DNA from: Macrostomum lignano
Taxonomy: Eukaryota
NCBI GenBank assembly: GCA_002269645.1
Contig: NIVC01002126.1
Span: 1-64,000, forward strand
Direction of reading: 5' to 3'
DNA length: 64,000 nt
Positions 1-64,000 of the stretch are shown here, piece after piece; the first letter of the stretch is position 1, and every line of letters starts with the position of its first letter. Under the pieces are notes generated by a model. The model saw only the letters and a list, made by a program, of their open reading frames with translations, ran no database searches and was not told where the DNA came from. Position numbers and translations under genes: made by a program.

Positions 1-3000
1 AAGGAGCTGCGTGAGCAGCTGCAGGCGTCTAAGCTCTTGGAGTTGGGCCGCTTCGCCGTATCGCTCCTTCTTGTAGCTCATGCCGCATCTGAGGAAGCTG
101 GGGATATAGAGGTTTGGAGGCACTGGCTTGTACTCGTAGACAAACAGACACAGACTGAAGGACACTAGACACTGGATGATAAAAAACTAAGACACTGGAC
201 ACTAAGACACCCGACGCTAAAACACCGAACACTAAGACACCAGCCACTGAGACACCGGACACTAAGACACCAGAAACTGAGACACCGGACACTAGGACAC
301 CAGCCACTGAGACACCGGACAACAAGACACCAGTTACTGAGACACTGGACACTAAGACACCCGACGCTAAAACACCGAACACTAAGACACCAGAAACTGA
401 GACACCGGACAACAAGACACCAGTTACTGAGACACCGGACACTAAGACACCGGACAACAAGACACCAGACACTGAGACACCGGACACTAAGACACTGGAC
501 AACAAGACATCGGACACTAAGACACCAGCCACTGAGACACCGGACAACAAGACACCAGTTACTGAGACACCGGACACTAAGACACCGGACAACAAGACAC
601 CAGACACTGAGACACCGGACACTAAGACACTGGACAACAAGACACCGGACACTAAGACACCAGCCACTGAGACACCGGACACTAAGACACCGGACAACAA
701 GACACCAGCCACTGAGACACGGACACTAAGACACCGGACAACAAGACACCAGCCACTGAGACACCAGAAACTAAGACACCGGACAACAAGACACCAGCCA
801 CTGTCCACTGAGACACCAGAAACTAAGACACCGGACAACAAGACACCAGCCACTGAGACACCGGAAACAAAGACACCAGACAACAAGACACCAGACACTG
901 AGACACCAGAATCTAAGACACCGGACACGAAGACACCAGAAACTAAGAGGCCGGACACTAAGACACCAGAAACTAACCGGACACGAATGTAAGACACCAG
1001 AAACTAACCGAACACTAAGACACCGGACACTGAAACGCCGGACGCTAAGACGCCAGCCACTGAGACACCAGAAACTAAGACACCGGACACTGAGACGCCG
1101 GACGCGAAGGCGCCAGACACTAAGACACCGGACACTAAGACACTGGACACTAAGACACCAGAAAATAAGACACCGGACACAAAGACACCAGAAACTAAGA
1201 GGCCGGACGCTAAGATGCCCGATACTAAGATGCCGGACACTAAGACACCAGAAACTCAGACACCGAAGCCGAACATTAAGACACTAAAAGCTAAGACGCC
1301 GGACACTACGGCCACGAGACACTGGCGCACAAACAAACAGACAAGCTGATATTCTCACCGATTCAGCTCATTTTTTCTCAGCGAGTGCGCCATCCAGTTA
1401 GCGAACTCGGTGCTCGCCGCTAACACCTCGGCATCGCTGAGCATCTTCTCTCGCTCAGCCTCCACGGTGCTGGGCAGGCCGCGCAGGGCAGTTCTCAAGT
1501 CCAGCTGTTGCTGGGCAATTCGATCCCTAACCTGCTCGATGTCGGCCTCAACGTCGGCAACCTCTCGCCTGTAGCGCTGACAGGAGGCTCGCATGATTGG
1601 CGTCTTGCATAGCGGGCAGAGCTTGCGCACGATTTCGTTCTGCGGCGATGGAGTCTTCATCCAGTGGTCGAGTCCGGTCACCTGCGAGAATCGACATTTA
1701 TAACGTCTTTATAACCATCATACAGGGTCGATCATGGACGGAACTGGAAGAGAGCGAACACTTAGTTCCACTCCTTGTGCGGCAAAGTCATACTGGCAGG
1801 TTTATCAACTCCTAAGGCACGAGGCCTGTGTGGAATCCAGCTTCTATGGCAGGGGTCGGTAACATTTGAAACTTCACAATAGCAATCCGATCTCTCAGAG
1901 TTTGTGCCTCTTCTCAGCTCTCTTCTCTGACCTCCTCTGTCTCTTTTTCTCTCCTTTTTCTCTTCTCTTCTCCCGATCTCCTCTCTTCTCCACTCCTAGT
2001 TTCTCTCTTTTCTCTCCTCTCCTCTCCCCTCAATTCCTCTCCTTTCCACTCCTCTTCTTTTCTTGCTGTCTACTCTCCTCTCCTCCCCATCCTATCCCTT
2101 CTCTCCTCTCTCCCTCCAAGCTCCTCTCTATTCGCCTCTCCTCGCCTCTCCTTTCTCCAATCTCTTTTCTCCCTTTTCTTTCTCTATTCTCTCTCCTATC
2201 TTCCCTCCTCTGGCCCGCAGCCATGCTCTAGGTTCTCTATCTGGCCCTTGAAGTAAAAAAGTTTGCCGACCCCTGTTCTAGGGACTAGGCTGGGGACGCT
2301 GATATGGTTCTAGGGACACAACGCCGCTTCAAGGCAACCCACGAGCCCCAGTAAACTCGTTATCTAACCTAGCTTCTAATATTTCCCCAAGTCAAAACTA
2401 CTAACAGTAGCGTAAAAGCAAATGCTTTTATCACGAACAGTACACAATATAGACAACTTTTAGCTAGATCGTATTACCTCAAAGACATGTCCGCACGTGT
2501 CCAATCTGATGAATTTCGCATCTGGCTCATCTTCGGTGCCGAAAAAGATGTCTCGAAATTTCTGGTCCGTACCGCAGCATCTGCAGACGATCAGATGCGA
2601 CCTCTCGCCGCACAGACCGATGCACTCCAGAATACCGGTTTTGCATACTTTGCATGCGTTGTTTTTCGGCTTAAAGCTGCACGGCTCGTTGCAAGGATCG
2701 CGGTCGCATCGTTCGTGGCATCTGCGAAGACAATTTTGCATTAAATCTGGACTGCTAGCATAAAAGTTTATGCTTTTTTACTGCCGAAATTTGAGAAATG
2801 GTAAATCAGCTTACTGTGTATTGGTGACTATAATCACACCCAGCTCTCTCTTTCTCTCTCCCTCCTCTCAGCGTACATCGGTCGATGACTTATCACATTC
2901 TGCTCGCTCTTCTCTCAGTGTACATTGGTCGATGACTAATCACTTTACTTGACTTAGCTGCAGGGGGCTCCGAGCGTCCGGAAACAGCGAGGAGGCGTTG

Positions 3001-6000
3001 CCGCCCATTTCGCTAACCCCTGGCGAGATGACTAATCACACCCTCCTCTCTCTTCTCTCAGTGTACATTGGTCGATGACTAATCACACCCTCCTCTCTCT
3101 TCTCCCAGTGTTCAGTTTACATCCTGTTTTACTGTACACTGTGATGATTACATAGGATAATGTATAACACTCACTTTCTAGTGCATCGCCCGTGAGGGCA
3201 CCGGTTGTCACAGGGCTGGTTGCAGGGCACACAGGCGTCGCCGCATAGCATTCGGCACTTGTTATGCCGGCAAGCGTTGAGGCATTCCTGCTGACAGGGC
3301 GGGCAAGCTTGATGACAGGTGGAGCTGCGGCACACGTGGCCGCACACGAGCACCCGCTCGCACGGTTCTCTGCAGGGCACGTGCAGTCGGCCCTGCAATG
3401 ATTGTTGTTTGGCTGGTTTTATTCGATTTCGACTAAAATCTATTATCGATTTTTTATTGGCCTGCCAACCCAACTCCAATTATCGATTTTTTATTGGTCC
3501 ACCGCCCCAACCCCCATTATCGATCTTTTATTAGACCACCACCACAACCCCGATTGTCGATCTGTTTTTGGACCACCACCCCAACCCCAATTATCGATCT
3601 GTTATTGGCCTACCAGCCCAACCCCAATTATCGATCTGTTATTGGCCCACCACCCCAACCCTCATTATCGATCTGTTATTAGCCTGCCAACCCCACTCCA
3701 ATTTATTGATTCAAAACCCACTTCATAGAGTCACTCAGCAGACCACAAGCCTTTCCAACCCCCAACCTTGGCGCACCTGGTTGCACAAACCGCAGCGACC
3801 CTTGCACCTGTGCCCGCAAGCCAATTCAGCTCCGCACGGCTGCTGACACCTGGAAAAGAGTTCGCTATTCTCGCTGCAAGCGATGCTGGCCATGTGCTGA
3901 CAGGGCAGCCTGCGCTCCACCCGGGCGAGGCACTGGTAGCTGTGAGGCTCGCCGCACTTCCTACCGCACAAGTGGCCGCAGTCCAGCACCAGAGTGCACG
4001 GCTCCTGACAGGTGAACTTTTCTGCAGGCATCCAACATTCCACCTGGCAGTTTGAAAGATTAAAAAAAGGTCAATACTATAATTTGATTTGGAATACTCA
4101 AATGAACTGCCGCTTACTCAAAGAACTACCGCTTACTAAAGTATTTGAGAAATCGGCCTCTTGACCCACTCGGAACAATTTGTGTCCTTGAGCAAGACAC
4201 CTCACTCTGCATTGCTTCAGTTCACCCAGCTGTAAAATGGGTGCCAGCATTAGCTGGAATAATTGAGGCTGTGGCGACCACTCCTCAGTCCTTGGACTGA
4301 ACAGCCGTACGCAGCCTTCAGATGCGCCGCGCAATAGCTGCGGCTGAGCTGTCGGTTGCACATTTGGCCCATTTTGGCAGGCATAAAGATACAGCAACGC
4401 AAATGCCTCTGACACAAATTTTACCCTGATAGAAGTGTCAAAGTCTAAGACACCTGACGAGTCCCCCCAACAGCTCTCACCATCTGCGTGTGGCCGCACT
4501 TCGGGATTCTCTTCGGCTCCCGAACGGTGCACTTGCACTGCTCATGGCAGCGTTTAGGACACGGATGTCCTTTGGAGCAGGACTTCGGGCAGGGCATTTT
4601 GCAGATGACCTCCGCGTGCTCCTTGTCGGTGGGATGACAGGCTTTCTTGCACACGTGACCGCATGGCATCCGCTGTCCGCAGGGCTTGTTGCAGCCACCT
4701 TCTGGCGACTTTCGAAAGTCGGCCGGCTCGCGAATCTCGATGCTGGGCTCGTCCGGGTGGTTCTGGCAGGCCAGACGGAGCGCGTCGCCATAGCAACCGG
4801 GCTCGTGCGCCACCGTGTCGACCATGCGACGCCAAAGTCGGCTGGACTCCGCTAGCAGATCGAAATTGCCGACAGCGTACAGGCCTCTCTTGGCGCGGCT
4901 CAGTGCCACGCAGACGCGATTCTCCGTCTTCAGGAAACCGATGTCGAAGTCGTCGTTGCTGCGAACCAGCGACAGGATGATAATGTCGTTTTCTTCGCCC
5001 TGAGATTTCCGGGAAAAGGCGCGGTGACGTTACGCTTTGATTTTGGATGCTTAGAAAGAAATCTATTAAGTAACGTTTGGCTAGACACTGAAATCTACTG
5101 ATTGCGTTGACTAGACACTGAAATCTACCGATTGCGTTGACTAGACACTGAACTCTACCGATTGCGTTGACTAGACACTGAAATCTACTGATTGCGTTGA
5201 CTAGACACTGAAATCTACCGATTGTGTTGACTAGACACTGAAATCTACCGATTGTGTTGACTAGACACTGAAATCTACCGATTGCGTTGACTAGACACTG
5301 AACTCTACCGATTGCGTTGACTAGACACTGAAATCTACTGATTGCGTTGACTAGACACTGAAATCTACTGATTGCGTTGACTAGACACTGAAATCTACCG
5401 ATTGCGTTGACTAGACACTGAACTCTACCGATTGCGTTGACTAGACACTGAAATCTACTGATTGCGTTGACTAGACACTGAAATCTACCGATTGTGTTGA
5501 CTAGAGACTGAAATCTACAGATTGTGTTGACTAGACACTGAAATCTACCGATTGTGTTGACTAGACACTCAAACCTACCGATAGATACTCAAATCTACCG
5601 ATAGACGCTCAAATCTAACGATAGACACTCAAATCTAAAGATAGACACTCAAATCCCTAGACACTCAAATCCCTAGACACTCAAATCTACCGATAGAATC
5701 TACCGATAGGCACTCAAATCTACGGATAGACACTCAAATCCCTAGACACTCAAATCTACCGATAGACACTCAAATCTACCGAAAGACACTCAAATCTACC
5801 GATAGACACTCAAATCTACCGATAGACACTCAAATCCACCGATTGACACTCAAATCTACCTGGTAATTGTCGCAAACGCAGACTCGCACGCCGCGCATCA
5901 AAGGAAACTTGGGAATTAGCCGCTTGATGCTGAGCAGCTGCCCGCTGTACAGGGTGAGCACGGTGATCTGGCTCTGACTGTAGCCCTGCTTCACCAGATG

Positions 6001-9000
6001 GCACGCCAGCTGCACCACCATCTCGCTCTCAAACTGATTGCTCCTGCTGCGCATCTCTTCAACGTAGTCCTCGTGTTGTTGGTGATTCATGAAGAACAAG
6101 TTGCTGGACATGCCCATCACGTCCGGGTAGATGAGCACACTGACGTGATCCTGCAGGCCTGGATAAATGTGCTGCATCAACTTGGCAATCTCTGGCCGCA
6201 TCCGATGCTGGTAGACCAGAGTGTCATAGTGCACCCGATTGTTCACCAACCGTTCGAACAGGGACACATCGAGGTTGTACTTTTTGGCCAGCTCATACAC
6301 GGCCGGGTTCGGTTTGAGCTGCTTGTGATCGCCAATCAGCACCAGGTGCTGACAGCCCGGACTCAGCGAAGCCAGCACGTGCGATTCCAACACCTCGGCT
6401 GCCTCTTCAACGATGACAATTTTCGGTTGAACCTGGCGTAGAACTCGACGATAGCGCGCCGCTCCGGTAGTTGTCATGGCAACCAAACGGCTGGCCTCGA
6501 ACACCCGACGGTCGCACTCGTACACGGCCTCGGTGAGCTGGGCGCGCACCTGATTGTATTCCCGCTTGAGCTGCTCAATCTTCTCGCCCTGCTGCAGCAG
6601 GTACAGCTCTCGCCAGCGTCTGTACAACTGCCATCGGCTGTTCTCGTCCAGGCTCCAGATGTGGACGATCTCTCTGGCCTCCTGCTCGGGCATCGCCTCC
6701 TGGATTTGCAGCTGATGCTCAATCTGTCGGTTCTGCCTGCGCTGGTCGAACACCGTCTGGAAGCCGTCCTGGTCGACCAGGACGCAGTTGCCAATGTCCA
6801 CAGCCTTCTCGCGCTCGACCTCTGCCCTGATGCTGTGCTCCATCTCCTCTCGGCGGCCGGGCCGATCCGACAGCAAACCGTGCGACGCGTCGCGCACGTC
6901 AAATTCAAAGTCGCCCTCGCCGCGCACATTGTCGTCATTTTCGTTGTCGTCGTCCCTGTCGTCGCCCGAAACGATCCTTGCAGCGGCTTCGTAGGCCTCC
7001 TGGAAGATGAACTCCTCTATCAGGTCGATGTTCTCGTCTTCAGCTGCCAGAGCCTCGTCTAACGACAGTTCGACCTCTTCGATAGCCACAACGCCCACGC
7101 TGAGTATCCACAAGTTGAAGAGCTCGCTGAGCCGGTCCAGATCGCTGGCTTCGGCCCGGTGTCGCCTTCTTGCCGCGGATTCCATCGCCGACAGGCGAAT
7201 GTGCTCAGGCGCATGCTCCTCCAGGCTGGCGAGATGCTCCGGCAAGATGAAATCGTAAAGCAGGTGAAACTTGATCAGCCTGCGGAAGGGCAGGTCCAAA
7301 TCGATGCACATTCTGCCCAGCTTGTCTTCGATGCCGTGCAGTTTGGTGCGCAGGTCGTACACGATGCGGTCCGTGCGGCGTTTTCGGTACAGCAGGCAGC
7401 CTTCGAGTTTCGCTGACTGGCAGCGGCCGCCAACCCGTACGGCGTCCTCGGCCTGGACGAAACCGAGGATGCCTTCGAGGAACTGGTCGAGAGCGTGATT
7501 GGTGTAGCACACCAGCAGGATGGGACCGAAGTTGGGCCGACGGCTCTGGATGTTGTGCACCAGCATTTGGGCGATTCGAAGGCCCAGATGGGTTTTGCCT
7601 GTTTAAAAATAATTTGTGATAGAGATTGAAAGATACTGTGGAAAATTAAGAACAGCTATTGAACGCCTCACCTGTTCCTGGTGGCCCCTGAATAATAGCC
7701 AGCTCGTTTCTCAGGGCGGTCTTCAGCGCCGCGTACTGGCTGTCGTCTAGTTGAATAGACTCCATAGTTGGCCACTCCTGATCCTCCTGGATGTGGACCT
7801 TGCCGAGATTTTCGTGATGATGGGCTGTTTCCGGCATTATTGGCCGGAAGTCGTAGGTTATTGTGGCGTTGAACTGGAGGTACTGTGGCGGGCGAACCTA
7901 GAGATTTGTGATTATTTTAAATTGCTTGTAAATATGAAAGTTTTCAAATTTGCCGCTTTGTGCCCCAAAGAAAGCTTCCTTATCAAGATTCGTTATCCAG
8001 AGCTTCCTTATCCAGAACTTCCTTATCCAGAGCTTCCTTATCTAGAGCTTCCTTATCCAGAGCTTCATTATCAAGCTTCTTTATTAAGTTTCCTTATCCA
8101 GCTTCCTCACCAAGCTATCATTCATGTCGACAAAAGCATTTCAAAGTACACAATACCTTCGTCTGGCATTCGACCAGATATCGCGAAAACGGCACCCGCG
8201 CAGGATCCATGTCCTTGAGCGTCTCCAGCACGTGCCTGTAACTCTCAAAGAACGCTGTGGTCTCAATCATGACAAACTTATTAGAAAATGCCAGCCACTC
8301 GTCCGGCTGATTGACCCACAGCACTTTCAGGATGCCCTCATGCTCAAACTGCGCCGATCTGCGATCTTGCACGGTGGCAAAGTACAGTGTCTGGAAGGAG
8401 TCGCAGGACAGGCAGACAAGCGAGCCGTAAATCAGCCGTTTGGAGACGCTCCAGTTTGTTCTACGGAAGTTCGGCGACTCGGTGTCCAGCTGAACCGCGT
8501 AGCTGATGCCATCGTTAGAGCAGTAGAAAACGTTGCGCACCTTGACATTGTTGTAGACGCGGATGTCTGCGATGCGCCTGCGGCCAACGGGGTCCTTGCG
8601 CAGTTCGGCAAGACCGCGACGCAACGGCTCAACCAAGTCTTCGCGCATGAGGCGAAACTGAGTGTCCAGGTAGACCTCAGCAGACGGGTAGCTGCCCTTG
8701 ACTCGATTCGCTTGCAAGAACACGTTTTTAAAGTCTGCGGCCAGATCCTCGCGAGTGGGAATAATTGTTAGTTCGCGAAAATCCTGCGGCGGCTGTTGGA
8801 ATCGTTCGGCTCTTGCGGCTGCTTCCAACGCGTCCGGTGGCAGCTGCATCGACAGCTGCTTGGCCGTCATCTCTTCAAGCTTATCGGATAAATCGTCCAG
8901 CTTCTCGTCGATGAAGCTCGGACAGGTAACTAAGCTTCGCATCGCTTTCAGGTTAGCCCTGACAACCAGAATCGGCGCTTGCAGTCGATTGTAAGCCTCT

Positions 9001-9656
9001 TGGGGAGTCGTCTCAAAGCAGGCGTCCTGAATTTGGAGCACAAATCCAACAGTTTGCCATTCCTGCTCGTTTCGGCTTAACAGCAGGGGTAGCTGAGTCA
9101 GGTAGATTCTCAGACTGTCGTCAAATAGTTTGCTGTGCATGAGCTGAGTGAGCAGTTTGATTTTTAGCTGAGGAGAGAAGTCCTCTTCAACAGCCTTGGC
9201 TGACAGTTGCGCAACTGTGGCAAACAGCTGAGGTGATTTTATTTCACTGCCGATCAGATTTTCGAAACCGCTGCGCTCGTCCACCAGCCGCATGAGCAGC
9301 TCGTTTGACTTCAACTTGCCCCTGTCAACGTCCAGTTCGAGTTGTTGCAGTTCGCTTTCTCGCATCACTCGGCCCCTGTTGGAGAAGTGCTGGCCGCCGC
9401 GGCCGCTGCTGCTGATGCTGACGCCACCGGATGCGCCTCTTCCTCCGCCGCCTCGAGTTCGGCTGCCTGAAGCTCCCATCGGTGCACGGAAGTTTCCGCC
9501 AACATAGTCGCCTTCTGGACGGTCGTGGCGACTCATTGCTCCTCCGCCACGACCGCCTCTGCCGCCGCCACCTCCACGGCTCCCCCCTGCTCCGCCTCTG
9601 CCTCTGCCACCTCGTCCGCCGTCACCGCCGCCTCGGTTTTGGCGTCGGTCCGACAT
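1..9656 (-). CDS. ZNFX1: NFX1-type zinc finger-containing protein 1-like (UPF1-like SF1 RNA helicase + NF-X1 zinc fingers + RING-like module); 3' end lies beyond window start
   Basis: Exons assembled by hand, all GT-AG with consistent phases: 9656-8157, 7897-7672, 7598-5860, 4999-4481, 4043-3777, 3392-3175, 2721-2478, 1681-1359, 154-1 (5190 nt, 1730 codons, open at the window edge). Walker A QGPPGTG|KT, motif II IVEEAAEV, LIGDHKQLKP, DNYQ|GEENDII and RVCVALSRAK. Multiple CGH-xC NF-X1 fingers and the ZNFX1-typical IFFGTEDEPDAKFIRLDTCGHVFEV...CPLCKTPI segment. Confidence 0.93.
160..1315. repeat. Degenerate ~15-bp minisatellite (GACACCGGACACTAA-like) filling ZNFX1 intron 8
   Basis: Direct tandem repetition; source of the spurious VSGVL-repeat ORFs. 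Confidence 0.9.
1850..2275. mobile_element. hAT (Charlie-like) MITE in ZNFX1 intron 7 with CT-rich internal filler
   Basis: TIRs CAGGGGTCGGTAAC (1850) and GTTTGCCGACCCCTG (ends 2275). Flanking 8-mers TTCTATGG and TTCTAGGG match 7/8 and resemble the NTCTAGAN Charlie target. Confidence 0.75.
3420..3715. repeat. Imperfect ~35-bp minisatellite (TTATCGAT...CCCCAACCCCAA) in ZNFX1 intron 5
   Basis: About 8 imperfect tandem units visible. Confidence 0.75.
4166..4375 (+). mobile_element. 5'-truncated CORE-like SINE copy in ZNFX1 intron 4
   Basis: TTGTGTCCTTGAGCAAGACAC...CTTCAGTTCACCCAGCTGTAAAATGGGTGCC and the following GCAATAGCTGCGGCTGAGCTGTCGGTTGCACAT closely match the SINE at 34662-34925; no tRNA head. 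Confidence 0.75.
5088..5858. repeat. 30-bp minisatellite (CTAGACACTGAAATCTACCGATTGCGTTGA) grading into a 20-bp unit (GATAGACACTCAAATCTACC) in ZNFX1 intron 3
   Basis: About 16 near-perfect 30-bp copies followed by shorter related units up to the splice donor. Confidence 0.92.
7985..8100. repeat. 15-bp tandem repeat (TTCCTTATCCAGAGC) in ZNFX1 intron 1
   Basis: Direct repetition, about 6 copies. Confidence 0.8.
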
Positions 9657-9727
9657 GATTGCAGCAGTTACCTGAAGTGTGTCAGCGACCAGTGTTTCTG
9701 CTTAGTGTACACATGTAGCTTAAATTT

Positions 9728-10122
9728 AGTGATTCTTAGTGATGCTTAGTGATGCTTACTGGTGCTTAGTGATGCTTAGTGATGCTTAGTGATGCTTAGT
9801 GATGCTTAGTGATGCTTAGTGATGCTTAGTGATGCTTACTGATGCTTACTGATGTTTACCGGTGCTTACTGGTGCTTGCTCATGCTTACTTATGCTTACT
9901 GGTGCTTACTAATGCTTACTTATGCTTACTGGTGCTTACTGATGCTTACTTATGCTTACTGGTGCTTACTGGTGCTTACTGGTGCTTACTGGTGCTTACT
10001 GGTGCTTACTGGTGCTTACTGGTGCTTACTGGTGCTTACTTATGCTTACTGGTGCTTACTAATGCTTACTTATGCTTACTGGTGCTTACTGGTGCTTACT
10101 GGTGCTTACTGGTGCTTACTTA
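9728..10122. repeat. 10-bp minisatellite (GATGCTTAGT / GGTGCTTACT) just upstream of ZNFX1
   Basis: About 39 tandem units. Confidence 0.92.
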
Positions 10123-10839
10123 GCGATGCTAAAGCAAGCTTCTCCTAGTGTTGCAACAGTATGACATTATAATTGTTGTCAGGATCAAGGACTACTAACT
10201 TTATCTTCTAGTGCTCCCTGGTTAGGATTTATTCCATGTCAAGGATCTCAGTAATTATATGGCACAAAAAATCAGCTGTACATACTTGTACTTCTGCTAA
10301 ACAAAAGTTAACTACCTACCTACCGTACCGTCCATATATACTTTCAATTAAATATTTTTTTAGGTTAGTGAATTAGAAACCTTTATTATAGTAAGTAAAT
10401 CGACATTTTCCGTGCAAGGGTGGGTATGGTAACAAGCTGTTACTTACTTTGCGTCAGCGATTATATATTCGATACGGTTGACTTAATGTAGTTTGTAGTT
10501 TGTGTTTGAGAAAGATTTCAGACTTACTACAAGGCGTTTATCAACAATCTATATTATATGCAGAGTATTATGGCCGAAGTGGCCGAAGATTTCTTGGAAA
10601 CGGCTCGTGAATTTACAGCGTTGTAAATACGGTACTAAGTGTACATAGGTAGGCTTAGTACGCAGAGATTGTACACTTATGCGATCGACCCTCTGTCTGG
10701 TCGCAGCTGGGGTTTCTATTTTTAGCATCACTGTTTTTAAGCGCCTGAGTCAAAGTGTACTTTACTACAGAAGAATTTTCGTTTTTCGTTTTTAACTGTC
10801 GGATACTACAAGGCAAAATTTGGAAGGTTAATAAGGGCG

Positions 10840-13395
10840 GGTCAGATCTGGCAGCTGAATAAAGGGAATCAAATCTGAGATCTGAATAAGGGGGTCAAAT
10901 CTGGAAGCTGAAATAGGGGGGGGTCAGCTCTGGGAGCTGAAATAAGGGGTCAGATCTGGGAGCTCAATAGGGGGCAAATCTGGGAGCTGAATAAGGAGTG
11001 GCAAATCCGGGAGCTCAAATGGGGAGCAGATCTGGGAGCTCAAATAGGGATGGGGTCATATCTGGGAGCTGAAATAGGGATGGGGTCATATCTGGGAGCT
11101 GAAATAGGGGGGGGTCAGATCTGGCCATCTGGGAGCTGAATCGGGGGGGGGGTTAGATCCGGGAGATGAAGGGGGGTCAGATCTAGGAGATTAAGATGGG
11201 GTCAGATCTGGGAGCTGAATAAGGGGGGTCAAATCTGGGAGCTGAATAAGGGGGGCTCAGATCTGGGAGCTGAAATAGGGGGTCAGATCTGGGAGCTGAA
11301 ATAGGGGGGGTCAGATCTGGGAGCTGAAATAGGGGGGTCAGATCTGGGAGCTGAAATAGGGGGGGGGGTCAGATCTGGCCATCTGGGAGCTGAGTCGGGG
11401 GGGGCGGGGGTTAAATCTGGGAGCTTAATCGGGGGGGGGTCAGATCTGGGAGCTGAGTCGGGGGGGGGGTGGCGGGGGTTAGATCTGGGAGCTTAATCGG
11501 GGCGGGGGTTAGATCTGGGAGCTTAATCGGGGGCGGGGGTCAGATCTGGGAGCTGAGTCGGGGGGGGGGGGGCGGGGGTTGGATCTGGGAGCTTAATCGG
11601 GGGGCGGGGTTAGATCTGGGAGCTTAATCGGGGGGGGGGGGCGGGGTTAGATCTGGGAGCTTAATCGGGGGGGCGGGGGTTAGATCTGGGAGCTTAATCG
11701 GGGGGGCGGGGGTTAGATCTGGGAGCTTAATCGGGGGGCGGGGGTTAGATCTGGGAGCTTAATCGGGGGGGGGGCGGGGGTTAGATCTGGGAGCTTAATC
11801 GGGGGGGCGGGGGTTAGATCTGGGAGCTTAATCGGGGGGTCAGATCTGGGAGCTGAAAAAGGGGGCTCAAATCTGGGAGCTAAATAAGGGGGGTCAGATC
11901 TAGGAACTGAAATAGGGGGTCAGATTTGGGAGCTGAAATAGGGGGGGGGTCAGAGCTGGCCATCTGGGAGATGAATCGGGGGGGTCAAATCTGGGAGCTG
12001 AATAAGGGGGGTCAGATCTAGGAACTGAAATAGGGGGGTCAGATTCGGGAGCTGAAATAGGGGGGGTCAGAGCTGGCCATCTGGGAGATGAATCGGGGGG
12101 GGGGTCAAATCTGGGAGCTGAATAAGGGGCAAATCTGGGAGCTGAATAAGGGGCAAATCTGGGAGCTGAATAAGGGGGGGTCAGATCTGGCCATCTGGGG
12201 GGTGTTTCTCGAAACTCACGTAAGTTCTATGGTAAGTTAGATCGTAAGAAAGAAATTTACGTGTAGCGTAAGTTTGCTCGTAAGACGCTTTCTCAAAACT
12301 CACTTAGACTTTGCGTGGCTTACGCTGTTCGTAAGTCGTATCTGAAACGAAAAGTTGCATGTCTATGGTCATAAATCTGCAAATATCTTTACTTAGTCTA
12401 TCGTAAGTTGCTTTCGAGAAAGACCCACCTTCGATAAAGTTTAACTTGACTTGGCTTGACTAAAGCTTCACGTACTATGCGATTCGTGCTTAAGTGCGTC
12501 TTACGACTGATACCGAGCAGTCGTAGGGTTAAGATCAACCTTACGAAAGACAATAGACATACGAACGTTTCGAGAAACAGTCTTTTGCGCAAAGTTACGA
12601 ACTCGTAAAGTTGCGATCAATGGATAAATAATCAGCGGTCCCAGTGCGTGACAACGATTGTCTGGCGAGCGCCGGTAGGCGCGAGCCATAGACAAATCGT
12701 TGTCACGTGCTGCGACCGCTGATTCTTTGCATTGTTTTTCTGTTTGACGATCCTACAGACAATGCATTGTTTGTAGTAATGGATTGTTCTGCATTAAAAA
12801 TGTGAATAATGATCGTCAAATTGCTAAACAATCTTACGCGTAGCTAACTTGCGAGCCCTTCGAGCAACCCGTAAGTGTAGCTTACCCAACTTACGTCTAT
12901 GGTCGATCGTAAGTTGCTTTCGAGAAAGACCCCCCTGGGAGCTGAATCGGGGGGGGGGGTTAGATCTGGGAGATGAATCAGTGAGGGTCAGATCTGGGAG
13001 CTGAAAAGGGGGGGTCAAATCTGGGAGCTGAAATGGGGGGTCAAATCTGGGAGCTGAAAAAGGGGGGTCAAATCTGGGAGATGAAAAGGGGGGAGGGGTC
13101 AAATATGGGAGCTGAAATAAGGGGGGGGGGTCAGATCTGGCCATCTGGGAGCTGAATCGGGGGGGGGTTAGATCTGGGAGATGAATCGGTGGGGGGTCAG
13201 CCGGTCAGTTGTGGGACCGGAATCGGGGGGGGGGTCAGATCTGGGAGCTGAATAAGGGGGGGTCAAATCTGGGAGCTGAATAAGGGGGGGGTCAGATCTG
13301 GGAGCTGAAATAGGGGGGTCAGATCTGGGAGCTGAAATAGGGGGGTCAGATCTGGGAGCTGAAATAGGGGGGGGGGGTCATATCTAGGAGCTTAA
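10840..13395. repeat. G-rich ~25-30-bp satellite (CAGATCTGGGAGCTGAAATAGGGGGGT) interrupted by a MITE
   Basis: Tandem units with variable G-tracts on both sides of the 12198-12934 insertion. Confidence 0.9.
12198..12934. mobile_element. PIF/Harbinger-like non-autonomous DNA transposon (MITE)
   Basis: 17-bp TIRs GGGGGTGTTTCTCGAAA / TTTCGAGAAAGACCCCC (16/17 match). 3-bp TSD CTG at 12195-12197 and 12935-12937; removing the element restores the satellite unit CCATCTGGGAGCTG. No coding capacity. Confidence 0.8.
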
Positions 13396-14364
13396 TAAAA
13401 ATTTAAGGGTAAGCTTTTGAGACTGAGCTTTAGCTACAAAACTACAGTGCAGTTGTGGAGGCTTTGGTGCGGAGTCGAGTCAGGACTCACAGTTGCCTCA
13501 CGGCGAATCTGACATACGGTAAGATTATTTAGCTGAGCTCAATCGAACAATAGAAATATAGATTTTTTGCAGGCAGTTCTGCTCTCCTTGTGCAACAGCT
13601 TGGCGTAAACGAAGCGAACCGTAAAAATGCTAGACTTTGAATGCTTCATTGAGCCATATGACGTGCTACTCCGCTACAAAACGTAGCCAACCCTTCTGGT
13701 TTTCAATTTGAGTCGGGGGAAGGGTAAGCTATTCGAGGTTCCTCCACACTGGACTAAACGCTTTTAAGCTTGCAAATTGCTTTCTACAAAGTCTTCAGAC
13801 GTCAGTCTGCAAGTATTCTCGCCAATTGTTCTTGGTGAGTTCTCGCAACAGTTCTCATAGCGAGTCGTATAAAGGACGCGGCCACCAGAAAACTAAACTC
13901 CCTCCCTACCATGGAGAAGGGCGACGAGCTACAGCAAGGCGGAGACATGAGCTACCAAGTGAGCCCATTGAGTTTAATATATCGCAGTTTACTGTATTTG
14001 TCTCATTGCTCAAATAGATAGGTGTAACTTTCGTTGGAGCTTCATACATTTTTTGTAGAAAAAAATCGAATTTTAGCTACGAAAAAAGCTCTGCGGTTAG
14101 AGCGTCCTCTGCATGACTTTCCATTCCCAATTCGTCAAGGCCAAAGCACAGAGAGAGTACCAAGGACTACTAGACTAGAAAGACGCAACACCTGAAATTC
14201 GTGGAAGTGTTCCTAGTGGTCCTTGGAGTGTACAATTAGAGTGTAGGATTAGACTAAGGCCCCACCCACAATCACATTAAATGTCCCTCCAAAGTCAAAG
14301 ACTGTATGGATTCACTATAGTAAGGCCTTAGTAAGGGCGTAAAATGTGGCATTAGCTGTCTGAC

Positions 14365-14847
14365 ATGACTCTTCCTCACCCTCCAACCTGCCAGCAGCCA
14401 TCTTACGCTTATTCCAATCCGGTACTGACTCAGCCTCAGCCGCAGCAGATGCAGATGAACAGTCAAGTGAACATCACAATGAGCACAACGGACCAATCGA
14501 AAAAGTTTGATCATCCTCGCGATTGGACGTCCGGTCTCTGCGGCTGCTGCGAGGACTTCTCTTCCTGCTGCTGCATCTGGCTGTGCGGGCCCTGCTACCT
14601 GTGCTGTTGTCTGTCCGAACGAATGGGCGAGAGCTGCTGCACCCCAGTCTGCCTGTCCTGCGCCCATCCGGGCATGTTCCTGCCTGTGCTGCTCTATCGG
14701 ACAAAACTCCGCTCCAAGTACAACATCAGAGGTAGCGCTATTGACGACTGCTGCTGCGCGATGTGCTGCTCGGCCTGCACCGCCTGCCAGATTAAACGGG
14801 AGCTCGATTACATTGAGCGATCCACTGGTCTGGCCGCGTTTGCTTAG
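14365..14847 (+). CDS. PLAC8/cornifelin-family cysteine-rich protein, intronless, 160 aa
   Basis: Hallmark DWTSGLCGCCED...CGPC...SERMGESCC...RTKLRSKYNIRGSAIDDCCCAMCCSACTACQIKRELD. Confidence 0.92.
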   Translation: MTLPHPPTCQQPSYAYSNPVLTQPQPQQMQMNSQVNITMSTTDQSKKFDHPRDWTSGLCGCCEDFSSCCCIWLCGPCYLCCCLSERMGESCCTPVCLSCAHPGMFLPVLLYRTKLRSKYNIRGSAIDDCCCAMCCSACTACQIKRELDYIERSTGLAAFA

Positions 14848-15983
14848 AATAATGAGCAAGATTAAAACAAAAATAATGTCAATTTACCGTCGCAAAACAA
14901 AACGTAATGTTACCTTATCATCAAAGCGTTTGCATGGCATCTAACTTGTGTGAAAGTCAACGCAACACGTTAAAACAACTCAACTTTTTTCTCCAAAACA
15001 AATGCCCAGACTTCAAATATGAGCGTAAATTCCATAGATTTAGATTTATTGTGATCATATCATAATCGTGGTGTCAGTATGTCCTTTACATAATATAGTG
15101 GTCCGTGGTGCGTCGCGTAGCTACAAGTACATTGATTTTAACAACCTGATAAACAAAAAATAGTTACGTGTACATATTGAAGCAGTAGGTTTCCTCTCGA
15201 AAATTATTTGTTTCATTATTTATTAAGTTCGAGTTAATAATCAGCTTATTGAAGATAATTATTGAAGATAAACCTACCTGGAATATGACTCCCCCTACTC
15301 GTAAATGCTCATCAAGCTCAAGTTACTGCAAGCAACTCGCATGACTGGGTGATAAATGGCTGTATTTTCCATGATATTTTTATGACACTAAAACGATTAA
15401 AGAATTAAAAAATAAACTTTCAATATTCTTGTACACTGTCGGTAGACTGAAACGCGTTTATTAAAAATGTCTTCGTGTACTTTTTTGAGAACAATAACGG
15501 AAATTACGATCTGAATAAATAAGTTAGAAAACGCCTCTTGTAGCTTAATAAAAATAGCTCATACAAAAAAGCAACGACCAAAAGTGAAGTAAAAATTAAT
15601 CGCAGATGATAAAAAATCAATTAATTTGCAATTGGATTTTTCATATAGCTTACAAATTTCGCCTATCACAGTCTGATAGCAGAGTCCGTCAGTAAATCGA
15701 TTAAGTCAACTCCATCGCCTCTTTAATTTATCTATCGGTAATTATCTCATCTCTGCTTCATAAGACCAAAACTTTAACAACACTGAACTCTCCAACGTAG
15801 CCCTAAGCTATACACACCAATTCTGGCCTTGTTGAGTTCTTCATGATCTATCTAAAAACCGATACTCCTTAGTCTCTATTTGCGACACCAACCTTTACTC
15901 TTTCCATTGTCTCCCTGTCATTAAGTTTAATCATACGTGAGTCTTTATTGAATTTTGATTTTTCTGAGTGTCTTTATTAATCC

Positions 15984-16655
15984 TCACAGTCTGTAGGTTG
16001 GTGGCGGTGGTACATGTAGCTGCTCTCCGCGGTTGTCGCTTGCTCCAGCTTCCTGATACGGCGGCGGCTGGGGCGCTTCATCAGCAGCTGCCGCATCGGT
16101 AGCTTTGCCGCTCCTCTGCTGCTGTCTTCTACTAGGAGAAGAAGACATTGACAAAGCTGGCGGCGCAGACGGAGCAGCTAAGTACTGTTGGCTGGCATCA
16201 ACAGACGAGGGTGCAGAGACGGAGCCATAGTACCGATGCTGGTACTGCTGATGCTGCTTGCCGGACTCGCAGCAAACGTACGGAATTCTACGCCTCGATC
16301 GTCGATCTCGACAGGGTGCACAGCAGCAGCAGCAGCAGCAGGTGCAGCACACCAGCAAGATGAAAGCAATGCCGCAAGCCATGAGCACCACAGCCCAGGT
16401 CTCGTGCAAGTAGTGACTGGCCGTACATTGGTAAGAATTCCTCACGGCTGTATCGTAACTGTACCGACACGAGCTGCAGCAGTACTGACCTTCCAGCGGC
16501 TCTTCGAAATCTTGCAGGCAGCAGTACTGCGGACACTTCAGCCGCCAAGGCCCGTAGCCTGGACATTGCTGCTGTTGGGCGGTCACGTGACCAACTGATG
16601 ATGCTAAAAACAGTATCGAAAGCAGCAACAAGCTCAACTGCAACTTTGACGTCAT
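15984..16655 (-). CDS. Shisa-like/VOPP1/CYYR1-type single-pass membrane protein with PY motifs, intronless, 223 aa
   Basis: Hydrophobic signal peptide; short Cys-rich ectodomain (CPGYG...CPQYCC...YCC); TM helix WAVVLMACGIAFILLV followed by a poly-Cys stretch; cytoplasmic PPPY and PPTY. Confidence 0.75.
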   Translation of the reverse strand: MTSKLQLSLLLLSILFLASSVGHVTAQQQQCPGYGPWRLKCPQYCCLQDFEEPLEGQYCCSSCRYSYDTAVRNSYQCTASHYLHETWAVVLMACGIAFILLVCCTCCCCCCCAPCRDRRSRRRIPYVCCESGKQHQQYQHRYYGSVSAPSSVDASQQYLAAPSAPPALSMSSSPSRRQQQRSGKATDAAAADEAPQPPPYQEAGASDNRGEQLHVPPPPTYRL

Positions 16656-17267
16656 ATCGTTGTTTCTGTTCCTTAACGATATTTTCCTTGTGTCTTCTGG
16701 CTGTTTTTTTCTAAAACCAGCAAGTGGAGCTCGGGTATTTAGGCTTCAGATAAGAGACTTTCGCAGCAAAGAAATTTTAGACAGATAAGAAAATTACAAG
16801 CCACACTGCAGGGGTTGGGGTTGCCAGCTGCAGTAACAATCTGGAAAGGCAGAAGATATAATTGCAGTATTAAGTTTCGCACACAAAATTTGGGGTGTTT
16901 CTCCGATGTCAATATTACCCAACCATGGAATTATGCTGGATTTGTTCAGCCAAAAGGCTTTCAGCCTAAAGTAATACATTAAAGTTCTATGAGTACGAGT
17001 AGTTTCTCTGCTTTTTAATGTCACTAATTCCGTGTGTACGTATTCTCTGTAGTGTGTATGCTTAAGTGTTATACACCCTCATATGTACACCCTTGAATAT
17101 GTACACCTGCCAGTGTACATATGCATGCACACCCTTAGCCCTCTATACAACAAAGGACCCCGAAAAGTTACCGTTGTATCAGCGGTAACTTTTAGTGGTC
17201 TTTGTCTACATCCTTGACTTCGTTACAAACCCTAGCCTCTGTAGAAACTAGCTTTTGTACACAATTT

Positions 17268-17630
17268 AGCCCTCTGTACACATAGCCCTCTGTACACCTA
17301 GCCCTCTGTACACATAGCCCTCTGTACACCTAGCCCTCTGCACACCTAGCCCTCTGTACACCTAGCCCTCTGTACACATAGCCCTCTGTACACCTAGCCC
17401 TCTGCACACCTAGCCCTCTGTACACCTAGCCCTCTGTACACCTAGCCCTCTGTACACCTAGCCCTCTGTACACCTAGCCCTCTGTACACCTAGCCCTCTG
17501 TACACCTAGCCCTTTGTACACCTAGCCCTCTGTACACCTAGCCCTTTGTACACCTAGCCCTCTGTACACCTAGCCCTCTGTACACCTAGCCCCCTGTACA
17601 CCTAGCCCTCTGTACACCTAGCCCTCTGTA
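17268..17630. repeat. 16-bp minisatellite GCCCTCTGTACACCTA (array 1)
   Basis: About 22 tandem copies; same unit as 28618-29360. Confidence 0.92.
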
Positions 17631-17975
17631 ACCAACGCGGTCGCAACCAGTTTTAATTCACTTTGTCCGCTGGTCTGTCTCGTTCATAAATTTAGAGCCA
17701 AACGATCATGCTTCTAGCTAAATTAGGTATATTAACTGGCTCTCTTATTTCTTCAAGAGTGGAAGCGTAGAACAAGCCTTCACTTCTTTCTCGTGCTACG
17801 TGGAGCCGCAACATATGGAGCATGCAGCATAAAGGCTACAACTTTACTTAGCACCCCCGTGTATATTTGTAGAAGCACAAAATCTTCTTCGATATCAAGC
17901 CTAATAAAATAAGAGTTTATTAACAGTCACACTACAAATAGCACTAAGACTATCAAGTGTCTGGCTGCATTAAAA

Positions 17976-19942
17976 ATGAGAATCACCAATGTCAATATCT
18001 ACCGGGCTGATCTGCCACTGCTAGACGAAAGCTACAACTTGTCCGATGGGAAATCCGTTCGAGTACTCGACGCCACTGTAGTCGAATTGGTCACCGATTC
18101 CGGTATTCGAGGCTACGGCGAGTGCTGCCCGTTGGGACCGAACTACCTGCCGAGCTATGCTAACGGGCTAAGGACCGGATTAGCGGAACTGCGACCGAAT
18201 TTGATTGGCTTGGACCCCTTGGACATTGAAGTGGTCAACAGGCAGATGGACTACAACTTGAAGGTGATGACGTGCACTTTAACCTTTTTCCTATCCTAGG
18301 GAACATTCCAATCCACTGTCTTATGTACATTCCAATCCACTGTCTTATGTACGTTCCAATCCACTGTCTTATGTACATTCCGATCCCCTGTCTATGGAAT
18401 TCCAATCCACTCTCTATGGACATTCCAATCCACTGTATATGAACATTCTAATCCCTTGTTTATGGACATTCCAATCCCCTGTCTTATGTACATTCCAATC
18501 CCCTGTCTATGGACATTCCAATCCCTTGCCTATGGACATCCTAATCCACTGTCTATGAACATTTCTGTCGCCTAGCTGTCTATTGGCCAAATCAACTTTG
18601 ATTCAGAGCACCCGCCTAGTTATGTAAAGTACATTTCAAATCACAGGGCCATCCCTACGTAAAATCGCCGGTCGACATGGCGCTGTGGGACATCTTGGGA
18701 AAGTTCACCGGACTGCCAGTGTGCACCCTGCTCGGGCGGTCGATTCGGAGACTACGTGCCGCTGTATCGGCCAATCAGTCAGGGCAGCCCGGAGGAGATG
18801 GTGGAGAGAGTGCGGCACTATCGCGCCACCAGAGGCTACCGGCGCTTCCAACTGAAGGTTGGCGGCAGTGACGAGATGCTGGACGCTGCTCGGATTCGCG
18901 CGGTTCGATCCGCACTTACGGATGGCGAACTACTGGTGGCGGATGCCAACACGGGTACAAGAGTTCGATTGCAATTCAGGATGTTGGTGCAGGCAATAAA
19001 ACCCTGGGGACTGGGGAAGTGTCACTAATTCAGGGTGCTGGGACAGGCAAAAAAATAGGGAAGGGTCACTAATTGGGGTCTGGGTGCAGGAAATAAAACC
19101 CTGGGACTGGGGAAGTGTCACAAATTCAGGGTGTTGGTGCAGGCAATAAATCCCTGCGGAAGGGTCACTAATTGCGAGAGTCAATTCAGGCAATAAAACC
19201 CCGAGGAAGGGCCGCTAGTTGGGGTGTTGGTGCAGGCCATAAAACCCTGCGTAAGGGTCACTAATTGCGAGAGTCAATTCAGGCAATAAAACCCCGAGGA
19301 AGGGCCGCTAGTTGGGGTGTTGGTGTAGGCGATAAAACCCTGGGGGAAGTGTCACTACCGTATTTAGGACTGTTCTGCAGGCATTAAAGTCTTCAAGTGA
19401 AAGTAATTAAACTTTTCTAATAAAAATCTTACCTAGGATGGCTCCCGCACCAAGCGGTTCGAGTGTGCCAGTCTGTCTCCGACCAGGATGTGTACATCGA
19501 ACAGCCCTGCGCCACTATGGATCAGTGCCGACAGGTGCGCGAGGCGAGCGCCTGCGGCCTGCCGTTTATCTTAGACGAGAGCATCGACTCGCTGGATAGC
19601 TTGCTGTCAATGCGCGGAGCGGCAGACTGCATCAATATCAAAATTAGCAAAGTTGGCGGCCTCACAAAAGCCAGGCAGATGAGAGACCTGGCTGTTCACC
19701 TGGGCCTAGCCATGGTGCTGGAGGACTGCTGGGGCAGCGACTTCGCCACGGCAGCCATTGCTCATTTGGCGCACAGCACGCCAGAGAAGCACAGGCTGAT
19801 GAGCGCTGACTTCAATACCTACCATCCGGTGAGAACGGGTCATCTGGCCAAGCCGCTAACCAATGACAGGGGCGGCATGGTGGCGCCGGAGGGACCGGGC
19901 CTTGGTGTGGAGCCGAACTTTGCCGCTCTGATGAAAGTCTGA
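17976..19942 (+). CDS. Mandelate racemase/muconate lactonizing enzyme family protein, cis-3-hydroxy-L-proline dehydratase / hydroxyproline-betaine epimerase-like; 3 exons with one +1 frameshift in exon 2
   Basis: Exons 17976-18263, 18647-18954, 19437-19942 with GT-AG introns; 366 aa after removing one G at 18734-18736. Motifs GYGECCPLGPNYLPSY, GHPYVKSPVDMALWDILGK, FQLKVGG, metal ligands in DANTG / EQP / DES, INIKISKVGGL, EDCWG, DFNTY and GPGLGV. Matches, from recall, bacterial cis-3-hydroxy-L-proline dehydratases. Confidence 0.85.
18300..18560. repeat. ~22-24-bp minisatellite (ACATTCCAATCCACTGTCTTATGT) in dehydratase intron 1
   Basis: About 11 imperfect tandem units. Confidence 0.8.
18985..19355. 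repeat. Imperfect tandem repeat (GGTGCAGGCAATAAAACCCTG...GTCACTAAT) in dehydratase intron 2
   Basis: Repeated blocks, including an ~80-bp near-exact duplication. Confidence 0.7.
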
Positions 19943-20199
19943 ACTGCTGCTGATGAAAGCTGACGTGAAGTAGGCTTCAGTCAAATTGTAAAATCTGTTG
20001 TTAAAAATTAAAAAAATACAGAGCTATAGAGATCGACATTGTTTTTGTTTAACCTATAGGGTGCAGAATGAATCAACCGATGAATCAACCAGTCAATCCT
20101 CAACGATCAATAATTATGCTAATAAAACAAATTAACACACCAATTATTTTGTTAAATAGTCACTCGACCAATAAAATTTATCAAGCAATCATTCATCAA

Positions 20200-20800
<601 letters not shown>

Positions 20801-21565
20801 CAAACAGCTGATCAGTGGATAAATCAAGTTGATATTCCGATACATCAATCAATGAATCAATCAATGGTCAATGCAGTGAGCCTCAGACCTTCTTTGTCTC
20901 TATAGATTTGGTCAAATTGCGCTAATTGCTGATTGAATCTGGAGACTCGTCGACTCGAAAAGTCATATAAATTGTATGAAAAAGATTTTTGAACTTTGGA
21001 ACTGGTAAAATTTCCACCTGCTGATCAGCAAGTCTCGCGTCTTCGACAATCAAACAAACTGCAGATCGTCGGAAACCTCACTTTGCAGCACCCAGCTTCA
21101 CGGCGCCCCTCATCACTAGCAGTCCATGATGAGATTTTAAGATTGAGCATACTCGTAGTTAGTTACTACAGTGCAGTTGTGGAGGCTTTGGTGTGGAGTA
21201 CAGTCAGTACTCATAATTACATTACGGCGAACGTTCCATAGTAAGATTATTTACATTCTCAATTGAACAATACAAATATCGATTTGTTGCAGGTAGTTCT
21301 GCTCCTCTTGCGACAGCTTGGCGTAAAGAAACGGAACGTAAAATTGCTAGACTTTGATGCTTCAGTGAGTCATTTAACGTTCTGTAAGATGGTTTGCTTA
21401 GTTGATTGCGTGTGCGCACGTTCACTAGCTCTTATGTACATTTGCTCGCTGTACAATGATAATATATAAGTGAATGCCTTGGCGCCCTGGGCAGCCAAGA
21501 GTCGGTCTACGCCTTAAGCCAATTTCTCGTTTTCGCTTGTTCTTACATTGGTGGCAGCGGCGGCT

Positions 21566-22408
21566 ATGACTGAAAATGAAGGCAGTGCAGAGAGCCCTAC
21601 AGTGGCGGTGACTCAGCCCCAAGCTAGTTTTGTCAACATGTTTTTGCGGCCGCCTCAATACCAGCATGGACAAGACTTTGAACTTTGGCTGGCGCGATTC
21701 AACAATTTCGCATCATCTCTTCCTGTGGATCAGCGCAAGAATGCTCTGCTGTCATTCTTCGACGACAAATCATATCAAGCGGCCAGCAATTTGGATGCTG
21801 CCCTGTCCTACGACGACTTTGAGAAGGCTCTGAAAAATCGATTTCGGCCATCAACATCATCTGCTGAGCTGCAGGCGCAGTTCTTCAATCTGACTCAAAA
21901 GGACGGTCAGTCGGTTGCAGACTATTCCGATGCCCTGATCGTTGCGGCAAAGCGCGCGTTACCGAGTCTGATGGAGACGAAAGCAGGTGCCGAGCAGGAG
22001 ACGTCGGTGACAGCGAAGGACGAGCTTCTCAAAGGTCGGTTTCTATCCGGATTGAGGGACCCAGCTGTGCGAATGCAGACGCAGATGCAGCCAAAGGCGA
22101 CATTCGCTGATACAGTTGAAACAGCGCGATTCGTGGAATCGATACAGTCGCAAGGAGGCACTGCTACGGCTCTAGCTGCTGAGGTTCCCGAAGCCTTTGC
22201 AGTCGGAATTCAACGGTCCCTGAAGGAGCTGTCCAACAAGCTCAGCCGCTGGGAGTCAAAGGACCAGGATCATCGTCAGAGCGGCGACAGACGCAGAGTT
22301 GTGACATGCTGGAAGTGCGGTAAGCCGGGCCATGTTCAAAGATTTTGCACTCAGAAGTCGGGAAACTTCGATGGAGCGGCGACCGCCGGGGTGCCGTTCC
22401 GCAAGTGA
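21566..22408 (+). CDS. gag: Gypsy Gag with CCHC zinc knuckle
   Basis: Intact ORF from ATG 21566; CWKCGKPGHVQRFC knuckle; retrotransposon capsid-like region (FNLTQKDGQSVADY...FLSGL). Confidence 0.9.
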   Translation: MTENEGSAESPTVAVTQPQASFVNMFLRPPQYQHGQDFELWLARFNNFASSLPVDQRKNALLSFFDDKSYQAASNLDAALSYDDFEKALKNRFRPSTSSAELQAQFFNLTQKDGQSVADYSDALIVAAKRALPSLMETKAGAEQETSVTAKDELLKGRFLSGLRDPAVRMQTQMQPKATFADTVETARFVESIQSQGGTATALAAEVPEAFAVGIQRSLKELSNKLSRWESKDQDHRQSGDRRRVVTCWKCGKPGHVQRFCTQKSGNFDGAATAGVPFRK

Positions 22409-25400
22409 GAATCCCGGCGCAACCAGTCGTAGAGGTGTCCTGCTCAGCCACTGGTGCCAACATGCTGGTAAACTGTCGCATCCTGCCAATGTGTGTCCCT
22501 GCCAGCTGTCTAGTTGACACTGGGTGTTCCCAGTCTTTGATGTCAAGTTCCCTGTTTCGCAAGCTGAATGAGAGGCTCCTGCCTTTGACGACTCCGGTGC
22601 AGTTGAAGCTGGCAGACGGTAACTATTTGGCTGTCTGTGGTTGGCAGGAAGTGCAGCTAAGTTTCAGTGTGGCAACGGTTCGACAAAGAGTTTTAGTTGT
22701 CGACAATCTGGCCAAGGATTTTTGCTGGGTGCAGATTTCCTGGCAAACTGTGGCTGCGTCATCGACTGCAATCGCCAAACGCTCACTGTGTGCGGTCAGC
22801 AAGTAAAAATGGAGTCATCGGCAGCAAGTAGCTGTGTATTCGCCGTTGAGGTAGCAGACAGGACAACCGTGCCCGCTGGTCACGAAATCGTCTTCCCAGC
22901 GAGATTGACAAGTGAGTCAGCTGCAGCTGTTGATGGTGAGTGCGGCATCTTTGAGCCTGACAATTCGAAGGACATCTCCACGGTCATATGGGGAGCGCGC
23001 AGCTTCTCGGTGTTGCGAGGAGGACTCATCGCCGTTCACTATGTCAATACGGACACCAAGCCGCATACATTTTACCCCGGAACAAGACTGGGGACTTTTG
23101 AGCCGATGTCAGATGGTGCCGATGCAGAGTCGTCAATGCAAGTTGAGACAGTGAAAGGTCAAATCGCCGAGTATTCACCAAATGTGCACATTGATGAGAA
23201 AAATCTTACAGCCAATCAAGTTCAGTGTGTCAAAGATCTTCTGCATCAGTACCAGGATGTGTTCTCGAAAATTCCAAACGACCTGGGCTGCACTTAACTC
23301 CTTGACCACAAAGTTGACACCGGGTCGGCGAAACCTATCAGAGTGCCTCCTCGTCGATTGTCGCCGCCGAACCAGCGAGCTGTGTCAGAGATGGTCGAGC
23401 AGATGGTGAGAGACGACATCGTAGAGCCTTCGAATTCTCCGTGGTCGAGCCCGGTCATTCTGGTGAAGAAGAAGGACGGCAGTTTGCGCTTCGTGAACGA
23501 CTTCAGACTGCTCAACTCCGTGACCGTCAAAGACAGTCATTCACTGCCTCACACCGGCGATCTGATCGATGCTCTCCCAGGATCCACAATGTTCTCAACG
23601 CTCGACTTCACTAGCGGGTACACCCAGGTGATGCTGGACTCAGAGAGTCGCGCAAAAACAGCATTTCCTGCGCCACAGGGATTATTCCAGTACAAGAGAC
23701 TACCGCAAGGTGTGTGCAATGGTCCTGCCATGTTTTCAAGGCTGATGGAACTCGTTCTGAAGGGCCTCCGATGGGAAGTGTGCCTGTCATTTCTTGACGA
23801 CGTTGTCATCTTTTCGAAAGGATTCGAGGAGCATCTGCGGCGTCTTGAGCTTGTGTTGCAGAAATTCAGAACCGCTAACCTGAAGTTGAAGCCAACCAAG
23901 TGCCACCTGTGCTATCAGGAAATCTCATTTCTTGGCTTTTGAATCTCAAAAGATGGCGTGACCACTGACCCGGACAAGGTGAAAGCAGTGCAGGAGTGGC
24001 CAACGCCCGAAGATCGTTCAGAAGTGCGACAATTCCTGGGGTTATGTGGCTACTATCGTCATTTCGTTAAAAACTACAGTGAGATTGCTGAACCGCTGTA
24101 CAAGCTAACGCAAAAGGACGTGACCTTCAGCTGGACTCTCGAATGCTCAGCAGCATTTAATCGCCTAAAGCAGTGCCTTACTTCCAGCCCAGTCCTCATC
24201 ATGCCGACATTCGCAGAAGACGCTGAGTTCGTGCTAGATACCGATGCCTCTGGCGTGGCCATCTCCGGAGTTCTTCAAGAGCGCCGTGGTGGCAGGACGC
24301 AGGTGGTGGCGTACGGCAGTCGCATTCTGTCCAAAGCAGAGAGAAATTACTGCACAACGAGGCGTGAGCTGCTGGCAATTGTGCACTTCGTCGGTCACTA
24401 TCGCAGCTACTTGTTAGGAAAAAGATTCACACTACGTACTGATCACGCCTCGCTGATATATCTTCTGCGCTTTCGAGATCCCGATGGTCAGCTGGCACGG
24501 TGGCTGGAAAAGCTAAGCGAATTCGACTACCAGACGGAGTATCGCAAGGGCGAGAAACATGGAAATGCAGACGCACTTAGTCGGCGACCGTGTCGAAAAG
24601 GACCTTGCCTGTGCAGTGGCTCTGCGCTCGCTGTCGAGTTCAATGACGACAGCGCGATTCGACGAGCACAGGCAGAGGATCGGTGCATGCAGAAGCTGGC
24701 GAACTGCTTACGAGATGGGCAACCACCGGATAAGGCAGATACGGACGGCTGGAGCAATCGGCAGCGGCAACTGCTGTCCGAGTTTAAGCGGCTGACACTG
24801 GTGAACGGACTGCTGTGCCGCCGATGGGAATCCGAAGATGGCAGCGCCTTTTGTCAGCAGCTGCTGGTGCCAGAGAGTCTACAGCGCGATTTTTTTGTCG
24901 AAGCTCATGCTGGAACGAGCGGCAGCCACTGCGGACCGCAGAAGACCATTGAAAAGATCAGGGCGCGACTCTACTGGCCTGGAATGACTGTGACTGACTG
25001 GTGTGCTGCGTGCCTCGAATGCGCGACACTGAAAGATTCTGGCCAGCACAGGCGGGCACCTCTACAGAGCATGGCGGTCGGCAGCGTTGGCCAGCGACTG
25101 GAAATGGACTTCATGGTGGGCCTGCCGAGGACCGATCGTGGAAATTCAGTCATCCTGGTAGTCATCGACACCTTCAGCAAGTGGACTGAGGTCTTTCCAC
25201 TGCCGTCTCAAGACGCTGAGACCACAGCCCGGACGTTTGTCAACGAGTGGGTGGCTCGCTTTGGAGTCCCGCAGTCGGTACACACCGACCAGGGTCAGAA
25301 CTGGGAGTCGCAGCTGTTTCAAGAGACGATGCGGCTGCTGCTGAAAATCGACAAGACTCGGACGACAGGCTACCACCCTGAAGGAGACGGCGGTTGCGAA

Positions 25401-26210
25401 AGGATGAACCGGACACTGGTGCAGCTGCTGCGAGCATGGGTGAACGAGAATCAGCGAGACTGGGATCTTCATCTGCAGATTGCACTGATGGGCTACCGCA
25501 CTTCAGTCCACAAGTCGACTGGTCAGACACCTTCGGCGATGCATTTCGGCCGGGAACTGCGACTAACACTGGACTTGGCGTACGGAGGTCTGGCGCTGGA
25601 TACGAGGGGCACTAGATAAGTTTTTAGCTGCGGTCAAACCGTTTATTCAAATTAGGCCATATTTTCTGAGCATATTGAATAAGAAGTTTTATCATGGTTG
25701 TGAATGGGTGGCCAAGCTGCGGAGCCGGCTGCAGACATCGCACGAGAGGGCGCGACAAAACTTGGAGGCAGCGCAACTGCACCAGAAGGCAGCGTACGAC
25801 AGGAGGTGCCACGGCGAGGCATTCAGCGAGAACGACCTGGTCTGGCTGCACAATCCGGCGCTGAAGCGAGGCGAGAGCCGAAAATTTCATCGATGGTGGA
25901 CTGGGCCATGGCGCGTTAAAAAGCAGATCTCGGAGTCACCTACCGCATTCAGCACGAGGCCAATGCACGACGGCGAAGGGTGGTGCATTTCAATCGCCTG
26001 AAGCCATGCAACACGGCCAGTCCAGCTGCAGCACCTCAATTGCAATCAGCGGCGCAACTGCACAATCCTGACGAGGACGACCTGAGATTTGACGGCGCCC
26101 CGGTCGGCGCCCCTGCTGATGTTCCAGAGCATCCAGAACAGCCTGTATTGCGCCAAAGTGAGAGGGCCCGTGCCCCGCCAGAATTTTTTGGTGAAGTGTA
26201 TACTCATTGA
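22360..26210 (+). pseudogene. pol: Gypsy pol (protease, RT, RNase H, integrase) with lesions
   Basis: PR VDTGC; RT LPQG...FLDD; RNase H LDTDAS...ERNYCTTRRELLA; IN zinc finger plus D,D(35)E and GPW. In-frame stops at 23295-23297 and 23940-23942, frameshifts near 22720 and ~25935, and an AT-rich insert at ~25612-25687. Confidence 0.92.
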
Positions 26211-27619
26211 ATGCAGATTTTCTTAGATATTTTTTTAAACATTGACATTGCTTAAGTTCATTTTAATTTCCCCTTTTATTTCCCTCAAATATTTATTCGT
26301 TCAAATATTCGATCAGAATTCGTCGAACTCATACTCGTAACTTTTACTCGTGACAACGAAAAATGCAGAAAGTGAGTGGAACACTTTTTTTGAAAGAAGG
26401 AGAGCATTGTAAGATGGTTTGCTTAGTTGATTGCGTCTGCACACGTTCACTAGCTCTTATGTACATTTGCTCGCTGTACAATGATAATATATAAGTGAAT
26501 GCCTTGGCGCCCTGGGCAGCCAAGAGTCGGTCTACGCCTTAAGCCAATTTCTCGTTTTCGCTTGTTCTTACAGTTCTATACTCCACTGCTAGATGTACAT
26601 GTAGCTATCCCTGTAGAGTGTTCTACCTCCCTAAAAAAGTGATAAAATTGTTAACGTGCTACTTACATAGTAGTAAGACAAGTAGCATGTATAAAGATAT
26701 GCGCTGAACCATACATATATTTGAATCAACCAATAAGAAGAGAGAAATCTCGAGCATGCAAATTTTAGAAATCACCCGATCACGTGTAACCTGCACTTGT
26801 CAGCTCACACCCCAGGTGAGATGCATAATTCAGCCTGCACTCAGGTGAACCAATCAAATGCAACCAAAAATAACTCAAATGCGGTAACCAATCATGCGCT
26901 TTTACACTAAACCAATGGAGTAACTTTCTAACCTGCCATGTTTGACAGCAACCAATCCGTGACCCTTTGACATTTAAGAGCATGAACTCAACGACCTCAT
27001 GCGGGGTCCGATTGCCTATAGATAAAAGTGGTCCAGTGCGGACCGGAGCTTCAGATTTTGCCTTCAAGTCGGCCGGAAACGACTTCAGTGGAAGTAAAGG
27101 AACGTGGACCTGGTTTACGAAACATAGACGTCTAACGAGTCTAACATAGAAGTCCGAGAACTACAAGGAGATCTCTCAAACCGGAGTCAAGGTAAGCAGT
27201 ACCTTCCTTTGATAACTGGGTTGCCAAGCAAAGAAGCTAGAAGTGATTGCTCCTTGATTACTGAGAGTCTTGGTAGTAAAGAACACATCATCCCTTCTGG
27301 TTTTCCATTCCAGCCAGGGAATTAATGACAGATATGCGACGGAGCTTGTCTCAGCTTGCATGCTTGCTGACCTATATTTGTGCCTTAAATCCCTGCTCTC
27401 AAACTTTCAGGGTCATAGAAAAGCCATAGACGCCACAGCGGGCTACTCTCTTTGCTTTTCGGGGATGTACTTTTCGCGAAACCCGCAAGTTCACCCGGTC
27501 ACAAAACTAAAAAACGCAGCTTCTCTCATGTTTCTCTTTAAATCCTTTCTAGTTGACTTTCTGAGATGAAAGCGGACCATAGACATTTGATATTCACTAT
27601 GCTACATGTGGGGCTCCGC

Positions 27620-28246
27620 CATGGATGAATAAAACCCCTACTCTGGTTGTCTCCCTGCCCTTGTGTCTCGGCTCTCATCCTGACAGTGGACTGGAGTCCT
27701 GGGGTTGATGTTCGTCCCGAATCGGGGATACCGGCTGAGTCCGCGTCCTCCTGCTCCTTGTGCCCCTTCCCGACCCCTTGGCCTGGCCTCCAATATAGAG
27801 CTGGATAGGTGACACCCTTGTGGCTTGCAGCCTTAATGGGTTTTCTGGTGGCCTGATAGGAGTCTCGCCCTCGGGAACAAGCCTTCCAGACTCACTCCAA
27901 AATTAAGCCATTTCCGAGACTTCGGGGTGTCCCCGCTTTCGGACCGCTTTTAGTAGTATTTCAAGATTTTTCCAATTCTTTTTTCGCACACTCCTGGGAT
28001 TTGTCTGCTAGGTGGTGACTTGGGTGGACTCGGTCCTAGCACCATCCCTGATTCCAGTTTTGGGTTGGCGGTGTCTTAGTCCATAGGTTTTGGTTGGCAG
28101 ATTCCCCTGGCCCAGACGTCAGGGTCCAATCTCGGGGTATCTCGGGCTATATGCCCCTGGTAGTGCCCCTCAGCGGCAGAGCCCCTCCCAGGGCTGATCC
28201 GCGGGTAGCTCCCGGCTTCCCACCCCCGTATAACAACAACAACAAC
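27620..28246 (+). mobile_element. Putative 3' end of a non-LTR retroelement ending in an (AAC)5 tail
   Basis: GC-rich unique segment ending in TAACAACAACAACAAC, joined directly into the middle of a PLAC8 coding sequence. No recognisable ORF2, so the family is unassigned and the 5' boundary is uncertain. Confidence 0.4.
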
Positions 28247-28378
28247 AAGTACAGCATCAGAGGTAGCGCCATTGACGACTGCTGCTGCGCGATGTGCTGC
28301 TCGGCCTGTGCTGCATGCCAGATTAAACGAGAGCTCGATTACATTGAGCGATCCACCGGTCTGGCCGCGTTTGCTTAG
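28246..28378 (+). pseudogene. 5'-truncated paralog of the PLAC8-family gene (C-terminal 43 codons plus stop)
   Basis: KYSIRGSAIDDCCCAMCCSACAACQIKRELDYIERSTGLAAFA* has 8 nt differences from 14716-14847; 3' flank homology continues to about 28600. Confidence 0.88.
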
Positions 28379-28617
28379 AATAAGGAGCAAGATTAAAACA
28401 AAAATAAGTATCAATTAGCATTCACATGCCATCCAACTTGTGAAAGTAACACTTTCTGATTATCAACCTCGCGCGTGAAAACAAATGAATTTTTTCTCGC
28501 GTCATTTTTTCGAAACAAATACCAGCATTTAAGTATACTCTATAGAATAATTGCGATCACATCAGAATTGCGGTGACCCTAACATTATCTAGTGGTCAAA
28601 ATAGACTAAAACTTTAC

Positions 28618-29360
28618 CCTAGCCCTCGGTACATCTAGCCCTTTGTACATCTAGCCCTCTGTACACCTAGCCCTCTGTACACCTAGCCCTCTGTACACCT
28701 AGCCCTCTGTACACCTAGCCCTCTGTACACCTAGCCCTCTGTACACCTAGCCCTCTGTACACCTAGCCCTCTGTACACCTAGCCCTCTGTACACCTAGCC
28801 CTCTGTACACCTAGCCCTCTGTACACCTAGCCCTCTGTACACCTAGCCCTCTGTACACCTAGCCCTCTGTACACCTAGCCCTCTGTACACCTAGCCCTCT
28901 GTACACCTAGCCCTCTGTACACCTAGCCCTCTGTACACCTAGCCCTCTGTACACCTAGCCCTCTGTACACCTAGCCCTCTGTACACCTAGCCCTCTGTAC
29001 ACCTAGCCCTCTGTACACCTAGCCCTCTGTACACCTAGCCCTCTGTACACCTAGCCCTCTGTACACCTAGCCCTCTGTACACCTAGCCCTCTGTACACCT
29101 AGCCCTCTGTACACCTATAGCCATCTGTACATCTAGCCCTCTGTACACCTAGCCCTCTGTACACCTAGCCCTCTGTACACCTAGCCCTCTGTACACCTAG
29201 CCCTCTGTACACCTAGCCCTCTGTACACCTAGCCCTCTGTACACCTAGCCCTCTGTACACCTAGCCCTCTGTACACCTATAGCCATCTGTACACCTAGCC
29301 CTCTGTACACCTAGCCCTCTGTACACCTAGCCCTCTGTACACCTAGCCCTCTGTACACCA
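28618..29360. repeat. 16-bp minisatellite GCCCTCTGTACACCTA (array 2)
   Basis: About 45 nearly perfect copies. Confidence 0.95.
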
Positions 29361-29689
29361 TAACCTCTCTGTACACCAATAGCCATAGCAAATGTGTTGG
29401 TAACTTTAAGAAAATTAATTTTGACCTTTAGAGATTGTAAATTTCCACCTGTTGATCAGCAAGTCTTGCGTCTTCGACAATCAAGCCAACTGATAATGAA
29501 AAAAAACTCATTTTGCAACCCCCAGAGTGACGCACGACCCCTCATCATCAGTTTAAAATCCTCATTAGTTAATTCCCAAATTTTCCGAGCAACAACATTA
29601 TGCGCTGGTGTCCTACTAACAGTAGCATCGGTATACTTAAGGTACGCGAAATACGTCATGATTCTCATCTAAAATAGTTCTATTGTAAC

Positions 29690-29965
29690 TATAACACTTA
29701 CTGTAAAATCGTCTGTTATACTGTAACTATGTCTGTTTTACTTTAATATCATCCGTTTTACTTTAATATAGTCTGATGTACTGTGATAATGCCAGTTATA
29801 CTATAATAGTGTCTCTTATACTGTAATAATGTCTGCTATACTGAAATAATGTCTGTTATACTATAATAATGTCCGTTATACTGAAATAATGTCTGTTATA
29901 CTGTAATAATGTCCGTTTTACTGTAATAATGTCTGTTATACTGCAATAATGTCCGTTTTACTGTA
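29690..29965. repeat. 20-bp AT-rich minisatellite (CTGTAATAATGTCTGTTATA)
   Basis: About 13 imperfect units. Confidence 0.8.
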
Positions 29966-30714
29966 TCAATATCCGCCCCATCTCTGTTGGTGCAATAGCC
30001 AGTATTGATATTATACAATATATTAGACTGAAGTCTATCAGTATCTACTAAACCTTGTCATTCTTGTCTGTTATACAGTGCACTTTCCTCCCATATTTCA
30101 TAAAGAATGGCACAGAAACCAATGTGACCAATGCTCCGGTGACAGTCTCGTCCGCTCAGCAAAAACGCATTCTTAGCTCGCGCAACACTACACGGCTGCA
30201 GGACCTCTGCTTTCCTGTTCCACACTCGTACATCATTTTCCAGCGTGGACAAAGCAAAAGCAGCCCCTCCGCACACACCCAACACAGGAAAATATTAATA
30301 AACTCAACTAAACCCTTTCTTGTGAAAGAAAGAATTAAGGGTATTAGCGCTTGGGGGGAAAAGAAAATCGCTGTTTTGCTAGCAGTTGCAGTTGCAGCGC
30401 GGCAACTCGGCTTCTCTCCCGAGAGAAAAACAAAAATACAGCTTGACTTGGGAAAAAAATCTTAAGATAGGAGTTAACTATAGAAAGGCGCATTTTTTTA
30501 AACTCTGAGGCTAATTTCTGTATAGGGAATTCTCAAATTCTACTAAAGGACCTGGCACGTTTCTTTGAGAAGCGACTTAAGGTTTATAAAGTGCTTCTTA
30601 AAATATTGGACAAAAAGCAAAAAACTAATTTAGAAATTGATTTCTAAGCTCAAGTGTTGAGATGGAATAGATTGGAGTGGGAATAAGGGAGTTAGGGAGG
30701 CAAAGAGCTGTGCA

Positions 30715-31265
30715 AAGGATATAAAAAGATTGTGGGTGAGCTGTGGAGATGGAGAGTGAGATGAGGAGTTGGAGAGTGCAATGGGGAGATGGAGGGTGAG
30801 ATGGCGAGATGGAGAGTGAGATGGCGAGATGGAGAGTGAGATGGGGAGATGGAGAGTGAGATGAAGAGATAAACGGTGAGATGGCGAGATGGAGAGTGAG
30901 ATGGCGAGATGGAGAGTGAGACGGCGACATCGAGAGTGAGATGGGGAGATGGAGAGTGAGATAGGGAGATGGAGAAAGAGATGGGGAGTTGGAGAGTGAG
31001 ATGGGGAGATGGAGAGTGAGATGGCGAGATGGAGAGTGAGATGGCGAGATGGAGAGTGAGATGGCGAGATGGAGAGTGAGATGGTGAGATGGAGAGTGAG
31101 ATGGCGAGATGGAGAATGAGACGGCGACATGGAGAGTGAGATGGCGAGATGGAGAGTGAGATGGGGAGATGGAGAGTGAGATGGGGAGATGGAGAAAGAG
31201 ATTGGGAGCTGGAGAGTGAGATGGGGAGATGGTCGGTGAGATGGGAAGATGGAGAGTGAGATGCG
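30715..31265. repeat. GA-rich 10/20-bp minisatellite (GAGATGGAGAGTGAGATGGC)
   Basis: Direct repetition. Confidence 0.9.
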
Positions 31266-31989
31266 GAGCAGATGATGGGGTTTAATAAACTTGTTTTCCG
31301 GTTAGGGAGATCTGATGATGAGGAACTCCCCACTCTAACCCCCGGATACGAAGCTGAGGCTGGAAGTGAAAAAAGCGCACACAAATCAAAATGCATCTGC
31401 GTGACTCTCTGGCAATATCTGGATTGGCTGCAGTTCCTCTTGCACAGCTTTTTGCTTTTTTGCTCGTAGATCAATCGTTTTTCCCCAGGAAAGTCTCTCG
31501 TCATCGGAACTGTTCGGGGCAACTCAAAACGAGAGCTTGTATAGCTACTCTTTCTCCATAACTCAGCCATGACTCAGGTCTTCTTTGAAAAAATTCCGAC
31601 TGTGAGCACTGTTGAATGATACGGTGCATAAGCTGGGAATTATCTGTCCGAAGTCTACACCGAATTCCCAACTAGCATAGAAAATGATCGATGCAATGGG
31701 ATTATTGCCCAAGGATCGGTCATCCTTCTTATCAGCTGGGCACTGGGTTGAGGGAGGAGGCGGCTAGGTAACTCGTATGGGAGCGTCAGGATTGTAAAAC
31801 CATGTTTTATAGAGTTGCTACTCAGCACGTGTGCTCAATATAAGCTGATCTGATTAGAACTGAGGGTGGAACTAAGGTTGGCTGCGGCCTGAGCATGGGC
31901 GTGAGCGGCCGCTATCCTGCCTAACCATCTGGGTTGCATTCTCTGACCCTGACTTGTTCACTTCCTGTCTTACTCTTCTCCTTTACCCT

Positions 31990-32830
31990 CTCTACTCGAG
32001 TCTTCACCCTCTTTCTCTCCTCCTAGTCATCACCCTCTCAGTGATCACCCTCTCTCAGTCATCACCCTCCCAGTCATCACCCTCTCCCAGTCATCTCCCT
32101 CCCAGTCATCAACATCTCCCAGTCATCACCCTCTCTCAGTCATCACCCTCTCAGTGATCACCCTCTCCCAGTCATCACCATCTCCCAGTCATCACCATCT
32201 CCCAGTCATCACCATCTCCCAGTCATCACCCTCTCTCAGTCATCACCCTCCCAGTCATCACCCTCTCCCAGTCATCTCCCTCTCCCAGTCATCACCACCT
32301 CCCAGTCATCAACATCTCCCAGTCATCACCCTCTCTCAGTCATCACCCTCTCAGTGATCACCCTCTCCCAGTCATCACCATCTCCCAGTCATCACCATCT
32401 CCCAGTCATCACCATCTCCCAGTCATCACCATCTCCCAGTCATCACCCTCTCTCAGTCATCACCCTCCCAGTCATCACCCTCTCCCAGTCATCTCCCTCT
32501 CTCAGTCATCACCCTCTCTCAGTCATCACCCTCTCCCAGTCATCACCCTCTCTCAGTCATCACCATCTCCCAGTCATCACCCTCTGCCAGTCATACCCTA
32601 TCTCAGTCCTCACCCTCTCTTAGTTATCACCCTTTCTCAATCATCACCCTCTCTCAATCATCACCCTCTCTCAATCATCACCTTCTCAGTCATCACCCTC
32701 TGCCAGTCATACCCTATCTCACTCATCACCATCTCCCAGTCATCACCCTCTCTCTGTCATCACCCTCTCTCAGTCATCACCATTTCTCGGTCATCATCCT
32801 CTGCCAGTCATACCCTCTCAGTCATCACCC
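31990..32830. repeat. ~17-bp minisatellite (CAGTCATCACCCTCTCT)
   Basis: Direct repetition. Confidence 0.9.
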
Positions 32831-33219
32831 TTTCTTTAAATTTTTTAGTTTATTGACGCAGACAATCAAAATTTTATTCTGGATGTCAATTCTAAGAAAG
32901 ACAAAAAGCATTGCGGTTTAAACGCTCCTATTGACAAGAAGCAGTGCTTTGTTTCTGGGAAAGACAGTCAGTCCACTATCCATCAAGCTAGCTGTTTATG
33001 CTGGTAATTAATCATCGAAGCCAAACCTGTTAGTCACAAGATTGTTGAAAGATTTAAAGGCAGTTTTTTTAGTGCAAACTCAGTCGTAAACATTAATGCT
33101 GACTCTGTTAAATATCGCCATTGGCCATTAGAGCCACAATAAGTGACAGATGTTTTGACAGGTAAAAAACATTTTTAAGGTTACCTGGGTTTCTGTCTCA
33201 ACACGTTAAGATGAAGATG

Positions 33220-34525
33220 TAGTCAGGGATCTGTTCTAACATGTTGTCAGGGATCTGTTCAAGCATGTTGTCAGGGATCTGTTCAAGCATGTTGTTAGGG
33301 ATCTGTTCAAGCATGTTGTCAGGGATCTGTTCAAGCATGTTGTCAGGGATCTGTACCAACATGTTGTCAGGGATCTGTTCAAACATGTTGTTAGGGATCT
33401 GTTCAAGCATGTTGTCAGGGATCTGTACCAACATGTTGTCAGGGATCTGTTCAAGCATGTTGTTAGGGATCTGTTCAAGCATGTTGTTAGGGATCTGTTC
33501 AAGCATGTTGTTAGGGATCTGTTCAAGCATGTTGTCAGGGATCTGTTCCAACATGTTGTCAGGGATCTGTTCCAACATGTTGTTAGGGATCTGTTCAAGC
33601 ATGTTGTCAGGGATCTGTTCAAGCATGTTGTCAGGGATCTGTTCAAGCATGTTGTTAGGGATCTGTTCAAGCATGTTGTTAGGGATCTGTTCAAGCATGT
33701 TGTTAGGGATCTGTTCAAGCATGTTGTCAGGGATCTGTACCAACATGTTGTCAGGGATCTGTTCAAGCATGTTGTTAGGGATCTGTTCAAGCATGTTGTC
33801 AGGGATCTGTACCAACATGTTGTCAGGGATCTGTTCAAGCATGTTGTTAGGGATCTGTTCAAGCATGTTGTTAGGGATCTGTTCAAGCATGTTGTTAGGG
33901 ATCTGTTCAAGCATGTTGTCAGGGATCTGTTCCAACATGTTGTCAGGGATCTGTTCCAACATGTTGTTAGGGATCTGTTCAAGCATGTTGTCAGGGATCT
34001 GTTCAAGCATGTTGTCAGGGATCTGTTCAAGCATGTTGTTAGGGATCTGTTCAAGCATGTTGTTAGGGATCTGTTCAAGCATGTTGTTAGGGATCTGTTC
34101 AAGCATGTTGTCAGGGATCTGTTCAAGCATGTTGTTAGGGATCTGTTCCAACATGTTTACAGGGATCTGATCCAGCATGTTGTCAGGGATCTGTTCCAAC
34201 ATGTTGTCAAGAATCTGTTCCGACATGTTGTCAGGGATCTGTTCCAACATGTCGTCAGGGATCTGTTCCAACATGTCGTCATTAATCTGTTCCAACATGT
34301 CGTCGGGGATCTGCTCCAACATGTTGTCAGGAATCTGTTCCAACATGTCGTCAGGGATCTGTTCCAACATGTTGTCAGGAATCTGTTCCAACATGTCGTC
34401 AGGGATCTGTTCCAACATGTTGTCAGGAATTTGTTCTAACATGTCGTCAGGGATCTGTTCCAACATGTTGTCAGGAATTTGTTCTAACATGTTGTCAGGG
34501 ATCTGTTCCAAGATGTTGTCAGGGA
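33220..34525. repeat. 24-bp minisatellite (ATCTGTTCAAGCATGTTGTTAGGG)
   Basis: About 54 copies; source of the QIPDNMLE-repeat ORFs. Confidence 0.95.
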
Positions 34526-34661
34526 AGAGAAATGAAGACCAACAGTGGAAATATAAAATAGTCGATGATTTACAAAATGCTAAAGCAGGCAGGAGTTCTG
34601 AGCACGCATGGTGCAACGCCTTCGTCGACAGCGAGGCAATTCTGCCCATCCGCTGACTCCT

Positions 34662-34925
34662 GGGAGCGGTTGTAGCCTAGTGGTTAGAGGGTCGGACTCA
34701 CGACTTGAAGGTCGGGGGTTCGATTCCCGATCTCACTCGGAAAAATTTGTGTCCTTGAGCAAGACACTTGACTTTGCATTGCTTCAGTTCACCCAGCTGT
34801 AAAATAGGTGCCAGCCCAATTAGCTGAGGTAATTGGGGGAGCGTGGCGACCCCTCCCCAGTCCTTGAACTGAGCAGCAATAGCTGCAGCTGAGCTGTCGG
34901 TTGCACATCTGGCCCAACTGGGGTA
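34662..34925 (+). mobile_element. tRNA-derived SINE with CORE-like central domain
   Basis: Pol III A box TAGCCTAGTGG (34673-34683) and B box GGTTCGATTCC (34717-34727), followed by TTGTGTCCTTGAGCAAGACACTT...CAGTTCACCCAGCTGTAAAAT resembling the MIR/CORE domain. Second copy at 4166-4375. Confidence 0.8.
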
Positions 34926-35689
34926 GGTGTAACTATTTATGTAACTACCCACTGACCAGTTTTTGTGCTCAAAAGTACCCAAAATAATGTGGTCGCGACC
35001 GGAACTGAAGCAGGATTTGCGGAGCGAGAGCTCACACGTGTTTACCATTGAGCTTTTCTGCCCCTGATGCATTCTGTTTATTAGAATTTGAGTCTAGCAT
35101 GTCCCGACGCGAGGTACCTAAGCTTGGATTGAATAAGTTACGTTGGTAATCAAAGCCTCAGCCAGCAGCATCTCTCATAAGTGATTTTTTATTCCCCTTA
35201 GGGATACTGCATAGAACGAAGGCAAACAGCAAATACTAGGTAGCTATGGAATAGTTTGCAGAGGCCGAGGGCCAGATGCCAGGTAGATAATATTATAGGA
35301 GACCCCGGAAGCTGGGAACGAAATTTCCAGTTGACGTATTCTCAAATGACGGGCGCATACAAAACAAGCTTAACAACCGGGACACAAGCTGAAATATGAT
35401 GCTACGACACGGAACAGATGGGAGCCGATACAGTTATAATCCATTCCCATGTATTTTTATTTGATACTCAAGTTGTCTAATCAAAGCGATTTCTTGTTTT
35501 TGTTTGTACTAAAATTGCACATTTAACAGCATTGCGATTTAGAAGCTAAAAGCTCAGATTACTGGTAAAATTTGAAACTTTTTCCAGCTAAAGCTTAGTT
35601 AATTTGTAAAATTTGAATCGAAAATAAAAATAACATTTAAATGAGACTCCGACACAAGCTATAATGACAGTGTCTGTACTGAGGTAAAT

Positions 35690-35915
35690 AGGTGTCAATG
35701 AACTCAAACTGATGTGAATCTAGGTGCCAATGGACTTTAAATGAGTTGAATCTCAAGTTCCAGTAAGCTCCAACTGAGGTGAATCTAGATGTAAATGAAC
35801 TTCAAGTGAAGTGAATCTATAGGTATTAATGAACTCCAACTGAGGTGAATCTAGGTATGAATGAACTCCAACTGAGGTGAATCTAGGTGAATGAACTCTT
35901 AATGAGATGAATCTC
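35690..35915. repeat. Degenerate orphan copies of the 36-bp satellite, downstream of the GPCR
   Basis: GAACTCCAACTGAGGTGAATCT units identical to the core of the 38480-43708 array. Confidence 0.8.
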
Positions 35916-36070
35916 AAGGTGAGATGAGATGCTTGTACAACAAATTTAACCGACAGCTCAAACTTGCTAAAGCGGAAACATTGCATGGAGATAGGTAATG
36001 CCTATGATTTTAGATGTCGTCACAATTTTCAATCAATTCAGCTTGATAAAGACGTTTTATCAAGCAAACA

Positions 36071-37962
36071 TCAGTTATTATCATTGGACTGATGAAGCAT
36101 GGCGGTCAGCTCCAGACTCTCAGCAGGTGGTACTTCTTCGTGGCTGGCCTCAGCTTCCATAGTATTGTCTTGTCCTAGGTAGTCTTCCGTAGCCTCTGGC
36201 TGTTTGGCTACAGACCGGTGCTTCGCCTCTGGAGCAGCCGGTTCCGCGTTTCTGGGCAGCCAGGTGAGAAAAATAGCCGAGAACGTGTCACGAAACTGCT
36301 TCGACATTGAGGTGTACAGCACAAAATTGACGCTGTTGTTAATCAGCGATAGAAGGTCCAGCAGGTCGCCTAGCGGAGTGTAGACGTTGTCTTCAAACGA
36401 ATCGGACACGAAGCACAGCAACGACATGACACCCTGCGGCAGCTCGGTGATGAGGAACACGATCACAATGGCCAGCAACATTCGGGTGGTTCGAAGCTCT
36501 CGCTTGTCCGCTCGCTGCTCTCTTCGACCGGCCGGGACGCCGTTGTTGGACGGACTGGCGGCTGCTGCGGCTGGGTTCCTGTTCAGCAGCTTACGCCGGC
36601 GTCTTGCCGACTTCGAAAGCTGACCGATAAGCAGCACGGTCATGGCGCTGAGCATGAGGCAGGGCAGGATCTTGTACAATATGGCTATTGTCCAATAGTT
36701 GCTCAGCACCAGAGTGTCGCTAACCCACTGAGCCGCGTCGATGAAGTACAGAGTGGCGTTGGTGACAGGAGATCGGCAGGCCCTAGGCGCGTTGACTAGG
36801 TAATTCGGTATGCTAGTCAGGCAGCAGGCGATGCAGATCGCAGCGATACAGATTGATACGTTTCTGTGGCTGGCAAGCCTCGCTCCGGTAGTTGGAAATG
36901 CGATGTACAGGTAGCGGAACACGGCCAGGGCCACGGTGAGCCAGCAGGCGGCTGTGTGCAGCACCAGCACCAGGCTGATGGTGAACAGAGAGTACAGAAT
37001 CCAGCCGTACTGCTGCGTGTGCGGCTCCGCGAGTTCGGCGGGGACACCTCGACGACCGGTCGGATTTTTCAAGGTGAAGTGAGCCACCTGGCGTTGGGGC
37101 GTTGAAGGGTAACTACAGGTGAGCTAGTTCTTTAATTATTGGTTATGCATTGGTGTAATTACTGAGCTAAGGTACTAGAGTCAGTGGTGTAGCCAGTGGA
37201 GGGGCAGCCTCTCACCTCTGACGGTATTGCGACTGGGTGACTGACGTCTCTGATGCTGACATCTACTCAAAAAAAATTAACGTCTCTGATGCTGACATCT
37301 ACTCAAATAAACTGACGTCTCTGATGCTGACATCTACTCAAATAAACTGACGTCTCTGATGCTGACATCTACTCAAATAAACTGACGTCTCTGATGCTGA
37401 CATCTACTCAAATAAACTGACGTCTCTTGTGCTGACATCTACTCAAATAAACTGACGTCTCTTGTGCTGACATCTACTCAAATAAACTGACGTCTCTGGT
37501 GCTGACATCTACTCAAATAAACTGACGTCTCTGGTGCTGACATCTACTCAAATAAACTGACGTCTCTGGTGCTGACATCTACTCAAATAAACTGATACTA
37601 TATATCTTGTGCTGCAATGATTGAGGTACTTTATTCCTGTCAAGCAGTACTAGGCGCTTGTGAACTCCAATTCAGACGCAGCTCACCTGAAAGAAATAGG
37701 TCAGCATGGTGAACAGGTCAGCAGCTGCGACGGCAATCAAAATCCGATTGACCGAGCTAACGGACAAGCTCTTCCTGGTGAGCACGGCGATGTTCGCCAC
37801 GTTGGCAACAACCCCCAGCAGGCAGAGGGTGACGCTTACGTAGCCGTGAACGGTGCCATAAATTTCCTGGAATCGCACCAATCCCAGGTGCACGGAGGGC
37901 ACCGAAACTGACAAATTGCTGCAACATCTCGTCAGGTCATCCAAGCTGATGGTGGCTCCCAT
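36071..37962 (-). CDS. Rhodopsin-like peptide GPCR of the myosuppressin/DMS-receptor (Srw-like) group; 2 exons, 430 aa
   Basis: Exons 37962-37687 and 37087-36071 (phase 0, GT-AG). TM1 HGYVSVTLCLLGVVAN, TM2 LIAVAAADL, TM3 HTAACWLTVALAVFRY, TM6 FLITELPQG, TM7 NNSVNFVLYTSMSKQFR. Confidence 0.9.
37235..37595. repeat. 35-bp minisatellite (AAACTGACGTCTCTGATGCTGACATCTACTCAAAT) in the GPCR intron
   Basis: About 10 tandem copies. Confidence 0.92.
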
Positions 37963-38479
37963 GGCCGCAACTTTAGCGTAATTATGCCTCGTAACCTGTG
38001 CGGGCGCGTATCGGATAACAGCAGTTGCAGGATGATAGCATTAGAACGTGACTCGTATCCAATCTTAAGATAATTACAGGTACCGCTGCAAGTCCTAATG
38101 CGGGTAGAGCGCTAAGAGGAAGTGATGGGCTGCTGGAACAGGAAGATGACTTGATGGGACTTGTTCAGCTTGAGGAGTGATGAACTGGATTGAATCGACA
38201 AGCGAAAATCCTACTTCAGTTCGATGGAAATAGAAAATTTGCTGAAAAACGAGTCATTTAGGTGAGTAGTTCTGCCTAAACCATGGTTAATTATCTATAT
38301 TGTACCTATTGAGTGCTCAAAGCTGCTTTCTACTACTACGAGCGTATATATTCCAGTGCGTTTACTGCAGTTCTTTATCAGCAGTTTGGCCTAAATATTG
38401 TGCCCATACTGAACTGGATATGAAACGATGATATTCCATAATAAATCCGCGTGATTTGCGTATGTGACTCAAAAATTCA

Positions 38480-41400
38480 AGCTGAGGTGAATCTCAAAGT
38501 GCTAGTGAACTCCAACTGAGGTGAATCTCAAGGTGTCAGTATGAACTCCAACTGAGGTGAATCTCAAGGTGTCAATATGAACTCCAACTGAGGTGAATCT
38601 CAGGTATCAATAAGAACTCCAACTGAGGTGAATTGAGTCTCAAGGTGTCAATATGAACTCCAACTGAGGTGAATCTCAAGGTATCAATAAGAACTCCAAC
38701 TGAGGTGAATCTCAGGTATCAATATGAACTCCAACTGAGGTGAATCTCAGGTATCAATATGAACTCCAACTGAGGTGAATCTCAGGTATCAATAAGAACT
38801 CCAACTGAGGTGAATCTCAGGTATCAATAAGAACTCCAACTGAGGTGAATCTCAGGTATCAATAAGAACTCCAACTGAGGTGAATCTCAGGTATCAATAA
38901 GAACTCCAACTGAGGTGAATCTCAAGGTGTCAATATGAACTCCAACTGAGGTGAATCTCAAGGTGTCAATATGAACTCCAACTGAGGTGAATCTCAGGTA
39001 TCAATAAGAACTCCAACTGAGGTGAATTGAGTCTCAAGGTGTCAATATGAACTCCAACTGAGGTGAATCTCAAGGTGTCAGTATGAACTCCAACTGAGGT
39101 GAATCTCAAGTGTCAATAAGAACTCCAACTGAGGTGAATCTCAAGGTGTCAATATGAACTCCAACTGAGGTGAATCTCAGGTATCAATAAGAACTCCAAC
39201 TGAGGTGAATCTCAAGGTATCAATAAGAACTCCAACTGAGGTGAATCTCAAGGTGTCAATAAGAACTCCAACTGAGGTGAATCTCAAGGTGTCAATAAGA
39301 ACTCCAACTGAGGTGAATCTCAAGGTATCAATAAGAACTCCAACTGAGGTGAATCTCAAGGTGTCAGTATGAACTCCAACTGAGGTGGATCTCAAGGTGT
39401 CAATATGAACTCCAACTGAGGTGAATGTCAAGGTGTCAATATGAACTCCAACTGAGGTGAATCTCAAGGTGTCAGTATGAACTCCAACTGAGGTGAATCT
39501 CAAGGTGTCAGTATGAACTCCAACTGAGGTGAATCTCAAGGTGTCAGTATGAACTCCAACTGAGGTGAATCTCAAGGTGTCAATATGAACTCCAACTGAG
39601 GTGAATCTCAGGTATCAATAAGAACTCCAACTGAGGTGAATTGAGTCTCAAGGTGTCAATATGAACTCCAACTGAGGTGAATCTCAAGTGTCAATAAGAA
39701 CTCCAACTGAGGTGAATCTCAAGGTGTCAGTATGAACTCCAACTGAGGTGAATCTCAAGGTGTCAATATGAACTCCAACTGAGGTGAATCTCAAGGTGTC
39801 AGTATGAACTCCAACTGAGGTGAATCTCAAGGTGTCAATATGAACTCCAACTGAGGTGAATCTCAGGTATCAATATGAACTCCAACTGAGGTGAATCTCA
39901 AGGTGTCAATAAGAATCCCAACTGAGGTGAATCTCAGGTATCAATAAGAACTCCAACTGAGGTGAATCTCAAGGTGTCAGTATGAACTCCAACTGAGGTG
40001 AATCTCAAGGTGTCAATATGAACTCCAACTGAGGTGAATCTCAAGGTGTCAATATGAACTCCAACTGAGGTGAATCTCAAGGTGTCAATATGAACTCCAA
40101 CTGAGGTGAATCTCAGGTATCAATAAGAACTCCAACTGAGGTGAATCTCAAGGTGTCAGTATGAACTCCAACTGAGGTGAATCTCAAGGTGTCAATATGA
40201 ACTCCAACTGAGGTGAATCTCAAGGTGTCAGTATGAACTCCAACTGAGGTGAATCTCAAGGTGTCAATATGAACTCCAACTGAGGTGAATCTCAGGTATC
40301 AATAAGAACTCCAACTGAGGTGAATTCAAGGTGTCAATATGAACTCCAACTGAGGTGAATCTCAAGTGTCAATAAGAACTCCAACTGAGGTGAATCTCAA
40401 GGTGTCAGTATGAACTCCAACTGAGGTGAATCTCAAGGTGTCAATATGAACTCCAACTGAGGTGAATCTCAAGGTGTCAGTATGAACTCCAACTGAGGTG
40501 AATCTCAAGGTGTCAATATGAACTCCAACTGAGGTGAATCTCAGGTATCAATATGAACTCCAACTGAGGTGAATCTCAAGGTGTCAATAAGAACTCCAAC
40601 TGAGGTGAATCTCAGGTATCAATAAGAACTCCAACTGAGGTGAATCTCAAGGTGTCAGTATGAACTCCAACTGAGGTGAATCTCAAGGTGTCAATATGAA
40701 CTCCAACTGAGGTGAATCTCAAGGTGTCAGTATGAACTCCAACTGAGGTGAATCTCAAGGTGTCAATATGAACTCCAACTGAGGTGAATCTCAGGTATCA
40801 ATAAGAACTCCAACTGAGGTGAATTGAGTCTCAAGGTGTCAATATGAACTCCAACTGAGGTGAATCTCAAGTGTCAATAAGAACTCCAACTGAGGTGAAT
40901 CTCAAGGTGTCAGTATGAACTCCAACTGAGGTGAATCTCAAGGTGTCAATATGAACTCCAACTGAGGTGAATCTCAAGGTGTCAGTATGAACTCCAACTG
41001 AGGTGAATCTCAAGGTGTCAATATGAACTCCAACTGAGGTGAATCTCAGGTATCAATAAGAACTCCAACTGAGGTGAATCTCAAGGTATCAATAAGAACT
41101 CCAACTGAGGTGAATCTCAAGGTATCAATAAGAACTCCAACTGAGGTGAATCTCAAGGTGTCAATAAGAACTCCAACTGAGGTGAATCTCAAGGTATCAA
41201 TAAGAACTCCAACTGAGGTGAATCTCAAGGTGTCAGTATGAACTCCAACTGAGGTGGATCTCAAGGTGTCAATATGAACTCCAACTGAGGTGAATCTCAA
41301 GGTGTCAATATGAACTCCAACTGAGGTGAATCTCAAGGTGTCAGTATGAACTCCAACTGAGGTGAATCTCAAGGTGTCAGTATGAACTCCAACTGAGGTG

Positions 41401-43708
41401 AATCTCAAGGTGTCAATACGAACTCCAACTGAGGTGAATCTCAAGGTGTCAATAAGAACTCCAACTGAGGTGAATCTCAGGTATCAATATGAACTCCAAC
41501 TGAGGTGAATCTCAAGGTGTCAATATGAACTCCAACTGAGGTGAATCTCAAGGTGTCAATAAGAACTCCAACTGAGGTGAATCTCAAGGTATCAATAAGA
41601 ACTCCAACTGAGGTGAATCTCAGGTATCAATAAGAACTCCAACTGAGGTGAATCTCAGGTATCAATAAGAACTCCAACTGAGGTGAATCTCAGGTATCAA
41701 TAAGAACTCCAACTGAGGTGAATCTCAAGGTGTCAGTATGAACTCCAACTGAGGTGAATCTCAAGGTGTCAATATGAACTCCAACTGAGGTGAATCTCAA
41801 GGTGTCAATATGAACTCCAACTGAGGTGAATCTCAAGGTGTCAATATGAACTCCAACTGAGGTGAATCTCAGGTATCAATAAGAACTCCAACTGAGGTGA
41901 ATCTCAAGGTGTCAGTATGAACTCCAACTGAGGTGAATCTCAAGGTGTCAATATGAACTCCAACTGAGGTGAATCTCAAGGTGTCAGTATGAACTCCAAC
42001 TGAGGTGAATCTCAAGGTGTCAATATGAACTCCAACTGAGGTGAATCTCAGGTATCAATAAGAACTCCAACTGAGGTGAATTGAGTCTCAAGGTGTCAAT
42101 ATGAACTCCAACTGAGGTGAATCTCAAGTGTCAATAAGAACTCCAACTGAGGTGAATCTCAAGGTGTCAGTATGAACTCCAACTGAGGTGAATCTCAAGG
42201 TGTCAATATGAACTCCAACTGAGGTGAATCTCAAGGTGTCAGTATGAACTCCAACTGAGGTGAATCTCAAGGTGTCAATATGAACTCCAACTGAGGTGAA
42301 TCTCAGGTATCAATATGAACTCCAACTGAGGTGAATCTCAAGGTGTCAATAAGAACTCCAACTGAGGTGAATCTCAAGGTGTCAATAAGAACTCCAACTG
42401 AGGTGAATCTCAAGTGTCAATAAGAACTCCAACTGAGGTGAATCTCAAGGTGTCAATAAGAACTCCAACTGAGGTGAATCTCAAGGTGTCAATATGAACT
42501 CCAACTGAAGTGAATCTCAAGGTGTCAATAAGAACTCCAACTGAGGTGAATCTCAAGGTGTCAATAAGAACTCCAACTGAGGTGAATCTCAGGTATCAAT
42601 AAGAACTCCAACTGAGGTGAATCTCAAGGTGTCAGTATGAACTCCAACTGAGGTGAATCTCAAGGTGTCAATATGAACTCCAACTGAGGTGAATCTCAAG
42701 GTGTCAGTATGAACTCCAACTGAGGTGAATCTCAAGGTGTCAATATGAACTCCAACTGAGGTGAATCTCAGGTATCAATAAGAACTCCAACTGAGGTGAA
42801 TCTCAAGGTATCAATAAGAACTCCAACTGAGGTGAATCTCAGGTATCAATAAGAACTCCAACTGAGGTGAATCTCAAGGTGTCAATAAGAACTCCAACTG
42901 AGGTGAATCTCAAGGTATCAATAAGAACTCCAACTGAGGTGAATCTCAAGGTGTCAGTATGAACTCCAACTGAGGTGGATCTCAAGGTGTCAATATGAAC
43001 TCCAACTGAGGTGAATCTCAAGGTGTCAATATGAACTCCAACTGAGGTGAATCTCAAGGTGTCAGTATGAACTCCAACTGAGGTGAATCTCAAGGTGTCA
43101 GTATGAACTCCAACTGAGGTGAATCTCAAGGTGTCAATACGAACTCCAACTGAGGTGAATCTCAAGGTGTCAATAAGAACTCCAACTGAGGTGAATCTCA
43201 GGTATCAATATGAACTCCAACTGAGGTGAATCTCAAGGTGTCAATATGAACTCCAACTGAGGTGAATCTCAAGGTGTCAATAAGAACTCCAACTGAGGTG
43301 AATCTCAAGGTATCAATAAGAACTCCAACTGAGGTGAATCTCAGGTATCAATAAGAACTCCAACTGAGGTGAATCTCAGGTATCAATAAGAACTCCAACT
43401 GAGGTGAATCTCAGGTATCAATAAGAACTCCAACTGAGGTGAATCTCAAGGTGTCAGTATGAACTCCAACTGAGGTGAATCTCAAGGTGTCAATATGAAC
43501 TCCAACTGAGGTGAATCTCAAGGTGTCAATAAGAACTCCAACTGAGGTGAATCTCAGGTATCAATAAGAACTCCAACTGAGGTGAATCTCAAGGTGTCAA
43601 TATGAACTCCAACTGAGGTGAATCTCAAGGTGTCAATATGAACTCCAACTGAGGTGAATCTCAAGGTGTCAATATGAACTCCAACTGAGGTGAATCTCAA
43701 GGTGTCAA
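38480..43708. repeat. 36-bp satellite (GAACTCCAACTGAGGTGAATCTCAAGGTGTCAATAT) with 35-bp variants and higher-order structure
   Basis: About 145 tandem copies with a few recurring variants and no unique spacers. Confidence 0.97.
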
Positions 43709-44332
43709 TGAAGCCGCACTAAATTTCAGTTTGGGCAGGGCATAGCAAAACATCCAGACTCTCGGGTTCCTGTAACTCTTGAAACGCTACTCAATAGTGA
43801 CTGTCATATGGGTAATAACCGAAATGAGCTCGCCAGCCTTCACTTCTCTAGACCGGCCCATGCAGTCAAGTCCCTCCCAAATATCCGGTGAGCGCTGTCT
43901 CAGTCAGAAATCACGAGAAAGCTGATTTTAAACGAAAAACACTACAATTATAACGATTTTAAGGCCGCCTTACCTAGCGCCCTGAACGTGTTGTTGCTAT
44001 GCTGATAAAAATATATGATTTTTTAATTTCCTGCTGCAGTTTCAGGAGCGAATGTTATTCATCTTCAACCGAGTGGACCAAGCATGCCTGAGTGCATTTG
44101 TTTAAAATTTGCCGCATCGTAAAAATGCTTAATTTCAATTATTAAATAGATTCCAAACCCAACTAGTGTTAGCTTAAATCATCCGCACTCGAGGCAATTC
44201 ACTTAAGGACGACTGATAAACACATGAAGCTCCGCTACCTACGCTGCAGCTACGAGCTACACTAGATCGCTGCCTCTACCTCTCCTTCTCGTCAGTTCAA
44301 GCCTCTGAAGTCTACCAGCAAGTTTTTTCATC

Positions 44333-45264
44333 TGTAGTCCATGGCCAAACCAACGTCATCTCTTCAGAAAAAGCGCTTAAGTCTACTAACCGGTTATCCA
44401 TCTTTAGTCTATGGCCAAACCAACGACATCTCTTCAGAAAAAGCGCTTAAGTCAACTAACCGGTTATTCAGCTTTAGTCTATGGCCAAACCAACGACATC
44501 TCTTCAGAAAAAGCGCTTAAGTCTACTAACCGGTTATTCAGCTTTAGTCTATGGCCAAACCAACGACATCTCTTCAGAAAAAGCGCTTAAGTCTACTAAC
44601 CGGTTATTCAGCTTCAGTCTATGGCCAAACCAACGACATCTCTTCAGAAAAAGCGCTTAAGTCTACTAACCGGTTATTCAGCTTTAGTCTATGGCCAAAC
44701 CAACGACATCTCTTCAGAAAAAGCGCTTAAGTCTACTAACCGGTTATTCAGCTTTAGTCTATGGCCAAACCAACGACATCTCTTCAGAAAAAGCGCTTAA
44801 GTCTACTAACCGGTTATTCAGCTTTAGTCTATGGCCAAACCAACGACATCTCTTCAGAAAAAGCGCTTAAGTCTACTAACCGGCTATTCATCTTTAGTCT
44901 ATGGCCAAACCAACGACATCTCTTCAGAAAAAGCGCTTAAGTCTACTAACCGGTTATTCAGCTTCAGTCTATGGCCAAACCAACGACATCTCTTCAGAAA
45001 AAGCGCTTAAGTCTACTAACCGGTTATTCAGCTTCAGTCTATGGCCAAACCAACGACATCTCTTCAGAAAAAGCGCTTAAGTCTACTAACCGGTTATTCA
45101 GCTTTAGTCTATGGCCAAACCAACGACATCTCTTCAGAAAAAGCGCTTAAGTCTACTAACCGGTTATCCATCTTTAGTCTATGGCCAAACCAACGTCATC
45201 TCTTCAGAAAAAGCGCTTAAGTCTACTAACCGGTTATTCAGCTTTAGTCTATGGCCAAACCAAC
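44333..45264. repeat. 70-bp tandem repeat
   Basis: ATGGCCAAACCAAC... recurs every 70 nt from 44341 to 45251 (13 copies plus a partial). Confidence 0.95.
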
Positions 45265-45734
45265 ACTCAAGGACCACTAGAAGTTACCCCGAAATATACC
45301 CTGAAATAATTCCTTATAATATGTAGCGTTTATAAATTTGAAGCGTTAAATCCTCTTAGGTTTAGTAAAAAAAATTATCAGGCGGCAGGCTGTGTTGAAG
45401 GTACCATTTGCTGCATTCCTCACCCATCAGCCCCCCCCCCCTACCAGCCCTCACGTCGCAATGATGAAAGCGCCATATGCGGACGCAGAATCCAAATGCA
45501 TTTCACACTTAACAGTGTACTCGTAATATTGACCAGAAATGGGTATTAAGGGTTTAAGGGACACAGATGGTTGGCGATAGGGCGAACTGCAAATGGAAGA
45601 CGATCCGACAGTTAAAAGGTTCATTTTAAAAAAAAGTTGTTTCCGCCTGTGGCCTCGGATTTTATGGTGGTTGGGTAAAAACCCTAGAATCTTAACCGAA
45701 ATATTCCTATGATTGGGAATCTGTTAACACCGAT

Positions 45735-46370
45735 TTTGGCACCACAAGCGCTTATTTTGGCGCCACAGACATTCATTTTGGCGCCACAGACACTTATTTT
45801 GGCGCCACAGACATTCATTTTGGCGCCACAGACACTCATTTTGGCGCCACAGACACTCATTTTGGCGCCGTAGACACTCGTTTTGGCGCCGCAGGCACTC
45901 ATTTTGGCGCCACAGACACTCATTTTGGCGCCGCAGGCACTCATTTTGGCGCCACAGACACTCATTTTGGCGCGGTAGACACTCATTTTGGCGCCATAGA
46001 CACTCATTTTGGCGCCACAGACACTCATTTTGGCGCCACAGACACTCATTTTGGCGCCGCAGGCACTCATTTTGGCGCCACAGACACTCATTTTGGCGCC
46101 ACAGACACTCATTTTGGCGCCACAGACACTCATTTTGGCGCCATAGACACTCATTTTGGCGCCGCAGGCACTCATTTTGGCGCCATAGACACTCATTTTG
46201 GCGCCACAGACACTCATTTTGGCGCCACAGACACTCATTTTGGCGCCGTAGACACTCGTTATGGCGCTGCAGGCACTCATTTTAGCGCCGCAGGCACTTA
46301 TTTTGGCGCCGCAGGCACTCATTTTGGCGCCACAGACACTCATTTTGGCGCCGCAGACACCAATTTTGCG
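45735..46370 (-). repeat. 21-bp minisatellite (GCGCCAAAATGAGTGTCTGTG on the minus strand)
   Basis: About 30 copies. Confidence 0.92.
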
Positions 46371-47069
46371 CTAACGAATTTACGACGTAGAGATTTTGTT
46401 CCGGAGATCACTAAGAAACAGATGACTGCCTAGATATTTAGTTTCTTAGAAAAAATGCTTTTGAATAAATAACTGAAAGAAGATGCTGCAGCACTTCGAC
46501 AAAAGTTTTATTATTTTTCAGGGGTATCAATGAAACTATAGTAGCCAAAAATAGGTTGACTTGCATCCCCTAGAGAACTCAGTCGGGTAAAAACCCTACC
46601 GTACTATCTGCTGTAAGCCAGATCAGCTTATGTAAGTATATGCATAAATAGTTTTTTTCGTGGGATTCTGTTCTCCATCTAATTAATGTAGAGAGGAATT
46701 GATGGATATTAGCTAATACGAAATCATTTGCCGTCAGACAAGTCATTCAAAAGTTCATATGGAACTTTTTTTCTTTTTTAGAAGTAGAAGGTCACTTTCA
46801 AAATGCTAATCAAGAATTGTAGTTTGACACAGGCGACTTGACACAATGCTTATAGCGACACGGTCCCACAACCTGGGCTGAGGTGATTCTGCCCATTCCG
46901 CACACTCCTGAGCCATGCAAGCGTGTCAATACTGTACGCAGGCGCGAACTCATGCACACGCTCAGGGGCGTCCCCACCGGTGTGGACAGCGGGGACGTGT
47001 GTCCCCCCCAGTAAAGGCTTTGGGGGGGGACATGCCAATCTGCTTCAGTGTGACAAAAAATAGCGCGTG

Positions 47070-47455
47070 CAGCACCAAAATGAGTGCCTGCGGCGCTAAA
47101 ATGAGTGCCTGCGGCGCTAAAATGAGTGCCTGCGGCGCTAAAATGAGTGCCTGCGGCGCCAAAATGAGTGCCTGCGGCGCCAAAATGAGTGCCTGCGGCG
47201 CTAAAATGAGTGCCTGCGGCGCTAAAATGAGTGCCTGCGGCGCCAAAATGAGTGCCTGCGGCGCCAAAATGAGTGCCTGCGGCGCCAAAATGAGTGCCTG
47301 CGGCGCTAAAATGAGTGCCTGCGGCGCTAAAATGAGTGCCTGCGGCGCTAAAATGAGTGCCTGCGGCGCCAAAATGAGTGCCTACAGCGCTAAAATGGTG
47401 CCTGCGGCGCTAAAATGGTGCCTGCGGCGCTAAAATGATTGCCTGCGGCGCCAAA
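47070..47455 (+). repeat. 21-bp minisatellite (GCGCCAAAATGAGTGCCTGCG), inverted relative to 45735-46370
   Basis: About 18 copies. Confidence 0.92.
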
Positions 47456-48243
47456 GTGCAGATCGATAAGAACACCGATTCGGAAATATTGTACATGCAG
47501 GAATTTATTCACACGGGGTGCATTGGGGTTGGGGTGTACCTGAATTTCTAATCCTCAGGCATGTACACTCTCTGCTAATTGGAGGTTAGACCTCATGGGC
47601 AATAAATCGCAGGACAACCCCCATATGCAGGGCCAATTTTCGTGCCCCAAAACACATTTGGCCGCCACTCAAGGCTTGGGAAAATCCTTAGGGGAATTCT
47701 CCGATCCGCAGTGTAGGATTTAATCCGTGTGAGAAAAAAACTGAAGTACATTAGTGCCATAATACTCTGTACTAATCAGCTACTGCCTACATGTAGTACG
47801 ATGTGCTGAACAAATATTTTATAAAAACAGCCTTGCTCTTTGCTTACCTCTTGGATTCAGCTTAGTTCCTCAAATGAGATACTGACACACGCACACTTTT
47901 AAGCGAGACTGAAGGTTTTGGAGGAAAGGGGCTTCCAGCAGTGCTGATGCTGTGCGAACAAGTGGGATGATGTGAAGCATGACAGATGCTTTATTAAATG
48001 CTACCAACCAACCAACCAAAGCGACCTAGCAACAGACATGTCCCAATCCAGCCAAGCTCTCTGATTGGTTCATTCGCGTATTCACATTTGAGACAGATTT
48101 TTGCTATATGTGACAGCGGGTGAAAATTCAATAGAAAATATGTGAGTTTTAACCCACAACGAGTCGTACAATGTACGTGTTGTACTACAGATTAAAACAA
48201 ATAACTTTAGTCAGTTACTAGCTGATTTCAGAAAATCACCCCA

Positions 48244-48515
48244 GGAACGGTTTTCTAGGTACTAATTTAAACAAATCACTCCCGTGCCGTATTTCTAGTC
48301 ACTGATTTAAACAAATCACTCTTGGAACGTGTTTCTAGTCACTGATTTAAACAAATCACTCTTGGAACGTGTTTCTAGTCACTGATTTAAACAAATCAGT
48401 CTTGGAACGTATTTCTAGTCACTGATTTAAACAATCACTTTTGGAACGTGTTTCTAGTCACTGATTTAAACAAATCACTCTTGGAACGTGTTTCTAGTCA
48501 CTGATTTAAACAAAT
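48244..48515. repeat. 40-bp tandem repeat (TTTAAACAAATCACTCTTGGAACGTGTTTCTAGTCACTGA)
   Basis: About 6.5 copies. Confidence 0.9.
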
Positions 48516-48954
48516 CTTTCGCCTCTGTACAAAACTGCAGCTCGTATGTGCACTTTTACAAGGTGTACTTTTCTGTAATTTTCTGTACTTTTTACGAGGT
48601 ATTTCGTAGTCGATAGGCTACTTTACATTTAGGCCGACTGTACTTTCGTAAAACTAGGTTGGGAATTAATCTCAACTAATTTTATATCAGCACGTTCTAG
48701 GCGCGAAAGAAATCCAATACTAAGACTAATGGTTGTTTTCCTGTTGCTGGGAATTCTCATTAGAAAAGGGGAGATTTTTGGCTGAGCCATTAAGTCTCAT
48801 AAATTTTTTCTCAGTTCAGGCCGAGTTTTCGCCGTCGCTCATGCTTCTCTTGATTATACCGAACCCGGAAATTTCCTCAGGTAAAGATGAAAACCGGTGA
48901 TTTTTGAGACTAGAAAATCTGAGAGAGACATATCATTTCCCTTTCAGATTGCTC

Positions 48955-50420
48955 GGATCTGCCTCTCAGCTCTCTCTCAGTCATTGAATCTGCCTCTCCG
49001 CTCTCCTCCCTTCAGTCACTGAATCTGCCTCTCCGCTCTCTTTCACTCACTGAATCTGCCTCTCTGCTCTCTTTCACTCACTGAATCTGCCTCTCCACTC
49101 GCTTTCACTCACTGAATCTACCTCTCTGCTCTCTTTCACTCACTGAATCTGCCTCTCTGCTCTCTTTCACTCACTGAATCTGCCTCTCTGCTCTCTTTCA
49201 CTCACTGAATCTACCTCTCTGCTCTCTTTCACTCACTGAATCTACCTCTCTGCTCTCTTTCACTCACTGAATCTGCCTCTCTGCTCTCTTTCACTCACTG
49301 AATCTGCCTCTCTGCTCTCTTTCACTCACTGAATCTGCCTCTCTGCTCTCTTTCACTCACTGAATCTACCTCTCTGCTCTCTTTCACTCACTGAATCTAC
49401 CTCTCTGCTCTCTTTCACTCACTGAATCTGCCTCTCTGCTCTCTTTCACTCACTGAATCTGCCTCTCTGCTCTCTTTCACTCACTGAATCTGCCTCTCTG
49501 CTCTCTTTCACTCACTGAATCTACCTCTCTGCTCTCTTTCACTCACTGAATCTACCTCTCTGCTCTCTTTCACTCACTGAATCTACCTCTCTGCTCTCTT
49601 TCACTCACTGAATCTGCCTCTCTGCTCTCTTTCACTCACTGAATCTGCCTCTCTGCTCTCTTTCACTCACTGAATCTGCCTCTCTGCTCTCTTTCACTCA
49701 CTGAATCTACCTCTCTGCTCTCTTTCACTCACTGAATCTGCCTCTCTGCTCTCTTTCACTCACTGAATCTGCCTCTCTGCTCTCTTTCACTCACTGAATC
49801 TGCCTCTCTGCTCTCTTTCACTCACTGAATCTGCCTCTCTGCTCTCTTTCACTCACTGAATCTGCCTCTCTGCTCTCTTTCACTCACTGAATCTGCCTCT
49901 CTGCTCTCTTTCACTCACTGAATCTACCTCTCTGCTCTCTTTCACTCACTGAATCTGCCTCTCTGCTCTCTTTCACTCACTGAATCTGCCTCTCTGCTCT
50001 CTTTCACTCACTGAATCTGCCTCTCTGCTCTCTTTCACTCACTGAATCTGCCTCTCTGCTCTCTTTCACTCACTGAATCTGCCTCTCCGCTCTCTTTCAG
50101 TCATTGAATCTGCCTCTCCACTCGCTTTCACTCACTGAATCTGCCTCTCTGCTCTCTTTCACTCACTGAATCTGCCTCTCTGCTCTCTTTCACTCACTGA
50201 ATCTGCCTCTCCGCTCTCTTTCACTCACTGAATCTGCCTCTCCGCTCTCTTTCACTCACTGAATCTGCCTCTCCGCTCTCTTTCAGTCATTGAATCTGCC
50301 TCTCCACTCTCTTTCAGTCATTGAATCTGCCTCTCCACTCTCTTTCAGTCATTGAATCTGCCTCTCCACTCTCTTTCAGTCATTGAATCTGCCTCTCCAC
50401 TCTCTTTCAGTCATTGAATC
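48955..50420. repeat. 31-bp pyrimidine-rich minisatellite (CTGAATCTGCCTCTCTGCTCTCTTTCACTCA)
   Basis: About 47 copies. Confidence 0.95.
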
Positions 50421-51602
50421 TTGTTCTTGAAAGCACATCTGAATTTCTAGCGCAGTTTTTCTAATTTTTCAGAAGCAATTTCTCGAATGTCCTGCCTTCA
50501 TTATCGGTAGAAATTTTGAAAAAAATCAGAACCATAAAAGCTTGCATTGACCTTTCCAACACATCCCCAGCGAATTTCTATATCTTCTGTGCTTCCTTCG
50601 GCCAAGTCATTCGATTTTCTTCAGGCAACAAAGAAGTTTCAGAAAGCCATAAAAGAAGACTATACAGACAATGGTTTTTTTCAGGCAGCAATGAGGCGCA
50701 TTCCGTGGCTCTGCAAATCTTGTACCATCGGAGGAGCCAAGGGACGTCGTGCTCTGCAGCAGCTGATGCAGCAGCAGCAGTTTGCGTGCCAGAATTAATT
50801 GGGGGAAAAAGCAGAAAAACAAGAAGCAAGCAACTTCAAGCCTGACAGGTATATAAATACACTTGCGCGAGCGGCTCGAAGCTTCAGGTCCCCCGGGTAG
50901 CTGGGCCACTGCTAATCAGATAATAACTAGCATGGACTAGCGCTGAATCACGGGTTAGATAGATAATCTCCTAGAGGATAGAGGTCTAACTATAAGGCAA
51001 TTAGCGCAGGAGGGTATACTGCATGAGACACATTGACATCAATTGGAATGAAGGGTTATGAAATTAAGCAAGTCTAAATCAATTTTAAGAGACCCATCAG
51101 ATGGACTACCCCTATAGTTGTAACCTTTTCTCTTCTCGCCCTTAGGGAGCAAATTTAATATTAATTGAAAAATCTGCATTCTAATCAGGCATATAAAACA
51201 GGGAATTGGAATCTTTGTGCCAAGATTAATTAAATTTGCACACGAGATGCCCTTTGGGGCGCTGCGTGATGTGATGAAGATTCTGGTGCACTAATCTCTA
51301 AGCTGATTCGAGATAAGAGCATTTTTTATTAAAAGCAGAAAAGCTAGGTGTTCCACAATCGAGACAGATTTAGAGGGCTGGTTTGAGGCAAATTCAAAGA
51401 CTGAGGTAGGGAGAAGACGCTAGCAATGGAGCATTAGATTGTAAATATATTGATGTAGAATCTGTAAGCATAGCGCTTACTGAAAGAAGCATACGATATG
51501 ACATTCATTTAACCCATTGACGCTCATTTCAAAGCAATTCTTTCACCTCTCTGCAAACTGCTCGTGTTATGCACTCATTATGCTACTAACAAGTAGCACG
51601 GC

Positions 51603-52377
<775 letters not shown>

Positions 52378-52929
52378 TGATTAAGAGCATGCTAATTAAA
52401 ATCAACAAGAATAGCTTTCAGGTTTATGTCAAACTTCTCAACCTGCTTGTACAACAAGAGGATTAAGCAGCTCTCTCTCAAATCCTCACTGTCGCTTGCA
52501 CACAAGCCTGTCATTTTTCTTTCCCCTTTTCAATATCCCCGGAATCTTGATCGCCTAAAATAAGCCCCAACGCACCTGAAGGCCTCACTCGGTCCTCAGC
52601 TGCTCCAGAGCACACTTCCTAATAATATCACTCTTATCTCCGCTGGGGCCGCGACCAGCCCCTGTTCCCAAATTTAAAATGTTGTATCACTCTAAGCTCA
52701 CGTCAGCTCTGTCGCAGCTTATTCGCCTAAATTTTAGCATAAAAATAGAAATAGGCAGTTTCCTAGCCTACCTCAATCCCGAATTCAATCTGGATTTACC
52801 AATCCATGGGCGAGCAGATGTGAAACTTAATCCGCTTTAATACCGGAATATACGATTACGAGTATAAACTGCTCTTGTTTCACAAGTACAGTCAAGTGAA
52901 GCGATAAACAAAACTAGAGTGGATGCTGA

Positions 52930-53740
52930 GGCGAAGAGAAAAGGGGGATGAGAAGGAGAGGATGGAGAAAATGGGAAAGAGGAGAGGGTGGAGCCTGGGG
53001 GAGTGGAGTACAGTGTGTACCTCTAAGAATTGATTGTGGGGAATAAATAAGGGAGAGCGGAGGGGAGATCGGAGGGGAGAGCGGAGGGGAGAGCGGAGGG
53101 GAGAGCGGAGGGGAGAGCGGAGGGGAGAGCGGAGGGGAGAGCGGAGGGGAGAGCGGAGGGGAGAGCGGAGGGGGGAAGTAGAGAGGAGAGAGGGGAGAGG
53201 AGAGAGGGGAGAGGAGAGAGGGGAGAGGAGAGAGGGGAGAGGAGAGAGGGGAGAGGAGAGAGGGGAGAAGAGAGAGGGGAGAGGAGAGAGGGGAGAAGAG
53301 AGAGGGGAGAGGAGAGAGGGGAGAGGAGAGAGGGGAGAAGAGAGAGGGGAGAGGAGAGAGGGGAGAGGAGAGAGGGGAGAGGAGAGAGGGGAGAGGAGAG
53401 GGGGGAGAGGAGAGAGGGGAGAGGAGAGAGGAGAGAGCGGAGAGGAGAGAGGAGAGAGGAGAGAGAGGAGAGGAGAGAAGGAAAATGGGAGAGTAGAGAG
53501 GAGAGAGGGGAGAAGAGAGAAGTGAGAGGGGAGAGGGGAGAGCAGGAGAGAAAGGAAGGAGAGAGCGTAGAGTAGAGGGGAGAGGGGGGAGTGGAGGGGA
53601 GAGGGGAGTGTAGAGAGTGAGGATTGGAGAGTGAAGAACGGGGGGAAGTAAATAATAGAGAGTGGAGAGGAGAGCGGGAGAGGGAAGAGGGGAGAGTGGA
53701 GAGCGGAGACGGAAGGAGTGTGGACTCTGGAGAGAACGGA
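52930..53740. repeat. GA-rich low-complexity / polypurine repeat
   Basis: GGAGGGGGAGAGC and GAGAGGGGAGAG units. Confidence 0.9.
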
Positions 53741-53805
53741 TCAGCGGAAGTACGTGTAAGCAATAACCGTTGAAGAGACGAGGGAGACAGGTGATAGGTG
53801 ATGAG

Positions 53806-54836
53806 TAGGGATGTCGATTCCCCGGGGAATTTTCTTATCGGGGACCCCGGGGAATTTACTGTCATTCCCCGGGGACCACGGGGAAAAGAAAATGTAAGTA
53901 AAAAACGGCGGACAACTTAGATCCTAGGTGGCATTTTTTTTTAAATTTGATTAAAGCTTTGGACTACATGTCCAAAGGTCTTGTCATTATTTTAAATGTT
54001 TTTTTCCAATAAGACCAATTTAACAAGAAAAATAGATTAATGCTTCGTTAGAGCAGCATGTGAGGCACAAAATAGTGTGATTACACCTTTCTCTGGCATT
54101 GTTAAGAGACCCAATCACTGTTTTAGTGTTGAAAATCGTGAAATTTTCTATCTCCGTAGTGTACTTTTCCGGTGAAACCTGCCTTTAAAACTATTTCTGA
54201 ACAAATATTTCTGAATATCGATAGAGCAATAAGAAAGGCTGACATATCAAAAGATGAACACTGGATCTGCCTCCTATCAAAAGCAATAACAATTTTTGTG
54301 CTGAAAAAAATTAAAACCTCCTGTCTCTGTAGTGTATTTTTCGGCGAAAAGTTGCCTTCAAAACAATTACCATATAGATTTCGAGTGTTGCGTCGAGTGT
54401 TGCGTTATTACATGTGTATGACATTGTATGACGTTGTTATTTTGTTATTGAATGACACACCCAATGCGTCAGTGACTGACGCAGGACGCAGCGCTGCGCC
54501 TGCGCCTGCGTCAAATGCGTCAAGCCGTCAACGCAGACCAACACAATAGTTAGGTAAGGCTTCTTTTTCCTGACGGGTTTTTATGTGTAATTCGTCTGAT
54601 TGAGAGACTCCTAGTGAAAAAACACATTCAAACGTGTGTTGTGTTTGAATTTGTGTTTGACATTGGAATAAGCAATTATGCAGTAAAAGAGCATAAACAT
54701 AGTTTCAATAATCTTCTTATTTAAATGGCAAAAATTAAGTTACAAATGCATTTTTTTCATGTTTTTCTCCCCGAGGTCCACGGTCTAATTCCCCGGGGAC
54801 TATTCCCCGACAAGCTCCCCGGGGTCGACATCCCTA
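53806..54836. mobile_element. hAT-superfamily MITE (1031 bp)
   Basis: Perfect 12-bp TIR TAGGGATGTCGA / TCGACATCCCTA, multiple subterminal CCCCGGGGA motifs at both ends, exact 8-bp TSD GTGATGAG (53798-53805 and 54837-54844). Confidence 0.9.
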
Positions 54837-55869
54837 GTGATGAGAGATGGAAGAAGAGACAATAAGGATTAGTCTGTGTAAATGCGTATACCTATACGGT
54901 TGCTTGGGCCGTGACAAAAACACTGTTAATACTGTTAATACGGGTCTCTTGCCGATATAAATGTGAGTATATATTATTTATTAATAATAGATGACGCATA
55001 TTTCCTATCGTAGCTTCACTCCAATGGGCATACATGCGCAACCCCCCTGATTTACACTGGCCATGCGACTTAATTTTTGACAAAAAATGCGACTTACCTG
55101 TGAAAGAAACCCTAAAGCAACATTAACGCAATTTTTGGTAAACGGCAGGAGTAACTATAAGTGTGTTATAAGGGATAAATACCTCGTCATCTAATTAGTG
55201 CTACGTCTGTATTCTTTGGGTATTTTTGCGACCTACCCCTGGTCCACCACAATTTACAGTGGCCAGATCGGCCAGGTCGGCCAGCAGTTGCGCATGTATG
55301 CCAATGGGGAGCTTGAGTAGTCCGCAATATACTAAAAATATATGTTAGCAATGTGCAAAGCATATTTGGAAACTAAACTTGGAGTGTTTCATTTGGAAAT
55401 GATGGGGTAGAGAGTAGAGACGAGATAGAGCAGTGGACCGTGGGCCGTTGCATGAAACTACTTATCTAGCTACTGGCATAAATGAATACAGCAAAGCAAT
55501 TATTTCCGATCCTCTTATACTTTGGAAGTAGAACTGCAAAACTTATTCAATGCTGAGCGCACAGAAATATGATTCAGATTTTCTATGGCATGGCATGCCA
55601 TATCAAAGCTAATACGAGCGTAAAGGTTTTATTACGAATGGATGGTGAATAGAATAGTATCAATAAAAAATAAGGTTTTTCAAGCGGTAAGTAGGATAAA
55701 AATAATTATGCTTAATTAATATCTAGTGTCAATGTCAACCCTCAAAGCCAATTCCAGGTTCCAGATTGTATCCATGCGTAAAGTAATCGGTTTTTCTAAT
55801 TATAGATCATAGCGTATATATTCGTCATTCAATTTTAATTTGCGTAGAGGCGCAAAAACAAGGCAATGC

Positions 55870-56180
55870 GTGAGTGGATTGGCGGATGGGGTTGAAGCGG
55901 TCCACGTGTTTGAAGTGGAGGGGTGGCTATTGCGTACATACGGTGAAACGCGCATGTACATTTCAGTTCTGTGTACAAAGCTCCCCTCTCCCCCCTTTCG
56001 ACAGAGTCTAACTGCCGGTCGTGGAGCTAAACTTTTATCGATCGTCCTCCAAATAGGAAAGTAGGGTGGAAGGAGGGAGGGGCTGGGGGAGGCCCTAAAC
56101 TCAGTTGAATTGGGCAGAAGGGGCGGGCGGGGCGTGGCGAACGGAGGGAATTCCCTCTCTATAGCAGCCAATGACGTCGG
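55870..56180 (+). promoter_or_regulatory. Putative promoter of the MXD/MNT-like gene
   Basis: Reverse CCAAT near 55878, E-box CACGTG 55903-55908, GC boxes 56121-56134, and CCAAT 56168-56172 overlapping CRE-like TGACGTC 56172-56178; about 300-580 bp upstream of the ATG. Confidence 0.45.
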
Positions 56181-56454
56181 GTTTTAAGGCCCAATTCAAA
56201 CCAAGCCCACTCACCCCTTGCTTTTCTTGAATAAAGCGCCTTGTCCTTGTATATGCTGGGTGTATATGCGACACACGAGAAGAAAGGCCCACTGTATTTG
56301 TGACGTTTAAGTTTTTGTGAGTTTTTTGTTATGGTGGTAGTGAAGTCAACAAATTAATTTAAGTTTAGCTTGCCTTACCGACATTTTAATTTTTACAGGT
56401 AAACTTTTTTACAGATTATTAATATTTTAATCAAGTCAAAGGCAAGCTATTTTG

Positions 56455-58454
56455 ATGAAGCGTAACAACGACGGCCTAGTTCTTCTCTACGATGCGGCTA
56501 TGCTATTAGAACAGCATAGTCTGGGACCAATCGGGCCTATTCCTATTGTCAATGCTAACCAAAGTTTCAGTAGCCATGGTATTGTTAAACGGTCGAGTAA
56601 AACCGCGGATACGGTGGAACGTGCTCATGGTTTAACACGTAAGTAATTGATTACCTTGTCCATTGTCCTTAATTCTTATATTACGTTTGTAAATAGCAAA
56701 TTTCTTGCTACTACTGAGGAATACGACTCTTGACTTTAGGTACTGCCAGTCAGCCATTACCGCAATCATTTCGAACAGCTCCAGGCTTTTATAGGCCTAA
56801 TCATAATATTTCATTAACTGGCATCACCGCAGCGGCTATGCCCATAGTTTCCATGGCAACAGATCCTACTCTACAACTGCGGCCTAATAACTATTGGTCT
56901 TTAGCTTCAACATCAACCATAGCAGCAGCAACAGCCAGTTCTGCATCAACATTTTCACCGAGTCCAACTAAACAGCGACTGTCTGCCACCACTATTCGAA
57001 CAAGTCACAATGAGCTCGAAAAGATAAGGTAACTTTCTCTGCTGCCTACCCGCCGTGCGACTTAGTTTGCTCCTAGTGTATTAATATTCATTCAGTTTAT
57101 TAGGAGGCCTACGCCTAGGCAGATCTGTCAGCTATCAATCAAGTTGGCTAAAGCTATCTCGTCTCCATTCTCGTCCGGTTTTCAACAAAGCCCAATGCCC
57201 CAATTGTTGTCACGTGTCTTCTAGCTTTGCCCTCATCATTTGATTGACAGGACAGGCCGGTCATCTAATGCTCTCCTGCATGAGAGAGAAAGCCTGCTTC
57301 TGTCATTCAGTAATTTTATTTTTATGACTTTAATCAATCTAGTTATAATCAACTATTACTAATCCACTGGCTCTTCAATTCGTTTGAAATTTGAAGCATT
57401 GAATAATGATTGGGGCTAAAAATGTGAGAAAAATGCTGAAAATCCTATGTTTTGATTGAGGATTCCTAGAATTACGTCCGGGGAAATTTGCGGGGATCAG
57501 AGTCCCAGAATCCCGAAATCCATATTCAGGCTATTAAAATTGGACTTTAGGGGATCAGAATCCCAGAATCCATATTCGGGCTGTGAAAATTGGAATTCAG
57601 GGGATCAGAATCCCAGAATCCATGCATATTCGGGCTGTGAAAATTGTAATTCAGGGGATCAGAATCCCAGAATTCATATTCGGGCTGTGTAAATTGGAAT
57701 TTAGGGGATCAGAATCCATATTCGGGCTGTGAAAATTGGACTTTAAGGGATCAGAATCCCAGAATCCATTAACATTCCTCACTAATCCCTCTACTTTAAT
57801 TTCCCGATATGCCAGGCGAGCCAAGCTGCGTACCAGTATCGACCAGCTGAAAAGCAGACTGCCGGCACTGCGAGGTCGAGTTACTATGCTCACTGTGCTC
57901 AAACGCGCCTGCACTTTTGTGAAGGTTTGTGAAATTGAGAAATCTTTGAGAAACCAAATTCTGCAAAATATTTAATCCTTCAATTATATATTTATGCTCC
58001 GCTCCGGTCAGGATTTGGAGCAGAAATCCGAGGAGCAGCGCGCCCAGCTTCGCCAGCTCGAACGCCGCCGCATGGAGCTGAAGATGCGGCGCGGCCAGCT
58101 GACGCGACTTCTGCGCCGATTAAAAAAACAGGCAGCGGACGCCGCTGGCGCTTCGTCGACTTCCAACGTTTCAGAGGCTGCCAAATCGTTTGGCGCAAAA
58201 AAATTGCGGCCTCTGACTTCAGCAATGCCGTCGGTTGAAAGCGGCGACAAGTCCAGTTTTAAAGCCGCAGTCGCTTCTTCGAAACAGCCATCTGCTGCTA
58301 CCGGACTGTCCTGGCTGGGCTCTGCGAGTAACGCTGGTCAGTGTCTGCCTGTGTCTGTCTGCCTGCCTGCCTGTCTGTCTGTCTGTGTGTCTGTCTGTGT
58401 CTGTCTGTCTGTCTGTCTGTCTGTCACTCTATATATATATCACTATATCTATCC

Positions 58455-58489
<35 letters not shown>

Positions 58490-60611
58490 ATTCAGATGTG
58501 CAATAATTAATAATATAAATTCAACTCTGTGCTCAAGTGGCCTATAGTGCATAGCTGTGATTGAATACAAGAGGAAAACGTATTGTTTGGACGGTTCTGA
58601 CATAAATTCGGAATATTAAATTATAGACTTGAATGGATAAGACTGGCTGATGTTGTTTATTATTACACTGGATCACAGATCGTTTATCTCCTCTTTTTCT
58701 TTCCCTCTGTCTCACTGTGCGCCTGTATCCTGAGTACAAAATCTGCGAATAAGGATCTCAATGCTATCTGTGTTAAATTCTTAACTATGATTATTATTTG
58801 CATGTCGGTAATGATTAACAATATGGTATTTGCAGTATTAGTAAGACCTGTATAATTAAATGCTGCACATTATGCATCCCTTTCTTCAGCATTTTTCTGA
58901 GCAGTTCCCCTTTCAACTTAAGGCTGACTTCCCTTTTGCCCTTTTTCCCACCTCCCATTGTCCCATCTTCGCCTGTTTTTCCATCTCCACCTCCTGTATT
59001 CCGATCTCCCTATCCTATTTTCCGATCCCCACCTCCCAGTTTTCCCATCTCCACCTCCTGTATTCCGATCTCCCTATCCTATTTTCCGATCCCCACCTCC
59101 CAGTTTTCCCATCTCCACCTCCTATTGTCCCATCTCCACCTCCCAGTTTTCCCATCCCCACCTCCCATTGTCCCATCCCCACCTCCCATTGTCCCATCCC
59201 CACCTCCCACTTTTCCCATCTTTACCTCCCATTGTCCCATCCCCACCTCCCAGTTTTCCCATCCCCACCTCCCAGTTTTCCCATCCCACCTCCCACTTTT
59301 CCCATCCCCACCTCCCAGTTTTCCCATCCCACCTCCCACTTTTCCCATCCCCACCTCCCAGTTTTCCCATCCCCACCTCCACTTTTCCCATCTTTACCTC
59401 CCATTGTCCCATCCCCACCTCCCACTTTTCCCATCTTTACCTCCCATTGTCCCATCCCCACCTCCCAGTTTTCCCATCCCCACCTCCCACTTTTCCCACC
59501 CCCACCTCCCAGTTTTCCCATCTTCACCTCCCATTGTCCCATCTCAACCTTCCAGTTTTCCCATCTCCACCTCCCATTGTCCCATCCCCACCTCCCAATT
59601 TTCCCATCTTTACCTCCCATTGTCCCATCCCCACCTTCCAGTTTTCCCATTTTTACCTCCCATTGTCCCATCTCCACCTTCCAGTTTTCCCATCTTTACC
59701 TCCCATTGTCCCATCTCCACCTTCCAAATTTTCCCATCTTTACCTCCCATTGTCCCATCTCCACCTTCCAGTTTTCCCATTTTTACCTCCCATTGTCCCA
59801 TCTTCACCTTCCAGTTTTCTTATCTTTACCTCCCATTGTCCCATCTCCACCTTCCAGTTTTCCCATCTTTACCTCCCATTGTCCCATCTCCACCTTCCAG
59901 TTTTCCCATCTTTACCTCCCATTGTCCCATCCCCACCTCCCAGTTTTCCCATTTTTACCTCCCATTGTCCCATCTCCACCTTCCAGTTTTCCCATCTTTA
60001 CCTCCCATTGTCCCATCCCCACCTCCCAGTTTTCCCATTTTTACCTCCCATTGTCCCATCCCCACCTCCCAGTTTTCCCATCTTTACCTCCCATTGTCCC
60101 ATCCCCACCTCCCAGTTTTCCCATCTTTACCTCCCATTGTCCCATCCCCACCTCCCAGTTTTCCCATTTTTACCTCCCATTGTCCCATCCCCACCTTCCA
60201 GTTTTCCCATCTTTACCTCCCATTGTCCCATCCCCACCTCCCAGTTTTCCCATCTTTACCTCCCATTGTCCCATCTCCACCTTCCAGTTTTCCCATCTTT
60301 ACCTCCTGTTTTCAAATCTCTATCTCTAGTCTCCTGTTTTGCCATATCCAACTCCTGTTCTCCCATCCCATTTCCATCTCGAACATCTCTTTTCCCATTT
60401 TTTTACCTCCTTTTATGCTTTACCTTCGTTAACTTTTGTTTGTTTTCCAGATGACTTCGCAGCCTACAGGAAACTCGTTCGCTGTCCAATTCCTTACAAA
60501 AGCCAACAGACAGTGGCTGCTGCTGCAGCCGCCGCAGGTTCAGTTAATAGTCCAGACTCTGGCTATGTTAGTCCGCAGAATGCGTCCCAGCCAAACGGTG
60601 CCAATCGTTGA
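56455..60611 (+). CDS. MAX-dimerization (MXD/Mad/MNT-like) bHLH-ZIP transcriptional repressor; 5 exons, 355 aa
   Basis: Exons 56455-56638, 56740-57028, 57816-57924, 58012-58336, 60451-60611 (GT-AG, phases consistent). N-terminal Sin3-interaction-like helix LVLLYDAAMLLEQ; basic region RTSHNELEKIR|RAKLR; HLH ...RVTMLTVLKRACTFVK; coiled-coil zipper DLEQKSEEQRAQLRQLERRRMEL. Confidence 0.85.
57490..57770. repeat. ~50-bp tandem repeat (GGGATCAGAATCCCAGAATCCATATTCGGGCTGTGAAAATTGG...) in MXD intron 2
   Basis: About 5-6 imperfect copies. Confidence 0.85.
58340..58490. repeat. Compound (CTGT)n/(TA)n/(TCTA)n microsatellite at the start of MXD intron 4
   Basis: Direct repetition. Confidence 0.9.
58940..60305. 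repeat. C/T-rich ~21/43-bp minisatellite in MXD intron 4
   Basis: CCCATTGTCCCATCTCCACCTTCCAGTTTTCCCATCTTTACCT-like units. Confidence 0.92.
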
Positions 60612-61014
60612 GTTTTATTAATTATATCGTTCGATCGGTTTAAGCATAGTAAGCATAACAATTGACCTGAATGACGGATTGGCTGGTTCTCTATCTTAGC
60701 TTATTCATTGTTTTGTTCTTTGTGTTTTATTAGACTGTTCACCGACTGTACCTGCGAATGCTCTGCAGTGTTGCATGCCTAACTTTGGATGGCCAGGGAC
60801 TACTCAAACACCGGGACGGGAAACTAGGAATTTTTTACGAGGCTGGTCTTTTATCAGCAGTAGAAAATAACCATAGACAACAAAGTAACACAGCATCTCT
60901 CTAATGAAAATAATTTCCAGCCAGCCTCGTAAAAATTTTAGTTTCCCGTCCCGATGTTTGAGTAGTCCCTGGTATGGCATTGCAGTTTTCAACCGTCTGT
61001 TACTGGTTTTTTCT

Positions 61015-61290
61015 TCTCTCTCCCCCTCCCCCCTCATCTCTTCTCTCTCCTCCTCTCATCTCTTCTCCCTCCCCTCATCTCTTTTCTCCACTCAATTCTT
61101 CCTCTCTATCCTCTTCTCTCTCCCCTCACCTCTTCCTTCCTCTTCTGCTCATCTCCTCTCCATTTATCTCTTCTCTTTCCTGTCCTTATCTCTTCTTTCT
61201 CCCCTCATTTCCTCTCTCCTCTTCTCTCTCTCGCTCATCTCTTTCTTCGTTTTCTGCTCATCTCTCCATTCATTTCTTCTCTCCCACATC
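61015..61290. repeat. CT-rich low-complexity tract
   Basis: Polypyrimidine composition. Confidence 0.8.
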
Positions 61291-63317
61291 TCTTCCTCTC
61301 GTATTTATCGTATCGTATTGCATATTTTTCTACTTTTTGCAAGTCCAATTCTAAACCTCTACCGTATGATATACTACTGACAACTGAATGCAGCCAATAA
61401 GTAGGCTTTTTGTATTTAATATTTTGCTAATTGTCGTGAAAAACACAGTAAATCTACGATTTGCGTTGTTTTTTAACCTGACTGACAGGCAACTGTTACC
61501 TTGATGACGTCATGATTATACTCATTCGTATTCAACGATGTTGTTAATTGTATATGCTATCAATAAACTTATAGATAATCTTTAACGTACTTCTTTTAGT
61601 CAATCTGCATGTACTTGTAGTGACAGTGTGTATTATGCTCCGCAGTAATTTAAAACATACAATTTTTAATAGCCCAAGTTTTCAGTGTTATACTCTCAAG
61701 AGTTTCAGAAGACGGCATTTTTACAGGACATGATTGAACACTATTATCAGGGCTATGTACTAAGCTATTATGATACTACTGGAAGTGTGATAAATTCCAT
61801 TTATTAGTTTACTAAGTTATTTTATTTATGAACTAAAAACAGCTGTTTGATTCTGGTATTTTTTCTTACTTTGTTATGTAACCCCTAAGAAAATTTTTCT
61901 ATTGCAATAATTGATTTTCTTTTTCAATCACCTGTCTGCAATTGTATTGAATGGATTGACTAATTATTAATATTAATCAGTGACTTCTCTACCGCTTGTT
62001 TGTCTGAAAAAAACACAATTTTAAATACACAGTAGCAGTCCTTATGCGTGACTTACGCGCAAACAGTATGGAATTAATTATTTTACACAACATATCGGTA
62101 AATTGAAAAAAACACAAGTCCAAGAACAATGGCAAATTATTAACTGAATAAATATTTGTAGATCTTTTAGCCGTCACACAAAAAGGGTAAATTGCACAAT
62201 TTATTACCAATAGAAGTTTTAGTCATTCTAGTCTACAGTGCTACTTACAGTAAGTAGTAGGCCCCAGCAGTGATAATTCAGTAAAATGACATTAGGAACA
62301 GGTAGCTCTCTTTATTGAAGATGCAGCACATTCACATTAGTGCACAGAACAATATTGCTTCACCAAAAATTCGCATTATTTTTCTACCTACTACTAGACA
62401 AAAAATCGGGCAAATTAAGTAGTATATAGCGGTTGCGATAGATACGATATCTTTTGGAACCGAAGAAAGCGTCAGTAATAATGAAACTATAACAAAAGAC
62501 AACTATTGTACCACATGTAGACCTTAGTTAATGAAGCGATAAGCATAATGTATCGGAGTAAAAAATTGTAATGTAATGGTAATGTAACAATTTATTGCAT
62601 TTCTGTTGACTGTTAAAGAAGAAAAAGCTTCAGAAACAGCATATGGCGACCGGAACTACAATAAATTTTAAAATATCAAATTGCGACGGTTGGAAGCTGT
62701 TTCTACAAATAGAGAATGTAAATTAACTATATGCATGCACTATTGTATAGGGATAGGCCAATTACCATATTTAGCTGTTGTAAACAAAATTGCTGAAAAA
62801 TACGCCATTCATTTACGTTTTTGCTGGCACTAGATTGCGTAATAGAGTCTTGCAGCTGATAAAAAATAGATCGGAATAGATTACTTTCTACCTATTTTCA
62901 CCTATTCCTACCTATTGCGTACTAGGTAGAACGCAAGCAAGCGTCTAAGACAGTAAAAACTAGAAAGCAGAACTGAGCACAGATATTTAGCTGTCGAGTC
63001 TTGGACAGACTAGATAACTCATTATTGTATTTATATCAACTTTGTGACCGTTACGAAAGCATTGTAAATTCTTTTCAAGTAAATTCAGTGATAATAAAAA
63101 TTAATTACCCAGTATAGATGTAAACTTGGCGATTTGTATATTAACAACCAAAGCGTTGAATAAAGCATAGTTAGTTAAAAATGTATGAAAAAGTTATTAT
63201 TGAAAGCTGTTAATCTACTTTATTGTTTGGCTTATCATTGGTTGCCATTAGTTATATTTAGCAATTGCAGTGAGTTTGGCAAGCGACTGAACAGAGAAGA
63301 GTGTAAATTAAGTAGTC

Positions 63318-63885
63318 TTAGATAGGCTGGCTAGGGTAAGAGGGGTGGCTGATATGGGGTCAGGGAGCGAGTGTACACTGAGTCTTAGATTGGCTGGCAG
63401 GGTTAAGAGGGGTGACTGATTTGGGGGTCAGGGAGCGAGTGTACACCGAGTCTTTGATTGGCTGGCTAGGTTAAGAGGGGTGGCTGATATGGGGTCAGGG
63501 AGCGAGTGTACACTGAGTCTTTGATTGGCTGGCTAGGGTAAGAGGGGTGGCTGATATGGGGTCAGGAAGCGAGTGTACACTGAGTCTTTGATTGGCTGGC
63601 AGGGGTAAGAGGGGTGGCTGATATGGGGTCAGGAAGCGAGTGTACACTGAGTCTTTGATTGGCTGGCAGGGGTAAGAGGGGTGGCTGATATGGGGTCAGG
63701 AAGCGAGTGTACACTGAGTCTTTGATTGGCTGGCAGGGGTAAGAGGGGTGGCTGATATGGGGTCAGGAAGCGAGTGTACACTGAGTCTTTGATTGGCTGG
63801 CAGGGGTAAGAGGGGTGGCTGATATGGGGTCAGGAAGCGAGTGTACACTGAGTCTTTGATTGGCTGGCAGGGTTAAGAGGGGTAG
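63318..63885. repeat. 67-bp tandem repeat
   Basis: About 8.5 copies of GGGTAAGAGGGGTGGCTGATATGGGGTCAGGAAGCGAGTGTACACTGAGTCTTTGATTGGCTGGCAG. Confidence 0.93.
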
Positions 63886-64000
63886 TTGACTTAGTGGGTC
63901 AAGCAAATTTTAGATGCAGTTTTCCCCTAAAAAAACCACACAGATGATTAATGTTGCCTTTATTATATGGTATGATACAATGACCGGCACAGCCAAGCAC

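What the first reader, a model, noticed from the sequence alone, without database searches (positions are those of the whole stretch)
17976..19942. Bacterial-type cis-3-hydroxyproline dehydratase-like enzyme with spliceosomal introns: candidate domesticated horizontal transfer
Seen: a 3-exon gene with GT-AG introns (383 and 482 bp, both containing host-style minisatellites) embedded among animal genes. The 366-aa product keeps the MR/MLE catalytic and metal-ligand positions (LKV, DAN, EQP, DE, KISK). Known: this subgroup (cis-3-hydroxy-L-proline dehydratase, proline-betaine/hydroxyproline-betaine epimerases) is characterised in bacteria, notably marine Proteobacteria, and I recall strong end-to-end resemblance to those sequences. 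Inference: a bacterium-to-animal transfer followed by intron gain, possibly allowing catabolism of hydroxyprolines or algal proline-betaine osmolytes. Related genes may already occur patchily in other marine invertebrates.
Basis: partly seen in the sequence, partly recalled or inferred. Interest (0 to 1): 0.8.

Follow-up and report, generated by a model that had tools for sequence, protein, structure and literature searches.

The report
Bacterial-type hydroxyproline dehydratase gene in flatworm
This is a real, intron-bearing flatworm (Macrostomum lignano) gene for a bacterial-type cis-3-hydroxyproline dehydratase, but it belongs to an old gene lineage shared with annelids, a brachiopod and jellyfish rather than being a recent flatworm-specific transfer, and this copy has a one-base frameshift.

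Summary
The spliced CDS is 1102 nt, though. A surplus G at 18734-18736 shifts the frame in exon 2, so the 366-aa product exists only after deleting one base.

The corrected protein is an enolase-superfamily (MLE subgroup) enzyme. It is 55% identical to PDB 4MGG, and all catalytic and metal residues are conserved. [quoted passage not shown]

The organism is Macrostomum lignano. The flanks hold a ZNFX1-like helicase, a gypsy retroelement and a GPCR, and the gene's codon usage matches theirs, so contamination is excluded.

Orthologs occur in Owenia, Capitella and Lingula (with introns) and in the jellyfish Sanderia and relatives (intronless). Macrostomum intron 2 has the same position and phase as an intron in both annelids. 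The eukaryote-context sequences form one NJ group (bootstrap 62%) and share signature residues.

A recent flatworm-specific transfer is therefore not supported. The gene looks inherited from at least the spiralian ancestor. An older bacterial origin (64-71% identity to planctomycete enzymes) is plausible but unproven. Interest is moderate.

The parts
17976..18263 (+). Exon 1 (288 nt, codons 1-96, ATG start; most of the N-terminal capping domain, MR_MLE_N)
   Evidence: tblastn of the corrected protein is 100% over aa 1-96. Aligns from Met1 with 4MGG and all homologs.
18264..18646 (+). Intron 1: 383 bp, GT..AG, phase 0, after Lys96 (DYNLK|GHPYVK). Contains a 23-bp x 11 minisatellite at 18303-18563. 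Not shared with Lingula, Owenia or Capitella.
   Evidence: Intron maps of the other animals.
18647..18954 (+). Exon 2 (308 nt as written). Encodes GHPYVKSPVDMALWDILGK...FQLK166VGG...VAD195ANTG. Contains the frame-breaking extra base.
   Evidence: two tblastn pieces in different frames meet at 18735/18736.
18734..18736 (+). GGG run holding one surplus base (+1 frameshift). Removing one G restores LLGGRFGDY. Either a homopolymer assembly error or a real disabling mutation of this copy.
   Evidence: 1102 nt against 1101 nt. P0002 skirts the site; P0001 reads LLGGRFGDY. Not resolved.
18955..19436 (+). Intron 2: 482 bp, GT..AG, phase 1, inside the Gly199 codon of DANTG|W. Contains a 47/93-bp minisatellite at 19011-19357. 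Same position and phase as an intron in Owenia fusiformis and Capitella teleta.
19437..19942 (+). Exon 3 (506 nt, to TGA at 19940-19942). Most of the TIM-barrel domain, with E220, D245, K267/K270 and D295.

Best explanation
[quoted passage not shown] The lineage is seen in the Spiralia (flatworm, annelids, brachiopod) and in cnidarians.

Inferred mechanism, by homology:
- A Mg2+ ion held by D195, E220 and D245 stabilises the enolate formed when one of the two active-site lysines (K166 after strand 2, K267 after strand 6) removes the alpha-proton of the imino acid.
- Loss of the 3-hydroxyl then gives delta1-pyrroline-2-carboxylate. A ketimine (Pyr2C) reductase can reduce this to L-proline.
- 2-epimerisation is a side reaction in the characterised bacterial enzyme.

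The flatworm inherited the gene from at least the spiralian ancestor, as the shared intron shows. Its ultimate origin is most likely an ancient transfer from bacteria into an early animal lineage, followed by many losses.

The copy in this window carries a single extra G in exon 2. As written it cannot make the full-length enzyme. Because only one base is wrong and the conserved positions are otherwise kept, I favour an assembly error or a very recent disabling of one of several duplicate copies.

Shown: gene structure, family assignment, residue conservation, host integration, homologs in other animals, shared intron positions.
Inferred: substrate, expression, timing and direction of the transfer.
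For: Family:
- Pfam MR_MLE_N plus MR_MLE_C.
- The best solved structure is 4MGG, E 2e-117, 54.6% identity end to end. I recall 4MGG as the Labrenzia aggregata enzyme; no tool output here gives its source organism.
- K166, D195, E220, D245, K267 and D295 align with 4MGG K165, D193, E218, D241, K265 and D293.
- 130 of 143 near-invariant columns of the non-clan (putatively bacterial) sequences are kept, similar to Capitella.
- The activity of the Labrenzia enzyme LhpJ is described in PMC5144071, citing Zhang et al. 2015.

Host gene:
- Two GT-AG introns with minisatellites.
- Neighbours are a ZNFX1-like helicase, a gypsy retroelement and a rhodopsin-type GPCR.
- CDS GC3 is 0.71, against 0.63-0.78 for the neighbours.
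- M. lignano UniProt entries are 99% identical, or identical except around the frameshift.

Old animal lineage:
- Orthologs are present in Lingula, Owenia and Capitella (all with introns) and in Sanderia malayensis.
- Intron maps: position 49 phase 0 and position 277/280 phase 0 are shared by Lingula, Owenia and Capitella. Position 115 phase 0 is shared by Owenia and Capitella. The phase-1 intron in DANTG|W is shared by Owenia, Capitella and Macrostomum.
- All 19 eukaryote-context sequences form one NJ clan among 222 sequences, bootstrap 62/100 on a subsample.
- Signature residues defined without Macrostomum: it has 5 of 9, the other 203 sequences at most 3.
- Cnidarian copies sit next to AGK both in the Sanderia annotation and in Mb-size eukaryote-like contigs.
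Against: - The spliced ORF is broken as written, and the other annotated M. lignano copy is broken elsewhere. No transcript or independent read evidence could be obtained.
- Both Macrostomum copies fall below the NF043002 equivalog cutoff (465 and 454 against 500), while every other animal ortholog tested passes (560-594). The flatworm enzyme is therefore divergent and may have changed specificity.
- The window copy has Leu at the otherwise near-invariant Trp22.
- Sequence support for placing Macrostomum with the other animals is modest. NJ bootstrap is 62%, the branch is long, and profile HMMs built from the non-clan sequences and from animals score it equally (531 against 522 bits).
- The cnidarian genes lack introns and are not placed as sister to the spiralians in the NJ tree. 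Separate transfers, or animal-to-animal transfer, are not excluded.
- No ML phylogeny and no systematic survey of other eukaryotes could be run.
- No source of free cis-3-hydroxyproline in animals is known to me.
Confidence: 0.7

Rival explanations
1. Recent, Macrostomum-lineage-specific transfer from a marine bacterium, followed by gain of two introns.
For: - About 60% identity to many bacterial and metagenomic proteins, as high as to other animals.
- HMMs built from the non-clan sequences score it as well as animal HMMs do.
- Intron 1 is unique to Macrostomum.
Against: - Intron 2 has the same position and phase as in Owenia and Capitella. The chance of coincidence is roughly 2 x 8 / 1100, about 1-2% under uniform insertion.
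- 5 of 9 animal signature residues, against at most 3 in the 203 non-clan sequences.
- NJ places it with the other animals.
- Codon usage is fully host-like.
Confidence: 0.07
2. Ancient eukaryotic gene inherited vertically from before animals, with very many losses and no transfer from bacteria into animals.
For: - The animal sequences form one group, spanning Cnidaria and Bilateria.
- A more distant relative is among the PDB hits: 2PS2, E 1e-71. I recall its source as Aspergillus oryzae; no tool output confirms this.
Against: - Animal proteins are 64-71% identical to Planctomycetota and other bacterial enzymes, as close as animal phyla are to each other.
- The branch beneath the animal clan is very short (0.02).
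- Among 240 listed top hits, the only named eukaryotes are five marine invertebrates.
Confidence: 0.13
3. This locus is a decaying pseudogene, one of several duplicates in a recently duplicated genome, and has no function. The frameshift is real.
For: - +1 frameshift at 18734-18736.
- The same frame problem underlies UniProt model P0002.
- Trp22 to Leu at a near-invariant site in this copy only.
- The second copy also has a frame break.
Against: - There is only one lesion: no stop codons in the three exons once corrected, and splice sites are intact.
- 130 of 143 invariant sites are kept.
- The lesion lies in a G-run, the typical place for long-read consensus errors (my own knowledge).
- The two copies have different single-base lesions, as expected for random consensus errors.
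Confidence: 0.3
4. Bacterial contamination or a mis-assembled chimera.
For: High similarity to bacterial enzymes.
Against: - The coding sequence is interrupted by two GT-AG introns carrying minisatellites of the kind that fill the whole window.
- Host-like GC3.
- Animal genes and a retroelement lie on both sides.
- A second near-identical copy is annotated in the same species.
Confidence: 0.01

Closest known systems
[quoted passage not shown]
   Same: Same two-domain fold and length. 54.6% identity end to end to 4MGG. Same metal ligands and lysine pair. NF043002 is by far the best-scoring family model. Activity is described in PMC5144071.
   Different: Encoded in an animal genome with two spliceosomal introns. 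Scores slightly under the equivalog cutoff (465 against 500). Divergent C-terminal 40 residues. No hydroxyproline gene cluster around it. Activity untested. This copy is frameshifted.
Uncharacterised animal orthologs: Lingula anatina LOC106158194, Owenia fusiformis (unnamed product), Capitella teleta CAPTEDRAFT_228474, Sanderia malayensis EP00794_P014318
   Same: Same family; all pass NF043002 at 573-594 bits. Shared signature residues. One intron shared with Owenia and Capitella.
   Different: 58-60% identity only, on a long branch. Macrostomum kept one ancestral intron, lacks those at positions 49, 115 and 277, and has its own at 96. The cnidarian genes are intronless and lie next to AGK.
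4-hydroxyproline betaine 2-epimerase (HpbD) and proline betaine racemase. I recall PDB 2PMQ, 4H2H and 4E8G as these enzymes; labels them only as MR/MLE proteins.
   Same: Same MLE-subgroup scaffold and two-lysine chemistry. NCBI names some planctomycete relatives this way.
   Different: Much weaker match: E 8e-52 to 4e-59, against 2e-117 for 4MGG.
[quoted passage not shown]
   Same: Same predicted product, delta1-pyrroline-2-carboxylate, feeding a reductase that yields proline (PMC5144071; L3HYPDH from my own knowledge).
   Different: Unrelated folds (aconitase superfamily; proline racemase-like) and, for L3HYPDH, the other stereoisomer.

Membership tests
Enolase superfamily, MLE subgroup | N-terminal capping domain plus C-terminal modified TIM barrel (Pfam MR_MLE_N plus MR_MLE_C) | tested here: met
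   PF02746 at 53 bits and PF13378 at 146 bits, both above gathering cutoffs.
Enolase superfamily, MLE subgroup | Three carboxylate metal ligands after strands 3, 4 and 5, and catalytic lysines after strands 2 and 6 | tested here: met
   D195, E220, D245, K166 and K267 align with D193, E218, D241, K165 and K265 of 4MGG. The roles are assigned from general knowledge of the subgroup, not from the c3LHypD paper, which was not held.
[quoted passage not shown] | Whole-protein score at or above the curated cutoff (500 bits) | tested here: not met
   465 bits for the corrected window protein and 454 for P0001. The other eight eukaryote-context proteins tested score 560-594. Strictly, the flatworm protein is 'c3LHypD-like'.
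[quoted passage not shown] | Dehydration or 2-epimerisation of cis-3-hydroxy-L-proline | not testable with these tools
   Needs an enzyme assay.
Functional protein-coding gene | Uninterrupted reading frame after splicing | tested here: not met
   The spliced length is 1102 nt, with a +1 shift at 18734-18736. Whether this is sequence error or mutation is unresolved.
Functional protein-coding gene | Spliced transcripts | not testable with these tools
   No M. lignano transcript-derived protein is in the searched collections.
Horizontally acquired gene in an animal | Physically integrated in the host chromosome with host features | tested here: met
   Introns, minisatellites, host-like GC3 and animal neighbours.
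Horizontally acquired gene in an animal | Animal clade nested within donor (bacterial) diversity in a supported, rooted tree | tested here: inconclusive
   Only an NJ tree was possible. The eukaryote clan has 62% bootstrap and sits among unnamed metagenomic sequences on a short stem, with no outgroup rooting.
Horizontally acquired gene in an animal | Absence from most other eukaryotes and animals | tested here: inconclusive
   The named eukaryotes among the listed hits are only Macrostomum, Lingula, Owenia, Capitella and Sanderia. Lists are capped at 120 and most entries are unnamed.
4-hydroxyproline betaine 2-epimerase / proline betaine racemase | Closest similarity to characterised HpbD enzymes | tested here: not met
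   The chains I take to be HpbD (2PMQ, 4H2H, 4E8G) score E 8e-52 to 4e-59, far behind 4MGG at 2e-117.

The most novel reading that the evidence does not exclude
A single bacterial cis-3-hydroxyproline dehydratase gene entered the animal lineage before cnidarians and bilaterians split. It has been kept for over half a billion years in jellyfish and several spiralian phyla (gaining introns in the spiralian stem) and lost elsewhere. These marine animals would then have a bacterial-type route from 3-hydroxyproline isomers to proline, one that vertebrates and ecdysozoans lack.
Probability: 0.4. Interest if true: 0.55.

Novelty: new member of a known kind. Interest (0 to 1): 0.4.

Why it matters
If the enzyme is active, some marine invertebrates carry a bacterial-type enolase-superfamily hydroxyproline dehydratase that no one has characterised in animals. 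My literature searches found no paper on it.

It would be a clean example of an old, domesticated prokaryote-derived metabolic gene. Shared intron positions date it to at least the spiralian ancestor.

It would also raise a concrete biochemical question: where does cis-3-hydroxyproline, or the real substrate, come from in these animals?

For genome annotation there is a practical point. The current M. lignano models for both copies are distorted by single-base frame errors.

Tried and rejected
- **Resolving the frameshift.** I looked up the exon ORFs, the corrected protein and a hypothetical intact exon-2 ORF by exact sequence. None is in the collections. There is no second copy in the window to compare with.
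- **Profile test of affinity.** HMMs built from the non-clan sequences, spiralians, cnidarians and all animals score the Macrostomum protein almost equally (502-531 bits). The test does not discriminate.
- **ML phylogeny.** No ML tree program is installed, so only Kimura-distance NJ with bootstrap was possible.
- **Naming the sources of unnamed sequences.** Searching accession strings in the literature gave nothing. The taxon of P0032, P0076, P0137 and of the ENA contigs L003-L005 remains unknown beyond 'eukaryote-like'. The AGK neighbour search gave only unnamed hits plus Sanderia.
- **Bacterial gene context.** In Maioricimonas rarisocia the gene has no hydroxyproline cluster around it, so this adds nothing on function.
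- **The primary c3LHypD paper** (Zhang et al. 2015) is not held. Residue roles rest on subgroup knowledge and on the alignment to 4MGG.
- **The P0002-style gene model**, which uses an alternative acceptor at about 18720, is rejected as a real isoform. It deletes the conserved GHPYVKSPxDMAxWDILGK segment merely to regain the frame.
- **Not run, judged unnecessary.** Structure prediction, given E 2e-117 to a solved structure. The representative-library search, because it returns no names.
Full report
**1. What is in the sequence**

Reading 17700-20300 and translating all frames gives a three-exon gene on the + strand.

| Part | Coordinates | Length | Notes |
|---|---|---|---|
| Exon 1 | 17976-18263 | 288 nt | ATG start |
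| Intron 1 | 18264-18646 | 383 bp | GTGATG...CACAG, phase 0, after Lys96 |
| Exon 2 | 18647-18954 | 308 nt | holds the frame break |
| Intron 2 | 18955-19436 | 482 bp | GTACAA...CCTAG, phase 1, inside a Gly codon |
| Exon 3 | 19437-19942 | 506 nt | TGA stop |

- Each intron holds a minisatellite: 18303-18563 (23 bp x 11) and 19011-19357 (47/93-bp units).
- These units occur nowhere else in the window. The whole 64 kb is nevertheless packed with similar minisatellites.

The exons sum to 1102 nt, which is not a multiple of three.

- Inside exon 2 the reading frame changes at CTGCTC-GGG-CGGTCG (GGG = 18734-18736).
- As written, the spliced ORF stops after about 170 codons.
- Deleting one G restores ...LLGGRFGDYVPLY... 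and a 366-aa protein.

**2. What the protein is**

- The corrected protein has the MR_MLE_N and MR_MLE_C domains.
[quoted passage not shown] It scores 465 bits, just under the cutoff of 500; the next family scores 125 bits.
- Against solved structures the best match is 4MGG: E 2e-117, aligned end to end, 54.6% identity. I recall 4MGG as the Labrenzia aggregata enzyme; the tool output does not give its source organism.
- The chains I recall as hydroxyproline-betaine epimerases (2PMQ, 4H2H, 4E8G) are far weaker, at E 8e-52 to 4e-59.
- The subgroup's functional residues are all present. K166, D195, E220, D245, K267 and D295 match 4MGG K165, D193, E218, D241, K265 and D293.
- The protein keeps 130 of the 143 columns that are near-invariant in the 203 non-clan (putatively bacterial) homologs. 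This is about the same as the Capitella ortholog.
- The characterised Labrenzia enzyme (LhpJ) irreversibly dehydrates cis-3-hydroxy-L-proline to delta1-pyrroline-2-carboxylate. It also reversibly epimerises the substrate at C2 (PMC5144071, citing Zhang et al. 2015).

**3. Whose genome, and is it a host gene?**

- The two best database hits are Macrostomum lignano UniProt entries.
- A0A1I8G9Z1 (P0002, 342 aa) matches the window protein residue for residue. The exception is that its model jumps from exon 1 to an acceptor downstream of the frameshift, dropping 30 conserved residues. The same extra G was evidently in the assembly the annotators used.
- A0A1I8GLQ4 (P0001) is a second copy. It differs by four substitutions, reads LLGGRFGDY normally, and has its own frame break near the C-terminus.
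- The neighbours in the window are a ZNFX1-type helicase (5830-9656, minus strand), a Ty3/gypsy retroelement (21548-25619) and a rhodopsin/Srw-type GPCR (36071-37087, minus strand).
- The CDS has GC 0.585 and GC3 0.71, like those neighbours (GC3 0.61-0.78). The introns have GC 0.42-0.48.
- Bacterial contamination is excluded.

**4. Relatives in other animals**

Full-length homologs with 58-60% identity to the flatworm protein are annotated in three spiralians:

- Lingula anatina (brachiopod)
- Owenia fusiformis (annelid)
- Capitella teleta (annelid)

An EukProt entry proved to be from the scyphozoan jellyfish Sanderia malayensis. It belongs to a tight group of eleven sequences (73-81% identity, NJ bootstrap 100).

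- I checked three loci of this group. There the gene is intronless, lies in AT-rich contigs of 1.8-4.1 Mb, and sits next to an intron-split acylglycerol-kinase (AGK) gene.
- In Sanderia, AGK is four gene models away.
- The synteny therefore points to cnidarian chromosomal genes.

Three further members look eukaryotic:

- P0076 and P0137 are mRNA-like contigs.
- P0032 is an intronless gene in sparse DNA near a reverse-transcriptase ORF.

All eight of these eukaryote-context proteins that I tested pass the NF043002 cutoff, at 560-594 bits.

**5. Intron positions**

I rebuilt exact exon models from the genomic loci.

| Species | Intron positions (codon / phase) |
|---|---|
| Lingula | 49/0, 84/1, 163/0, 277/0, 327/0 |
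| Owenia | 49/0, 115/0, 199/1, 280/0 |
| Capitella | 10/0, 49/0, 115/0, 196/1, 277/0 |
| Macrostomum | 96/0, 199/1 |

- In alignment terms the 49/0 and 277(280)/0 introns are shared by Lingula, Owenia and Capitella.
- The 115/0 intron is shared by the two annelids.
- The phase-1 intron that splits the Gly codon of the metal-site motif D-A-N-T-G|W is shared by Owenia, Capitella and Macrostomum (its intron 2).
- With two Macrostomum introns and eight distinct positions in the other genes, among about 1100 possible sites, a chance coincidence is about 1-2%.
- This is the strongest single argument that the flatworm gene descends from an intron-bearing gene already present in the spiralian ancestor.

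**6. Sequence-based grouping**

- In an NJ tree of 222 sequences (367 columns, Kimura distances), all 19 eukaryote-context sequences form one clan.
- Bootstrap for that clan is 62/100 on a subsample of 89 sequences. The Macrostomum pair sits on a long branch at its base.
- I defined signature columns without Macrostomum: a residue shared by most spiralians and most cnidarians and present in at most 15% of the other 203 sequences. There are nine such columns.
- Macrostomum has the animal residue at five of them (S60, Y93, A257, S295, K312). The other 203 sequences average 0.58 and never exceed 3.
- One test did not discriminate. HMMs built from the non-clan sequences and from animals score the flatworm protein about equally, at 531 against 522 bits.

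**7. Where did the animal lineage come from?**

- Animal proteins are 64-71% identical to enzymes of Planctomycetota (Maioricimonas, Stieleria, Rhodopirellula, Novipirellula) and other bacteria. That is as close as Lingula is to Owenia or Sanderia, at 69%.
- The stem under the eukaryote clan is short (0.02) and its NJ neighbours are unnamed metagenomic sequences.
- This pattern, together with the few named eukaryotes among the listed hits, fits an old bacterium-to-animal transfer followed by many losses.
- I could not root the tree, run ML, or survey eukaryotes systematically.
- Vertical descent from an older eukaryotic gene therefore remains possible. So do separate transfers into cnidarians (intronless) and spiralians (with introns).

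**8. The frameshift**

- The lesion is a single base in a G-run, and it is the only defect. The splice sites are intact, and there are no stops in the three exons once it is corrected.
- The other copy in the species carries a different single-base defect.
- This is what residual long-read consensus errors look like (my own knowledge). It is also what very young pseudogenes in a recently duplicated genome look like.
- The window copy also has Leu at the near-invariant Trp22, where the other copy keeps Trp.
- I could not retrieve any independent M. lignano DNA or transcript, so this stays open.

**9. Verdict**

- The family assignment is right at the 'c3LHypD-like' level. Strict equivalog membership is narrowly missed.
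- The evolutionary reading needs changing. This is not a flatworm-specific domestication. It is one member of an uncharacterised, patchily retained animal lineage (Cnidaria plus Spiralia) of a bacterial-type enzyme.
- I found no literature on this lineage, though the proteins are already in public databases as uncharacterised entries.
- Interest is moderate.

Noticed in passing
window 5830-9656 (- strand): Two long ORFs carry AAA_11/AAA_12 helicase domains and a ZNFX1 domain. They are probably exons of one ZNFX1-like (NFX1-type zinc-finger helicase) gene upstream of the finding.
   Followed up: partly
window 21548-25619 (+ strand): Ty3/gypsy-type LTR retroelement 1.6 kb downstream of the gene. 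Gag/zinc-knuckle, RT, RNase H and integrase lie on several separate ORFs, which suggests frame breaks or decay.
   Followed up: partly
window 36071-37087 (- strand): Single-ORF rhodopsin-family (Srw-like) GPCR of 338 aa.
   Followed up: no
window 38482-43709: A 5.2-kb satellite of a 36-bp unit (about 146 copies, 179-bp higher-order period, 94% matches). More than 25 other minisatellite arrays are spread over the 64 kb. Several long 'ORFs' (33198-34649, 45684-46343, 58860-60329, 20068-20763) are just translated repeats.
   Followed up: partly
window 17267-17630 and 28618-29377: The same 16-bp minisatellite unit (TAGCCCTCTGTACACC, permuted) forms arrays on both sides of the gene plus retroelement block.
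   Followed up: no
L003 2719-4662, L004 54-1593, L005 1-1377; Sanderia P0230: In cnidarian-type contigs the intronless dehydratase gene lies next to an acylglycerol-kinase gene (DAGK_cat plus AGK_C). In Sanderia malayensis the two are four gene models apart. This is conserved synteny, even though the AGK proteins are only about 43% identical across the group.
   Followed up: partly
L002 14770-22896 (Owenia fusiformis): The Owenia ortholog is followed by a CMAS-type (cyclopropane-fatty-acyl-phospholipid-synthase-like) methyltransferase gene, another family better known from bacteria. It might be a second old acquisition.
   Followed up: no
P0003 (ENA contig of 3868 bp): A 449-aa homolog with an internal duplication of the roughly 85-residue segment VCPLGPFYLPAYA...LPVCELL. 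It scored high in both searches. Its origin and meaning were not examined.
   Followed up: no
window 18039-18041 (codon 22): The window copy has Leu22 where the other M. lignano copy and at least 97% of the non-clan (putatively bacterial) homologs have Trp. This may hint at relaxed constraint on this copy.
   Followed up: partly
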